Shown in pieces: positions 1-64,000 of a DNA stretch of 64,000 nucleotides. The notes beneath the pieces were generated by a model. It made no database searches and was not told where the DNA came from. It saw nothing but the letters and a program-made list of their open reading frames with translations. The stretch covers positions 124,001 to 188,000 of the forward strand of contig MNCI01002587.1 in assembly GCA_015680685.1 (NCBI GenBank). The letters run 5' to 3'. The position numbers were made by a program, and so were the translations under genes. This stretch comes from Gnetum montanum. Its lineage: Eukaryota > Plantae > Gnetophyta. Numbering within the stretch: position 1 is the first letter of the stretch; the number at the start of each line of letters is the position of its first letter.

Positions 1-216
1 CTCAAGCACGCTCCATGCTACTTGTTCGTTCAGGTGTGACCAGATCACCAATTTAAATCTTTCCAGCATGAAGGTGAGAAATTCACAGGCCCCTTCCCTG
101 AACCATACCTCATTATTGTCAATAGTCAAATTAGGGGTAGGTTTATCAGCCTCAATGGGGCCAACCATGCTAGTACTCCAACTAGCTCAACGACCAGGAC
201 AAAAGGCTTAGTGTCC
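1..216 (-). pseudogene. E1 antisense accessory gene, FCP1/SCP-like (NIF) exon, runs off the window; one frameshift
   Basis: After acceptor ttcttgcag (217) the minus strand reads DTKPFVLVVELVGVLAW/GPIEADKP...VWFREGACEFLTFMLERFKLVIWSHLNEQVAWSVLE, homologous to E2 17521-17740. Confidence 0.8.
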
Positions 217-317
217 CTGCAAGAAACCGAAATGTCACGATAAATTAGCCATACATGAAAATGAGGTGAAAAACAAAATTTCACATTGTAGGCCGACACT
301 TAGAAAAATTACTAACT

Positions 318-1420
318 ATTTACGCTCGGCGTATATGCTGCCTAACCCAGTGTATACGCTGTCAAAAAACTGTTTACGCTTAGCGTATACGCTACCTAAC
401 CTGGGGTATACGCTGTCCAAAAATTGTTTACACTCAGCATATATGCTACCTAACCCAGCATATATGCTATCAAAAAACTATTTACGCTCGATGTATGCAC
501 TACCTAACCCAGCGTATACACTATCAAAAAACTTTATACACTGTCAAAAAACTATTTACGCTGTTGAACAAACTGCTTACGCTCAGCGTATACGCTGTGA
601 AAATCATCAGCGTATACGCCGTGAAAGCCTTCAGTGTATACGCTACGTAAATAGTTTACGCTGAACACTGTGTAAATAGTCAGCATATACGTTGTAAAAA
701 AAAATAGTCAGCGTATACGCTGTGAAAATCATCTATGCTTCATACTGATAAAATCATCTACACTTCATGCTAGTAAAAGTGTTTACGCTGTGCACAAACA
801 AAACAGATTACGCTACAAACAATTTACACTATATACAGTATACGCTATACGCTATAGAGACCCTCTATGCTGTGAACCTATGCTCAGCGTATAGGCCCTG
901 TACACTAATTTTCTATGTCGAGCGTATACGCCAAAACCCTCTACGCTACAAAAATTGCCTATGCCAAAATAACATGTATATACAAAAATAACTAATAGAG
1001 GCAGGATTAGGGCCTACCTATGTGACGATCCAGGCCACGATGGAACCCTCGACCTGGGCAGACACTGCAGCATGGCCTTTCTCTCCTTCGTGAAATTCAT
1101 ATCAGGCCCCTTTCTCCCCTAGCCTTCCACCTCCTTGCCCTTGCCCATTTCAGCATTCTCTACGCTGGGATTGACAGGTTTACATTGATAATCAAAACCG
1201 CTCACGCCTACGTTGAGCCTCTATGATGGGGTCTGAGTATCTACGCTCACGCTTTAAGCCTCTATGCTCACGCTGAGCCTCTACGCAGGACTTGGAGGTT
1301 TACGCTGGGGTTTGGTTGTTTACACTTACGCTCAGGGTTTCATCATCTACGCTTATGCTCAAGGTTTACGCTATGCTCACCGTTTACGCTTACGCTCGAT
1401 GTCTATGTTCACTTCAAATT
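318..1420. repeat. E1 motif array, core TACGCTG / palindrome CAGCGTATACGCTG
   Basis: Dozens of tacgct/agcgta copies; ~57-bp tandem units at 320-560; the ORFs here are repeat artefacts. Confidence 0.85.
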
Positions 1421-1467
1421 CACGGTGTTTACAAATGATGCCCCTGCCCTTTATAGAGCGTTGAGCA

Positions 1468-1514
1468 CCACCGCCGTCACTGCCGCCGCCGCCACCGCCG
1501 CCGCCGCCACCGCC
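1468..1514 (+). repeat. (GCC/ACC)n microsatellite
   Basis: ccaccgccgtcactgccgccgccgccaccgccgccgccgccaccgcc. Confidence 0.85.
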
Positions 1515-1688
1515 TTGCACTTTACTTTTTTTATTTATTTTTATTATTTTAATTAAAATTTGTTCACAAACACAAAAAATATATATATTTAAAACAAAAA
1601 AAATATTACTACATCTTGGTTCCCCTATAAACCAACTTCAGATGTCCACACCGAACATTCTAGTGCAAACTCTCCTGTGTACATTATC

Positions 1689-1900
1689 TGGCCCGGTAAG
1701 GCCTTAAAATGCCACGTCAGCCCGGTAAGGCCTTAAACTGCCACCTCGGCCCGGTAAGGCCTTAAACTACCACATCGGCCTGGTAAGGCCATAAATTGCC
1801 ACCTGTGGATCACATTTGGCTCGGTAAGGCCTTAAACTGCCACCCACGGCCCGGTAAAGCCTTAAACTACCATGCATCCCGGTGTGACGATAAACCACCA
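1689..1900 (+). repeat. Hairpin array upstream of the RT exon (7 units)
   Basis: ggta-A-GGCCTTAAAC-tgcc/tacc type x6 and ggtg-T-GACGATAAAC-cacc. Confidence 0.85.
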
Positions 1901-1993
1901 TCATGCATGTACACACGACTTACGCTGCCAGAGAACATCGAACAATACCTATTAGCTCATTCTGCTCTCTGTTTATTGGTAGGAGCAAGCCCG

Positions 1994-4900
1994 ATGGATT
2001 TTCAGCATTTATCCGCACCATTAATCATCGATGGGCCGTATGGAAAGATTGCGAGAAACATCGACATAAATCTCATCCACTTAAGTTTACCAACGGACAA
2101 CACAGTCATAGCCTCAACATAGCAAACGCTACATAACTACAGAGGTATGACAAAGCCCCTTGACATAGAAGCCAAAAACATCACCGAAGACCCGTTGACC
2201 GAAACCCCCATTGCCATGCCCGATGGAGAAATTAAAATATTAAAATTAAGTACATTACTGCAACCACAACTGGCCAAATACATAGAGGATGTGCTTAGGG
2301 ATAACATAAAAGTGTTCGCTTGGTCATATACGGACATGCCCGGATTAGAGCCTTGAATCATCCAGCATAATATTATCCTTGATCCAAAATTGAGACCAAT
2401 AAAACAAAAGGCATGAAATGTTAAACCTGAGATGGCATTGGCAGTTCGCAATGAGATCACCAAAGTTTATCAAGCTAGTTTCATTTGGGCTATCGATTAT
2501 GCTGATTGGGTATCCAACATGGTCATTGTCCCGAAAAAGAATGGAAGCATTCGCTTATGCATTGACTTCCAGGATCTAAATGTTGCAACCATAAAAGATA
2601 ATTTTTCCCTACCCAACATCGATCAACTTGTTGACTTGACCGATGGGCACGCCCTATTATCTTTTATGGATGGCTTCTCGGGATACAACCAGATATGCAT
2701 TAACCCGGAGCATCAGCTCCAGACTACCTTTATGACACCATGGAGAACCTTTTGTTACACAATGATGCCCTTCGATGTTAAGAATGCTGGGGCCACATAT
2801 CAAAGGGCGATGACATTCATTTTTAGCGATTACATGTTACACTCACTCAACAATTATGTGGATGATATCGTGGTTAAATCGAAGACATCGGAACAACATG
2901 TACAAGATCTTGACTTAGTACTAAAATTTTGTTTAAAATATGAGCTAAGAGTTAACCCAAAGAAATGCATCTTTGGAGTCAAAACAGGAAAAATGCTTGG
3001 ATTCATAGCCTCAGAAGTAGGGATACAAGTAGACCCCGATAAAGTTAAGGCCATAACAAACCTAAAACCACTTGGCAACCTTACCGAACTTCGAGGTCTA
3101 CAAGGTAGATTACAGTTCATCAGACGTTTCATAGAAAAACTAACAGACAAATTAAAACCTATGAACCACTTGCTATGCAAGAACGTCCATTTTGAATGGA
3201 CCCCACAATGCCAAGAAGCATTTGACAATATTAAAACAGCACTTGCCCGACTACCCACGGTTTATCCACCTCAAAATGATAAACCGTTTTACATCTACCT
3301 CACCACTTGGGATTCGTCAATTGCGTTTATGCTTTGCCAGAAACAAGATGATGGAACCGAAGTCCCTATCTATTACCTAAGCCATGCATTAGTTGCCCAC
3401 GAGAAAGAGTATAATGAGGTGGAGAGGTCATGTTTAGCCCTAGTCTTTTCCTTAAAGAAATGGCGACATTACCTCTTCCAGAACCAAGTTAACATAATCT
3501 GCAAGAATAATGTGCTCAGAGCCATTACCGGAAATATTTACAAATCAATCAGGATAGCTCATTGGAAAGCCATGATAACTGAGTTTGACCTACATTACAT
3601 AGCGCAATCATCAGTTAAGGGTCAAGCCATAGCAAATCAAATGACCATGTCACCAACGCACGATCAAGCAACAATAGAGCCAGAATTCTCGGACGAAAAT
3701 GTAAGCGCAATAGACATAGTACCCAATGACTACGATGCCATTCTAAACTTTGATGAAGCATCCACCTCCCGAGGTGGAAGTGCTACCGCTATCATCACCT
3801 ATCCCTCTGGGGAGATTAGACCCTTTGCTTATCATTTCAACTTTCACTGTACCAACAACATAGCAGAGTACGAAGGTCTCCTTAGAGGTCTCGCAGCAGC
3901 ATTGGCTTCAGACATCACACGACTGGTGGTCAGAGGAGATTCACAATTGGTTTTGAACCAAGTCACAGATATTTATACATGCAAAGCGCAACATTTACAA
4001 CTGTACTGTGACTTGGCAAAACATTTAATGAGGCGATTTGAAAACATCAATGTGCAACACATCTCCAGAAATGATAATACCATCGCAGATGCACTGGACA
4101 CCTTAGCGTTAAACATATCGCCTGACATGTTCCATACATTGCCAAGCTCCATAACCAGTTGTGCCAAACCAATAATCGATACTCTTGATACCTTGCCAAT
4201 AGCATCTATTAGCACAACACACGCGATAGAATGGTATGACAACATGAAAGAGTACCTTCTACGTGGTGAAACACCGCAACACTTAACGAATGTACAAAAA
4301 GACGCGGTACGAAAATGTTCTCGGCAATATGCACTGGTAGGAGACACACAGTGTTGTCGATCCTATGAAGGCATACTGTTAACATGCATTGGTAGCGCTG
4401 ATGCCCAAACCATCATTGAGCAAGTACATGATGGACTATGCGGAGGACACATAGCACCAAAAGCAATGGCAACAAAGATAAGATGCTTAGGCTATTATTC
4501 GCCACATATGGAGTATGACTGTCTCTCCAAGGCTAAGACATGTAGTACTTTTCAAAGACATAGTAATCTAATCCATGTCCCACCAAATGAGTTGCATACA
4601 ACACAAATCACATGGCCCTTTCAAAAGTGGGGGTTGGACCTTATCGGACCAATAACACCCTCATCTTCTGCAGGGCATAGTTTCATCATAATAGTAACAG
4701 AATATTTCATGAAGTGGGTAGAAGTTGTTCCCCTTCGAAAGACTACATCTAAACACGTATGCAACTTCATTCTCGAAAACATTGTAACCCGTTTTGGCAT
4801 CTCCATGACCATCATCATGGACAATGGGCCATAATTCAGTAGTGTCGAAACCAAAACCTTCTACGAAAGTCTAGGAATCAAAAACTCATTTTCATCCCCT

Positions 4901-5470
4901 TACTACCCTCAGAGTAATGGGCAAGCAAAGGCAACAAACAAAACCATTATTACAATACTTAAAAAGATGCTTACCCAAAGCAAGCGAAGGTGGCACGAAC
5001 AGTTGGTACACGCATTGTGGGCATATCGTACTATGCATCGGACTTCAATAGGTAAAACACCATATAGTCTTGTTTATGGTTTAGAAGCTATTTTACCTCT
5101 GAAATTATAGGTACCATCTCTAAGGATCACACTTTCCGGACTCCTCGACGAAGGGCAAAACAATGACCTACGCATCATTGACCTAGACTCGGTGGAGGAG
5201 GAATGCATACGTGCACTCGATCAGATCGAATGGTGCCAAAAATAGCAATGACAACGCCATCAGCATGACATTCATAAGTGCCCCATCAAAGAATGTGACC
5301 TTGTACTTAAGGCCATTCGGGAACACCCAGATAAATTCTCAGCCAACTGGAAAGGGTCCTACTTGGTCACCAAAGCACACGACAACAGAGCATTCAAGTT
5401 AGCTGATATGGAAGGACATGAGCTTGCAAATCCAACCAATCACTTGTTCTTGAATCCATTCCATATTTGA
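1994..5470 (+). pseudogene. pol: E1 pol: RT, RNase H, aRH, integrase; a few stops and frameshifts
   Basis: WVSNMVIVPKKNGSIRLCIDF, MDGFSGYNQI, YVDDIVV; aRH FDEAS...TNNIAEYEGL...GDSQLV...NTIADAL; integrase H-H-C zinc motif, WGLDLIGP, DNG. Confidence 0.95.
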
Positions 5471-5492
5471 GTACAAGCTCAGGTACGTGCGA

Positions 5493-5862
5493 GTCCTGGT
5501 ATCATGACTATAAATTGATACCATAGCTCGTCCTGGAATCATGACGATAAACTGGTACCATAGAACAGTCCTGGATCATGACTTAAAACTAGTACCATAG
5601 CCCGTCCTAGCATCATGACGATAAACTAATACCACACAACATCTGTAATGACAATAAACTAGCATCCATCTAGTACGACAGTAAACTACCACAGTTGCAT
5701 TCACCAGAGTCCGCTAAGACTATAAACTGGCTTGCCTCTTCACGGTCTGCCAAGACTAGAAACTGGCAATGCACCGTACACCATGATGCTAAATGGGAAA
5801 TGTCCAACGGTTCATGACATAAAACTAACCCATGATAGTCTGCTAAGACTATAAACTGGTGA
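5493..5862 (+). repeat. Hairpin array in E1 3'UTR (~11 units)
   Basis: e.g. tggtatca-T-GACTATAAAT-tgatacca and tgcca-A-GACTAGAAAC-tggca. Confidence 0.85.
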
Positions 5863-6867
5863 TTATATCTCTAGTGGCTCAATTTGTAGCTGCATTCAAA
5901 CTTTATCAGAATCACTGCACTGCTCGCCATCGGATGATCCTAACAACATTGTTGCCATATACAGTGCCTGAAATCCTATTAGGTGCCTTTGTTTCATCAG
6001 TAGCTATTTAATTCTAAGCTCACTCACTCGCTCATGGTTTTCATTTCTTCGTGGAGTTATGTTTGCAGGATGACACTCAGAGGTGTTCGTATAAGAATGC
6101 ACTTCATCATAAACAGCAAGGTGAGAAGTTGTTTACAGCACCTGTGACAAGACAAAATCAAACCATTCACTAGTACATCCCCCATTTCATATCCTACCTA
6201 TCCCTCGACACCTTAAACTTGGTTACATCCCGAACACACCCGATACAACCCAAAAACATCAAACATACCATTGCATATTGCGCCACTCTTAAGCAATTAC
6301 AACTCACAATATGACATTTGAGCATGAGCATAAGAACCCAAAAAAAAGGATGACAGTTGTCTTCAAAGCAAATGTTCATGCCTAAAACAATCAAGTAACA
6401 TCCCATTGCATGGCTTTGGCTCTCCGCCAACAGGCTTCCCCTAAATACTAAATAAGGGCCCTATTCCTCCAAAGAATGCAACGCATCATCACGTGGCTTT
6501 GGTCTTGCCAACAAGTCCTCTCAGACACTAACTAAGAGCCTTGTTTTGCCAAAGGATGCACATCTCATGTCTTGATTCTGAGTCTGCTAAACAATGGCTC
6601 TTAACAAGGATCAGCATGACCTGTACACACCAAAACATCCCCTTTACCATGCGTAATCCCTTGATCAGTTCCCAATCCCACAATCTCAATTTCCCTATCC
6701 AGCTACAAATTTCACCTCCTCAATCCTATGTACTACTGAACACGGTGCGATGACGTCTAGTTAGGTGGCAAAGGAAAAAGTCTCTATGGAGTTGCTTGTG
6801 GAGTTTTGCACTTCTTTTTCGACGCTTCTCGGGTCGATTCCTCGAAGCGTCAACAAAGAGGGGCCAA

Positions 6868-8185
6868 TGAAACACCACAAAATTTCAAGCTTAGTACTTC
6901 TCCAACAAGAATCGGGCTAAGTCATGACATTCCTTAGCATGACTAAAGCTTGAGGGCCCCACAGAAAGCTTCAAGCGGAGTCAAACTCAACAAGAAGCAG
7001 GTCCCTGGGACCTACAGACGACCATGATGATGTCTAGTATCAGACATGGTAACTTCGAAGATCAAGATACTTAGTTTTCACTAAGTATGCATTCTCAGCG
7101 TATATGCCCCAACATATATGCTCAAGTTTACATTCTCAGCGTATATGCCCAGCGTATATGCCCAGCGTATATGCCCAGCGTATACACCTAGCGTATACAC
7201 CTAGCGTATACGCTCAAGTTTACACCCACAGCATATATGCTTCACAAGTACGTTCAGCCTGTACGACTGATGCATACGCTCGACATGCAATCCCTGAAGA
7301 TGGCATGGAAACAGCACTGCAGAGAAAAATTTTGTACAAGGCAGTAACTTACATGAATAGAGCAACAATCAGCACATACGCCCAGCACATCCAGCATATA
7401 TGCCCAACATGTATAGCATATACACCCAACGTATGTCCTGCATGCCCGACGTATACGCCCAGAGTCTACGCTCGCCTGATACAGCGTATACACCAAGCAG
7501 ATGTAACATGTTGTACACTTGTAAATTTTATTCTTTCACACCCGGTCAACATGCCACGTGTCACCCAACCCGAGTCTAACATCTAAACCTGTATAAAAAT
7601 CTCAATTTTTCATTAGATCGGGGTTGGCAACTTTGAGCAAACTAGAGAGAAAAGACACTAAGAACCAAAGCAGAGAACCTTATACACTGGACCTCAACCC
7701 TGTACGTTGAACATATAGCCTCTACGCTATGCCTATAGTCTGAACCAGCACACAGTCATCCCTACATCCACCGGGGCTATTCATCCTCCTTGTGTGAAAG
7801 CCACAACTACGTTAGACCGGTGCATTCTAACTCTCACTTTGCAATAATATTGCTGCATTTTCTTTCTCAAATCTGTTACATTTTTCCATTTTTTTTTGCA
7901 TGTTTGCTACTTATGCTTTGGTACGTTTACGCTCCGTTTACATCAGTTACGTTGTTTACGCTCTATTTTACATCTTTTACATCATTTACATATAACCCAG
8001 TGTATAGCACCTCGGTGTATATTTGGGAAAATCCTTGCCTAATCCACACGCGGACCACTCAAGGTACTCTACCTTCAATTAATTCTAACTTGCCCTCAAG
8101 AGAAGGTAGGGTCTTCTGTGCATGTCCGGATATCTCCCAGTCTCTGTTTCCTTCCAACTGGAGACCGATGATTTCGGACGGTACA
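6868..8185 (+). repeat. E1 3' LTR (~1.3 kb), with PPT at 6855-6867
   Basis: TG...CA termini shared with the other Tat LTRs; cagcgtata array at 7090-7500; TATA-like gtataaaa ~7591. Confidence 0.9.
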
Positions 8186-9505
8186 TGGGTCCCATCCTCT
8201 AGAATTCTAGATTTTAGGTTCAAAATTTCAAGTTTTTGTAGCTCACGTTGTGGTCACACTGCACTCATGCTGCTAGTGCAATTCCAGCATGAGTCACCAA
8301 AATTGGTTCAAAATAGGGCACATCCAAGCTCAATTTTTGACTTGTAGATCACTTTTAAGGTCAGCCACAGTTAGGCAATTGATGTACCCAAGAAACAGGG
8401 TTCAAAAATAAAAAATTATTGTGAAATATGTCATTTTTAGCTCACTCATGCTAAGGTCATGCTAAGGTCACAATGACAGTGTGAGTGTAGCATGAGTACT
8501 AATAACGCCTAGACAAAAGCATGCCAAACACATGCTAAGGACACACCAAGAAAAAATCAACTCATGCTGGAAGTCCTGGTGAAATAGAGATGTCTCAAAT
8601 AGCCACAAAACCACTCAAATCTACACCCTACAGTAGTCAATTCAACGATCAACAAGTTTCAAGCGAGTCGGAGTTGATCAACCTCGTTGTACATTACCAT
8701 TTTCATTGTAAATGTTCATCAATTGTGACCTTCCCAAGCTCTTACGCTCTAAATTGTATCTACCTCCATGAGAGTAAGCTAGCTTGAGTAAGCTAACACA
8801 CGTTGTAAGATATAGTGCATCTAGTTAAGAACGTAGCATGCCCATGCATGTCCAACTCACATACAACTATCCATTGGACACGTGTCACATGATCCATTTT
8901 CCTCTCATCTCTTAGTTGTTGATTACATCCATGAATTCACCACTCGAACCTAGCCAAACCCTATAAATACCTTGTCAATTCACATAAATAGGGTTGAAAA
9001 TTTTGAAGGTTGATTGCTTAGGAAACTCAGACCAGCAATCATTGGGCACTTGAATACACTTGACTTCTAGCATCCAAACACTTCTGAAACACATCAGCCT
9101 AGGTCTTGGTTCTTGACCTGCCATCCACATATGCAGCTACGTTTTGACCAGTGCACATCCTTTCTAAGCAATACAATACCATTCATTTTGCCAGCCATTA
9201 TATTATTTACTCTATTTTACATTTAGTTTACGTTTTTTTGGCAATACTGTTATGTGTACGATATATTTGCATTTTGTACATCATTGTTTATATTTCAAAA
9301 GATCAGTTACGATAACCCTAGAAAAAGCTGTAGTTTACGCTTGGGGAAGTCCTTGGTTGATTTGCATGCAGACCATCCAAGGCACTCTGCCTTTGTTTTC
9401 TTTTCTAGCTTTCCCTTAGGTGAAGGCAGGGTTAGTTATGTCTACCCAACGATCTTTCGATTTGTTTTCCCTTCCAACCTTACACCAATGATTTAGGTTA
9501 GTACA
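8186..9505 (+). repeat. LTR of the E2 family in + orientation, 5' part displaced by the E1 insertion
   Basis: Reverse complement of 26048-27340; ends ...ggttagtaca; ctataaata ~8961. Confidence 0.9.
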
Positions 9506-10563
9506 ACGGGCTACGTTTTTGACCAGATGCACTATATCTTACAGTGTATGTTAGCTTACTCAAGCTAGCTTACACTCATGGAGGCACATACAATTTAGAG
9601 TGTAAGAGCTTGGCAAGATCAAAAATGATGAAAATTATGATGAAAATGATAATGTACAACAAGAGAGATTGACTCCGGTTTGCTTGAAACTTCTCGGTCC
9701 TTGAATTGACTACTGCGAGATGTCGATTTGAGTGGTTTTGTGGCTATTTGAGGCATCCTTGTTTCACCAGGACTTCCAGCATGAGTTCATTTTGTCTTGG
9801 TGTGTCCTCAACATGTGTTTGGCATGCTTCTGTCTGAGCATGATCAGTACTCATGTTGCCAACATAACCACAACGTGAGTGAGCTAAAAATGACATATTT
9901 CATACTAAATTTTGATTTTTGAAGTCTGTTTCTTAAGTACATCAATTTCCTAACTATGGTTGACCTTGACAGCGATCTGCAAGTCAAAAATTGAGCCTTT
10001 ATGTCCCTTGTTTTAAACCACTTTTGGTAACTCATGTTGGACTCACGCTGCTAGCATGAGTCCAGCATGACCACAGTGTGAGCTACAAAAACTTGCAATT
10101 TTGGACTTGAAATCTAGAATTCTGGAGGATGGAACTTGAAGTTGTCAACACTGAACTCTGAGGATGAATTGCACCTTGGAATCAAGTCATTTTGACTTAT
10201 TTTTAAGGCTCTCAAATTCGCTCATGCTATACTCATGCTTTTAGCGTGACCTCAACATGACCACTGCATGAGTGAAAAACTTTGTACCATTTGACCCAAA
10301 ATTTGAACTCCTAAATGATAAAACTTGGAGTGGACATTAGTGGCTCTTGAGGATGGCTTGCACCCTTAGATTTGGATCATTTTTTAGTTGATTTTGAAGC
10401 TTTTGGAGTTGCTCACATTGAGGGCAAGCTAGCTTGACAATGTGAGCAAGCTCACTTGAGCAAGCTGGGCATGAGTTCCATGTCTTAGTTAAATTTTACC
10501 TCCCAAATGCTCTAAAGGGATTGAGTTGTTTCAAAGTGTTAGGCCAAAATTAGTGGTGTTTCA
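9506..10563 (-). repeat. E2 3' LTR (U3 part; interrupted at 9505/9506)
   Basis: Direct repeat of ~26700-27736; PPT aaagagggatcaa on minus at 10564-10576. Confidence 0.92.
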
Positions 10564-11732
10564 TTGATCCCTCTTTATTGACATCTAGAGGAATCCACCT
10601 GAGAGGCATCAACAAGGAAGTGCAAAACACCATGAATAATCAAGTACCAAGCATTATCCATCGGCCCTTGATTGGACATCTTCGCACCGTGTTCAAAAGT
10701 ACATGGGATTGGGAAAGTGTAGTTCAAGATGCAAGGGGGATTGGTTGTAATTGAGGAATTAGGAGTTAATCAAGGGTTATAATTGCTATTGGAATTATGG
10801 GAGAGGAACGCTCTCATATGAATAAGCCATATCCTTAGTTCTTGTCGTAGCCTATTTGTAGTAGACTCAAAACCAAGACATAGGACGTGCGTTCTTTGGA
10901 GAAACATGACTCTTGTAGAGTGTTTACGGGAGCCCATTGTAAATAGCCAAAGTCACGCAATGATGTGCAACATGATTGTTTTAGACATGAGGGTAACTAT
11001 TTTTTCAAGAAAATGGCCTTCTCGCATGGGGCTTGTATGAGAATAGCCAATGGTCTTTGGTCTATGATGTAAATGGAGTCATGAAGACCTTTCTCGTGCA
11101 TTTTTCTCTTTGATATTTTTGTTCTTTTTCTTTTTTCTTGTTTGTTTCTTCTTTTCAATTGTTTTTCTTTTCTTTTATTTTCGAAAGACCTTGCTTTTAG
11201 TGCTATGCTCGTGCTCATGCGCTTGCATTTTGTATCATGTACCATGTACTGTGTTTTTTGTTGCAACTACTTAGAGAATCACAGTGTGCAACAGTGTATT
11301 GAGAGCTTTGGGATGAGTAGAATGTATCCAGGGAGTGTAATTGAATAGGATAAGTGGAATAGGGAATGTATCAAGAGCCAGGAATGTACTTATGAACAGA
11401 TTGATTAACCCAGTTGCATGCATCAGGAAGAATGTGAGACCTCGTCATCATGATGAAATGCATCTATGGGCGAATGCCTCAGGCATGTCATCCTACAAAC
11501 ACAACTCCAAGAAGACAAGAAAAATACAAATAATCTGGTTAACTAAGCACTTTAAACTTGAAAGAAACTAGGGAGATGGAGATGCCATGTGCAATTTCAA
11601 GGTAGGAAGAATCATGAACAACATCAACTTCATCAAGGTCTATGAGACAAATTATGTGGCAAGCCTTTGTGGAACATGTATAGCCAATTGCAGCAACATA
11701 TCTTTTCAAACATTTCCTGGTCATTGATGATG

Positions 11733-12060
11733 TCACTAGTTTATAGTCTTATCGGATTGTTGCAGGTTAGTTTCAAGTCATAACCCCTTGGATGATGCCA
11801 GTTTAGCATCGTAGTGGACGGTGCATTGCTAGTTTATAGTCATAGCAGACTGTGAAGAGGCAAACTAGTTTATAGTCTTAGTGGACTCCAGATGCTAGTT
11901 TTATGTCATGGTGGACAAATGTGGCAATTTAATGTCATGTCGGATAGAGCTCTATGGTGTTGGTTTATTATCATGACTCCAAGACACTCTATGGTGCTAG
12001 TTTCAAGTCATAGCCCCAAGACCGTTCTATGGTATCAGTTTTAGGTCATGATGCCAGGAC
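11733..12060 (-). repeat. Hairpin array in E2 3'UTR (~10 units)
   Basis: Minus strand tgcta-T-GACTATAAAC-tagca and ggcatca-T-GACCTAAAAC-tgatacc; homologous to 5493-5862. Confidence 0.85.
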
Positions 12061-12080
12061 TGTTACATACCTGAAATTGA

Positions 12081-15000
12081 TCAAACATAGTACTATTTCA
12101 AGTACACATGATTTTTGGGATTAACGAACTCATTCCCATCCATGTCAGCAAGTTTGAATGCTCCATTATTGTATGCCTTGATGACTAAGTAAGGCCCTTC
12201 CCAGTTAGCTAATAATTTATCTAGGTGTTCACGGATAGCCTTAAGGACTAGTCTCCTTCTTTAATTGGGTGCTTATGCAGATTGTGTTTGTGTCATTGCC
12301 GCTATTGTTTTTGGTACCACTAGATCTAATCAAGTGTTTGCACATGTTCCTCCTCCACCAAATCAAGGTCAGCAATGTGCATTTCATTGCTTTGGCTTTC
12401 ATTGAGGAGGCCTGAGAGAGCTATCTGCAATGAGGAAACCTATAACTCCAAAGGTAAAATAGCTTCAGATCCATATACAAGACTATATGGAGTTTTACCT
12501 GTAGATGTTCGATGTGTTGTTCTGTATGCCCATATTGTGTAGACTAGTTGTTCGTGCCATCACCTCTTACTTTAATTTAACATCTTTTTGAGCACCATGA
12601 TGATAGTTTTTTTTGTAGCCTCTACTTGACCATTGCTCTATGGGTAATAAGGTGATGAGAATGCATGTTTAATACCCAAGCTTTCACAAAAGCTTTTAGT
12701 ATCTACACTGTTGAACTGTGGCCCATTGTCAATAACGATGGTCATCGAAATATCAAAACAGGCCATGATGTTTTCTATTATGAAAGTAAAAATGTGTTTA
12801 GAAGTGGTCTTCCTAAGGGGAATAGCTTCTACCCATTTTGTGAAGTATTCAGTTGCAGTGAGAATGAAGCTATGCCCTATGGAGGATGATGGTGCTATTG
12901 GTCCAATTAAGTCTAATCCCCATCATTGCAATGGCCACGTGATTTATGTTTTGTGTAATTCGTTAGGTGGAACATGTATTAAGTTACCATGCCTTTGGCA
13001 AATGTCACATGTCCTGACCTTGGAAAAGCAATGGTACTCCATGTGTGGCCAGTAGTATCCCAAGCACCTAATCTTTGTTGCCATTTCTTTGGGTGCTATG
13101 TGCCCTCCACAAAGTCCTTCGTGGACTTGTTTTATAATCATTTGACCATCGATGCTACTAATGCACATCAACAGAATGCCTTCATAGGATTTGTGACACA
13201 AGGTGTCTCCTATTAATGCATATTGCCGAGAGCATCTTTGCACTACATCCTTATGAGCATTTGTTAGATGTTTTGGAGGTTCACCTCATAGAAGGTACTC
13301 TTTTATGTCATCATACCATTCTATTGCGTGTGTTGTGCTAACGGATGCTATAGGCATTTCATCAAGAGCATCGGTTATAGGTTCAGCACAATTTGTTCTA
13401 AAGCTAGGCAACACATGGAACATTTCGGGTGTCATGTTTAGGGCTAGTGTAGTAAGTGCATCGGCAATGGTGTTTTCGCTTCTAGGGACATGTTGTATAC
13501 CCACTTCTACTAATTTCCTCGGTAGATTTTTGGTCAAATCACAATATTATTGCAAATGGAGAGCTTTGCATGCATAAATTTCTGTGACTTGATTAATGAC
13601 TAACTGTGAATCGCCTTGAACTACAAGACATGATTCCCAAAGTTAATGCTGCTTGAAGACCTCTAAGAAGACCTTTGTATTCTACCATGTTATTGGTACA
13701 AGGAAAGGTCAATCGGTAGGCGAAGGGTTGGATTTCTCCAGAGGGGTATGTTAAAATGGCCACAGCACTTCCTCCTTAGGAAGTTGAAGCTCCATCAAAA
13801 TAAAGGATCACCTCGTAGTTATCAGGCATGGTGTCTATACTATTAACATTCTCATCAGGGAATTCATGGTTAATCATTGCCTGATCATGCATTGGCGAGA
13901 TGGTTAATTATGTGACTATTGCTTAACCTTTTGTGGAGGATTGAGCAACATAGTGTAAGTCAAACTCGGCAATCATTGGTTTTCACCTAGCTATCCTAAT
14001 CAACTTGTAGATGTTATTAGTGATGGCACAAAGTACATTATTCTTGCAAATGTTGTAGACTTGATTATAGAAGAGATAATGCAGCCATTTCTTCAAGGAG
14101 AATATGAGGGCAAGGCATGATTTCTCTATGTCATTGTATCGTTGTTCATAGGCAATTAAAGCATGGCTTAGGTAATACACAATGATCTCAACTCCATCTT
14201 TAGGTTTTTGACAAAGCATTGATGCAATGGAAGAATTGGAAGTTGCAAGATAGATGTAGAAGTGTTTATTGCTCTGTGGGGGATAAATGGTCGGTAGTTG
14301 AGCTAGCTCTTGTTTTATGTTCTTGAATGCTTCCTGGCATTGTTGAGTCCATTGGAAATGCACATTCTTTCATAATAGGTGTTGCATGGGTCTCGAATTA
14401 TCTGTCAACATTTCGATAAAGTGTCTAATGAATTGCAGTCTACCTTGGAGACCACGTAGTTCAGTAAGGTTTTCTGGTAGCCTTATTAGGGTCTACTCGT
14501 ATCCCTATTTCAGAGACTACGAAGCCAAGAATTTTTCTAGTTTTGACACCAAAGACACAATTCTTTGGGTTGAGCCTAAGGTCATATTTGAGACAACATT
14601 TAAACACTAGGTCTAGATACTTTGCATGTTGTTTGATTTTCTTAGATTTAACCGTGATGTCGTCAACATAATGATTGAGCAAGTTGAGCATGTAATCATT
14701 AAATATATATGTCATTGCTCATTGATATGTAGTGCCTGCATTTTAAAGACCAAACGACATCATCGTATAGCAGAATGTATGCCAAGGCATCATAAAGGTT
14801 GTTCTAAGTTGATGTTCCGGGTTGATTCTTATTTGGTTGTATCCTGAAAATCCATCCATAAAGGATAATAGCGCATGCCCAGCAGTTGTGTCAATAAGTT
14901 GATCGATGCTAGGTAGTGGGAAGTCATCCTTTATAGTGGCTGTGTTGAGATCACAGAAGTCAATGCATATGCGTATACTACCGTTCTTCTTAGGGACTAT

Positions 15001-15531
15001 GACAATGTTTGATACCCAGTCAGAATAGTCAATAGCATGGATGAAACCGACTTGGTAGAGCTTTTTGATTTTAGCACGGACTGCTAACGCCACCTCAGGT
15101 CTAACTTTTCATGCCTTTTGCTTCACCGGTTTGATTTTTCCATCAAGAATGATATTGTGTTGGACAATTCGGTGGTCTAATCTTTGCATATTGTTATATG
15201 ACCATGTGAACATTTTTATATTATCTTTCAGTACTTGAGTGATGTCACTAACAAGTTGTGAGTCCAGTAGGGCACTTAATTTCAATGTTCTAGCTTCGCC
15301 ATTAGAGGTGGTAATGGGGACTTCAACAAGGGAATCTTCATTGATATTATCAGCCTCTAGATCTAAATTTTTAGTTAGATTTTTAGGCGAGTCTGATGTT
15401 TCCTGAGTGGAAGCTATTAAGTAAGTATAAGCAGATGGGTCTAGATCCAAGGATTCTAGATTGATTACTCTTTTTACCTCCCTATATGATCCACTGAGAG
15501 ACAATGTTGAAAGAATGTTCTTGGCAGCCAT
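12081..15531 (-). pseudogene. pol: E2 pol: RT, RNase H, aRH, integrase, fragmented
   Basis: ORFs 15109-15531, 14743-15093, 14461-14715, 13983-14363, 13286-13537 and 12944-13243 align colinearly with E1 pol. Confidence 0.95.
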
Positions 15532-16099
15532 GTGTTTTCTCCTGCCAATTTAAATCAAGAGCGAAGTAAGTGATGTATGCTTGATGAAGGAGTCATTAAA
15601 TGTAAATAGGCATTGGGTAATTAATCTATGTACTAGCAAAATTATGAGACGTAGCAGTGGTCATGGTAGTTTTAGGCCATACCGGGCTAATAATATTCAA
15701 GTCATCTTGTATTTTTGATTGAGTGTATAGAGCATTGCTCATTTCTAAATTTTGTGTGAACAATAAGTTTGTGGGGCTTTAAAGTCTTATGGATTTTCAT
15801 GCGCATCGTTATGTATTTATATATATATATTGATTTTTAACCTTTCTCCCCTCCTTTATATAAAATTTTTTATTTCTAATATTTTGGCCTCATCTCTAGA
15901 GGCTGGAATGATGAGGAATACTAGGCAAGCATGAAATAAAGATGACATAAATAATAACATGCAAACAAAATTTAAACATGAAACATGATAAATTTAAATA
16001 AAAAAGAGAAAGTAAAATAAGAGAAAATAAATTAAATTAAATTGAGAATGGATATTAGGGGTTAATAAAGGGGGCTTTGAGATACAAGGGCATCATTTG

Positions 16100-17135
16100 T
16101 GCTAGCGTGAGTTGGGCATCTGGATTGCAGCGTGAGCATCATCGTCAACGTCAGCATGAGCTACAATGTGAGTTACAGGGTAGCCATGAAGGGCAAAGGG
16201 AAAGCAAGTTGAGGCAAAGGGAAGAGGCAAGAAAATCTGGCATTTTTGGAGGAGAGTAAAGAGCTACTCCAGCATCTCCCCTAAGCCAGGATTCCAACAT
16301 GGGATGGAGCTCTGAATAGGTAGATTTGTTTCCTCTTGTTTTCTATAGTATTCTATTCACAGCGTTAGCTAGGGTAGCATGACTTCTATGGTCATGATTT
16401 TGGGTTGTTCTTGGGGATTCAGGGCATGATTGGGGCGTGAGTGGCCCAGGAAGTGCACAGTCAAATAGTTAGATTTTTTTTGTTTTTTTCATTTTTACAT
16501 ATGGGACGAGTGTAGCATGACTGCCAGGGCTTTCTGGGCAGTGTGAGCTTTTAGGCAGGCCCCAGTGTGCATTTTAGGGATGCCCAGCATGAATGACAGT
16601 CTAGGGCAAGCCAACATGAGTGGTTTAGGATGTGAGTGCCTAGGGGATGTGTAGGGCGTGAGTGCCCAGGGAATGTACACAGTGTGAGTGCCTAGGGAAT
16701 GCGCAAGGCATGTGTAGGATGAGTTGGATCTCTTTACATTTTGTTCACTAAGTGTTAGGGATATCTAGGGTAGTGTGAGCTTTTTCCAAGGCAGCGTGAG
16801 CTACATTGCAGGGGGAGGCTTGGTTTTTTTTGGCATTGTGAGCTACGTTGTATGGTTAGTTTCCAACATGAATGCCAAGGCTTCTTGGGTAGCATCAATT
16901 TTTCTTGTGCAGTGTGACTGCCAGGGCTTCCTGGGCAACATGAGCACAAGGTTCCCTGGGCAACATGATCTGCAAGGTTCTTAGCATGAGTTAGAATGCA
17001 GGAAACCTAGTGTGATTTTTGCAGGAGATAGGCAACATGAGTTACTGGGAACAGGCCCCAGCATGAGTTGCTGGGAACAGGCCCAGCATGAGTTCCTACA
17101 GCGTGAGTTACTAGGAACAGGCCTAGTGTGAGTGT
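16100..17135. repeat. E2 motif array, core CAGCGTGAG/CTCACGCTG (deaminated to catgag, gtgtgag)
   Basis: Many agcatgag/agcgtgag/agtgtgag copies; positional equivalent of E1 318-1420. Confidence 0.8.
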
Positions 17136-17342
17136 CTAGGCCCCTATTTGTTAAGATGTGAAGATGTAAATTGTTTGGTAAGATGTTTATTATTTGCAAG
17201 TTTTATATCTACTTAGTTTATTATTTTCTTAGGATAGATAATTTAAATACATTTCTATGTTTTTCTAAGTTTATGTTGAATATGTGAATGTTCATGTTTT
17301 TACACTTCTGTATTTATTTTATGTTGCTAGCAATAAACTACT

Positions 17343-20300
17343 ATGTAAGAGATTTCAATGTACCCCAGCGAGCATTAAGTATACTAAATAAATATTGGTG
17401 TCCTTGTCTCATGGGGTGAAGCTGTGTGATTAAATGTTATTTATGTGTTTGGTTTATGTGATTGCATACTATTGTTAGCACTTAGACTCTTTACTTACCT
17501 AATGTTTTGGCTGTATGCAGGGAACCTAAACCTTCTCTTCTTGTGGTTGAGCTTGTTGGTGTACATGCTTGGTTTGGCCCCTTTGGACCAGACATACCTC
17601 CTTATGACATGCGCATTGGGCCTCATGTAATATGGTTTCATCCCAGTGTTGGTTCATTTTTGTCATTCATCTTGCAAAATTTTAGTGTGATTATATGGTC
17701 TCACTTAAGTGAATAGTTGGCTCTTGATATCATTGAGACAATGTTGCTCAGGTCTACACAAGACATGCTTGCCTTCATTACCGACATAGATGAGGGACCT
17801 TTTAAAGTTGAGGGAGGCCCTGATGAGGGTCCTAAATCTATTTTTCCTTTGACTTGTGTATGGGAACTGCCTACTTGTTGCCATTATAACAGTAGCAACA
17901 CACTTTTCCTAACCTTTCGTCTGCACACTCTATTCCAAAATCCACTTGGGACACTGTATAGACTGGACAGGTATGCTCTTTTCTAATTTGCTTAATTTTT
18001 GATTCTTTTAAAATTATACAGTTTTCTATGCATAAATATTATTTTTCTATGCAGGCCTCGATTTGATGAGAATGGGATGCATGATGATGATGGTGGGCTT
18101 GCATTAGCACACACAGTGTTGGAGGCATTCATGGTGGGCCCCATTCTTCATGCTACGATACTATACCAGACAAAAGTGGCTATTGTTAACTACCATAGGC
18201 AATTCTCAAGGGATTTTGAATGTTTTCAAGTTTGTGGTTGGTTGCATGAGGATTAGTCTTCTAATGGGTCAATTTTTCCTCAGAGCATTGGTCCTACACC
18301 TAATGTGCCTATGCCATTTACTGATGGTAAATGATCACATTCTAGACTCCATTTTCTTTTTGTTGCATCATCGTGTACTATATTTTTAACCTTTCTCTTT
18401 GTGTTTTTTTTTACAGTAGCCATCTTTTCTGATGAAGTTACCATTGTATTAGGGCATACTGAGGCCACCCATTTTATGAAATATGGGGAGGTAGAGCAGT
18501 CACAACAATGGTTGCAGAAGAAAGCTCCTGAGTTGATCATCAGTTGCCTTACCTTAGTAGGTCTGATGGACTTGTTCACTACTTTGACTCCAAATGTTCC
18601 GACGATTGAGATGATCACTATTGTAGATTCTTTCAGTGATGATGCTTCCCATTTTACTACACGAGTTCAAGGAGTTAAGGTATCTTTCCACCTGACCATT
18701 GTGTTCCTTTTCAATCTTTTTGGCATGCCCATGAATGGTGCCAGGGTGGCCATAGATAAAGCAACTAAAGAAGGCTAGGTCATAAAAGAGCTTGAAGAGT
18801 GGTTAGGCGTGTCTTGGGGTCCTAAAGGTTTTTCCATATAAAATGATACCTAATCACTAGAGATGAACTTCTTGTACCCTCTCTTTCGGGAACGAGCATT
18901 CCCTAAATCTATCTCTCAAGGAAGAAACCTTGGGATCGAGTCTGCACGTGTCATACACGTAATCTTAGAGATATGCATGCATTATAACTAGGCACAGTTT
19001 CTTGGATCTAGCTTTCATGGAGAGATTTTTAGGTTACGTTCAAACATCAACACCAAATCCCATTTCATGTTTGCTTTCTTCACAAGGTACCTATGTAGGT
19101 TTGCTGAGTTCCTAGTAGTTTATGGTGATAACCGTTATATATTGAGAGATCATTCATAGTTGTCCTGCCCCTGGATTCATCATTTGTTTAGCACCACTAG
19201 ATCTCAGGACCCACCCAATGGCATCGATGAATCAGTGTTTGTTACTACTAGGGGTGTAGCTAGTAGTTCCCATCATTCCTATGATAGTTTGGGATTGGAA
19301 CTGCCTATACTGCACACGTTTGTTAAAGGGGCTGAACATATGATCCATGAGACCGTCGGAAGATCTAAGGTGAAGGTGAAGAGAAATGAACACCCAAGGG
19401 AGCTTGCTCCTGACGTGAGACCACCAAGAGTGAAGAGGATCCGCTTCATATTACGAGTGGAGGGTGAGTGTTTTTTATTTTATTGTTATGTATTTATATT
19501 TATTTATTTTTTAGTTTATATGTTTATTAATCATACGTATATGCTATGTCATACGAACACTAGGATTCTAGTGTTATTAGAGGAAAGTCCTGAGAGGGAG
19601 AGAGAAGTCTTGGCCTCGATGGTTGAACCAGAAGTGATTGTCACAAGGCCAGGGGAAGAAGCAATCAAGAAACCTCCTTCTCCACAAGAGAAAGATGTGA
19701 CAAGCATCGTGGGGACAAAGCTTGCTGAGGCTTTGGATGCACTTAGGCATTCAAGTGATGAAAGAGGTGTTTTCGATGGTTTCTTTGATGGATCTTTGCA
19801 ACTTGGTGATCCGCCCAAGCTTACTAGCAAAGGGATTTTTGGTATGTTCCTTTTAGCACAATCCATGTTTTCATACCTTTTAACTTTTATGTGTTGTTCT
19901 TGATTATCTTGATTATTCCTAACATTAGAGGTAGATGCGAAGGTTTCTAAGGCACATACATCCTGGATGGAGGTGTTAGGATCACAGGCCCCATTTGAGG
20001 TACCCTCCCATGCTTGTCCCACCTCCACTAACCAGCTAAGGCCATGGCCTGAGATGCCTAGTAAAATGGATTTTTTCACAGGCATCGTTAATGATATGGT
20101 CGCTCACCTACAACAAGCTCATCCAAAACTAGGTATATGTATGTTATGTATTATGCTAAGTGTTTGGATTTATTGTGTTTCTTTGCATTCATCATTTTTT
20201 TTAGATAATAGCTTATTCATGTGTGTGATTCTTACACCTACAGGTGCCGAGCTTCAATGGGATCCTTCTGAGGCTACTCATATTGATGCCCTCCCTGAAT

Positions 20301-21196
20301 TGCCAAGGAATATTGAGCAAGTCCCTAGAAAGGTTTACGATGCAATTTTTAGTTGCATCGTACTAAATGCCAAGTCACTTTGGACTTGTAGGAATTCAAT
20401 TGAATATCTATGAGACGAGGTGCAATCACTGAGGGAAGCACTAGCAAATGAGAGAGAGGAGAAGAGGGATCTCCAATCCTATTATGATTTTTCTGCTACA
20501 AGGCTATTTGGTGATAGCACCTGGTGCACATCTGAAATCACCTATGCACGTTACTAGATGGTTTTGAACAGCAAAGTGTAGGCGAAATGGGATTTAGTAG
20601 AATAAAGCGCACATATGGATTTGCTGAATAGGAAATGTTACGATTGGAAATCCTTTACTACTAAAGTATGGAAGTGGGGTCAGGAGCAAAAGGATCACAA
20701 GAATTAGTACAAGAAATGGTTAAAGGAGGAGTCTATTGAACATCGTCGGATGGAAATGTTCATTGATGGGCTAGGCTTGCATCCTACTTATGATAGGTTT
20801 GCCAAGTGCACCAAGGTGGAGGGATCTCCCAAGAGAATCATTACAACTGCCTCTAAGGAGGCTTCGACAGGCATGTTCTCTCTCGAGCACCCTACCTGGA
20901 CTTTGGTGGAAAAGGGTAAAACCTTAGCTGGTATTGATCTTGGCCTAGAGGAGGATTGGGCAAATGTGCCTGAGAAGGAGATTCTATGGCTTTTGGAGGC
21001 CAGCCTAAGGCCTTCCTCACTTATGAGTATTTTATTATGGCACTTACTTTTGTATGGTTTTATTGTTTTTATTGTTAGTATTATTGTTTTTTCTGGCTTT
21101 GCATTCCGAGTTGTTTTATTACTCTTACCAGTTTTTTTGTTTTTTATTCTATTATAGGGACATGTTAATGATGGAGATGGTCCCCCAATTGAGTGA
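17343..21196 (+). pseudogene. E2 antisense multi-exon accessory gene (~1000 aa): FCP1/SCP-like pseudo-phosphatase + plant transposon protein-like domain + coiled coil
   Basis: Phase-consistent GT-AG exons 17343-17344, 17521-17970, 18055-18326, 18417-19463, 19581-19841, 19929-20132, 20244-~21023, and a possible 21158-21196; no frameshift; stops are single C>T or G>A changes. Confidence 0.8.
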
Positions 21197-21594
21197 GAGC
21201 GGATGATGAAGAGGATCTTGGGGACAAACCCCTTCCATAAGGTTATTGTTAATTAGGATTTAGCTATTAAATGTTTTGGATTTTTGGATGTTTGATGGAA
21301 ATATATGATGGAAAAATGTAATAATATGGATCTAATCATGGCATAATGTGTTGGAATTTCATTACCATATTGACATTTAGTATTTTTTTTATTTTTAAAT
21401 GATTTCTCTTTTTGTTTGTTTTCTCAAGTATTATCATGAACATATGTGTATAGCTAAATGTAAAATGAGGGAACAAAACATAAATCCAATATTTGTAGAA
21501 GAGGAAAGTAATGAGAAGGCATGAATCAAAATTGTAACTTGTAAACAAACATTTAACGTAGTGTAACAAGAGTTTGTGAATTTGTACATCTTGA

Positions 21595-21835
21595 GCTCTA
21601 GTTTAAAGCCATTTCAGGCTGTGTTCATCCGTTTAAAGTCATGATGGACTGTCAAATCTATTGTTAAACAAAGAGGGTTTACCAGTTTTAGGCCATAGTG
21701 GGCCGAAAGCAATAACAGTTTTAGGGAATTTTAAAAGGAACTGGCCATTTCTAACCATGCCTATTTTAACATCATTGCGGACGTTCGTTGGTAGTTTTAA
21801 AGTCATGCTAGATGATTGGTAGTTTAACATCATTC
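21595..21835 (-). repeat. Hairpin-motif array just inside the 5' end of the large intron
   Basis: Minus strand TGGCTTTAAACT, TGACTTTAAAC, TGGCCTAAAACT, TGACTTTAAAACT and TGATGTTAAACT. Confidence 0.7.
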
Positions 21836-21935
21836 CAGACGGTTGGGGGTAGTTCGCCCTAACCATTAAGTTGTTTTTTAATCCTTTGTAGTTTGACATG
21901 AGGGGTAGGGCATGTAGGCATGATCTTATACTCAC

Positions 21936-24900
21936 CTTCCCCTTCACTAGTGATGTCAAAGGGTAGCTCTAACTAGGAGACGTTAGTGGGAACGGCTCCT
22001 ATATTTGTGTTGTTTGGTGCTTCCTTAGTTTTAGTAGGATCATGAGTTATCGTTGGGTTCATGTCCTAAAGTATGCTCATGGTTCCTTGTTTAGGCTCAG
22101 AGAACTCAATTTTTCACCCTTGATCCATTCTTGAGTGCTAGGAAGTGGGTGATGTTGTCGTATCCCCATGTATGATGATCTCACTGCCCTCATAAGGTAG
22201 GTGGATCTCTTGATGGATTGGTGAGGATACGGCTCCAAGTTGAGCTAGCCAAGGACGTCCTAAAATCATATTGAACCCTAGCATTTCTTCAACCACTACA
22301 AATTCAGCTGATGTGGGGAACTGGTCCCCTGCTATGAAATCCAATGTAACCATACCTTTCACCATGACACGGGAACCACTAAAGGATCTTAAGAAAGAAG
22401 TTGTTGTGGGATGTATCTACTCTATAAGCCCCAATTTCTTGATGATAGGAAAGGGTATTACATTCGTTGCTGCACTATCATCAACATGCACCCTATGTAT
22501 CTTGAAATGGTTGACTTGTATCTTTATAAACATAGGGGCTGTAGTAGCCTCTCCCATTTTCTCATCCTACTTAATCTCGTTAGCATGAAACTCTAGGGAC
22601 ATCATCCTTGACTCTTGAGGTTGTTGGGACAGTACCGCATAAATAGACAGCTCGTCTGTGGGAAGGTCCTCACTAACAGGGATTGAAATCAACATATGCA
22701 TGAGTGCTTCTTGATGTACAGTTGAAGTCATTACTAGATCATACAGGCTTAAGGAAGTATTCTTTTGTTTCAAAGCTTGCGTGACTTGAGTTAATGCACT
22801 CACTAGATCTTTACCATTTGGGGCATCCTTATCTACAAAGACTTGATCCATTTGACCTAGCATTCGTATCTCTCATAGAGGTATTTTGCATTGGCAACTA
22901 GGGATGTTGAGTTTGGGACCCTAAGAGTACCAATATTCTTGTCTTAGTGACTTGTGCTAGGCTCACTAATGGATGGACTCATAGGAACAACATTTAACAG
23001 TATGGGCTTTTTTGGTCCTACTTCACACTCATGACGTTCCTTCTCTAGGAACTCTCGTGTCAACTTTTTGACAAGATGCTCTCGTAGGGGTCACAGGGAA
23101 ATGGTAGGGGGTTGCACATCAGGGTGTTTCAGCATCCAGATCACAAAGGGAGTGGGCTGGGTTTCCAATGGTGTGGTTGTTATTGCGACAGAAGGGGATA
23201 CATGGATGACAAATGATTTTTGTGGCATGGGGAATGTGTGTACAACGAAAGGAGTTTGAGGAGGTGTTGAGGTAGGTGTATTACAAAATTTTTTCACGAG
23301 ATGTCCTATCCATTCTCCACATGAATAGTGTTAATCACATACAGTGCATCATTAGAATTGAGAGGGTCCTTGTAGACCCCCATGGGTTGGTTCTAGGGCC
23401 TCATTGGGTTTGTCTCATCAAATACTATTTCACCCCTATCAATCATGCACTATATATCCTATTTTAAGGTGAAACAGTAGTTAGTTCCATGTCCACAACA
23501 TTGGTGATATTCACAAAATCTATCCAACCTAAAGCCTCTTGGAATGGGGGGCTCATTAGATGTTGCTAAAGTTGGGTTCTTAGCCAACTCACAGAAACGA
23601 TCATGGTTTTGAGACACCATAGGAGACATTTGTTTATGTTTGATTAACCCAGCCTTTAGAAGTTGATCTAGAAATTGTGAAGGCTTCATAGGAAAGGGTG
23701 TATACTGAGTAGGATCATTTCATTCAAATGTACTAGTGTGACCCATTTTGGTGCTTTTATTTGAGGAAGATTCGGGTGTAGGCATAGGTGTGGTTCTTTC
23801 ACGGCCGGTTGGAGTAGCAGGTTTTTTTCCTTTCTATCTTGGATTGTTAGGTTGCGATGTCTCTGCCACCACCACTACTATCATTTTGGATTTATCTTTA
23901 TCTTTCCTCGTATGTTGGTTCCTAAAGGTTGAATAAGCTGGGTTATTACTTGTTTCTGCTGCCTCTTCTATGTTCTTAATTTGCACAAATGCTTGGCTTA
24001 AAGTACAAGCATTCAAATAATAAAGTTTCAATTTAATAAATTCATTCATGGTCGCTTTAAGAATGGTAAGAAGATATGTTTCAGGGATGGGCTTGTGAAG
24101 CTCATTCAGGGCCGCACTCCACCTTTGGATGAATTTTTGTACTAGTTCTAATGACACCTTTTTTATCTAAATCAAGCTATCTAGTGTGGCTTCAAGCTTT
24201 AGATTATATTTCAAGCGGGTAATGAACTGATGTAACAAGTCTTCTAGGGAGGATATGGAATTACAAGGTAAATCTCAGTACCAATCTAAGGCTTTTCCCA
24301 TTAGGGACATAGCAAATACATGTAGAATTGCATGATGCCAGGCTTGAAGTAATAGACACTCTAGAGAAAATGTTACCAAATGGGCGTTTGGATCTCCCTC
24401 TCCATTGTACTTGGTTAGTTGAAACAATGAGATTCCCTTTGGCAAGGTTAATGGTGGGACTAAAGGATGGATTGGGTCATCTTGATAGAAGTCCAGCACC
24501 TTGACTCCCTCAATGTTTTTTTACAGTTTTAAGGTGCTTTAATTCCTTAGTTAATGAGTGCATCATTTTGTTCTTGTGTCTACCCACTCTTGGGCAGTAG
24601 GCAGACTGATGGGTTAAGTGGATTGTGATTGATAATAATTCGATTGTTGCATTGTTTTTGAAAAGGGAGACTGTTGGATTATCAGTTGTGGTGGAGAAAC
24701 ATTCAGAGATGGGATTGCAAGGTGTGGTACATTGTAGTGAGTTGGTTGATGTTGTTGAACAACTGGTGAAACCCACTGTCCAACCACAGGTTGTGAGGTC
24801 ACACCCTGAACGTGTTGGGCTGAGGTAACCAATGGTACTCCATGAGTTTGCACTTGTGGTATGTAATGGGTGGACGTAGAAACTGGTATGATAGATGGCA

Positions 24901-25600
24901 TCCCGATTACCTGAGGTCAGAAGATTGATCCTACATTAGTTTGATGAGGGGGTTGTTGGGACTATACTTGCAGAGGTATGATGGAAGTGGACGTATCAAA
25001 TTGAATGTTGGGCATGAAGAAGGTGGGAATGGAAGTAGGTATTTCTTGTTGGGAAAATGGTGCTCAAGTGTTTGTAGATGAAGGAGGAAGCACAATTTCT
25101 TCTAGGAAAGGTTGGAATAATGGATTTGTCTGGGCGTGGGGACTAACAGTATGGTATGAATCCCCATGCTCAGATTAGGTTGCAAAATCATCCTCCTCAT
25201 CTCCACTCTGACGCTCTATTGGAGGTGGCTATAAGGCTTGACTCATCACCATGAGAAGCTAAGATATAAGTTGACGATGGTATTCAGAAAGAGGGATTAT
25301 ATCAAATGCTAAGGGGATCAACTCATGACCTCCTTTGTAAATAAGTTCATAGTTTCATTTCACTTCTCTCTCTACATGATCGATAAGAAGGTTGGCTTGA
25401 ATCTTCACACAGATGAAGTTATATTGTTCTAGTATGAGAGTTACATAAGTAGGGTCTTTTCCCTATAGCCTAAGTGACTGGCACATAGGGCCTTGGGGGT
25501 TTATCTATTCAATAATAGTTATGGGTTCCATCGCAGTCACAGGGTTCAAGGTTTCAGCCCCAAAGTTAGAGATTGGTAGTGTCATAGTGTTGATCTGGGA
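21936..25600 (-). pseudogene. gag: E2 gag-protease
   Basis: KYNGEGDPNAHL...SLMGKALDWY; zinc knuckle FCEYHQCCGHGTNYCFTLK; protease VHVDDSAATNVIP...NMILGRPWL; 5' limit approximate. Confidence 0.88.
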
Positions 25601-25609
25601 GGATTTCAT

Positions 25610-25770
25610 AGTGAGCATGAATAAACTGGGCTGGACGAGTTGAGCGTGAGTAACTGACAGCGTGAGAAAACTAACAACGTGAGCAAGCTAAGAGTGTGAC
25701 CAAGCTGACAACGTAACTGATAGTGTGAGTAACCGACAGCATGAGCAAGCTAACAACATGAGTAATTGAC
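25610..25770. repeat. ~18-bp tandem repeat of the E2 motif in the 5' leader
   Basis: agcgtgagtaactgac / agcgtgagcaagctgac units. Confidence 0.75.
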
Positions 25771-26025
25771 TTGTCAAGTTGGGGAGATGTAGGTTGAAAG
25801 TGGTGAGAGAAACTAACTATGATTGATCGATGGTGGTAGGAACGTTACTTGGAAGACTATCTATGAAGCATCTCATTTAACCAATGTGTGTATGCTATTT
25901 GGGTTCTGATGGTGGAGATGTAGAGTTTAAAGTGCTTGCTATGATGTAAGAGTTTTGTAGATTCGCAATGTCATAAGAATTTTGCAGGTTATGATCTCGA
26001 TTAATGTAAGAGTTTCGTAGGTGGT

Positions 26026-26041
26026 CCTCCTTCTAATGTCA
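26026..26041 (-). promoter_or_regulatory. E2 primer binding site, tRNA-Asn type
   Basis: tgacattagaaggagg = TGGCGCTAGAAGGAGG with three transition changes; complement of the plant tRNA-Asn(GUU) 3' end as I recall it. Confidence 0.7.
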
Positions 26042-26047
26042 ATTTAT

Positions 26048-27736
26048 TGTACTGACCGAAATCATTAGTGTAAGGCTAGAAGGAAAAAAATAAATACTAA
26101 AATATCGTCGGATGGGTACTGCTGACCCTGCCTTCACGTGAGGGCAAGCTAGAAAAGAAAATGAAGGCAGAGTGCCTTGGATGGTCTACACGCAAATCAA
26201 CCAAGGACTTCCCCGAACGTAAGCTATGGCTTGCACTGGGGTTATCATAACTGATGTTTGAAATGTAAATAGTGATGCATAAAATGCAAACAGATCGTGT
26301 ACAGAATAGTATTGTGAACAAAACATAAATTGAATGTAAAATAATGTAAATGATATTATTGAAGGAAAAAATGAACTGTATTGTATTGCTTAGAATGAAT
26401 GTGCATTGGTCAAAGCATAGCTACACGTGTGGATGGCAAGTCAAGTGTTAAGCCCTAGGGTGATGTGCTCACAGGTGCTTGGATGCTAGGAGTCATGTGT
26501 GCTCGAGCATCCAAAAGTTGCTAGTCAGTGTTTCCTAAGCTGTCAACCTTCAAAATTTTCAACCCCATTTATGTGAATGGATGGGGTATTTATAAGGTTT
26601 GGCTAGGATCAGGCATGGAGTTTCATGGTTGAGAGATGAGAGGAAAATGAATCATGTGACACGTGTTTGATGGACAATTATGTGTGAGTTGGACGTGCAT
26701 GGGTGGGCTACATTTTTGACCAGATGCACTGTATCTTACAGTGTGTGTTAGCTTACTCAAACTAGCTTATGCTCATGGAGGCACATATAATTTAGAGCAT
26801 AAGATCTTGGCAAGATTACAAATGATGAAAATTTACGATGGAAATGATAATGTACAACAACAGAGATTGACTCCGACTTTCTTAAAACTTCTTGGTCCCT
26901 GAATTGACTGCTGCAGGATGTCAATTTGAGTGGTTTTGTGGTTTTTTGAGGCATCTTTGTTTCACCAGGACTTCTACCGTGAGTTTATTTTTTCTTGGCG
27001 TGTCCTCAACATGTGTTTGGCATGCTTTTGTCTGAGCGTGATCAGTACTCACGCTGCACTCACGCTGCCAGCGTAACCTCAGCATGAGTGAGCTAAAAAT
27101 GACATATTTCACACAAAATTATGATTTTTGAAGATTATTTCTTAAGTACATCAATTGCCTAACTGTGATTGACCTTGAGAGTGATCTGAAAGTTAAAAAT
27201 TAAGCCTTGATGTGCCTTGTTTTAAACCAATTTTGGTAACTCATGCTAGACTCACGCTGCCAGCATGAGTGCAGTGTGACCATAGCATGAGCTACAAAAA
27301 CTTGCAATTTTGGATCTAAAATCTAGAATTCTAGAGGTTGGAACTTGAAGTTGTCAACACTGAACTCTGAGGATGACTTGCACCTTGGAATCAAGTCATT
27401 TTAACTCAGTTTTGAGGCTCTCAAAGTTGCTCATGCTATACTCACACTGCCAGCATGAGTGAGAAAATTTATGCCATTTGACCTAAAATTTGAACTCCCG
27501 AATGCTGAAACTTGGAGTGGACATTAGTGGCTCTTGAGGATGGCTTGCACCCTCAGATTTGGACCATTTTTTACTTGATTTTGAAGTTGTTGGAATTGCT
27601 CACGCTGAGGGCAAGCTATCTTGATAGCATGAGCAAGCTAGGTGTGAGTTCCATGTCTTAGTCAAATTTTGCCTCCTGAACACTCGAAAGGGCTTGAGTC
27701 GTTTCAAAGTGTTAGGCTGAAATTAGTGGTGTTTCA
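26048..27736 (-). repeat. E2 5' LTR (1689 bp)
   Basis: TGAAACACCACTAATT...GGTCAGTACA, followed by the PBS. Confidence 0.93.
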
Positions 27737-27995
27737 ATAAAGGTTGATGATTTTAGTAAGGAAATTAACTTAAAGGATCATCAAGAAGAGGAATTTGAGT
27801 TTAAGTCTAAACCAAAGTTAGACACCTTCATTAGAAGTCTTTTCTAATGTTCAGCTTCCCAAACAACTACACCTAACTCCATGTCTCTTCCCTCATCGGT
27901 CGGACAAGTCCCTCAGCCTAATTCCCCTCATGTCCACTCTACCATGTTTGAGTCTACATTCATTATTGTCACACACCAAGCATAATGCATGCCTC

Positions 27996-28864
27996 TAATG
28001 TGCAATGAGTATACCCTACACCCAACCATATGAATCACTAGCATTGACTAAGTGATTTAGTTGAATTGCATAAAATTTAGCTCTCTAAGTGCACGAGGTC
28101 TAGGAGGTGAATCTACAAATTGTGATCATTGTCTTCTCAATTTCACTTATGAGGAGAAGGTGTCTGGTTTAAGTGTAACTAAGGCATCTAATATTTATCA
28201 TTTTATCTTTTATTATTTTAATTTCCTAAGCACTGACAACATAATAAACTTAATATTTAATTAACCTAATTAATCTAATAACTAACCAATACTTAACTAA
28301 TCCTAACAAAAGAATTTGTTCCAACTTTCCTATACATCTTAAACATGTTGCAATGCTACTGGGTGGCCAAACATTAAGTGCTATTGGGATTACCAAGCAT
28401 TAATGTATGCTTGAAGCAGTTGTACTTATATTCACTATTTAATCAATATTAATCACTTAATTACAGTTTATTAAAGTAAAGTTCATGAATAATAAATGCA
28501 TAAGAAGACATTAATCTATTCCAAGTGTTACAAGGTTTTATAAGAAAATCTCATCTTTATTACTATTCATACTAAGGTGCTTAGGTATATCAATGCTTGA
28601 ATAAAGATCTGTACACTTCGTTGACTCATACTATAGGCACTCAAAAAATATTCTAACTTTCAAAAGAAAAAACTGCAAGAGCTTTGCTACAGCTAGCTAA
28701 AAGAGTTCCATAAATGTAGCTGGTAGGTGCACATTTATAGGTAAAAGTAGAGTGCCACATTGATGGGTACACATCAACATAGCAAACCCAATATCAATGG
28801 GATCCTGTTGATAGGGTCACATTGATGACATCCCATCGATGCAGCCCAATGACATGATTCATCA
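27996..28864 (-). repeat. E3 3' LTR
   Basis: Direct repeat of 35026-35891. Confidence 0.9.
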
Positions 28865-29109
28865 TACCCCCACAATTAAATGAAAACTCATCCTTAAGTA
28901 AACAAAGGAGGAAGAAGTTCTTTATAAAATTTTGGGAAGGTATGGGATTATTAACTAACTACAGATACACAAAAAAAAACATGACAAAAACATAAGTTTC
29001 CATGTAGATTTACAATCATTACAAATATTGGTATTTTGGATAACAACATTGAACACCATGACAAGAAATGATAACAAAACTCCTTAGATGACCTAAATAT
29101 GATGAAAAA

Positions 29110-30676
29110 AATCAAATGGTCCAAGGCAATGAAGGCTCCTAAGGCTTTGAAGGACCTTCTCCTACATCAGGGACATGTAATTGTTGAGGTGGTGGTTGTG
29201 GTTATTCTACTCGAATTGCAACTTCTAGTGGAAGAAGGAAGACATCCAACAATGTCTTCAACTTCTCCTTCTTACTCTAGGGATTATTCATGACCAATGT
29301 TGCTTCATAAATCTAGGCCAAAATGGGAATATTCCATAGACAGAGCATTCTGGGGACTATCTTCTTCACATTAACAAACCAGGCAGCAAACTATTTGCAT
29401 TCAATGTCAAACACCCTAAGTTCATTTTGTAACTCCTGGTAGTCATTCATTCTCTTGGCCAAGTTCTTAGCTATTGATCTTTGATTGGTGAATCTCTCCC
29501 TGAGAATGTTGAGTTCAACATTTGCAACCTCAAACTTCTACTTGGTCTCTTTGTGATGTTTGAACTCTACCTTGTACAATAAGTATGAGCTAGCCACCTA
29601 CTACTCTAGCTCTAACCATTACCTTTTGATAGTTCGCATTGCCAAGTTTGCATATCGAAGGTTTGTAAGCTTCATGTATTTAGTCACTTCCACAATATAT
29701 AACTCCTTCATGTAAATTTCAACTTTATTATATTTAGTTAACCCATCAAAGATAGGATACCAAATATCAACTCCTTGTTAAAGCTATTAGAGGGCCTCAT
29801 TGAATTTCACCTTTGTCAATTGAATGTGCTTCTCATTAATTTCTTTCAAAAATTCCACATGATCTCTGTAGTCGTTCATGATCCTCTCAAAATTGAAGGC
29901 CTCAAGATAGAATAATTGTAGAAGGTTGATATGGAATCTTCTACTTAGAGTGGTGCAAACATGGGTGGAGAAGGTTGTGACTTTGCTAGGCCTCAATGTT
30001 GGATTGAGATGAAAGGTTGCAATTTTAAAATATTCTCATTTTTTCATGGTGAGTGTACCAAACTCCTTGCAGTCCACTCCATAGCACCACTATGTCCATT
30101 ATTTCTTGATGCCTAGATATACCTACATTAGAATTTCTACTAGAGTGGCCCTAGTTTTAAGAAACCCAAAGATCTCAAAGATTACTTTCACCAAGTAGGA
30201 CATGGATATATCCTTGATTTTGATTATGGAACTAGCCTACCTATTGTTCCAAAAAATGTATGTCTCTCTCAAGTACCACTTCCCACTGGAAGTGATGATG
30301 GGCCACATGGAAGAGTTTTGTAGTTGAGTTTTGACTTCTGTATGAGCAAACTCTAAAAAGGGTCCAAAAGTTTAGCTCTTGAAGCATAGATTTCTAGATC
30401 TCCTTGGATGCAATTTTCTTTAGGTAGACCTCCATTAAGGTGACCTCAAGATTAGATCTTAACTCTCATGCCTCATCTCTGTGGGACTATTTTGTTGCAA
30501 TCGCCTCAGGAATGTATTTGAAAGATTCCACTATGGTCTCTTCCTGAATGTGTTTTGTTGCATGGATTTCTACTCCTTGGTCCTAGGGATGTTCTTAACC
30601 CCTTCTAGTTCTTGGTCATTTGTCCCTTAGTTGGGATGGTCCTCCCTCCTATGGGTACTTTCCTTTTGGTGTCATT
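29110..30676 (-). pseudogene. E3 3' accessory ('env-like' position) ORF remnant, internally deleted relative to E5
   Basis: Begins atgacaccaaaagg (MxPKR); homologous to 47420-50265; charged coiled-coil-like C-terminus. Confidence 0.6.
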
Positions 30677-33199
30677 TTTTAGCACAATAATACCAAGGAT
30701 TAGTGTGTGATGTGTAACTTATAGCCTTTAAGTACCTTATCTCATTGGGTAGTTACACTTTGGCTAAGCTATGACCATGGTATATTGATTATTTTAACAT
30801 TATTTTAATGTTCTTTAATTTAGAGGATCATCAAAGTTTGCTAGAAGGGTTTAACTTTCATGAATTGATGACTTTAATGTTAGTTAATTAGTTAAAACTT
30901 TGTGGGAGTTAGAAAATTTTTTAAAAAATTTAAGGTTTGTGGCCCTCACAATGAAGAGCTTACCCCCAGTAGCTACAAGACTAAAGAAGAAGGGTAATCA
31001 AACAAACAGTGTGAAAGTTATGAGCTCTAAAAAATGCAAAAACTCCTCCCTCATTTATGAGCAAATGTGAAAAAACTAAGTGTGTCCACCTATTTATAGG
31101 ATTTTTATGTTGTGTTGATGGGATCCTATCGATGGGATCACATCAACACAATGGCTCCATACATAGGATCCTATCGATGAGGCCTACAAATAAAAGGAGA
31201 TCAAAAAATGCCATGAACATGATGAAATAGTGGAAGAGGGATAGATTAGTCACAAAAAGGAAGTTTGAGTTGGAGAATGAATTTAAAGGAGAAGTACCAT
31301 TAAGGAGTGCATAGCTGGATGCAACCAATGGGAAATGCAAAAGTATTTGAATGCACAAATTCCTAAGGATAAAGAAGTTAACTAGCACAACCAAAAGAAA
31401 TGCAAGAGGGTCCTCCTTAAAGCAAGATCATGCCCTTTTTTTTTTACAAATCCTCAAATGAAAGATTCCATGGGCCCCATGAATGATTAATGATTGTGAA
31501 AAGTTAAGGACTAAATCCCATAAGAATCTACTTGAGAATTTTAACATGTCAAACTAAGACATTAAACAAAACATGAAAAATTGTAGTGAAATGAGGTATG
31601 GATAGCATTATTGAATGATGAGGAGAGTGGAATGGTGTTTATATTGTGGTCACATGAAATCCCTTGTGGATTTTGTGACTAAATGAGCTGATAAAGTTCA
31701 TCCTTCATCTAAATTAAAACTAACCACTTCTAATGAATTTGCATTGATACTCTAAGACAAACCCATCCCCTCAAGATATAAGAATGTTCCCACAGTATAA
31801 GGGGTGTTCTTTGAATTCCCATCATGTTTTTTTTTTTGAATTTTATATTTTTATGGATTTTTGGATGGGAACCACACCATGCAAAGACTTTAACTTCCTA
31901 TTATTGGTTGATAGTAGAACCATAAGAAATCCATGAAAACACTCATGTGCTTAAGAGAGTAGGCAAGTATAGAGAGCATCAAATCCCCTTGAAGTCATAC
32001 TCTTATCAATCCATTTAATCTTTTCCAAGCTTGAAAATTACCAAGATCAAAAGTTCATTAAAAGTTTCCTTAAGGAAGAGAACTCATATTTCCAAAACAA
32101 GGAACACCATAGAGTTTTTTGGATGGTGGATAACATGGACTCACTGCCTATTTCATGAAAGAGAAACCATGTTTTAGTTATCTATACCAAAATTCAAAGA
32201 TAGAATCTAGACATTAGTAATCAAATAACATTAAGTACAAACCACCATTAGTAAATAGCTACAAAATCACTATGTCCTATTGGGAATAAAGGAAAATAAG
32301 AAAGATATAAGAAAAACATATGGAAAACACAAGAAAAAAAAACCAAAATAAAGTAAAACATAGAAGAAATTGTAAAATATTTAAAAAATAAAAAATGTAC
32401 TAAAGATGTTGTAAAATAAAAAATGATGTAAAACAAAAAATTAAGATAGAACTTATTATTTTTTGGTTCAAGATAGGGGATCTCCCCCACAACTATATTC
32501 ATGGCTAAGACAAGAACTACTAAGTGGGTTATATGGTTTCATGCATTTTTTGAATAGTTTAGCATTCTCATTTGTGAGCCACTAGGTGTTGTTTGGTTTA
32601 GTTGCAATTTTGTAGAATTGATTTCATACACATTCTTTTTTCTTATGTTTGTTATGGGTTAATGTAGGAATTTAGTGAACACCTTAAATCTTCATCCCAC
32701 AATTGCATCCTTTCTTACTACTAGTAATGCATGGAATGTCTTGTCTCACCTCAATGATAGGTTTATCTTTTACATTTTGTGTTGGAGTGATGATTGTTGT
32801 TGTCTCTTGTGTAGGATTGGGAGACATTGTTTCCACAAGGAAGGATGTTTCACTAGATTGGTCTTGTGCTAGTTTTGATGAGCTAGTAGATCTATGCATC
32901 TTATTCGCATGAGTGGGAACTATACCAAAGAAGGAACATNTACCAACAATGTAGGAAGAAGGGACACTGCAATATCAATGAAATAATACTACTTGTGCTA
33001 TAAATATACATGAAAATAATTATGTTAGTAGATCTCCACAAAAATCTATAAAATGTTCCTTCTTTGGTATAGTTCCCACTCATGTGAATAAGATGCATAG
33101 ATCTACTAGCTCATCAAAACTAGCACAAGACCAATCTAGTGAAACATCCTTCCTTGTGGAAACAATGTCTCCCAATCCTACACAANCAATAAAGGTAGT

Positions 33200-34920
33200 G
33201 TTAGTTTGATGATGGCCTCCCCCATGATTGTGGATTTTTCCACTGTGGTTGATAGAAGGTCCTTCTAGGATAGTACTATTGGTTATAGGACTTTATATAA
33301 TTACCTTGTGGATAGGGCATTCTCCTAGAATTTTCCTTTTTCACAAACTTGGGGATCAAATTAAATGCTCCAAACTCTTGTAGATGCAACATAACTAGGC
33401 AATAGCCCTTTGGATGCTCATATTGGTAAATATCGCATCCATCATCTTCTTTTACACTTGAGTCTACAACCTCCTCCACTATAGTCATTTTTACTTTTTA
33501 TTGGTAGGTGTTCCTATCTATTTCATTGTTGTTTTTCCTCTTTTTGTTTTTATTACTTGATTCTTCTTGCACTATCTTCTCTTTTATAGTTTCTAAGTAG
33601 GTCGTAACTTTTTCATTCATTTACTCCCACATCTTATCTAGCCTTGCTTCAAGCTTCGAGATAGTTGATTGTATTAGCAAGGTCTATTGTAAAATCAACA
33701 AATTGAGAGATTCATTTTTTTTCCTTATCATACATATGGAATTCTCTTGTTTGAAGAGTTGGATCCTGGTTATATTCCTCAACACTCTTCCTTTTACATA
33801 GCTCTCCCTCTTCTTTTGCCACCTGCTCCACAAGCCCTCGTATCTAATGGGATCTCAATTCCTATAGTTTTCCTTGGGTGTAGATCCCAAGGGTCTTCCT
33901 TGTTTGGTTATGAAGCCTGCCTATGATTTTGAAAAGTTTCTCTTCTTAAGAAAACCCATGACCTAGACATCTTTGTAGAAGAGAATAGTATCTATCCAAG
34001 GTCACATCCAAAGATTCATGATTTTCTTTCTTGCATCATTGGATTTTTTTTTCTAGATTGGATACTCTCTCATAGGTTTGGTATTTTTCATTGAAAATCT
34101 CAAGCATTATGGACCATCGATGGATTGAATCTAGCTCTAAAAATCTATACCAATTTTCAGCTTCTCTATGAGTGTCCTAGGGAAGAGCTTAAGCATTTTC
34201 TAGTTACTTTCAATATTCTACAAGGTGTAGGCATTGAAAAATTCTTGTAAATGATGTTGTGGATTAGAGTTATAGCCACCCTTAAATATACAAATTTTAT
34301 TCATATCTAATCATTTGATGCAACTTTCCCTTTAATGCTTATGAGGCATTCTAACTACCTTCCAATTCTATGTCATGCTCCTAGTCACCAACAAGGGTTC
34401 ATTTCCATCAAACATGTCATCATGATAATTATCATTTCTATTTGTTTGATAGTGATGGTCTCACCTATGCACATTTTAATGTTTTTTATTTTGCTTTTAA
34501 TATTTATTTCTAGTTCCATCTTAACTCCTTAGTGTATCCTTATTTCTATACCTATGTTCATCTTCATCATAACTAGACATTAAAAAGGAAGAGAAAGATG
34601 GAGAACTAGGAGAATCACCATGGCTCTTATAGTTCTCCCAATGGTCCCTTGATGTATCCTTTCTAAATTTAGAGGAGGTCCTTGGCCTTAAGGTTCTCCT
34701 TATTCTAGGGTCAATTCCATCCCCTCTACACCAGTTGAATGTATTTCTTGCATGTAGTAGAAGTGGAAATGGGCATATGAAACACCTACATGAGGTTGTT
34801 CATTCCAACTTTCTTCAATATAGAACTTATCATTTCTCCTATGAGTGTCCTCATCATACAATGCATTATTAGTCCTATATGAAGGAGACATGCTTTCAAT
34901 TAATACAGAGTATGACATGA
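33200..34920 (-). pseudogene. gag: E3 gag remnant
   Basis: Minus strand ...FKGGYNSNPQHHLQEF...LKLFPRTL gag core; 33200-33900 homologous to E5 56300-57000. Confidence 0.65.
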
Positions 34921-35025
34921 AATACTAATATTTCTAAAAAGATAAATCATTAATACTATTCCAGTGATCATTTAGTGATTTCACTATTGTCCTAGATAGT
35001 GCACATAGCTTGGCAATGATGCCAA

Positions 35026-35891
35026 TGATGAGCAATGAGTATACCCTATGCCCAATCATACAAAACACTAGCATTCACTAAGTGATCTAGTTGAATTACA
35101 TAGACTTTAGCTATCTGAGTGCAATGGGTCTAAGAGGTGAATCTACAAATCATGATCATTATCTTCTTAGTTCCACTTGTGAGGTGCAAGTGTATGATTA
35201 AGTGTAACTAAGGCATCTAATTTTTATCATTTTATCTTTTATTATTTTAATCACCTAAGTGCTAAAAATAAAATAAATTTAATATTTAATTAACCTAATT
35301 AATCTAGAAACTAACTAATACTTAACTAATTTTAACATAAGCATTTTTTCCAACTTTTTGTACACATCCTAAACACGTTGCAATGCTACTAGGTTACCAA
35401 ACATTAGGCACTAGTAGGATTGCTAAGTGTTAATGTATGCTTGAAGTGATCATACTTTGGTTTACTATTTCATTGATATTAATCACTTGATTACAATTCA
35501 TTTAAGTAAAGTGCATGAATAATAAATGCATAAGAAAACATTATTCTATTCCAAGTGCTACAAGGTTTTATCTAGAAAAGCTTGTCTTTTTTGTCATTCA
35601 CACTAAGGTGCTTAGGTACATTAGTGCTCAAATAAAGATCCATGCACTTCTTTGACTCCTACTATGGGCACTCAAAAAATATTCTAACTTTTGAAAGGAA
35701 AAACTATAAGAGCTTCAGTACAAATAATTAAAATATTATCATAAATGCAATGGGTAGGTGAACATTTATAGCTAAAAAGGGTACACATCAACGTAGCAAA
35801 TCCTATGTCTTTGGAATCACGTCGATGAGATTCCATCATAGGTTCACATCAACAGCATCCAATCGACACATCCAAGTAACAAGATTCATTA
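35026..35891 (-). repeat. E3 5' LTR
   Basis: Direct repeat of 27996-28864; followed by the PBS on minus. Confidence 0.9.
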
Positions 35892-38850
35892 GCCTTATTT
35901 CACCTCCTTATTTCCATCAATGTCCTTTGCCACATAACCTCACTCCATTCACATAGCCTTGGTGATGTCTACTTCATCATCTTCCTTTGTTATACTAGTA
36001 GGATTCTCATTGGGACCCCAAGAAACAAAAGCATCTCATAATTCTTCCGTCCCCTTCATATCGCAAGTTCTAACTCAAACTTCTTTTTCTTTGTTTAAAC
36101 CACCTATGACAGTGATCACATGACCTCTTCCCTCTATGATAATGTTAATTTTACAACCTAAATCCTCACAAATTCCTCCTCAACCTTTAACAAAAACACC
36201 ATAGCCCATAGGGATGCCCCAATTCTTGGATCAAGCCTCTTAAAAGATCCAATACCTTACCAAAGTGCTATGAGAACTCAAGGCTAATACAACTCAGATG
36301 ATCAAGGTTCTAGACTTTTACCAAGAAGATCCTATAACCCATATGGTGCCTCAAATAATCTTATCCAGAGGTTTTCCTATTTCAAACTTCACCAAATACA
36401 ATGCTAAAGTGGATCCCAATGCACAACTAGTCACCTTCTAGTCTAAGTACCTCTTTTTGCAAGCTTGGTCACATATGATACTATGCATTTTCCTCATGTC
36501 CCTTAAAGGTAAATATCTAGATTGGTATCAAACCTTGCCTACATGTTTCTTCTCTTTCCTTAAGAACGTAATTAACCATTTTTTCAATCATTTCAAAATA
36601 AAACTTAAAGCTAAATGCCATGTTGGACCAATTGATGAAGGTGAAGTAGGAGCTACTTGAACAAATCAAAATGTTCATTCAGAGATGGAATTTAGTATTC
36701 AATGAGATTTCAAAGCCTATCTTTGAAACCCATCTCTTTCCCATCTACAAGGGAGTAATAAATGACTTTATTAAGTTAAATGTTTACTATCTAAAGCCCC
36801 AATTGCTAAGCCAAGCCTTCTCACAAACTAAGAATATCAAGGAGGTAGTTGAGGCTAGCAAATATGTAGCCTATGTGGTATACAAAAACCAATACACCAG
36901 AGGGGATAAGAATAAAACCAAGTAAGAAAGTACCACTATGGTTGTAGTAGCAAAATACTCAAAATAAGGCTAGTGGCAAGGATCAATACCTCACAACACA
37001 TCTTTTGACTCATCCTAGTCATCCACTTCTTACACTCCAAATCAACTAAGACCAAACTTTGGGTGGAAGGATAGGTATAAGTACACTACGTTTCTTATGA
37101 CGCCCTCTAAGCTCCTAGAATAGTTTCTTAAAGATGACCATATACAACATAAGCAACTATTTGAAGAGGCTTGTAAGAGGTACAATCATCTTTGTGACAT
37201 AGCCAAAGACCCAATGATAGCTACCAAAGAAGATCCCAAGCTACCAAAGTACTTTAAACTAGATAGGTATTGCCAGTATCATAAAATGGCTGGTCATGAC
37301 ACTAATTTTTTGCCTAGCATTAAAGGATGACCTTTAAAAGATGATAGACCATAAAGAGTTTGTGTTAAATGAGCCCAACACTCCAAGAGCTAATAAAAAC
37401 TCTTATATTGTAGCCTCATTCACAAAAACCAAATGGTCTAATCCTCCTAGGAATTTTTTCACCATCAAAATATCACTGCAACCCTAAAACACAAATCCTA
37501 GAGAGTCCTTTGTCATATGAGTATCATCTTCTTTGACCTCTAATAAGCCTTTCATCATACATGTTCCCCCTTTGGTATCTTCAACATCACAATGCAATCA
37601 ACAAGTTACTAATCCTTCAAAGCCTAAGAAACCATTCATTATCTGTGTCCCCGTCTCCCCCACCCCACCTTCTTCCATCTTCAACAAGTAAGAACACAAT
37701 AACTAGCGACCAAAGGCTGCCTATTGTATCCAAAAACTCATTGGTTAACAAGAAATCATCATCCCAATAGTGGCAAAAGCAACCTAGAGCCAAACCAACA
37801 AATAATCCCACTAAAGGTAGCCCACCTAAACCCACACCAAGATCAAATACATCCATAGACAAGGGGCCCAAGGCACATACATCAAAACCTAAGCTAAAAA
37901 ATCTAGGAAGGATGGAAGAAGTTAAAACTACTAAAGCTGAAGGGTCACACACCAAGAAAAATAATTTCCTTACAACAATAGAACAAGTCAAAAAGTTATT
38001 GAAACAAAATAACATGTCACAAAACTTTTATGACTTGATCATGACTTCTGCTACTCATAGAGATGCACTATCCCAAGTGCTAATCTTTATCCCTATGGGC
38101 AAAGACATGCCCACCAATAACAAATAAATTAACTTTATCATTAAGCAAGCTTTGTTTAGGGAAAACAAACATCAACCAATGCTTAACTTTTGTGATAGTG
38201 AAGTAAAGATTGAATCTACAAATAAATAAGTCCTATCCTCTCCTCTCCTTATCACCATACATGTTGGAACATACAAAGTCCATTAAGTTCATGTGGATGA
38301 TGAGACAACAACTAATGTGGTACCATTTTCTATTCTTGACAAACTAGGCTTTATTGAGAACATCCAAGAAACTACAACCTCAACACTCAAGTTATTTAAT
38401 GGATCATGAGTAGTCATGCAAGTTTCTATTTCCTTTGATTTAATAGCTAGAGAGTAGTTTTCCACATCTATCAACTTCCTAGTGGTTGAAGAGACACCTA
38501 GCTTCAACTTAATTGTAGAAAAACCATGGTTAGCTAAGGTTCATGCAATCTAATCCCCTATACATCAAGAGATTCACTTGCCCTATGAGGGAGGGGAAAT
38601 TGTCATTCATGGAGACAACATTTCACTATCTTCAACTAGCTATGTCAACATCAACCAAGGTTCAAAGATGGAGTTTTAAGAGAAAATTCATGAAACTCAA
38701 GTTGAGGCTAGATCCAACAAAACCAAAAATAATAACAATGAAGCTAAACTCATCAAAAGCAATCAACAAAAGAACCTATCAATTTCTATTTCAAAAAAGT
38801 AGCATGATGAGACTACAATCATGTAAAGAAAGCTCTTTGATTTATTAAAG
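35892..38850 (+). pseudogene. gag: E4 gag-protease remnant
   Basis: MSLKGKYLDWY, FIQRWNLVFNEISKPI, YCQYHKMAGHDTN, VHVDDETTTNVVP; colinear with E2 gag-protease. Confidence 0.88.
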
Positions 38851-39464
38851 GTCAAACAAAAAATGCATTGTAAATATATTATCCCTTCTATTGCTAAAAA
38901 AAGCTTGTTCACCTTCAAAACCTTATACCATGTTTCATGAATTGTTTTATTCCTATACGTCTTTTTAATGCTATTCCATACTTGCTAGGTAGGCATGGAC
39001 CATGGTCCACCAAGAGCAAAAATTGGCAAATCACATGGTATACCATGGTCTAAAATTGGAAAATCGCATTTCTTGTCATGGCCTAACATTATAAAAACAT
39101 CATAACTTATTTGCAATTTAGTTTACAACCATGCCACCTAGTCAATTTTTCTTCTTTATTACATTATAACCATGTAAGTTAGCAAACTCACCCTTATACC
39201 ATAATCGTAACATGAAACTGTGGAACATGAATGAAACCCTCCTTCCCTAATTCATTCACTAAACTAAGGATGAACTAGTAGTTCAAAAGGAGGAAATTTT
39301 TAACAATGCTAGGATGGTGGGAGATTAAAAAATCAAAAAAAAAATTAAATTTGGATGGGCCTTACTAGAAACCTCCCAACCAATGGGGTTTAAGGCCTAA
39401 AACCCCTCTACACTAAGGTTTAACCCATATGAAGCCTAGAAAAACATCTTTTAACTTGAAACCC

Positions 39465-41565
39465 CCCTCACCCATGCCTATCAAGGTGGATCTATTATGG
39501 GTTTAAGCATCCCATGCCTAAAATAAGACGACCTAAGCATCCTATGCCAAATGTAGCAACTAGGTTTCAACATCAAAAAACACCAAGCCCTAATAGGGAT
39601 TAGAATCCATCATACTACCTTCCATACTTGGCAACAATTCTAAGTAAGAGTTCATCCACATTGGCCAGCATTGCTCAAGGGGGGATGACATTCACAAGCA
39701 TAAACCAAGCCATAATTTAACTCAAAAATGGTCTAACCAAGCCTAAAACCTCTACAGAAGCCTTTGGTAGCCTTTAAATCTTATCAAACCTAATCAAAAG
39801 TCTTAAAAACCATGAAATTTAGTGTAGCCACATTGAGGGTCATCCCATCCACACTAGCCCTAACGTGGTTAGGTGGGGTGCGACCATGAAATACTAAAAT
39901 TAACCTTCTAGTCGATACATCATGACCTTAACACCTCCTTGGAGTCCTCAATATCCAAATATTGAACAAAAATAAGTTAAATCTAGCGCCAAACCCCGAT
40001 GCCCATGTTGAGGAACCCCTCACCCACACTAGCTAGCATGGATCTAGTGTGGGTACCTTAGGGATGACTCATAAAAACCCATTAATACATCAAAATAGCC
40101 TTAAAACTCATCACTATGATCTTAAAACCTTCCCAAAGTCTCCAACCATTACACATCAAGTAAAAACTAGTCACACTTGACCACATACTACTTAATCGTG
40201 CTAAGGAAGGCTTCACCCATGCTGGCCAATGTGGATCTAGCATGGGTACCATGAAGAGAGCCCATGGGAAGCTCATAACTACACCACATTGACTTCAAGT
40301 TTCATTACATTGATCCTAGAATCCTGTCAAGGCCTCTAAAGGTCATTAAGCCCTATAAAACAAGCCCAAAGTAGTGAAAAGTTATCATTCCCCCTTCACC
40401 TATGCTAGGACCATGCTGGCCAATGTGGCCCAAGTGGAAATAACCAGAAAGAATATAAAAAAGCCTTAAAAATTGTCAATTTTGAGGCCAAATCCTAGCT
40501 ATTGACATCAACAACCCTAGGATCTTGAATACTTAGTTGATTTGGTACCAAAAACCACTAGAAGTTAGTGCTCCAATGTAGACATGCTAGGGAAGGCCAG
40601 AGCCATGTTGGCTAGCATGGCTCTAGTGTGGTTATGATTTTTTACTTATTTTGGTAGTACTTCAACACATAAAAAAACCTAGAACATATCCCAGTAGTGC
40701 CTCAGTCCCCAAGGCATTAAACTAATGATAATTTAGCCTTATTTCAACCATTAAAACCCATCATACCCCCTCACCCACGCTAGAGCAACATTGGCCAACA
40801 TGGCTAAGGGGGGTATAACCATACCAAAGATAAAAAACCATGAAACATGAGCAATTGTAAGCCTGAACCTCCAACATGACCACTGGAAACCTAGATACTT
40901 GAAAATTTAATTTCATTAGCTTTGAAACTCACTAGGAACCAAAAATCAAGTATATCCACACTAAACGACATTAGATCCATGCTAGTCGGTGTGGCCCTTG
41001 CATGAATAAGGTTCCTAACAAGCTTCTACCCATATGACACTCATCAAATGGACTTAAAACTTGATTTTGGGAGCATACAACTAGAAAACCCTGGATTCAA
41101 CTACAATTCGACCTTTTCTAACTCTACAATCACCAAGGCAAGGCTATCCACTCTAGCCAACATGGCTTTAAGGGGTAAGACCTCAAAACCCACTTTTGTT
41201 GTAAATTCTAACCTCCAGAATGATTAATTTTGACCATTATAACCTTATGTTATCCTCAGAATCCCATAGAACATTAATTTTTATCCTTTGGACACCATAT
41301 GTTAATTTTTCTCACACACCCACACTAGGGCCACGTTGGCCAATGTTGCTCCAACATGGATGGTAATTATAGGCTTCATGCATGACTTCCATTAGGTCAA
41401 ATTAATATCAAAAATTATAAATTTACTTCCCTAACATACTATTCTAATCATAAAAACTCTCAGGAATCCAAAACTTATCAAAATCAACCTAAGAAATCAT
41501 ATAACCACCTTGTGCATATTGGGGGTCACCCCACCCATGCTAGCTAGTGTGGGTCCAACATGGAT
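39465..41565. repeat. Phased array of palindrome CCACGCTGGCCAGCGTGG (decayed), 12 copies ~188 bp apart
   Basis: Copies at ~39471, 39656, 39849, 40024, 40217, 40411, 40603, 40787, 40977, 41148, 41331 and 41535, with dissimilar A-rich spacers. Confidence 0.8.
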
Positions 41566-43495
41566 GCCTAGAAAAACATCATTTTGACCGAAAACAACAT
41601 CAAAAGAGCCTTCTTGGATGCCCAAACTCACTTATCAACTTTGTAGCCTCTTACCATGGCCTTCTAAGGCCTAAAACGAGCAAAATCTAATCCTCATTGA
41701 TCCACATTAACCATGTTTTACCACATATTTTTCACATTGATAGATTTGGCCTTGCTTCAAAGAGTTTCAACTTATTTTGACCTTGTTATGAATCATAGAA
41801 TTTCATTGTCAACATTTAGTTGTCAATTGGTTTCATTCCATGCTATTTGGCCTTTGTTCCACCTTATCTACCTTATATCCTCTCTCATGACCCTTGTTGA
41901 CCATGCTTTGATATTGATTTTATGTGTTTTGACCCATATTTGCTTTATTGTTAGAGTATTTTGCATTGTTTTAACAATATTTTATTACATAGGTGCCACT
42001 TGATGTGCTTATGTTATCATGCAAGATTGATCTCGAAGGATGAGGGAGCAAATTTGACTAGCCTTAAAGCCTAAATGGATCCCTCTTGTAATGTTGTTAG
42101 ACTAAGTTGACCTAATGTACCCAAATCTTAAGCCTAAAATCATTCTACTATGTAGTCATAACACCTTGAAGTAGCCCAATGATCATTGACCTCAAAGGTG
42201 AAAACATCATGGAGGGTTCCTTAGTCAAAATTTCCATCTAAATCTTGATGGTGCGAAGAAAATACATGGAACCAAGTTCCTCACCAGAATTTAAACCTAT
42301 TGAAGAAAATATCAAACCCTTTTAGTGCAACATTGAAATCCATCACATGGCCCTTTATTACATTTAAGACTCACATGTTTGCTTGTAGTGTTGTTTATCA
42401 TTATTGAAAGGTTGCAACGAATGACTGATGTTAACAACTCTAATGATCTACAACAAGCATGCATGCATGCTCTGTGTGTGTGTGTGTGTGTGTTTAACAC
42501 AAAGAATGAACTACAAAACATTGTAAATATGATGCACATCACACAAATCCCTCAATGCTATGACAATGATAACCTATTGTGACATGGTCTACTAGTTGTT
42601 TCATGTGGCCTATGCACTTACTTTGTAACAACAACTTTTCTTTGTCTTGTTTTCTTGTTTTCTTCGAGTTGTTCTTGCAAGATGAAGCCTAAAGTCATCA
42701 CAAGGAGTACAACTCATCATGATAGCAAGTTACCACGTGACTTTGATACACAAGATTTGGTTAGCTTGTCCTACCATACCAAGAGTGCTTGTTTTACATC
42801 ATTTCCATTATCATTCCCTGTAGCCCAACCCTATAGCCTAATTATAGTCTTCCTTTCCATAAATAATAATGGTTACTAATTTTTTATGCACATGATATAT
42901 GGCCATTCAACATTTCCTGTATCATGCTCCATCATCAAGTTCATTAGATGTAACACATCTTGTTCAATAGAAAAAAAAATTAAATTTGGCCTTGACAAGA
43001 GAACCCAATGAAGGTTTCACCACACAAAGAAAATAAAGGGGGAAACATATGGCCAAGAAGCCAAAAGGTTAGTGAAGCTAAAAATATAAACCAAAGGTTC
43101 CAAATATGCAAAGGGAGGAGCCTAATAGCCAAGGAGACATAGGAGTATGATATTGGTCCCTCAAGAACATTACTGGGTGATCTTTATCTCAAAAACACAA
43201 AGCATGAAGACCTCATTTGTTAGTCAAAATTTCATTTCCATATCTATAGCCATGATTCCAACATTTGGAACTTATTGCTAACTCTTCTGACCACTTTCTC
43301 ATAACCAAATATAGTCTTTAATCTCTATCACCTCACCATAACCTTATCTCATCATCACAAGCACTCTTTGGCAAGGTTTGATAATACTAAATCAAGCATG
43401 AATAAGGAGCATTAATGATGGACCTATGATGGTGTTTTCTATTCTTTGTCAATGTCTCTCTAGTCCATCTTCCAAACATCAACAAAAGGGATCAA

Positions 43496-45001
43496 TGAAA
43501 CACCACCTAGAAAATTCATGTTGCAATCTCTTAGCATTACAACAATATTCTCCCACAAAATCCAAGGCTAAAAACTCTTTGTAATATACGAAGATTATAA
43601 TCCATGAGATGCAATTTCACATACTTTAACTTTTGAGGTGAAAAAATTCTTCATAAATTATTGTAGCCTGCTTCCCAAGTGGAACAAATCCTACCATGTC
43701 TATATTTTAACTTAGAAATGTCAAAAATGCCTTTTGAACTACCAAAATGGGCATTTTCATGAGTTTTTTGGGGTGTACAAACTTTGCTATGCTAGAGTCA
43801 CCTATGCTCACTAATGGAAGGTTTATCTCCTACAACCTAGCATTGCTCCTGTAGCTTAGTGTTGCTTCTGTAGCCTAGCATTGCTCCAATAGCCTCAACA
43901 TTGCTCCAATAGCCTAGTGTTGCTCCAGTAGCCTAGCATTGCTTTAGTAACCCAACATTGCTCTAGTAGCCTCAACGTTGCTCTAGTAGCCCAACATTAC
44001 TCCTACCACCCAACGGTGCTCTTACAACTCCAATGTTGCTCTTAAAAGACCAACAATTTTCACTACTCTCAACGTTGCTCCACAAAGCTAGCATTGGAGT
44101 GGTTGTGGGTTTGGTTTCTTCATAAAGCCAACGTTGCTACCACAAGACCAGCATTGATGGGTGAGCCTAGCATGGTTGGAAAATTTCATTTACTATTTAT
44201 GGTAAACAACATAGTTTTGATGACATAGAAGTATTTAAACTTATCATAAATGGAAACTACATTGAAACCAAAGGCATGATACACCTGTAAATTATACCAA
44301 TCTATCAATAATCATGGTAGAAATTTGCAATACCAAAACCAGTAACTCTATGACCTATAAATAAAAATTTCAAACACATTGAAGAGGTTTATTTTGATTC
44401 TTTTGGGGGTGGAGAAAATTTCACAACCTTGAGCACCAAGAAACCATTGGAATTTGTAAGAATTTTGGGGTAGATTGGCCTCTACTTGAACATTGGAGAC
44501 TCTCAGCATAGTACTATTTCACCAAAAGTTAAACATACCTTACCCACCTTTGTACCAATGTTGTAGATCCAATCTAAAAACCACCAAGGTGTTTTGGTGT
44601 TAGAAGTTGGGAAGTACATGGATCATGAAGCTGACTACAACACATAACCTACTAGCTTCAACAGCCTTCAAGATTTATCTAAGTAACTCCTTTGTGCATT
44701 TAGGCACACAACTTGTATACGTTGAACTCATACTTTGGAATATTTTTCATTATTTCAATAAAGTGTTTAGTTCATTCATTGTACAAGTTCATTCCATGAT
44801 TAATTTCTATGCTTTCCTTTTAATTATATTTGCATTTTATTTAAATTATTTATCTCATTTACACTTCCTAAGTTCCTAGGTGATCGACAAGACCATCCAA
44901 GGTGCCTTGGATCCTCTTTCTCGGAGGCCCTTGGGATCCAAGGTCAAGTTGTTTCATTGGAATTTTCAGTTTTCCAACAACCAAATTTTTTAGGCATTAC
45001 A
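43496..45001 (+). repeat. E4 3' LTR, with ~20-bp tandem repeat (cccagcgttgctcc-type) at 43835-44175
   Basis: PPT aaaagggatcaa + TGAAACACCACC; ctataaata ~44356; ends ...ggcattaca. Confidence 0.85.
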
Positions 45002-46341
45002 ATGAAGAAAAATTGTCTTAAGTTGATGGGATAAGATTCAAAACCTTGGTTATTTGCTATTAATGCATCATTAAGTCTACCATTTATTCCATCCAACCCT
45101 TCTCATGATTGTTCATATGTTCATCATTTAATTTTAATATGTAAGGTTCAAAACGTATGGTAATTACATGTTTACCCACATCATCCTCAGACATATATTA
45201 ATAATAGTAAGAATATGGATGATTCCTTCAAATGAATAACAAAGAAATTATATGCATAATAATTATTAAAGGATATGTTAATATAAATTTGTATTTTTCA
45301 TGGTGTTAAAATTGTTCATGTAGTAGACATGGTACCTTAAATCTTTAGCTTGATAATATTGCTTTTTATAGTTGAACATGAATCCATAGATGTTCAACTT
45401 CTAACTCACATTGGTGCACTTTTTTTTTTAAATTTTAAACAAATCCTTTATAGCCTAGAATAAATTTTTTATAGGCAGTAATTCTTTTCTTCGAATGTAC
45501 CTTCTATTTCATCATTAATTTATTGTCTTCTTCCTCAATGATGGGTTAAAAGCTAGTTAGTACCATGTAAGCTAGGTGTGTGTTGGAATTTTCCCTTTCT
45601 ATAATTCTTTATGATTATCTTCATCATTCTATGTGTTGAGAAAGGATTTTCCCTTTTCCTTGATTTCATTATTTTCTTGCAATCATTTAGCACTAGGATA
45701 TTCTAAGGCTAGATTTCCATGTGCCCCACACACCTCATTGCTTTAACATTTAGCGACATGTAACATTTAAAATATTATTAGTGAAGTTATATGTATTACC
45801 TTATTGCTTTCATACATATAATAAATGTCCTACCTTATAATGAATTTCCTGCATATAACTTTTAAAATATCACTTGTGAAGTTAGATGCCTTATCTTATT
45901 GCTTTCCTATTGATAATTATGTCTTGCCATTTTCACCTTCTTCCTTAATTTGGCTTGCCAAATAATTTTCATCTTCCTTGCAAATAGATCCATCATATTA
46001 TCATAAAAATCATCTATATTTGAGAACTTATCTTGTGTTTGGTATTTTCTTGATTTATATGTTTTTTAAGTTTTCTCTAACCATCAAAGCAATGGACTTT
46101 TTGTTGATTCCTTCTTTTTCTATTAGGTACATCTCAAAGGTAGTAGTTTGAAGCTCTTCAAATATCAAGGTACTAAAGTTTTTAGCTTCCTCCATGATGG
46201 TTACTTTAGGCTTGTACTTTGAAGTTAAAGTTTTGACAATATTATATACAAGCTTACTTTTAGTAAACTCTTTACCAATTTTCTGTATTAAACTCACAAG
46301 GTTACCTACTTGATTGGAGAATTAGTAAATCCTTTTATCTT
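45002..46341 (-). mobile_element. Ty1/copia gag remnant (oldest layer)
   Basis: KLVYNIVKTLTSKYKPKVTIMEEAKNFSTLIFEELQ matches the copia UBN2-type gag pattern KILRSL...KVTAIEEAKDL. Confidence 0.75.
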
Positions 46342-47419
46342 TGATAAGCAATGGGTAGTCGCTATGTTCAACCATATGAATCACAAGCATTCACATGTGA
46401 TCTAGTCAAATTCTAGGAACTTATTTACCTAAGTGGCTAATATTCCTAAATGTTGAATTATGTCATTTTAAGTAGTTATCTTCCCAACCCATACTTGTAT
46501 TAATCTATGCATACGGTTTAAGTGTAGTTGAGACATAAGATATCTATTTTTATAATTTTTATTATTTTACATTTTCATTACTAAATGATGAAATAAATAA
46601 AGACTTAATAATCAAATTAACTATCCTAATGTAAAGTATCCATTCCTACTTGTCATACACATCCTGAATCTATATTAATGTTTTCAGGTTACCAAGTGTA
46701 TATTACTGAGTATACCAAATATTCACTATTTGGATTACCAAATGTTAACACATCATGATCTAACTACTTGTATTTACATTCCTTATGAACAATAATATTA
46801 ATTACTTAATAATAAGAATGTAAATTGATAAAAAGTAGAATTATGCTAATCTAAGTGTTGCAATAAATAGAGGAAATCTCAATTTTATTTTCATCCATGA
46901 AAATGTGTCCACATACATATTCATTCAAATAAAATGATGTATAATGTCTTAAATCCACACTACGGGCACTCAAAGGAAAAATATTATCACATTCTCAAAA
47001 TGAAACTACAAGCATTTGGCTAACACTATAATCAAAAGATGTCATAGATGTAGGGGGTATGTGCATTTATATAGGCAACACCTACATTAGTGTCAATGTG
47101 CCTGTATGAGTGCATTAATGAGGATATGTTGATAGGGATGCATCGATGAGCACACATTGACATAGCCTATTTTATTAATGATTCATCATACCCTTATAAT
47201 TGACTAAAAACATGTCCTCAAGTGAACAAAATTGGGATCAAGTTTCTTACAAAATTTAGGAAAGTATTAGACTTTATTAATAAATAGACTAACTAATTAA
47301 ATCTAAGTAACTCTAAGTACCAGATTGTACACATTTACAAAAATGAGTGTACTTTTATGACAAAATTAGATACTTAGATAAAATTTTAACAAACACCTAT
47401 TAAATGGATGGAGACATGT

Positions 47420-50265
47420 TGAAACCTCATATGATGCCTGGAGGTGTGGGTTTTTATGGCTTGGATGGTCCTTCATCGCATCCCAATGCTATTAGAGGAT
47501 GAGGCTGCCCTACTATTACTGCTAGTGCTAGTGGAAGTTTAAAAGAATTTAGGAGTACTTTCATCTTCTCCTCCTTACTCCATGGATTTTAAATGGTATA
47601 GGTTGCTTTGCCTATATGAGCTAGTGTAGGAATATCCCAAGGGCATACCATTTAAAGAAACATTTCCTTCATGTTGATAAACTAGGCTATGAATGTATTA
47701 TGTTTAATATTAAACATCTTTATGAGGTTCTATAGCTCTTCGTAGTCATTCATCCTCTTTTCCAAGTTCTTAGAAATAGTTCATTGATTAGTGAACCTAC
47801 TTCTAAGAACTTCAAGCTCTACATTGGTTGTCTCCAACATTTTTTTTATTTCCTTATGAAGCTTGAACTCTGCCTCATAAAGGAGGTAGAAGCTAGTAGT
47901 CTGGTTTTCCAAGTTAGTTCTTGATCTTCCTACTATTAGAATTGCTAAGTTTTTATATTAGAGGTTGGCAAAATCAATGTACTTTGTCATCTCCTTAATA
48001 AAAAAATCATTTAAGAAAATTTCTTCCCTATTATATGCATTTAGTCTATCAAAGATGGACTTCCATACATCATCTCTTTGCTTGAGTTACTGAAGAACCT
48101 CATTCATCTTTACCTTAGCTAGTTTTATTTCCTTCTCATTAACTTCCTTGGCTATTCCAACCTAAGACTTGTAATTATTTATCATTATTTGAATTTTAGG
48201 GCCACATTCTTTGAGGTAGCTACCTCAATTGCAATCCTTTGGTGAATAGCACAAATCTCCTCCATCAAGAAATTCCTATTTTGCTATCAATCTTCTCAAG
48301 TCCAAGTTCACATTGGCAAAATTTATTCTATTGCTGGCATATATATTTGATCATCTTTTCCTTCTTCTACTTAGCATCCTGTAGATAATGATTTTCCTTC
48401 ATAAGAACCAATTTCTCCTTGCAAACTTGCGATAAGTCATTATCAAAATTATTGGGCATAGCCTCTAACATGAACATGGTGAAGTTCACCATATGTTTTG
48501 AATTTTTGACCTCTTGATATTTTTGTAGAATTTTTTGAAAAGCTTCATCTCATGAAATCTCTAACTAGAGAATGATAAGGATGGAGAGAAAAGCTCTTAA
48601 CTCTGCAACTTTAGTTGCCAGTGATTGATTGGTCATGGTGGCCTCCTTAAGCTATGCATTTGCAACCAACAACGTGCTCCTTATCTTGAGAAACTATGAC
48701 TATTTTTTAGTAATCTCATCCATGAGATCAAAGATCTCTAGAAGTAATTTCTCAACTCCTACTAGTCTTTCCAACACATCCTCATGTTGGGTAGTGCTTA
48801 TCTGACCACTGCATGCTCCTGCGAACACATGGATATCTACCATGGTAGCTATGTCTAGTACAAACACTATAGGAGCATTAAGGACTCTAGCTACTCAATT
48901 ACTCATGATCTCTACCACTATCTTTTGACCCTTGTGCAACATTACCAAGACCATTATCCTTTCACCTTCCTCTAATTTGGCAAGCAAGGTCACTTCATTT
49001 CCCAAAATTTCAAGAAATGCTTGTCCAAGAATGGACACAATGACTTTTCTTATACTTGGATGGGATCTCATGGGATTCTTGTTTTTGCTATGTAGAGAAT
49101 AGTGGTCTTGTCTCACTATACAACCACCTAATAATCCTTGCAACCTTATTTAGAGAACTCATGGCTAGATGATAGGCACATGACTCTTCACCACCTATAA
49201 ATCCTTACTGTTGTTTTAGCTACTACTCCTAAAATTTTTTGAGTTGTTCTATAGCTCCAAGAATCTCTAATGTGATTTCTAAAATTGTAGGTGATGGTAG
49301 TAACGGTAGCTCCTCTTCCTTTAGCATTTTTGCTACCTTACCCTTTATCATCTCTTTCCATGATCTAATAGGAGCATAGCGAACTACATTATTTAATTAG
49401 TGAGTCATCTACCTCTCCTTTTACTTAATTTTTGAAATAAGCATAATAAGAGGAGTGTCTTTCTATCCTTATTATTCTTAAAGCATTTCTTGATCTCCAA
49501 AAAGATGGGTTGGGGTAGGTTAATAGGAAATTTTCCACTTAGAGCCACACAAGCCCTAGTAGAGAAGATTGTCATGTTACATAACCTCACCATTTGGTTT
49601 AGGTAATAGGCTGCTATTTTGAAGTAAGCTCATTCCATCTTCATTAGGACATTCACTTCATAGTATCAATAGAACCATTTGTTTTTTGCTCCTAGGTTTT
49701 CCTATGTAGAAATTTTAGCATGTTTTTTTCCTAGTTTTGGAAAAACCAAGTGGTATAGCTATGGCCTCAACTAAATAAGAGATGGTGATGTATTTGATTC
49801 TCACCAACACATATCCTTGTTAGTTTTTCCAAAACAAGTATGTCTCCTCCCATGTCCCACTCTTCATTATTGGTGAGAATAGATCATAAGGGAGACCCCT
49901 ACAATTGTATTCTGAACTTCTTTGATACCAACTTCAATATGGATCCAATATTTAACCCCTATAGAATGAAACTTTGGACCTTCTTAGTCCTAATTCACTC
50001 TAGGAAAGCTTCTATAAGGGTGACCTTAAGGTTAGATCTTGGCCTGGAACCCTCATCCTACCTAGATTGACCTATCTCCATAGTGAAAATTTGCTGAATA
50101 GATTCCACTTTAGGTTCCCCTCAAAGTAGCCATGTAGTATGTGTTACCTTAGCTACTTATTCATGGGGTTGCTGTTGCTATTGTTATTAGTACCTTCCTC
50201 CTCAAGATTGCTTTTCCTTGGGTTGTAATGATCCTTCCACCTATGGTCTTTGTTTGGTGTCATCT
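47420..50265 (-). pseudogene. E5 3' accessory ORF remnant (plant transposon protein-like N-half, coiled-coil C-half)
   Basis: ORF pieces 49405-49593 and 48895-49143; homologous to E3 29110-30676. Confidence 0.6.
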
Positions 50266-52449
50266 ATGATCATAAGCATTATCCATGATTAGCTCTTTAG
50301 TTCATAACCTTTAGTCATTTCAATACCTTTCTTCATTAGATCATGTTAATTTATTAGGCATTAGGAGTGTATCATTTAAGTTCTTACTCATGATCATTGG
50401 CTATGTGTATTATTTTATTTCTACCTAATAGATTTTATTTATTGTTATTAACTCTTTATGGTAGTTAATTTAATATTATTTTAATAGCCTTATAATGAGT
50501 TTGAAAAATTTCAAAAAAATCTCTATGAAAAACATAAGATTTGTGTTCTTCACAATGTAAAGCATACCTCTAGTATCTCAAGGATTAAAAAGGGGTAAAA
50601 TCAAGTAAGCAGTTTGTAAGGTAGGATGCTTGAAAGGTTATTTGGCTCTAAAACATTGCAAAAAATCCTTTAGTGCTTTTTAAAAATGGTGAAAATGAGC
50701 TAAGTATCATGTGTATATATAGGATTTTTATACTACGTTCACGAGGATGTATCAATAGGGCTACATCAACTCATCCTACTACATTGATGAGGATGCATTG
50801 ATGTAGCTATTTGAAGCTATCTTTCACTTTTAGAACTAGAGGAATTTTGAGTGAGTTTTGGAATAAAACTAGAGCTCAATAAAAGCCAAAAAGATGTAGA
50901 ATGATAGCAACAACATGAAATAGGATAGGTTTGTCCAATGAAAAGTAATTCAAGTGTATTTGGATGAAGTCTATGATGATGATATAAGGCTATTTACAGC
51001 AAAATTAAATGCAAAAATTCTATCAAGAGAATTGATCAATCAAGTGACCCATGGTTAGGAAATTTAGCTTAAGGGAAACTAAAGGGATTTAAGTGAATTC
51101 TTCCCAAAGTAGTAGTATGTCTATTATTCCCTTGCATACCTTCATCCCAAAGAGTTCGTGGATCCTAAAGATGATGAATGATTGATTTAAGTTAAATTTC
51201 ATATGCATGAAAGGAATTGTCCAAGGATTATGACATTTAGAAAAAAACTAAATAATTGGCTAGGGTATGTGGTACTAAGGTAGTATAAAATGAGATTAAT
51301 AAGTGGTAGAGAGAGAGAATGGTAAATAGATAATCAACATCCTAGTCACAAGAGCTTCTTGGTAAAAATTATGTTTAAGATGATTTGATACCTATCTGTT
51401 CCAAGTCTAGACCAAGTTAATTTCACTTATAGTAACCCTTCATTAACATATCCCTCTTTTTGTCATTCAAAAGTCCATGATAACCATTACTATAAGAGAT
51501 GAAGAGAAATGAAGAAGGAAGTAAAGAGGGCCTTAGTTAGAGGGATGCCTTCATGCATGGATAACATGCCTTTCCAGCCCCATAACTAGTGCTTATATCC
51601 TATTTTTTATTATAAGGGATGTGCTTTGAATTTTTTTCATAGTTTCTGGTGTTGTTGCTTTTTTTTTCATGAAAACCTCACTGTGCAAAGACATGCTTCC
51701 TTTTATGATTGATAATAGAAGTGATAATATACCAGTGGATTATCATTGAACTTTCAAAAGAAAGTTGAGAGAAACACATCAAATTCCCATGATCTCACAC
51801 TCTTTTCCATTCTCTCTTGATCTTTTCTAAGTTTATTATGTAACACAATCATTGGTTACTCTTTAGTTGTAATATGAAAGAATCTTTTTACTTTCAAGAA
51901 TACTAATTTCTCATGGACCAATGAAATGGATGAATGTCGTGAACTCACTACATCATATCACTAGAAAATTGATAGTTTGTTAACAAAGATCATATTTCAA
52001 AGATAAAATATGGCCTATTCATTAATAGATCATAATATTGATAACTTCCTTGATTAACTTTTAAAATTCACAAAATCAATAAACAAAATAAAAAAATTTC
52101 AATAAGATAAGATGAAATTAATAAAGATGAAAATAAGAAGAAAATAAAGTATATAAAATAATTAATAAATTATTTAAGAAAATGAAAAACATATAAAAGA
52201 TGTTGAAAAAAATAGGTGTAAAAATTAGTTATCCTCATCAAGATATTAGTGTAGATGGCCATCTCCCCCATGACTATGTTAAGAGAATGAGATAGGAAAA
52301 ATAGAGTGTATCTATTCCTACATAGAAGTGTTAGTGTTACTTGTTAGTTTGGGTTCCATGAATTACTTAAGTTATTATATGTTAACTAGCATGTATTTTT
52401 TAGGGCTTGATAAATGGTAAATTGTCATGGCCCCAAAAGATAATGTTAA

Positions 52450-55400
52450 ATGAATGATGTAAGATCCTTTCCATAATGTTTAAAACTTAGTGCATTATGG
52501 TACATGCATGGGATTCCTGTAACGAGTCTTATTACCAGGTTGGAATTGAACCCTTGTTAACAATGCATCATGACGTTACTTGTGGTCTATCTTGTGAACT
52601 TCATTCATCATTAGGGCTATTTGTCAATTTTCATCTAGCATATTAAGTATCATAAGATGTTCTTTTCAAACTAGATTAATGTGTAGGTTAAGCTCACAAG
52701 CCATTGTAAGTGTACAAAGTTTACCATGGATTGGAAGTTTTGGCAACTTTCCATATCCCAACTCATAGGGAGAGTAATCTATAAAAAGTTTTCAAGTTAA
52801 ATGATATGCCCAAAGAGCATCATTAAGTTTTGTAATCCAATCTTTCCTATATCTACTAATAGTTTCTGTTAGAATCATAGTAATCTCCCAATTGGTACCT
52901 TTAGCTTGACCATTATCTTAGGGGTGATAGGGGGTTATAAGCTTATGTTAAAAATTCAAGCATTACATTAAATTTTTAAAAGTAGACCTTGTAAAATATT
53001 TGTAATTATCTAAAATGAGTGCTGAAGACACACCAAACCTATTTACCACCTATTATTATATCAATCAAGCTACAGAAATAGATGTACAGTCCAATACACC
53101 TGTAACTTTAACCCACTTTATGGAATAGTCAATGGTAACAATGATGTATGCCTTTCTATTATGAAGTCAATACCCCATAGGTTGAAAGGCTCTAATGGTT
53201 GGATCCACTATTGAGGTCCTTCCATTTGTATGGTCATTCCTCCATCTCATTGACATCGCTTGCATGAATGAAAGAAATGATGAGCATTCATGAAGATCAT
53301 TGGCCAAAAGGATCTTACCATGAGCATCTTCGTATCCATTCTCTTCTTGCATAGTGGTCCTTGTAAAAACTCTCATGAGAGTGTTGGAGGATGCACAACT
53401 AATCAGCATTAGGCACACACCATTCAACCAAGCCACTAGTAGAAATATTATAAAGGTTGTATGGATTTCCATGTAATACTTAACCTAGTAAAGGAATTTT
53501 TGTTTCTTATTATTATTCCATTCTGTTGAAGTTTCTTGTGTGAGAAGATAAGAGAGGAACTCATCATACTAATTGGTAACTCTTGGCTTTTGAGCTTCAA
53601 TGGATTTATCAAAGAGAAGTTTATTTGGAAATTAATCAAATAAAGGCTCCTCATTCTTCTTGTTATTCCATCATAACTAAGAAAAATGATCAAAAACTAC
53701 ATTTTTAGTTTCTTTTCTATCCATCATGGTAAGGTCAAATTCCTACAAAATCACCAGCCACCATATGATACAAGGGCTAACTACCAGCTTGTTCATTAGG
53801 AAATGGATGGTACTATCATCAATGTATATAAAAATTTTGTATCCAAACACATAGTACTTGAATTTTTTTCAATGCATACACCACCACGATGAGTTCCTTC
53901 TTAGTGGCGTAGTTTAGTTATGCACTCATAATGCTTCTAATTGTATGATGGATGTAGTATGGATGTTTCTAATCATTTGATAATGTTAGAACTACTTCCA
54001 ACATGTAGTTAGATGCATCTATCATTATGTGGAATGATCTAAACCAATCTAGAGCACATAGAATTGTAGTTTCTATGAGTTTTTTATTTAATTCCTAAAA
54101 TCCTTGTTAACATTTCTTTGTACATTTTAAAGTTACATCTTTCTTTGTAATCACCATTAGCAGTTTGGAAATTTTGAAGAAATTCTTGATGAAGGATCTA
54201 TAATAACCATTATGGCCAAGGAATGATCTTATATCTTTTACAATTTGAGATTATCTAGTAATTCCTTGAATGACATGTACTTTCTCTAAATCTATGTCAA
54301 TTCCTTTTCTTAAAATTTGGTGTCCCAAGACTATGCCCTCTTAGACCATCAAATAGCTTTTCTACCAACTAAGCCATAAATTTATCTCTACATGGCACTT
54401 CAGAACCTACTCTAAATAGTTCAAAGCTTGTTCAAAGTTGGCATCATACGTGAAGAAATCATTCGTAAAGACCTTAATATCACTACTAATTTACTACTGA
54501 AAGATGTTGAGTACCAAGAGTTGAAAATTTGTAGGGGCATTTCAATGGCCAAAGAGCATCTTCTTATATGAAAAAAATCTCCTAGGGACTTGTGACTCTC
54601 ATCTTGGCCTAATCTTCTAGTGCTAACTAAATTTAGTTATAACAACTATAACCATCCAAAAAATTATAGTAGTTATACCTTACAATTATATCTAGCAACT
54701 AGTCCACAAATAGCAATGAGAAATGATATTTAAATGTTTCCATATTCAACAGCTTGAAGTCAATACAAACTCTTCATTTTCCTTCTTTCTTTGGCACAAC
54801 CATGAGTGGGCTTATCCACTCACTATCTATTAGAGGATAGATGAATCTTGCCTTAAGAAGTTATTCCACGTCATCCTTAACAACTTCCTTAAACTTCAAA
54901 TTCAATCTTCTTTATGGCTACCTCCTTAGTTTGATGGAGAAGTCTATATAGATCCAATGCTAGAATATCTACAAATTTATTTTTCTTAACTCATAATATA
55001 ACCATGCAAAGGTTTTTAACCATTTATTCACTAGATGGAGAATTGATAATTACCATATTTCCATTATCAAGAAAATCATATTCTAATTTTGTTGGTAAAG
55101 CCTTAAGTTTAATGGGTTCTTTCTTAAAATCATTAGGGATTTTTAATTTTCCCCAATTTATTTTTGCATTTATTTTGGAGAGTTGAACATGAATATCCTT
55201 CATTCCATCCATTTCATTTATATAAGCACTTATGAGAAGCTTCATTAGTTTCATACATATTGTTGATCCAAAGTTACTTTCTGATGTTAGCCATAGGGTA
55301 CTTTCCTATTTTGTGACTACTACATATAAGCACCATTGAATATTTGATCACTTAGCATAACTATTACATGTTTTCAGAGATGCACTTTTCATAGCCCATA

Positions 55401-55900
55401 CCCTTTACACACTATGGCATCTTGTATCATTATATATAATGCATGGAACTTTCTTTTTCTCAAGCCTTCTAAATTCTTTTTCCTTAGAGATTTCCAAGGA
55501 AAGATCTTTGATCCCCATCTTGGCATCAATTGTACTAAGCTAAATCCTTCCCATGATAATAGAAAATTCCCCCTTATAATTATCCACCTGGATCATTACG
55601 AAATCTACTGGATATGACCAACCATAGATGGTGATCATAATGTCCTCTACCAGTCCCAAAGGAACATTGATGGACTAATCTACAAGCTCCAATCTGATGT
55701 TACATTTCTCGAGTGAAGGTAGGTTCTAGGTTTTGTACATCTCTTGATAAATAAAGTTTACCCTAAAACTTGAATCCAGTAGAGTCTTGCATGGATCATT
55801 TCCTAGGAATGTGACTTATCTTGATCTAATCTGTTACTATATGAGTTAACATAAAAGTATGAATATTTGAGGACTTTTAATTTAAAGGTAGCTGGAGGAT
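52450..55900 (-). pseudogene. pol: E5 protease-RT-RNase H-integrase, heavily decayed
   Basis: PIKLKALPTKLEYDFL, WISPLMVVPKKEGK, CIDFKLLN, integrase FQPMGIDF-like and VDYSIKWV-like motifs. Confidence 0.85.
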
Positions 55901-57007
55901 AATTTTAGTAGCAGTTGATGCAAGATTAGAAACCATTAATGTCTGCAAGGATTTTTATGAATTGTTTGGTTTGAAGAAAGGCCCCCTTTGAGGCTTATGC
56001 TCAAAACCACTAGGATGAACATTCAGCTATAACTTCATTGCCCTCATGGCACTTCATTGTTAGGACTGTGGTGGAATTTTCCAATGCATAGGTGGTGTAG
56101 GCGATAAGGGATTGATAGTAGATGATGCAAGGTAAGTTAGTGGATACAAAGAAGGATAAGTGAAAGGAAACTAAGTTGGCAAAATGGATGTTCTATGATA
56201 TTCTATGGCGTAGAGCTAATGAGAGAAAGGGTTTTGACTAGCATAGCCATGAGGAGATATAGGTTTCTAAACATAATATTCATAAAGATCTAGCTACTAA
56301 TAAGGATATTACAACCATGGTGGTGGCATCCCCCATGACTGTGGATTTTTCTATTACTAATATTGCTCCTAAGGTTGAGGTGGTGCTCCACTATGATAAT
56401 ACTATGTTGGATGGAACTACTACCTATAAGTGCCTTGTGAATAAGGCAATCTTATGGGTGGTTACTTTCTTGCCAATTTTGGATTAAATGTATACACTGT
56501 AGTTTCTTGCAAATGGGACACTATAGAACAACATCCCTTAGAATGCTTATATTGATAAATCTCACATTTGTTATCATCTATTTCCAAACCTGCAACCTCA
56601 TCAATCATTGTGGTTTTTCCTTTCTATTGATAGTCATATGTGCCTATATCTTTCCATCTTCTTCTTTCTCTATCTCTACTTCTTTACTTCATCTTATCCT
56701 CTACTATATTGAGAGTGGTTTGGAACTTCTCATCCAAGGAGTTCCATATTTTATCCACCTTAGTCAATATCTCAATAATATATTTTTGAATCAGTAAGGT
56801 TTTCCTTTTCATCACTTTATCTAGTGGTGTTTCCACCTTTGAATCATTGAAAATGCACCTCCCTTTTGAGAATGAAGGGATCTCTCTTATATTCTTCTAT
56901 ACTTTCTCTCTTTTTCAACTCTCCTTCTTCCTTTACCACTTGATCAATCAGCTTTTGGATCTAATGGTCTTTCATTTTAAAAAGTTTCCCTTAGGAATAG
57001 GTCCCAA

Positions 57008-59580
57008 TGTTGTGATAGAAAAATTTAGTGTTGAAGGGCCAAAAATCTCTGTTGGAATAGTTTAACCCACAAATCCATAGGCCTTGAAAAGGATCTACAA
57101 GCACCTCAAATAGTTCAACAAATTACTTTAGGAGTTGAACATTTATTATCGAGAAATACAAAAGTGTAAATAAATCATCTCTAATTTAAGATATAGCTCA
57201 GAATACCAAAATAGAAAAATGAAAAAACAAAGGTAAAATTCCAACTTTGATATTAATGTTGTAAAATGAAATGTTACAAGCAAAGGTTCAAGAGATACAA
57301 ATTATGGGTTTTAGAAAACCCAAAGATGCGGTAGCATTGTTAAGCTATGATACCATCGTAGGGCAATGTATCTTAATATATCTTCTCCTTAACTTTGCTT
57401 GTCTTCTCCGGTGGTTTGCACTATGGGAGAGTAATGGTGGTCATTATGGACTCTTGGGCATCTGCACTGCTCAAAAGTCTCAAGTTCAATGTGTATGAAA
57501 AATGAAAAATTCCTTATGACAAAGTAGATTGTTGCTTAAATAGGCCACTAATGTCCTAATTTGTTGCTAATTGTTTCTATTATGATTAATGAAAATGTCT
57601 AGGAAATTCTGTCATACCTAGAACATTTGCATGTAGCATCCATCATTAGCATCAATGCCGATACCATTAGGCCATGATGCTAGCATTAGTGTTGGTACCA
57701 TGAAGTCATGACACTAGCATTAGCATCGGTACATAAGACCATGCTACTAGCATCATTGTCAACATTGATGACATGAGGTAATGATGCTAGCATCATTGTC
57801 AGTGACATGAGGTAATGATGCTAGTATCATTATTAGTAACATGAGGTTATAATGCTAGCATCATTGTCAATAACATGAGGTTATGATGTTAGTGTCATTG
57901 TCAGTAACATGAGGTTACAATATTAGCATTATTGGGAAAATAAGGCAATTGTATCTACCTTTATTTTCCACCAAGTTACAAAGAAATTTGGCCATGAATT
58001 ACAATAGGAATTTCTTTGGGGTGTTTCAATGGCCCCTCTTTGTTGATGTTTTGAGGATTGACCTAAGGAACATCAACAAAGAATGTGAAACATCACTACA
58101 AGTTCATCACCAATGCTCTCTCTCCACACTTGATTTGGTAGCTATCAAATCTTGCCAAGGAGTGTTCATGATGGTGAAATAAGGTCATGATGAAATGTCA
58201 AGAGTTTGACATGGGATCAATGGCTACAATAATTAATAAGGAATAGTTATTTTGGCTAACAAGGAATTCTAAATGTTGACATCATGGCAATAATATGACT
58301 GTAACATGTGAACTTATTGAAGGTCTTCATATTTCATGCTTGAATTATTGGTTACTTAGTGATGTTTTGGAGGAACCAACACTTCATCCTTGGGTTTCTT
58401 TGGCCGTTAGGCTTCTCCATTTTGGTTTGGAACCATTTGTTTTACATTAGGCTTGGCCTCTTGGCTTTCCTGGCATTTTCTCCCCTTTTTTCTTATTCTT
58501 TTTACCTTTTTTTCTCTTTCTTTTTGGAAGTGAAAGCTTCATTGGGTTTTACTACCAATGTCGAACTTTGTTTTCTTACTAAATGAGATGAGTTACATCT
58601 AATGTACCTGATTGGTAGAGTATGTCAGATTTTGCTTTGTTCTCTGGTTGAATGAGATGTCTTACATTCAATGAACTTGATCTATGGAGTGTGTAAAGGA
58701 GTATGTCACATGGCTATGGTGCATAAATGTCAAACATTGGCTTTCATTGTTATTAGGATAAGGAAGAATGTACTTTGGCTACAAGGACATGGTTCAGATG
58801 GAGTAACAGAAGTGATGTGAGGTAAGCATTCTTAGCATAGTTGGATAAGCTAATCAAATATCATACATCAAGATTGCATGGTAACTTACTATGTCACACC
58901 TTTGTGATGACTCTAGGCTTTTTCCTACAAGAACAACTCCAAGAGGACAAGAAAACAAGCCAAATAATACATATTATTACAACAAACTACATAAGACCAC
59001 ATGAGATAATAAGTAGAATACAAACCATTATAGTTTACAAATGGTATAACATGAGAAATTTGTATTTTGTTTCACAGATTTTACAAAGTTTTGCAGTTCA
59101 TTTGTTGTGTCCAAAAAAAAAGACAAAAGATGAGTGGTCACACATGCTTGTTTGTTGTAGGCCACAAGAGTTATCAATGTCATTCATTTATTGAAAGTTG
59201 TAAACAAAAGCCAACACTAAAAGCAAACACATTAATGTTAGATATAATCAAGGTCATGCAAAGACTTTTATGTTTCCATTCAAGGGCTTGATGATGTCTT
59301 GAGCAAGCTAGGTTTTGATGAGGAAGTTGGTTTCATGCATTTTCTCCTCACCATTATTGACACAAATGAGGAATCCAACCAAGTAACCCTCTATGATGTT
59401 CTTGGCTTCAAGGTCAATGGCAATTAGAACATTCCAAAGCATTGAGGTTATATGGTCAAGTGCTTTTAGGTTCTCGGTCTAGGCATTTGAGGGCAACTTA
59501 GTTGAATAACAATTAGCATAAGGGTCTACTTGGGCTGAAATATTAGACAAATTTGCTTCCTCATCCTCCTAGCCTAACCC
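57008..59580 (-). mobile_element. E6: 3' end of a further Tat-family element (3' LTR 57008-58028, PPT, 3'UTR); right boundary uncertain
   Basis: Minus strand caacaaagaggggccat + TGAAACACCCC; U5 resembles E4 LTR end; ~33-bp tandem repeat gatgctagcatcattgtcagtgacatgaggt at 57630-57930. Confidence 0.75.
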
Positions 59581-59853
59581 TACATGTCAACATAAGTACA
59601 TCAAGTGGCATCTACATGATAAATTTGCTAAATGATGCAAAATATTGTAATAATGGAGCAAAAACAGACCAAATAAAGTCAAAACACAGTAAAGCAAGGC
59701 TCAACAAGGCAAAGTAGAGTAAAATAAGGTAATAACAAAGCAAAATATGGTTAAATGAGACTAAAACTTGGTCAAAATGAGGTAAAACAAGAGAGAAGTA
59801 AGGTTTAAAACAAGTAAAATCAAATGAAACAATGTTAGAATAGTGTTAAATTC

Positions 59854-59856
<3 letters not shown>

Positions 59857-59893
<37 letters not shown>
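59857..59893 (+). repeat. (ATT)n microsatellite
   Basis: attattatt run. Confidence 0.9.
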
Positions 59894-59894
<1 letters not shown>

Positions 59895-60749
59895 GAATTC
59901 TTGCCAAATATATTATTTTTAATGTTTCAATGAGAATTTATTGAAAGTCCAAATTTGTTCAACATTGCTTAACATAGAGACATCTTTTAGAACCGGTTCA
60001 AAATTCACTAAGACCTTTACATCTCATTTATAACCTTTTAAGACGAATCATATAGTGCTAGATTATATTTTGTATATAACCCTATACAAGCCCAATAATG
60101 TAAAGCTAACTAATATTTCTCAAATTTTTATTAGTTCATCACAAAATTGTTTTTAACCTCAATCTTATTATTAAATGAAAAGATTTCCTTATCTAAATTA
60201 CAAATATATGTTGCAAAGATATAACTAAACTAGTTTATTATCCTTGAAACCAAACAAAAATACAGATTGCAAATGCAATTTCTAGCAAAAGTAATACAAA
60301 TCAAATTACTCAAGGAGGTTATGCATTCATTTTTTCCTAAAACATAGAATAGTTTTTTGAGATGGCCACTTGTCACATGAGAGACGGTGATTTAAAAATC
60401 AAATTACAAAAACATCTGTTCATGTTTCCCTCGTTTTTTTCTCTCTCTCTTTATTTTTTTATTTTTTTGGGTTTCTTAAGAGATGCAATCAATTCTTATG
60501 AAGTCATGGTTCAGCTTTATTAGTTTGCCCCGCTAGTCAAGAGAAAGACGGTGATTGTATACGGGATTAAACGTACAAGAGGAAAACCAAACTTGGAAGA
60601 AGCCATATTCTTTCCCTCTCGTAAGAAAACAATTGAAACAGTAACGGAAATCTGGTCTCACGGTTAAGAATTTGGGCCAGATAAATTAATTTTCTCATGG
60701 ATGGAAAAAAGGTTCAGTATACCAAGATAGCACTTATTCCCAGAGGTAT

Positions 60750-60783
<34 letters not shown>

Positions 60784-61028
60784 CCATTACCAACCTTGTG
60801 AAAATAAAGATAACTCTTCATTGTGAAGAATGATATACGCTGCCTGAAACATACCCATGAATTAACGCTTACGTGCGAGACCTTAAAATTCGACAAATAA
60901 AATCAAACTGTCCGCCAACACTGGTCACACAGGGCCCTGGCACGCACAGTTTCACTTAATTCTTGGCACGTTTAGCGTAGAACGGCTGAAGCAACAGACT
61001 GGCAACTTCATCAATATTTCCAACCTGA

Positions 61029-61214
<186 letters not shown>

Positions 61215-61447
61215 AGAGTAACAGCGGACAATTATTCTAAGACTTCTCCCTACAGGGGATATAGGTTTTTCGTAGCGTTTCTGTGCGTAATTAATGGCAG
61301 CTGTTTCCAGAGTTCATGAGCTTTATGCTCGGGTCCCAATAATCATAGAATTTCTTTTTGTTGGATGTTTTTTGGCTGTCTTACTTCCCTGATGAAGTGT
61401 TCAAATTGATTATGGATCGTACCGTTTTTGGCTCATTTACTCTTTCA

Positions 61448-61620
61448 CTGATTACTTATATTGCACAATTTTATGCAAATTCTCCTACCTGTTCAAAGGT
61501 AGTACATCAATTCCCAGTAACTCATGTTGATGATGAATTGCTTCATTCCGGATGGAATTCATGCAACTCATGCTATGGATATTTCTCTGCTAAAAGACGT
61601 CACCTCATTTTGCCTCATCA
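61448..61620 (+). pseudogene. SBP1: Selenium-binding protein / methanethiol oxidase (SBP56) exon fragment
   Basis: NSPTCSKVVHQFPVTHVDDELLHSGWNSCNSCYGYFSAKRRHLILP versus SPTYSxVIHRLP...GDELHHSGWNSCSSCHGD...RRYLVLP. Confidence 0.9.
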
Positions 61621-62349
61621 AGAACGCGTTTAAATGTACAACAAACCTCGAAGTAATAAGTCTTTCAGTCAAACGATTTAGAACTTGAGTAAGCAATTGT
61701 TGAATATTCTTGACCTATCAATATGTATGCTTAAGAGGTGTTAAAACAGTACATGGCTTTTGCGTGGACTACTGAAATAATTGCAGATAAAGCAAGGCTC
61801 TGAAAGATCACAGGAGAAATTGCTGAAACAATAATAATAGCCAGAAACGCTGATTGAATAATGTAAGCAGTTTAATAACAGAAAAGGATAAGAACCAACT
61901 TTGTTTAATCAATAATAAGGAAAGCTGTCTTGGTATCATAAACGATGACTTTCCAGCAGAAATAGCAAGGCCGATCCATGAAATTTTACAGCGCCAGCAA
62001 GTCCGGAAAGCTGGGGTAGGCAGAGTTTGAGAAAATGGACACTGGTTTGTACGCTGGGGGTAAGTTTCAAGTACGTTGATTGGACGCCACACTAGCGTTG
62101 TTTTGGCGTTTTACCGGAAAGCTTCCGTTTTGGAAGACGTTAACTTGGGATTCTATAATAGCGTCATCTTACTGATTTTGGAAATTTCCAATTTTTGAAA
62201 AACATTATTTGAACACTCAGGGTCATTTTGTCCTACTAATTTCTGAAAATTCTGTTTTTGAAGAACAGGTTTGAACATTACAGCGGTATCCTTTTGCCGT
62301 CGAAACGAATTTAGAAAGTCCTCTTAGCGTCGGAACGATTTATGGAAAT

Positions 62350-63345
62350 TTCCTAATTCAAACTGGCTGTCCTTTATGTTGTTATCATCATCATGTTGGT
62401 TTGATGCAGCCCTTAACCGTAGGAGGCGTCGCAGCGGGAGACGTGCACGGGTAATTCAAACTGAATGCCCTTTTAGGTTGTTATCATCATCAAACTGGAT
62501 GTTTTTTAGGTTGTTATCATCATCATGTTGGTACTCGCATTGCTAGGTTTCAGATGTGGCCAATGCGTAAGGAGGCAGAATTTACGCATGGATCATTCCA
62601 GAATTGATGCAGCCCTTAACCGTAGGAGGCGTGGGAGTGTCGCGGCGGGAGGCGTGCACGGGTAATTCAAACTGAATGCCCTTTTAGTTTGTTGAATGCC
62701 CTTTTAGTTTGTTATCATCATCAACTGAATGTTTTTTAGGTTGTTATAATCATCATGTTCACTTTTTTAGGTTGTTATCATCATCATGTTGGTACTGGCA
62801 TTGCTAGGTTTCAGATGTGGCCAATGCATAAGGAGGCAGAATTTACGCATTGCCTTGATTGATTGGATCATTCCAGAATTGATGCAGCCCTTAACCGTAG
62901 GAGGCGTGGAAGTGTTGCTGCGTAGGAGGCGTGGAAGTGTTGCTGCGGAGTATGTGCACGGGTAATTCAAACTGAATGCCCTTTTAGGTTGTTATCATCA
63001 TCCTGTTGGTTCTTGCATTGTGGCCAATGCGGAAGGAGGCAGAATTTACGCATTGCCTTGCTGGATTGGATTCGATCATTCCAGAATTGATGCACCCCTT
63101 AACTGTAGGAGGCGTGCGAGTGTTGCGGCAGAGTATGTGCGCGGGTAATTCAAACTGTATATTGTTATCATCATCAAACTGGATGTCTTTTAGGTTATTG
63201 TTATCATCATCAAACTGGATGTCTTTTAGGTTGTTATCATCATCATGTTGGTTCTTACATTGGCAGAATTTAGGCATTGCCTACCTTGATTCGATCATTC
63301 CAGATTTTACGCAGCCCTTAACAGTAGGAGGCGTAGGAGTGTTGC
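62350..63345. repeat. Complex tandem repeat, ~5 units of 200-280 bp
   Basis: gcagcccttaaccgtaggaggcgt at ~62406, 62608, 62884, 63092 and 63311; sub-repeat ttttaggttgttatcatcatc. Confidence 0.9.
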
Positions 63346-63488
63346 CGCGGGCTGTGTGGCCCAAGACCGTCGTCAGCCAACATCGCGGTGGCGACGCGGC
63401 GGCAGGCCGAGAGAAGAGCAGTAGGCTGGCAATGGCATACAATGTGGTTGGGTCCTCCAGCATGAGCTCCGCCGCCTTGACCCGGCAC
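63318..63488 (-). pseudogene. DUF4228/PADRE-domain gene fragment, 1-nt frameshift
   Basis: Joining two frames gives RVKAAELMLED-PNHIVCH...RRVATAMLADDGL, like PADRE PVKAAELMLExPxHFVC...RRIxxLxADEEL. Confidence 0.65.
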
Positions 63489-64000
63489 CTGAACTCTTAT
63501 TATTTTTCGGATTTGGAAGCAGCTTCCAACAATGTTATAAACCAATTTCTCTAACTTTAAATATTCTTTTTCCAACGCCACACTTCGTCTTTGTATACAC
63601 AAACCCCTGTAAGCATAATTGAGGCCTCGTGTTCATGAATCATCCTTAACCATTGTTAACATTTTTTCTTACAGTGGACTACTTTTACCTATAATTGTCT
63701 AGATGTAAGACACAGCTTGATTCTTACAATCCCACTTTTCTGCAGAAGGATTTCATGGGACGTGACAGTATGCATATTAAGTATTAAAAATTTCTGTTTC
63801 AGTCATGGTTACAGGACGGCTGATGAAATGATTTCGATGGCAGACCAGTGATTATGATTTTTAACATTGTAAATTCTGTTTCTAGTGAATTTGCCTCTTC
63901 TGTTATCGTTTTCAGGTGAAGCCTAAGCTACGGTAACTGCAAATTCAATTATCTTAACATACAAAGTCATTCACGTCGTTGACATGAATACTTCATTGCT

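Follow-up and report, generated by a model that had tools for sequence, protein, structure and literature searches.

Tandem units resembling a viral exoribonuclease-resistant RNA in an Ogre-like retrotransposon family of Gnetum montanum

Known systems and the element pair

Coremin (xrRNA-C) is a published 20-nt motif of RNA viruses that resists the exoribonuclease Xrn1 (Dilweg 2019, PMC6546385; 2023, PMC10520033). According to these papers, it requires a first hairpin of 3–4 bp in which pairing outweighs sequence, a loop of the form YGAD or YGNNAD (7–8 nt are tolerated, 4–8 nt were tested), a core made of A16, A17, C18, U19 and the essential A20, and a second hairpin directly 3′; the same sources report that it stalls scanning ribosomes about five-fold and raises −1 frameshifting in vitro. 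A 2021 review stated that xrRNAs had been characterised in viruses only and that their presence in eukaryotic genomes was an open question. In the open-access literature, we found an exoribonuclease-blocking role in print for viruses only, and no coremin or other xrRNA in a transposon. No solved coremin structure was found in the literature to 2023.

Among retrotransposons, the closest described system is Ogre, of the Tat group (Neumann 2019, PMC6317226; Ustyantsev 2015, PMC4408406). The element described here shares with it the RT-RH-aRH-INT order (the aRH between RH and INT is an Ogre feature, common to Retand too), an extra ORF, tandem repeats in the non-coding parts and a gap with stops and splice sites, here predicted ones, between Gag-PROT and RT, across which only some Ogre transcripts are spliced. 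The gap of Ogre has a mean length of 274 bp, whereas here it spans 6.4 kb and holds an antisense spliced gene.

The window, i.e., the whole 64,000-nt stretch of Gnetum montanum DNA that was analysed, contains two tail-to-tail copies of an Ogre-like Ty3/gypsy family, with copy A on the + strand and copy B on the − strand. Their parts and predicted introns are the following:

1981–1982, + strand: predicted RT splice acceptor of A, aligning with 15542 in B
2206–5470, + strand: pol of A (RT-RH-aRH-INT), frame open at 2417–4834 with stops elsewhere, INT stop at 5468–5470
5483–6068, + strand: predicted 3′-UTR intron of A, donor 12 nt past the INT stop
6868–9506, + strand: 3′ LTR of A, preceded by a polypurine tract
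9508–10563, − strand: truncated 3′ LTR of B, 84.6% identical to the 5′ LTR of B
11493–12070, − strand: predicted 3′-UTR intron of B, donor 10 nt past the INT stop
12081–15420, − strand: pol of B (RT-RH-aRH-INT), interrupted by frameshifts and stops, INT stop at 12081–12083
15542–21935, − strand: predicted PROT-RT intron of B (6.4 kb), donor after 21936, acceptor at 15542
17500–21250, + strand: antisense accessory gene of several exons, located in the spacer and disrupted in the B copy, bounds approximate
21859–25500, − strand: gag-PROT of B, broken, upstream bound approximate, PROT stop at 21859–21861
26047–27736, − strand: 5′ LTR of B, with a decayed stretch behind it that resembles a primer-binding site

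The identity between its two LTRs indicates that copy B is old and decayed. Pfam domain order places the aRH between RH and INT in both pols, and no protein found exceeds 42% identity to pol. In a quick tree built without labelled Ogre reference elements, the RT forms a long, weakly placed branch (support 82–90), and a protein scan of viral contigs gave no relative. Homology searches returned no homologue of the antisense protein, and no RNA-binding domain was found in this gene, whose intron near 21023–21157 is spliced in RNA from related copies.

The predicted donor and acceptor sites are good and common to both copies. On an ad hoc matrix, the 3′-UTR donor of A is the best of 344 sense-strand GT sites and that of B the best of 646 GT sites. 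The predicted PROT-RT intron of B encloses the PROT stop, the arrays at both of its ends and the antisense gene, and an AUG lies directly behind the RT acceptor in both copies. RNA runs were chosen by species label and most aligned reads were less than 95% alike, so that the RNA evidence reports on relatives of these copies. No PROT-RT joint occurs among the 15 of 23 read joints listed, at low depth, and poly(A) reads run through the 3′ donor of B unspliced, array included.

Arrays and predicted fold of the unit

A total of 34 units in five arrays was recognised, all on the element-sense strand of copies A and B:

1689–1901, + strand: 7 units of copy A, period about 29, array end about 80 nt upstream of the predicted RT acceptor
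5492–5862, + strand: 10 units of copy A, loops of 6–11 nt and second stem of 4–8 bp, beginning 9 nt inside the predicted intron
11733–12061, − strand: 10 units of copy B, 77% identical to the 3′ array of A
15663–15689 (intact) and 15771–15797 (degenerate), − strand: two remnant units of copy B, ahead of its RT acceptor
21595–21842, − strand: 5 scored units of copy B, starting 18 nt past the PROT stop

A sixth unit of the PROT-side array (21758–21784) was called by the model. The original prediction had reported this motif in sense orientation and with differing stems that still pair; it was found at each of the places named, the quoted stems do pair, and exact GRCNNWAAAC loops number 21 on the element-sense strands vs 1 antisense. 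It had also confined the motif to introns: all arrays do lie in predicted introns, for which no spliced read was seen among the RNA reads, mostly from relatives, and since these predicted introns make up most of the non-coding interior of the element, the link is partly trivial.

Two array positions begin shortly past stop codons (PROT and INT), as in coremin-bearing RNA viruses, where the motif is usually untranslated and of sense orientation, and the first unit lies 31–39 nt from the ORF end in three arrays; the two pre-RT arrays have no known stop codon ahead of them. The 3′ arrays sit 9 nt behind the best-scoring donor of each copy. In genomic contigs, the depth of a 36–37-nt unit far exceeds that of its flanks, and the unit loops back onto itself. 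Compared with 100 local dinucleotide shuffles, the whole window contains 31 GRCNNWAAAC loops vs 7.7 expected, 19 vs 0.67 when an upstream 3-bp stem is added, and 10 vs 0.03 with both stems. These shuffles leave tandem duplication unmodelled, and covariation is thus the stronger test.

The motif had been described as a bulged hairpin, a description that overlooks a second helix. In each unit, the first helix is a 4-bp hairpin (NGYC / GRCN′) with a loop of 6–11 nt, followed by a linker of constant length (7 nt) whose last bases are AAAC; the second helix is a 4–8-bp Watson-Crick helix between loop bases and the bases 3′ of AAAC. With the upstream NGYC paired to GRCN′, each unit is a predicted H-type pseudoknot, a fold that we regard as very likely.

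Covariation was evaluated on the 34 units of the two copies, anchored without using pairing, plus viral loci. Among the 34 units, Watson-Crick pairs exceeded those of shuffled alignments at S1.2 (32 vs 19.7; U-A 24, C-G 8), S1.4 (24 vs 9.5; A-U, G-C, C-G and U-A), S2.3 (26 vs 9.9; G-C, C-G and U-A) and S2.4 (25 vs 17.1). The inner three pairs of the first hairpin are standard in 33/34, 32/34 and 26/34 units and the fourth in 26/34, with pairs swapped. For the second helix, 110 of 136 cells are paired in register, against 29–52 in slid registers. The 24 units with six-base loops are 82.8% paired, and their score is 0.453, compared with 0.227 after shuffling and no more than 0.106 in slid registers; in this subset, pairs with two-sided change and extra pair types were not above shuffles. 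Broken pairs amount to 45/272, of which 28 are A.C or C.A. Between orthologous units of A and B there are 15 breaks, against 6 two-sided and 7 one-sided changes. As the units are tandem kin, these counts overstate independent events.

The compensatory changes in both stems include double transversions, which are beyond the reach of methylation, so that the covariation is not merely one of methylation-driven transitions. Furthermore, the 3′ arrays of A and B are 77% identical, whereas identity is 51.5% at the third positions of pol and 55% elsewhere in that intron, and the AAACU core is kept in 43 of 45 cases between them. Single-strand folding of the arrays, a method blind to pseudoknots, gave z from −0.4 to −2.6. 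The double transversions and the strand specificity support the earlier proposal of selection on RNA structure.

Likeness to coremin and occurrence elsewhere

The units share with coremin (BNYVV RNA3, cucumoviruses and six-base-loop variants) the first hairpin, the linker length, the AAACU core, the tandem copies and the post-stop position. AAAC is intact in 28/34 units, with a linker equal in length to that of coremin. YGNNAD fits 15 of the 23 six-base loops, and in 7 of the remaining 8, position 2 carries A instead of G, which is the direction of deamination. Four of the 34 units (1758, 11841, 15678 and 21610) satisfy every hairpin, loop and spacer rule. The A20 position holds A in 18/34 units and G in 14/34, a change not found among those tested in the coremin reports, and 9/34 units have loops of 9–11 nt, outside the tested range of 4–8. 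A downstream hairpin is present in 17/34 units vs 16.8 by chance; the hairpin of the next unit begins 5–12 nt past the second stem, farther than in BNYVV.

Coremin is viral, whereas these units belong to a retrotransposon of the nuclear genome and stand in arrays that hold up to 10. Moreover, among distinct RNA-virus units with six-base loops, the loop-to-3′ helix is Watson-Crick only at its first pair (59/65, then 4, 20 and 11 of 65), while the element units have 4–8 Watson-Crick pairs and loops of up to 11 nt. With its fully Watson-Crick loop-to-3′ stem, the unit appears to be a new variant of coremin, although the published viral alignments might already include long-stem forms. The 34 natural variants and the covariation of their helices define the register of the pseudoknot, which had remained unsettled after mutagenesis.

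The hairpin, the A-rich linker and the canonical loop-to-spacer pseudoknot are also those of xrRNA-WCC (Dilweg 2023, PMC10321173), which has a four-base loop starting with G and needs a G8-C18 pair. No loop of the 34 units starts with G, and the last loop base is U in 20, A in 12 and C in 2; in the chosen register, the C of AAAC is unpaired and the helix begins one base later and is longer than in xrRNA-WCC. The tandem xrRNAs of flaviviruses and tombus/luteoviruses (Vicens and Kieft 2021, PMC8374639) have larger and different folds and are a precedent in working only, as tandem roadblocks that yield non-coding or coding subgenomic RNAs. No Rfam family gave a credible match, either to the window or to the arrays of the viral contigs. 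Likenesses to the K-loop, SECIS, hammerhead, attC and branch-point were dropped, the bases that these presumably need not being conserved in the units.

Stem-blind and loop-based scans recovered coremin-type tandem units in viral contigs, some of them redundant. With redundant contigs counted, the first unit lies at most 40 nt from an ORF end in 31 of 41 viral-contig loci; 22 of the 28 viral loci scanned encode RNA-virus proteins. A model built from the window units alone scored viral units up to 31 bits, at loci preselected by similar patterns. Of 49 stretches from one scan, most were unrelated tandem repeats without stems, and two pattern scans of prokaryote genomes gave 0 matches. We also scanned 80 other Tat/Ogre loci, many on contigs ending near pol: none carried arrays (best model E 0.28), and motif matches showed no strand bias (11 sense vs 14 antisense). 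The idea that the arrays are general across Tat/Ogre was thus rejected for the loci examined.

Proposed function and alternatives

Since the arrays match a viral motif that stops RNA-degrading enzymes, they likely shield parts of the element RNA from decay, and blocking of 5′-3′ exoribonucleases is probably the function for which they were selected. XRN4 is cytoplasmic and acts after decapping or slicing; XRN2 and XRN3 are nuclear and act after intron debranching. By analogy with the viral motif, host XRN enzymes would halt about one base ahead of the first intact unit, leaving stable RNAs that start at the arrays: one non-coding (3′-UTR or intronic), one with spacer plus pol and one with pol. 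The units farther 3′ would serve as reserves for the first, and they may provide the downstream hairpin on which the viral motif depends. Splicing, if it proceeds as in Ogre, would strip all three roadblocks from the Gag-Pol message. More tentatively, arrays within intron ends could exploit host decay to yield a non-coding RNA like the sfRNA of flaviviruses, damping XRN or silencing, plus an uncapped pol RNA; splicing would be the switch, by taking the arrays out.

If exoribonuclease blocking is confirmed, these would be the first functional xrRNAs from a eukaryotic nuclear genome; the arrays make the question raised by the review testable, and they suggest that some non-coding tandem repeats of Tat/Ogre elements work as RNA devices that counter decay by the host. 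In standard RNA-seq of mixed relatives, a weak test in which one array was examined closely, read starts did not accumulate at the first 3′ unit. An equally mixed and weak comparison gave no excess of RNA over DNA at the 3′ array, the array/INT-end depth being about 2–3 in poly(A) RNA vs 5–6 in DNA contigs.

The same fold could have been selected as a ribosome roadblock, an explanation that may coexist with nuclease resistance and that we consider rather unlikely. Behind the PROT and INT stops, the arrays would halt scanning or reinitiation after termination; ahead of RT, the array would bar translation of Pol alone from unspliced RNA and so restrict Pol to a Gag-Pol product of the spliced message. 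The effects of coremin on ribosomes in vitro agree with it, as do the arrays that flank the PROT-RT gap and follow stops, the AUG behind both RT acceptors and the partial splicing of Ogre across this gap. However, little is left to block after INT, the last ORF, and the joints listed show no PROT-RT splicing; a slippery-like heptamer occurs within 25 nt upstream in only 2/34 units, which makes frameshifting unlikely. Still less probable is the role first proposed for the units, a psi/RRE-like set of multivalent sites that tag unspliced genomic RNA and are bound by Gag, by an accessory protein or by a factor for splicing or export. Sense-specific, repeated units with a constant A-rich core, all inside predicted introns and close behind the best donor of each copy at the 3′ end, would suit such sites. 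But the unit is also present in RNA viruses and phage contigs, where Gag is absent, its invariant bases are those required for protein-free stalling of Xrn1, and the 80 other Tat/Ogre loci, from elements that package RNA as well, do without arrays. The absence of a detected RNA-binding domain in the antisense gene and the unspliced poly(A) reads across the 3′ donor lend no support either, and the unit matches a protein-independent roadblock RNA.

Finally, the units could be tandem repeats from the hypervariable non-coding parts of Tat/Ogre elements, neutral or relic, that duplication and homogenisation have multiplied; their likeness to coremin would then be accidental or long dead. Tandem arrays are frequent in those parts (PMC6317226, PMC4408406), the 36–37-nt unit is deep and self-looping in genomic contigs, and many units are decayed. 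We judge this explanation very improbable, because two interleaved helices covary with double transversions, the motif stands strand-specifically at three distant positions with different stems, and the 3′ arrays are conserved above the neutral level.

Tandem arrays in an Ogre-like Ty3/gypsy family

The DNA of the window is plant-type and rich in repeats. It holds two copies, A and B, of one Ty3/gypsy family, together with relatives and one different element, as follows (coordinates, strand, feature):

up to 9506, forward: copy A, tail to tail with B
27736 to 9508, reverse: copy B, tail to tail with A
21859-21861, reverse: Gag-PROT stop of B; RT begins more than 6 kb further on
17500-21250, forward: antisense intron-containing gene in the PROT-RT gap of B
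1-221, reverse: antisense intron-containing gene in the PROT-RT gap of A
36300-43500, forward: relative C, gag-PROT; polypurine tract and LTR start of the family at 43496
about 58028, reverse: further family LTR start, another relative
52600-55050, reverse: a different, decayed gypsy pol, no units close by

The likeness between A and B is 71% across pol together with the 3′ array and rises to about 80% in the LTRs; no pol was found in C by tblastn. The Pol domain order, RT-RH-aRH-INT, is the one given for Ogre and Retand (Neumann 2019, PMC6317226). The closest match to the family Pol, best of 1030 protein hits, has 42% identity, and in a quick tree with 109 rows RT formed a long branch of weak support. 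The B region is common to DNA runs of five organisms, at 22-41% of sampled words.

Anchoring the repeated units by sequence likeness alone, without using pairing, we obtained 34 units in five arrays, at the places where the original prediction had located its motif (unit 1828, mis-anchored by one base, was retained). The sense-strand bias that it claimed was also found: on the strands of A and B, exact loops number 21 in sense and 1 in antisense. Across the whole window we counted 31 loops, where 100 local shuffles gave 7.7; the upstream stem accompanies 19 (0.67 shuffled), and both stems accompany 10 (0.03 shuffled). A model made from the 24 six-base-loop units recovered all arrays, and its best matches outside them, at 41657 (E 5e-4) and 39003 (E 0.03), are both on the sense strand of relative C. 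The decayed gypsy pol at 52600-55050 is an internal negative control. Weak, decayed units are also visible on the sense strands of C and of the relative at about 58028.

We found no array in the 80 top-ranking Tat/Ogre loci out of 566, which come from metagenome contigs, total 746 kb and have 32-50% identity: matches were 11 sense and 14 antisense, and the best E value of the model search was 0.28. Thus, as far as examined, the arrays appear restricted to one lineage. As a separate observation, the depth of a 36-37-nt unit at 12016-12061 in genomic contigs is far above that of its flanks and 5-6 times that of the INT end, a figure that is not a copy number; the unit loops back on itself there, so the arrays of relatives are longer, or relatives contain a derived satellite.

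Predicted pseudoknot fold and covariation

The unit is a predicted H-type pseudoknot, in which NGYC pairs with GRCN′ (helix S1), the loop pairs with the bases following AAAC (helix S2), and the two helices interleave. The stem pairs of the bulged hairpin originally proposed stand and correspond to S2, but the hairpin-only form does not, a second helix being present. S1 was recognised in a stem-blind scan of viral contigs requiring three consecutive loops, since some stretches, chiefly in phage contig L042, had the loop of the window with varying stems, preceded by a constant GTCC. Most of the 49 stretches from that scan were unrelated repeats.

In the 34 units, the second S1 pair is U-A in 24 and C-G in 8; the fourth is Watson-Crick in 24, against 9.5 in shuffles, with A-U, G-C, C-G and U-A all seen. 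The third S2 pair is Watson-Crick in 26 (9.9 shuffled), as G-C, C-G or U-A, and the first two S2 pairs showed no excess over shuffles. In register, 110/136 S2 cells are paired, against 29-52 when slid. For the 24 six-base-loop units, the pair count gave 82.8% paired and a score of 0.453 (0.227 shuffled, at most 0.106 slid); two of the five pair-count measures gave no excess over shuffles. Broken pairs amount to 45/272, 28 of them A.C or C.A. Cytosine deamination does not make double transversions such as the swaps between G-C and C-G and between A-U and U-A, and the claimed selection on RNA structure withstands the methylation alternative. The units are relatives of one another, so independent events are fewer than these counts. 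Comparison of nine orthologous A/B unit pairs gave 44 unchanged cases, with two-sided differences in 6, one-sided in 7 and breaking ones in 15. Between the copies, identity is 77% in the 3′ array, 51.5% at pol third positions and 55% in the remainder of the intron that holds this array.

Likeness to a viral exonuclease-resistant RNA

The viral motif coremin (xrRNA-C) begins with a hairpin of 3-4 bp, whose pairs can be exchanged and whose loop is YGAD or YGNNAD; a linker in which A16-A20 are essential and a second hairpin complete it. Coremin halts Xrn1 and scanning ribosomes without protein (PMC6546385, PMC10520033, PMC10321173). YGNNAD fits 15/23 six-base loops of the element units, and 7 of the 8 others have A in place of the G at position 2; 28/34 units keep AAAC intact. 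All the hairpin, loop and spacer rules are followed by four of the 34 units. Nine have loops of 9-11 nt, 14 have G instead of A20, and a second hairpin behind the units occurs no more than by chance. Furthermore, S2 is Watson-Crick throughout, whereas the 65 distinct six-base-loop units of RNA viruses have a Watson-Crick pair at its first position alone. The arrays are not a member of the Watson-Crick variant xrRNA-WCC as defined, since they lack its G8-C18 pair; on motif match, they are a putative variant of xrRNA-C and would work like it.

Viral contigs with units are the following:

L129-L158, L008, L010, L015, L018: tandem six-base-loop coremin units
L026, L027, L034, L048: tandem six-base-loop coremin units
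L042 4990-5600; L016 16-96; L023 4750-4830: long Watson-Crick arrays, tailed-phage contigs (SPP1-type portal, Mu F)

A second viral scan gave 32 stretches with tandem units, and 22/28 scanned loci encode RNA-virus proteins. Where a viral locus carries two or more units (41 loci, some contigs redundant), the first unit lies at most 40 nt from an ORF end in 31; measured likewise, the element arrays after PROT (one) and INT (both) start 31-39 nt from ORF ends. In L042, the stems of the 12 scored units covary, in an S2 register identical to that of the element, upstream of a probable terminase gene; phage arrays could possibly block RNase J-type decay. Two pattern scans of prokaryote genomes found no units. 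About 40 viral contigs, mainly picorna-, tombus- and noda-like, carry tandem coremin units directly behind stop codons; one, L133, is a giant-virus bin. The RdRp-encoding L018 has a weak GIR1 lariat-capping ribozyme match at 2466-2644 (41.4 bits against a gathering threshold of 100).

xrRNAs were known solely from viruses as of 2021 (Vicens and Kieft 2021, PMC8374639). The available text of Gezelle 2025 mentions neither coremin nor retro- or transposons, and in the accessible open-access literature we found no coremin or xrRNA in any transposon.

Predicted introns, possible function and the antisense gene

By ad hoc splice-site scoring, the best sense donor lies 10-12 nt behind the INT stop in both copies, with a shared acceptor about 580 nt past it. 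At 21936 lies a strong donor of B, and the acceptor before RT is common to both copies; the phase of the B donor matches that of the A acceptor, as expected for an Ogre-type splice. The intronic location originally claimed holds for 34/34 units, which lie at the ends of predicted introns, while splicing of these introns was not seen among 15 of 23 joints (four RNA runs, 10600-28000, low depth). One intron of the antisense gene was spliced in each run. Poly(A) reads on 11990-12340 carry tandem units and pass the donor unspliced; no loose read end fell at the donor among 18 of 224, and no read-start pile-up was found at the array. In these read analyses, most reads stem from relatives less than 95% alike.

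If the units fold as predicted and stall Xrn, 5′-3′ decay would halt at the arrays, and stable RNAs with 5′ starts there would remain, which may benefit the element; we consider such decay roadblocks the probable role of the arrays. A ribosome roadblock that makes Pol depend on splicing would recall the other activity of coremin and appears unlikely. The protein-binding signal of the original prediction, set beside a motif that acts protein-free, is less likely still. That the units are neutral repeats, related as they are to one another, seems very improbable beside the double transversions.

The antisense multi-exon gene lies in the PROT-RT gap of B, and its first exon is present in A too, where it resembles NIF/FCP1-like phosphatases (PF03031, E 3.8e-4, just under the cut-off). 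In the product of A, the DxDxT motif appears to be replaced; sequence searches found no homologue. It is a candidate CTD-phosphatase-like accessory gene, which inside an LTR element would be notable in its own right. Short palindromic repeats, possibly its promoter DNA, lie upstream of it in A and B and in the 3′ LTR of A (314-900, 7083-7440, 16000-17100). One piece, 16240-16320, has several hundred-fold cover in oligo-dT runs, in reads with other flanks.

Follow-up and report, generated by a model that had tools for sequence, protein, structure and literature searches.

Plant Tat elements often carry accessory genes in antisense orientation. A review describes the antisense ORFs of this group as having no relatives outside transposons, and their origin and function as mostly unknown (PMC7264820). 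In Ogre elements, the spacer between Gag-PR and RT is, in the available text of two studies, a spliced intron (PMC6317226, PMC4408406), and the available part of one of these surveys catalogues extra ORFs on the 5' or 3' side of the polyprotein region, with domains of the PMD, Transposase_28, SMC-like or Athila ORF1 type (PMC6317226). NIF proteins are also known in inactive forms, with fungal members that have a DxNxT motif listed as pseudophosphatases in the accessible portion of one account (PMC13216928).

Here we describe an antisense gene, predicted between the protease and RT of a decayed Ogre-like element, that opens with an FCP1/NIF domain. Our preferred reading, to which we assign a probability of about 0.55, is that the first exon of this gene (exon A) is an inherited part of an accessory gene of an Ogre-like Tat family, and that its catalytically dead NIF domain is likely a protein-docking module.

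Element context and the predicted antisense gene

Decayed LTR retrotransposons fill the window, by which we mean the whole 64-kb stretch of plant-like nuclear DNA analysed. Element E2 carries the feature under study, and its minus-strand order is 5' LTR (26048-27736; ending in CA, its outer end not fixed), gag and protease, a 6.4-kb gap, RT, RNase H (RH), a second RH and integrase, and a partial 3' LTR (9508-10563) that is interrupted by a second element, E1. Just behind the 5' LTR, positions 26026-26041 of the minus strand hold a primer-binding-site-like sequence, which we take to resemble that of Tat elements. The decayed gag and protease stretch (~21936-24900, minus strand) was identified visually by its zinc-knuckle and protease-like motifs, with no Pfam matches on its short ORFs, while the RT-RH-aRH-INT region, also decayed, spans 11700-15500 on the same strand. 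The E2 LTR pair is the same at 903 of 1020 sites (88.5%; K2P 0.127), and the ratio of observed to expected CpG in the insert between protease and RT is 0.30.

The pol of E1 (1994-5900, plus strand) comprises RT, RH, a second RH and integrase, with Pfam matches to RVT_1, RT_RNaseH, RVT_3, Integrase_H2C2 and rve in that order. Its RT is 74% identical to that of E2 (153/208), and the two pols are colinear at 70-74% identity. The LTRs, the RT-RH-INT order and the second (archaeal-type) RNase H place these elements in the Tat clade, and their layout, with the aRH between RH and INT and with Gag-PR and RT parted by an intron-like spacer for which splicing is predicted, is Ogre-like.

E1 appears to have inserted tail-to-tail in the 3' LTR of E2 (8189-9506 and 9508-10563), the LTRs of the two elements are about 80% identical, and an LTR-end-like sequence just before 8186 perhaps marks a tandem LTR. 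Elsewhere in the window we found a third, more distant gag-protease copy (36295-38700, plus strand; ~40% identity), after which no RT or NIF domain was detected, and a 7-kb element (27989-35777) between direct repeats of ~800 nt (80-89% identity), to which sequences at 46500-50000 and 56300-57000 are related. A 133-nt inverted repeat (32807-33185; 99%), with inner ends that abut the two N positions of the window (32940 and 33186), is likely an assembly artefact.

The best sense splice donor within 1 kb lies at 21935, directly after the protease, and the best sense acceptor within 750 nt at 15542, directly before RT, so the accessory gene falls entirely inside a predicted 6.4-kb gag-pol intron (15542-21935, minus strand). 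The same acceptor is predicted before pol in E1, near 1985, and the phase of the predicted donor-acceptor junction fits in E1 and is one base off in the decayed E2. A 20-29-nt motif common to both elements is present in tandem before RT in E1 (1674-1874) and once near each end of the E2 insert (15668-15687 and 21684-21703), and is possibly a splicing or packaging signal.

Within this spacer, exon A opens a predicted six-exon antisense gene of about 1,000 codons. On the plus strand, exon A (17521-17970; one in-frame stop at 17714) is followed by a predicted GT-AG intron of 84 nt and 21% GC (17971-18054) and by predicted exons B (18055-18326; no family match, in-frame stop at 18254), C (18417-19463; 349 codons, five stops), D (19572-19841; charged and of low complexity, no stops, acceptor at 19571 or 19580), E (19929-20132; no stops) and F (20244 to ~21026; five stops, 3' end uncertain). 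The five predicted introns are all GT-AG, ~50% T and 21-29% GC, and nine of their ten sites have the best local splice score. The spliced frame runs through 1,008 codons with 12 stops and no frameshift, compared with 56 and 103 stops in the other frames. Two basic, NLS-like clusters lie at the end of exon C (19355-19462), and a rough heptad score marks a coiled-coil-like stretch in exon F near 20378-20460. A preliminary description of this locus had drawn the domain from 17521 to 18256; its core holds, as the domain itself lies at 17531-17953, but 17971-18054 is a predicted intron and 18055-18326 has no NIF match, and the end given at 18256 coincides with an internal stop rather than the end of the gene.

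All intron lengths are divisible by three (84, 90, 108 or 117, 87 and 111 nt), so that the six exons share one genomic frame; this also holds when sites are chosen by splice score only (chance 0.004), and three of the five introns contain in-frame stops. Repeat arrays of unrelated sequence lie upstream of exon A in both elements, with 54-nt units in E1 (314-730) and degenerate units of 20-46 nt in E2 (16100-17140, plus strand). The E2 repeats are likely to be the promoter and 5' leader of the antisense gene, for which a start codon was not located. Exons A-C gave no match in Pfam or NCBIfam, and exon C also had no PDB match, an empty word-based protein search (longer lengths) and, for its first 119 residues, no usable Atlas match. 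Judged by eye, exon C has some resemblance to Transposase_32/PMD motifs, from which we claim no relationship, and no PMD match was obtained for it with Pfam or NCBIfam.

Many short introns are typical of the accessory genes of DNA transposons. The structure of the gene could accordingly point to delivery by a CACTA or MULE transposon, which would have captured the NIF domain and carried the accessory gene into the intron of an ancestral element. The available text on Ogre PMD ORFs, which relates them to MULE PMDs, is in keeping with such a route (PMC4408406). However, the ends of the insert show no convincing terminal inverted repeat (the longest being 32 nt, 72% and AT-rich), and no transposase family was matched among the scanned ORFs and exons. 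We therefore regard delivery by a DNA transposon as unlikely, while noting that it would be compatible with a docking role for the domain.

Fold and family of the exon A domain

The FCP1-type motifs quoted in the preliminary description were all found, in a single plus-strand frame from 17522. In E2, the position of HAD motif I (17549-17563) reads ELVGV, where host relatives have D-[LIV]-N-G-[LF], and is followed by WFHP (17633), IIWSH (17690), KSIFPL (17834), YNSSNT (17885) and NPLGT (17939). Between the SNT and NP anchors, which align without gaps, the motif IV position (17912-17917) reads TF where host relatives have DD. A fragment of the same exon is present in E1 (1-216, minus strand), cut by the window edge and frameshifted near 165. 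Here the motif I region reads VVELVGV, identical to E2 at 7/7 residues, the acceptor context and phase are as in E2, and the exon again lies upstream of and antisense to RT.

Exon A matched no Pfam family at E≤10, nor any NCBIfam family, and in a PDB sequence search UBLCP1 was the sole match at E<1 (E=0.017 with the single sequence, 0.0018 with both copies). HMMER, run in full against 1.84 billion proteins, gave 13 matches at E≤0.001, 12 of them Pfam NIF above cut-off, with the best (E=1.2e-10) clustering with Sphagnum proteins. One match (P0009) reflected a cadherin-like repeat and was kept out of the alignments as an artefact, and P0025 and P0037 were also excluded from them; the near-duplicates P0022, P0035 and P0039 were excluded from the tree and column counts. 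A profile built from the NIF matches scored 67 bits on E2 and 38 bits on E1, values that are optimistic since the profile members were picked for likeness to the query, against maxima of 4.7 bits (E2) and 5.4 bits (E1) in a shuffle control with the same profile (1,000 each). The comparison with Pfam NIF (PF03031) that the preliminary description had proposed was thus borne out through the profile of library NIF matches and not by a direct hit. The E2 domain covers profile positions 4-146 of 202. Exon B, considered as a source of the domain's C-terminal helix, was rejected at -0.7 bits on the NIF profile, so the last ~55 positions are missing.

Profile-profile and structural comparisons point the same way, with hhalign giving 99.1% for exon A against NIF. 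A fold model built from a 22-row alignment (pLDDT 81) had SCP1 (Foldseek E=3e-5), CTDNEP1 and SCP2 as its top fold matches, with comparable scores for UBLCP1, Tim50 and Fcp1 (E 3e-5 to 1e-3, TM 0.5-0.6), and VIA-align against FCP/SCP-type HAD structures gave Z 11.1 and an r.m.s.d. of 2.6 across 127 residues. These fold matches are partly circular, because the alignment under the model contained NIF proteins; the model from the single sequence had a pLDDT of 36. On the strength of the sequence matches, joined by the partly circular model, we consider the FCP1/NIF (HAD) domain at 17531-17953 to be real, as the preliminary description had proposed.

The closest relatives of the domain, judged by sequence, belong to the DxNG subfamily and are not CTD phosphatases. 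Among the 12 NIF matches, motif I is D-[LIV]-N-G in ten and DLDET in one, with the region absent from the remaining one, so the donor of the domain likely already lacked DxDxT. A phylogeny with host FCP1-domain proteins was another of the checks proposed earlier; in a 17-row tree (one row non-DxNG) exon A is weakly placed, on a long branch of 3.59 changes/site with support of 71/27. In a Helianthus protein, P0013 (KAM0004709.1), two NIF domains of the DxNG type are joined to DUF724, and the second NIF domains of plant proteins of this type show further motif decay.

Relatives of the element's own version of the domain were found neither in protein searches nor in metagenome contigs. Word-based protein searches with exon A (near and longer lengths) gave no match, none of 139 stretches from metagenome contigs was confirmed as a relative, the domain was present at 0/22 metagenome RT loci (≤55% identity), and viral contigs gave no RT match.

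Catalytic residues, charge and selection

ELVGV retains the Gly of the DxNG subfamily motif I. The earlier proposal that ELVGV stands in place of DxDxT is correct in that DxDxT is absent from both copies, but a single-step replacement does not fit, since most relatives (10/12) carry DxNG. The wider loss of catalytic residues was confirmed: motifs I, III and IV are changed in E2, and motif I in E1 too. The DD motif of E2 had been described as lost and is indeed replaced by TF. Both the motif III Lys and the motif IV acidic pair are absent from E2, the E1 fragment stops short of them, and the motif II Ser is kept in both copies (WSH). The motif IV codons differ from any Asp-Asp pair at at least 4 of 6 bases (p ~2e-4 under LTR-implied decay), and loss of this motif through decay after insertion is unlikely.

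The changes are concentrated in charged positions. Conservation among 16 host domains reaches at least 80% in 26 columns, of which E2 keeps 16. The five charged columns all differ (the motif I Asp, an Arg kept in E1, the motif III Lys, the motif IV Asp and a later Lys), whereas 16 of the 21 others are kept (Fisher p=0.004, or p=0.014 without the Arg that E1 retains). The E2 domain contains only 4 Lys+Arg and has a net charge of -10, compared with 16-27 and -3 to +4 in the 16 host domains. In pol, E2 and E1 have 72 and 72 Lys+Arg in 791 residues, so decay does not account for the domain's loss of basic residues. Across the 48 columns covered by E1 there are 4 Lys+Arg against a host range of 4-11, at the low end and not outside it, and the motif III/IV result and most of the charge result are those of the E2 copy only.

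These residues bear on the function suggested in the preliminary description, in which the dead domain would act as a substrate trap that binds or shields phosphoproteins such as the Pol II CTD in its phosphorylated form. The element relies on Pol II, the motif II Ser is retained, and SCP1, CTDNEP1 and SCP2 are the top fold matches; yet UBLCP1, Tim50 and Fcp1 score comparably, so that the fold match does not favour CTD enzymes over the others, and the sequence relatives are of the DxNG type and not FCP1/SCP/CPL. In E2, moreover, the Lys position that binds phosphate is lost, as are almost all basic residues (4 Lys+Arg where hosts have 16-27), and this loss, with the resulting net charge, argues against trapping of the phosphorylated Pol II tail. 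Nothing found here points to the CTD, and we consider a trap improbable.

Comparison of E1 and E2 across 70 codons of exon A gave a pS of 0.66 and a pN of 0.32 (dN/dS ~0.27), with silent sites near saturation and with these two as the sole copies compared, E1 being a 71-codon fragment. Differences by codon position are 30/18/38 in exon A and 39/24/96 in 208 codons of RT, indicating a much weaker constraint on exon A, and one minus-strand frame of exon A has a similar pattern (pS 0.55, pN 0.35). The density of stops in the antisense gene (12 in 1,008 codons) is comparable to that in E2 pol (20 in 1,078; p=0.28), which suggests that the gene stayed intact for about as long as pol and that the two decayed together. 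With 12 stops, the E2 copy is now dead. The sequence comparisons support a domain that was inherited in two diverged elements and kept under selection, in agreement with the earlier suggestion of co-option by the element: pN lies below pS and the structural core is kept.

We also considered a neutral passenger, in which a piece of a host gene was taken up a single time, has decayed ever since and does nothing for the element. The long branch (3.59 changes/site), the broken state of both visible copies and the missing C-terminal part of the domain would all fit this. Such a fragment is nevertheless difficult to reconcile with a pN that is half of pS, with the retention of structural residues where charged ones are gone, with ~1,000 codons free of frameshifts at a stop density equal to that of pol, and with the same site of residence in two elements that have diverged at 26% of RT residues, leaving this explanation very doubtful. 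Least probable is a rebuilt enzyme with Glu as nucleophile in a remodelled active site, for although the motif I Glu is common to E1 and E2 within the 7/7 identical stretch, and human TIMM50 is reported in the accessible portion of one account to be active despite an imperfect motif (PMC13216928), E2 lacks the motif III Lys as well as the two motif IV Asp, which leaves it no Mg2+ or phosphate ligands.

Proposed role and relation to known systems

According to the docking reading that we prefer, a host-derived domain from the eukaryotic DxNG subfamily would have been captured into the element lineage and would then have lost its nucleophile, metal ligands and most of its basic residues. The resulting acidic fold would be a likelier partner for a basic protein surface than for a phosphopeptide. 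Transcription of the accessory gene would be driven by its own antisense promoter, and splicing would yield a protein of ~1,000 residues, probably nuclear, composed of the dead NIF fold, a 350-residue domain, a basic cluster, a low-complexity linker and a coiled coil. The accessory gene would ride in the unspliced genomic RNA and be removed with the gag-pol intron for Pol; being cut out in this way, it would cost Pol nothing, and its own introns would survive because they are located on the strand that is unspliced during copying. The protein would most likely have regulated the element's own expression or silencing. More tentatively, and at somewhat less than even odds, the dead acidic docking module of this host-origin antisense gene in the gag-pol intron may steer host chromatin or transcription proteins in the element's favour.

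If true, this would be a retrotransposon-encoded pseudo-enzyme and a direct case of host origin for an antisense accessory gene, tracing to a host protein family a type of gene for which a source can seldom be named. The site inside the protease-RT spacer would represent a third location for extra genes, and surveys of 5' and 3' ORFs of at least 250 codons would largely miss such a gene because of its introns. The exon A domain is a defined module with which partner testing is possible, and it hints that the uncharacterised DxNG subfamily may serve as a docking fold, perhaps borrowed repeatedly by transposons.

Among host proteins, the closest to exon A are DxNG NIF proteins (PF03031; a Sphagnum two-domain protein in the cluster of KAH8970694.1, XP_043635805.1 and XP_023001699.1), at 20-29% identity. 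The fold core, the order and spacing of motifs, the Gly after motif I and the W[ST], Y..SNT and NP anchors are common to both. Unlike these proteins, the element domain has the motif I Asp and Asn, the motif III Lys and the motif IV Asp-Asp all changed, lacks the C-terminal quarter of the profile, is acidic instead of neutral or basic, and is borne by a retrotransposon. A precedent for an FCP1-like fold that has lost its motif and works as a protein-binding receptor is the core of fungal Tim50, as described in the available text (PMC8346121); Tim50 is there a mitochondrial membrane protein, and it is absent from the sequence matches of exon A.

Among transposable elements, E2 shares with Ogre, as far as the available text of two studies describes it, the RT-RH-aRH-INT order, the Gag-PR/RT spacer, a length of ~17-18 kb and an extra ORF (PMC6317226, PMC4408406). 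It differs from the catalogued Ogre extra ORFs in that its gene is placed in the PR-RT spacer, starts with a NIF domain and is predicted to contain at least five introns. With the antisense ORFs of Retand, Grande and RIRE2, as presented in the parts of the sources at hand, the gene has in common its antisense orientation, upstream repeats, a basic cluster, a coiled-coil-like tail and a presumed role as a nuclear regulator, but those ORFs occupy the region from pol to the 3' LTR rather than the PR-RT spacer (PMC7264820, PMC11963269). A further difference from those antisense ORFs is that the E2 gene carries a host-family domain. Capture and retention of a host enzyme domain by a Tat-family element has a parallel in the AlkB demethylase ORF of an orchid Ty3/gypsy element, which the available text describes as recent and catalytically active (PMC9289625), in contrast with the highly diverged E2 domain and its lost catalytic residues.

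NIF is not among the domains tabulated by the largest survey of extra ORFs (Additional file 4 of PMC6317226), and the word 'phosphatase' is absent from the available text of the Retand survey (PMC11963269). In the open-access literature we came across no account of an LTR retrotransposon with a NIF/FCP1 domain, though an earlier mention is possible. Antisense accessory ORFs in Tat elements and the capture of host enzyme domains are already known, and what appears to be new at this locus is the NIF domain and its site in the PR-RT spacer.

Follow-up and report, generated by a model that had tools for sequence, protein, structure and literature searches.

Palindromes at near-nucleosomal spacing in a pol-less Tat/Ogre-like retrotransposon of Gnetum montanum

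Described motif arrays in plant mobile elements

The RMs of Sireviruses (SIRE, Ty1/copia) have been proposed as cis-regulators (Bousios 2010 PMC2829016; Bousios 2016 PMC4728375). As described in the available parts of these papers, the RM is a short, CG-containing palindromic motif that is family-specific around a shared core and that forms clusters in the upper LTR and in the internal non-coding region. A comparable distribution is found for three neighbouring elements (E1, E2 and E4) in the window, by which we mean the whole stretch of 64,000 nucleotides analysed here, and this element-specific sharing of a motif between LTR and internal region extends the Sirevirus pattern to Ty3/gypsy elements. 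In particular, Sirevirus LTR motifs are given as beginning 200-400 bp past the PPT junction (PMC2829016, available part), and those of E4 begin 341 bp past it. Note, however, that the RM core is CGG-CCG in Ty1/copia SIRE elements whereas the core here is CAGCGT in Ty3/gypsy elements of the Tat clade, which places the motif outside the RM definition. Moreover, the copies in the E4 LTR are half-sites rather than palindromes, and its internal copies lie ~188 bp apart, at whole helical turns. In the accounts available, Sireviruses that have no extra gene also lack internal copies, whereas E4 has internal copies and no extra gene or encoded factor was found in it.

In the VANC target arrays of VANDAL elements (Hosaka 2017 PMC5735166, available text), a family-specific motif of ~9 bp is tandemly duplicated in non-coding DNA and differs between related families. 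In E4, too, tandem duplication has multiplied a family-specific motif within a non-coding region. VANC sites differ in that they share one orientation, are bound by an element-encoded protein that lowers methylation and belong to Mutator-like transposons; no VANC/PMD-type protein was found in E4. (The word 'nucleosome' does not occur in the main text of PMC5735166.) A further paper, PMC13547354, links VANC to MAIN and an ATLANTYS domain to ASY2, and in its available part describes no such array.

Internal arrays of Tat, Ogre and Retand elements are common, seed satellite DNA and have no known function (Vicient 2025 PMC11963269, available part). They resemble the array in E4 in lying within a long non-coding region, in being family-specific and copied with the element, and in that relatives carry antisense ORFs (PMC7004042, PMC6317226 and PMC11963269, each in its available part). 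The arrays known from these sources lie between pol and the 3' LTR and were found by tandem-repeat finders, whereas the array in E4 was not reported by Tandem Repeats Finder (TRF) and keeps only a motif and a helical phase. In the pol-bearing neighbours E1 and E2 the motif clusters lie between protease and RT, and the spacer of E2 at this place measures 6.6 kb as against an Ogre average of 274 bp. Retand elements carry an antisense TRP28 (PF04195) ORF between pol and the 3' LTR, whereas the antisense frames of E2 precede pol.

With the nucleosome-positioning satellites and CRM2 phasing of maize, and with 10n+5 linkers, the array shares an AA/TT period of ~10 bp, a repeat of ~190 bp and length steps of one helical turn. 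According to the available part of PMC3053214, the homogenised CentC shows no phasing by monomer, phasing in CRM2 comes with no AA/TT period, and neither has a palindrome in each repeat; for E4 the nucleosome positions are predicted ones. By analogy, the array would work most like the Sirevirus RMs and the VANC target arrays, while belonging to neither, and is best regarded as a Tat-type internal array. In the openly accessible literature, subscription journals aside, the sources available describe neither palindromes at nucleosome spacing in an LTR element of plants nor a motif shared between LTR and spacer in Tat elements.

A pol-less element with a palindrome array

The window consists of nested, decayed plant retrotransposon DNA, with a CpG observed/expected ratio of 0.09-0.15 in its oldest parts. 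E1 (+ strand) and E2 (- strand) both have the domain order RT, RNase H, RVT_3 (second RNase H) and integrase. The aRH in pol assigns both to the Tat clade (Ty3/gypsy, OTA), and its position between RH and integrase fits the Ogre and Retand subclades, this arrangement being that of Ogre and Retand (Neumann 2019, PMC6317226, available part). The best matches of the E1 pol are angiosperm polyproteins with the same domain set at only 40-42% identity, which argues that the lineage is distant from annotated ones.

E4 has a gag-protease region with 40-50% amino-acid identity to that of E2, interrupted by stops and frameshifts. Homology to RT, RNase H and integrase is absent from 38680 to 43497 by tblastn with the E1 pol, and a Pfam scan found no pol domains in 28001-42003. 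(The Pfam scan covered ~42 kb of the window together with short pieces of 42003-64000; tblastn for pol covered 42003-64000.) E4, itself pol-less, is assigned to the group of E1 and E2 through its gag-protease homology and its PPT/LTR junction. Its 5' LTR, PBS and TSD were not found within the window, where the 3' LTR has no upstream match. TR-GAG-like non-autonomous elements carry gag and protease only, without RT, RH or integrase, between two matching LTRs with a TSD. E4 has this domain content, which bears out its earlier description as non-autonomous. The main features of E4 are as follows.

36301..38676, + strand: gag-protease region (tblastn E 1e-25 to 1e-56 against E2)
39465..41565, no strand assigned: array of 12 units (10 clear, 1 with a 2-bp insertion, 1 weak), each a palindrome of CCACGCTGG followed by CCAGCGTGG, with diverged spacers
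41700..41992, + strand: T-rich tract ending in AG, splice-acceptor-like, common to E4 and the E6 fragment
43430..43506, + strand: polypurine tract and 3' LTR start (TG at 43496); junction 74-77% alike to E1, E2 and E6

The array thus follows the gag-protease region of a pol-less Tat/Ogre-like LTR retrotransposon. The initial annotation had placed it where E2 has its intron and antisense gene; this is borne out only loosely, as the array does follow the protease region in the way of the 6.6-kb spacer of E2, but the two share no detectable sequence, and homology to the antisense ORF is absent between 38680 and 43497. The E6 fragment (57998-59850, - strand) is a sister of the E4 3' region, 67-75% alike, and is truncated by the TTA microsatellite at 59856-59894, immediately before the place of the array; its LTR carries a 34-bp repeat at 57652-57934.

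Ten copies match the 18-bp palindrome with at most 5 mismatches, and no such match occurs elsewhere in the 64 kb (starts at 39656, 40024, 40217, 40411, 40603, 40786, 40977, 41148, 41331 and 41535). The units, in order, are the following.

39472..39489: unit 1, core, weak, 7 mismatches
39656..39673: unit 2, core
39849..39868: unit 3, core with a 2-bp insertion at its centre
40024..40052: unit 4, core and right half-site at +11
40217..40245: unit 5, core and right half-site at +11
40400..40428: unit 6, core and left half-site at -20
40603..40631: unit 7, core and right half-site at +11, with a further left half-site at -30
40775..40803: unit 8, core and left half-site at -20
40977..40994: unit 9, core, with a left half-site at -30
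41148..41165: unit 10, core
41320..41359: unit 11, core flanked by half-sites left and right
41535..41563: unit 12, core and right half-site at +11

Of the twelve decayed copies originally listed, eleven therefore stand (one of them with the insertion), but the twelfth is weak: the 7-mismatch level of unit 1 is also reached at 24 places outside the array, so that this unit is counted by its position only. Because each unit contains one inverted junction, its centre is unambiguous, and the centre-to-centre spacings are 184, 194, 174, 193, 194, 192, 183, 191, 171, 183 and 204 bp. These 11 intervals have a mean of 187.5 bp (sd 9.6, range 171-204), in agreement with the ~188 bp originally noted. 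The frequent third half-site was likewise borne out, with 12 extra half-sites as compared with 3 background matches in 853 spacer positions. Measured from the palindrome centre, 3 units have one at -20, 4 at -30/-31 and 5 at +11, which amounts to steps of ~10.5 bp, one helical turn each.

Contigs of 335, 713 and 513 bp from public runs match the array with 1-3 differences, which argues that the array is present in reads and is no assembly artefact; one of the DNA runs, X1, may stem from the source sample. We also compared contigs at least 80% alike to this copy of E4. All 30 bins of 38700-43500 were covered in each of the four DNA runs, which come from 3 studies under 4 organism labels. Coverage was mostly from contigs less than 95% alike, and among the differences listed one within the array was common to up to 37 contigs of run X1. 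At 40988 in unit 9 this copy has G and the other genomic copies have the A of the motif. Among the matches listed, five pieces (242-457 bp) are collinear across motif and spacer at 13-21% difference, so that the array is in register in other copies of E4. By comparison, spacers differ by at least 39% from unit to unit. That units differ far more than do copies of one unit argues that an already diverged array was amplified whole, within the element. Ogre elements have a spliced intron between GAG-PROT and RT. On 37400-43700, where E4 has its acceptor-like tract, RNA runs gave 34, 23, 104 and 60 reads, nearly all of them partial and less than 90% alike, with no joints. A scan of metagenome contigs for the two-motif pattern gave no matches, and a scan of viral contigs with the E1 pol gave no relatives.

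Divergence of the spacers and conservation of the motif

The spacers had been taken to be unrelated to each other, which is not the case: alignment of the 55 spacer pairs gave z>3 for 7 of them (highest 7.8, 7.4, 7.1 and 5.4), as compared with none of 55 control pairs from the flanks. The spacers are therefore old copies of each other and the array arose by tandem duplication. The best pairs have 56-61% identity with 12-21% transversions, and most pairs are near chance, identity over all pairs being 0.561 as against 0.552 for shuffled sequences. With this level of identity and no TRF report, a homogenised satellite was rejected. A CRISPR array was rejected too, as had been anticipated despite a superficial likeness: the setting is a plant retrotransposon, the spacers are partly homologous to each other, and there was no Pfam cas match in 42 kb and no Rfam match.

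The motif is much better kept than the spacers, as originally proposed. Pairwise transversions in the core amount to 5.4%, as compared with 12-21% in the best spacer pairs, and equal those that separate the E3 insertion's two repeats (5.6%). Moreover, deaminated positions in the motif make up 40 of 96 at CG/CHG and 3 of 72 at CHH, and the changes are strand-symmetric (C>T 21, G>A 22). From the predominance of CG/CHG sites and this symmetry, the motif was probably intact when this copy of E4 inserted and decayed afterwards under methylation.

These data bear on whether the array might be an ordinary hypervariable Tat/Ogre tandem array undergoing unselected decay, in which the motif is simply the best part picked out and slippage produced the 10-bp steps. 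The homology of the seven spacer pairs fits such an origin, as does the fact that arrays of this kind are common in Tat elements and are without known function in the available parts of PMC7004042 and PMC11963269. In neutral star simulations of 12-copy arrays (3000 runs each, best 18-bp window chosen, no indels), an 18-mer of matching conservation appeared in 53% of runs when pairwise transversions stood at 11%, in 5.5% at 15%, in 1.0% at 16%, in 0.3% at 18% and in none at 21%. Conservation of the motif is thus non-significant (p 0.53-0.055) if the true divergence of the spacers is only 11-15% transversions. However, simulated spacers align at z 9-17, in simulations that lack indels, as compared with an observed z of 1.6, which argues that the true divergence is probably above the 11-21% range. 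The motif is therefore conserved beyond simulated neutral decay, the simulations being simple models of our own. Neutral simulations fail to reproduce this conservation at realistic divergence, and fail also on the retained AA/TT period described below. Unselected decay leaves unexplained a perfect palindrome at the conserved place, and likewise the half-site in the LTR. We consider an unselected array of this kind quite improbable.

Helical phase, LTR half-sites and a predicted chromatin role

The spacings are quantised: they cluster at multiples of 10.2-10.5 bp (Rayleigh R 0.79, p 0.0005-0.00075 from 4000 random sets). Note that, with half-sites recurring every 11 bp, slippage in such steps could quantise the lengths without selection. 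The AA/TT power of the array is 3.85 at 10.25 bp, above that of all 83 non-overlapping 2.1-kb segments (median 1.58, next highest 2.5). With a WW measure the array again ranks first (3.51, with the E6 3' region close at 3.42), and with an SS measure it is exceeded by 2 of the 83. The AA/TT period is phase-locked with respect to the motif centres (R 0.74 on the left and 0.68 on the right; p 0.0015), and 7 of the 11 spacers are individually periodic at p<=0.04; the remaining four, taken singly, are not significantly periodic (S1 p 0.86, S8 0.30, S10 0.10, S11 0.07). Coherence of the motif-centre phase over the entire array is modest (best R 0.65, a value given without a null comparison). When neutral decay was simulated from three present-day spacers under 15 settings of 150 runs each, no run reached the observed power of 5.74. 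Nor does a 10-bp minisatellite ancestor fit, since a power of 4.8 requires a lag-10 identity of 0.55 as compared with the observed 0.33. Spacer identity has thus been nearly lost while motif, helical phase and nucleosome-sized repeat have been kept, a combination that may indicate what selection acted upon.

The periodic tract extends beyond the motifs.

39000..42000, no strand assigned: tract with raised 10-bp AA/TT periodicity, reaching 400-500 bp beyond the motifs on each side

The period is also not exclusive to the array, as 600-bp blocks of E1 and E6 reach an AA/TT power of 5.2-5.4. The E6 block at 59400-60000 is 10-bp periodic in the same way, and a GC-rich 29-bp repeat directly upstream of the E1 RT (1674-1843) lies inside a strong 10-bp AA/TT block.

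With its 10-bp AA/TT period and a repeat near the nucleosome repeat length, the array has the two properties looked for in nucleosome-positioning DNA. Assuming a core of 147 bp, the linkers would measure ~27, 37, 47 and 57 bp, near the 10n+5 class. According to the available parts of the respective papers, yeast linkers fall in this class (Wang 2008 PMC2522279), modelling ties 10n+5 linkers to a distinct fibre topology (Norouzi 2015 PMC5271602), and nucleosome spacing in maize is ~190 bp (Gent 2011 PMC3053214), which may not be the value of the host. With a cosine WW/SS dyad model, the best dyad avoided both palindromes in 7, 7 and 6 of the 11 intervals (chance 0.22), the model being crude and partly circular because it is built on the same periodicity; for S1, S7 and S8 it prefers the motif itself. 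The initial annotation had proposed one site per nucleosome or linker, and three added signals (whole-turn spacing, the phase-locked AA/TT period and the dyad model) speak for this proposal.

The reading that we favour, at somewhat better than an even chance, is that of a selected cis-regulatory array in which the spacers would carry nucleosomes and the linkers the factor sites. Tandem duplication made the array inside a pol-less Tat/Ogre-like element, and selection on DNA geometry during the active life of the family would have kept motif, phase and period. Each spacer would seat one nucleosome, leaving the motif in each linker for a sequence-specific protein, and this putative factor may bind the half-site as a dimer or oligomer on one helical face. 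The array would thereby keep the element transcribable, as an enhancer or by anti-silencing; later, this copy decayed through symmetric CG/CHG deamination. If the phasing is real, the locus would amount to a nucleosome array of natural origin, encoded in sequence and with linker sites built in, and a chromatin switch, if true, would be the first such role shown for the repeat arrays common in Tat/Ogre/Retand elements.

The same period and spacing could be read in two other ways. One is that of an enhancer-like or bent-DNA array under selection for its helical phase, with factor sites along one face of curved DNA, whose 188-bp period is merely an inherited monomer length with no role for nucleosomes. 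The extension of the AA/TT period past the motifs and its occurrence in non-coding blocks of E1 and E6 are in keeping with this, as are the short periods at which the motif variants of E1 and E2 recur (see below) and the clustering of Sirevirus motifs in LTR and internal region with no mention of nucleosome spacing in the available text. However, all 11 spacings stay within 171-204 bp despite near-chance divergence of the spacers, and the dyad model favours the spacers; we regard a phase-only role as unlikely. The other is a centromere-type cassette that loads CENH3 nucleosomes, with the palindrome as a CENP-B-box-like site. Its monomer near one nucleosome repeat and its AA/TT period recall CentC, and phased nucleosomes are known on CRM2 (PMC3053214, available part). 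Such a cassette is very improbable here: the element is of the Tat type and not CRM, the units number only 12 and are diverged rather than homogenised, and the motif occurs also in the LTR promoter zone.

We counted half-sites with the pattern CCAGCGT[G/T]G, allowing for CG/CHG decay. The array has 27 (0.5 expected) and the E4 LTR has 11 (0.2 expected), and the other 20 regions have at most 3 each. The clusters are listed here, those of E1 and E2 for comparison.

43837..44175, + strand: half-site cluster in the E4 LTR, n=10 (9 of the CCAGCGTTG type, 1 of the CCAGCGTGG type), 341-679 bp past the LTR start
314..900, no strand assigned: E1 motif cluster of the CAGCGTATA type, upstream of RT
7096..7490, + strand: cluster of the same E1 motif in the E1 LTR
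16103..17132, + strand: E2 motif cluster of the CAGCGTGAG type, in the protease-RT spacer

The half-sites of the E4 LTR, all in a single orientation, are related to those of the array and not identical with them, as 10 of the 11 have TTG in the LTR and 24 of the 27 have TGG in the array. The E1 variant CAGCGTATA occurs 25 times before RT and 14 times in the E1 LTR. The E2 variant CAGCGTGAG occurs 16 times in the protease-RT spacer, 12 and 10 times in the LTRs and 6 times near 25430-25760. The variants are thus element-specific, with the E2-type motif found also in the E1 LTR (7) and the E6 LTR (3); the distal part of the E1 LTR is shared with the E2 LTR. Tables restricted to LTRs gave Fisher p values of 1.6e-6 and 5e-9, which are overstated because the half-sites counted belong to tandem clusters and these same regions supplied the motifs. 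Periods within the E1 and E2 clusters are 13-54 bp, and nucleosome-length spacing of ~188 bp occurs in the internal array of E4 only. E1 and E2 each repeat a CAGCGT-core motif of their own in LTR and internal non-coding regions (1-900, 7096-7490, 9508-10563, 16103-17132, 25430-25762 and 26047-27736), an observation that could stand as a separate finding.

The orientation of the LTR half-sites also bears on whether the array acts in the RNA of the element, as dimerisation or packaging hairpins or as intron structure, either of which could be useful to an element with Gag and protease only. Folding of the array in two halves gave -249 and -251 kcal/mol as compared with -193+/-6 and -197+/-8 for shuffled sequences (8 mononucleotide shuffles each), there is some reverse-complement similarity among the spacers (mean z 1.16, best 5.3), and a T-rich tract with AG lies downstream. 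On the other hand, A-tracts at a 10.2-bp period and spacing in whole turns are characteristic of B-DNA, the extra half-sites, being direct repeats, contribute nothing to pairing, the changes are strand-symmetric with 22 mismatched as compared with 15 G-U pairs, the LTR half-sites all point one way, and a comparison with Rfam gave no match. A function in RNA therefore appears improbable.

The CAGCGT-core motif shared between LTR and internal region is a candidate target for a factor of the transposon anti-silencing or enhancer type. The core may resemble NAC (CGT[G/A]) or G-box sites. As source of the candidate factor, the host and an autonomous relative have near even chances. Broken antisense frames lie in the 6.6-kb protease-RT region of E2 (15550-22160).

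18200..21200, + strand: broken antisense reading frames of E2, for comparison

These frames may resemble Transposase_32/Athila ORF proteins. They matched no Pfam family (decay may hide a domain) and no homologue among proteins of near or greater length, and the stop-free frame at 18335-18778 had no usable atlas match. Since the motif variant of E4 differs from those of E1 and E2, the E2 antisense gene is not obviously the factor. A bolder version of the favoured reading, which we put forward tentatively as a possibility, is that of a VANC-like system in a deep-branching Tat lineage: each family would have evolved a private CAGCGT-core site, repeated in LTR and post-protease spacer alike and read by an element-encoded protein. 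In the pol-less E4 this would have been refined to a sequence-programmed chromatin fibre, with one site per linker at 10n+5-type spacing, by which the element would be held open against methylation.

Other parts of the window contain further elements and repeats. E3 (27984-35826) has 830-bp direct repeats that lie 7 kb apart and are 80-83% alike, a weak gag match on the - strand and, also on that strand, a coiled-coil-like frame that recurs at 47127-48149; it is apparently another pol-less element. Remnants of RT and integrase at 52729-54881 (- strand) belong to a different, more distant gypsy element. A 133-bp inverted repeat at 32807-33185, 99% identical and beside single N bases, is probably an assembly artefact. 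A C-terminal fragment of cytosolic GAPDH at 61032-61208 (+ strand; PDB E 8e-15) lies within CpG-rich, undecayed DNA (60300-62400) and is likely a gene fragment or pseudogene. Finally, a young, CpG-rich composite tandem array with a period of ~210 bp occupies 62358-63349.
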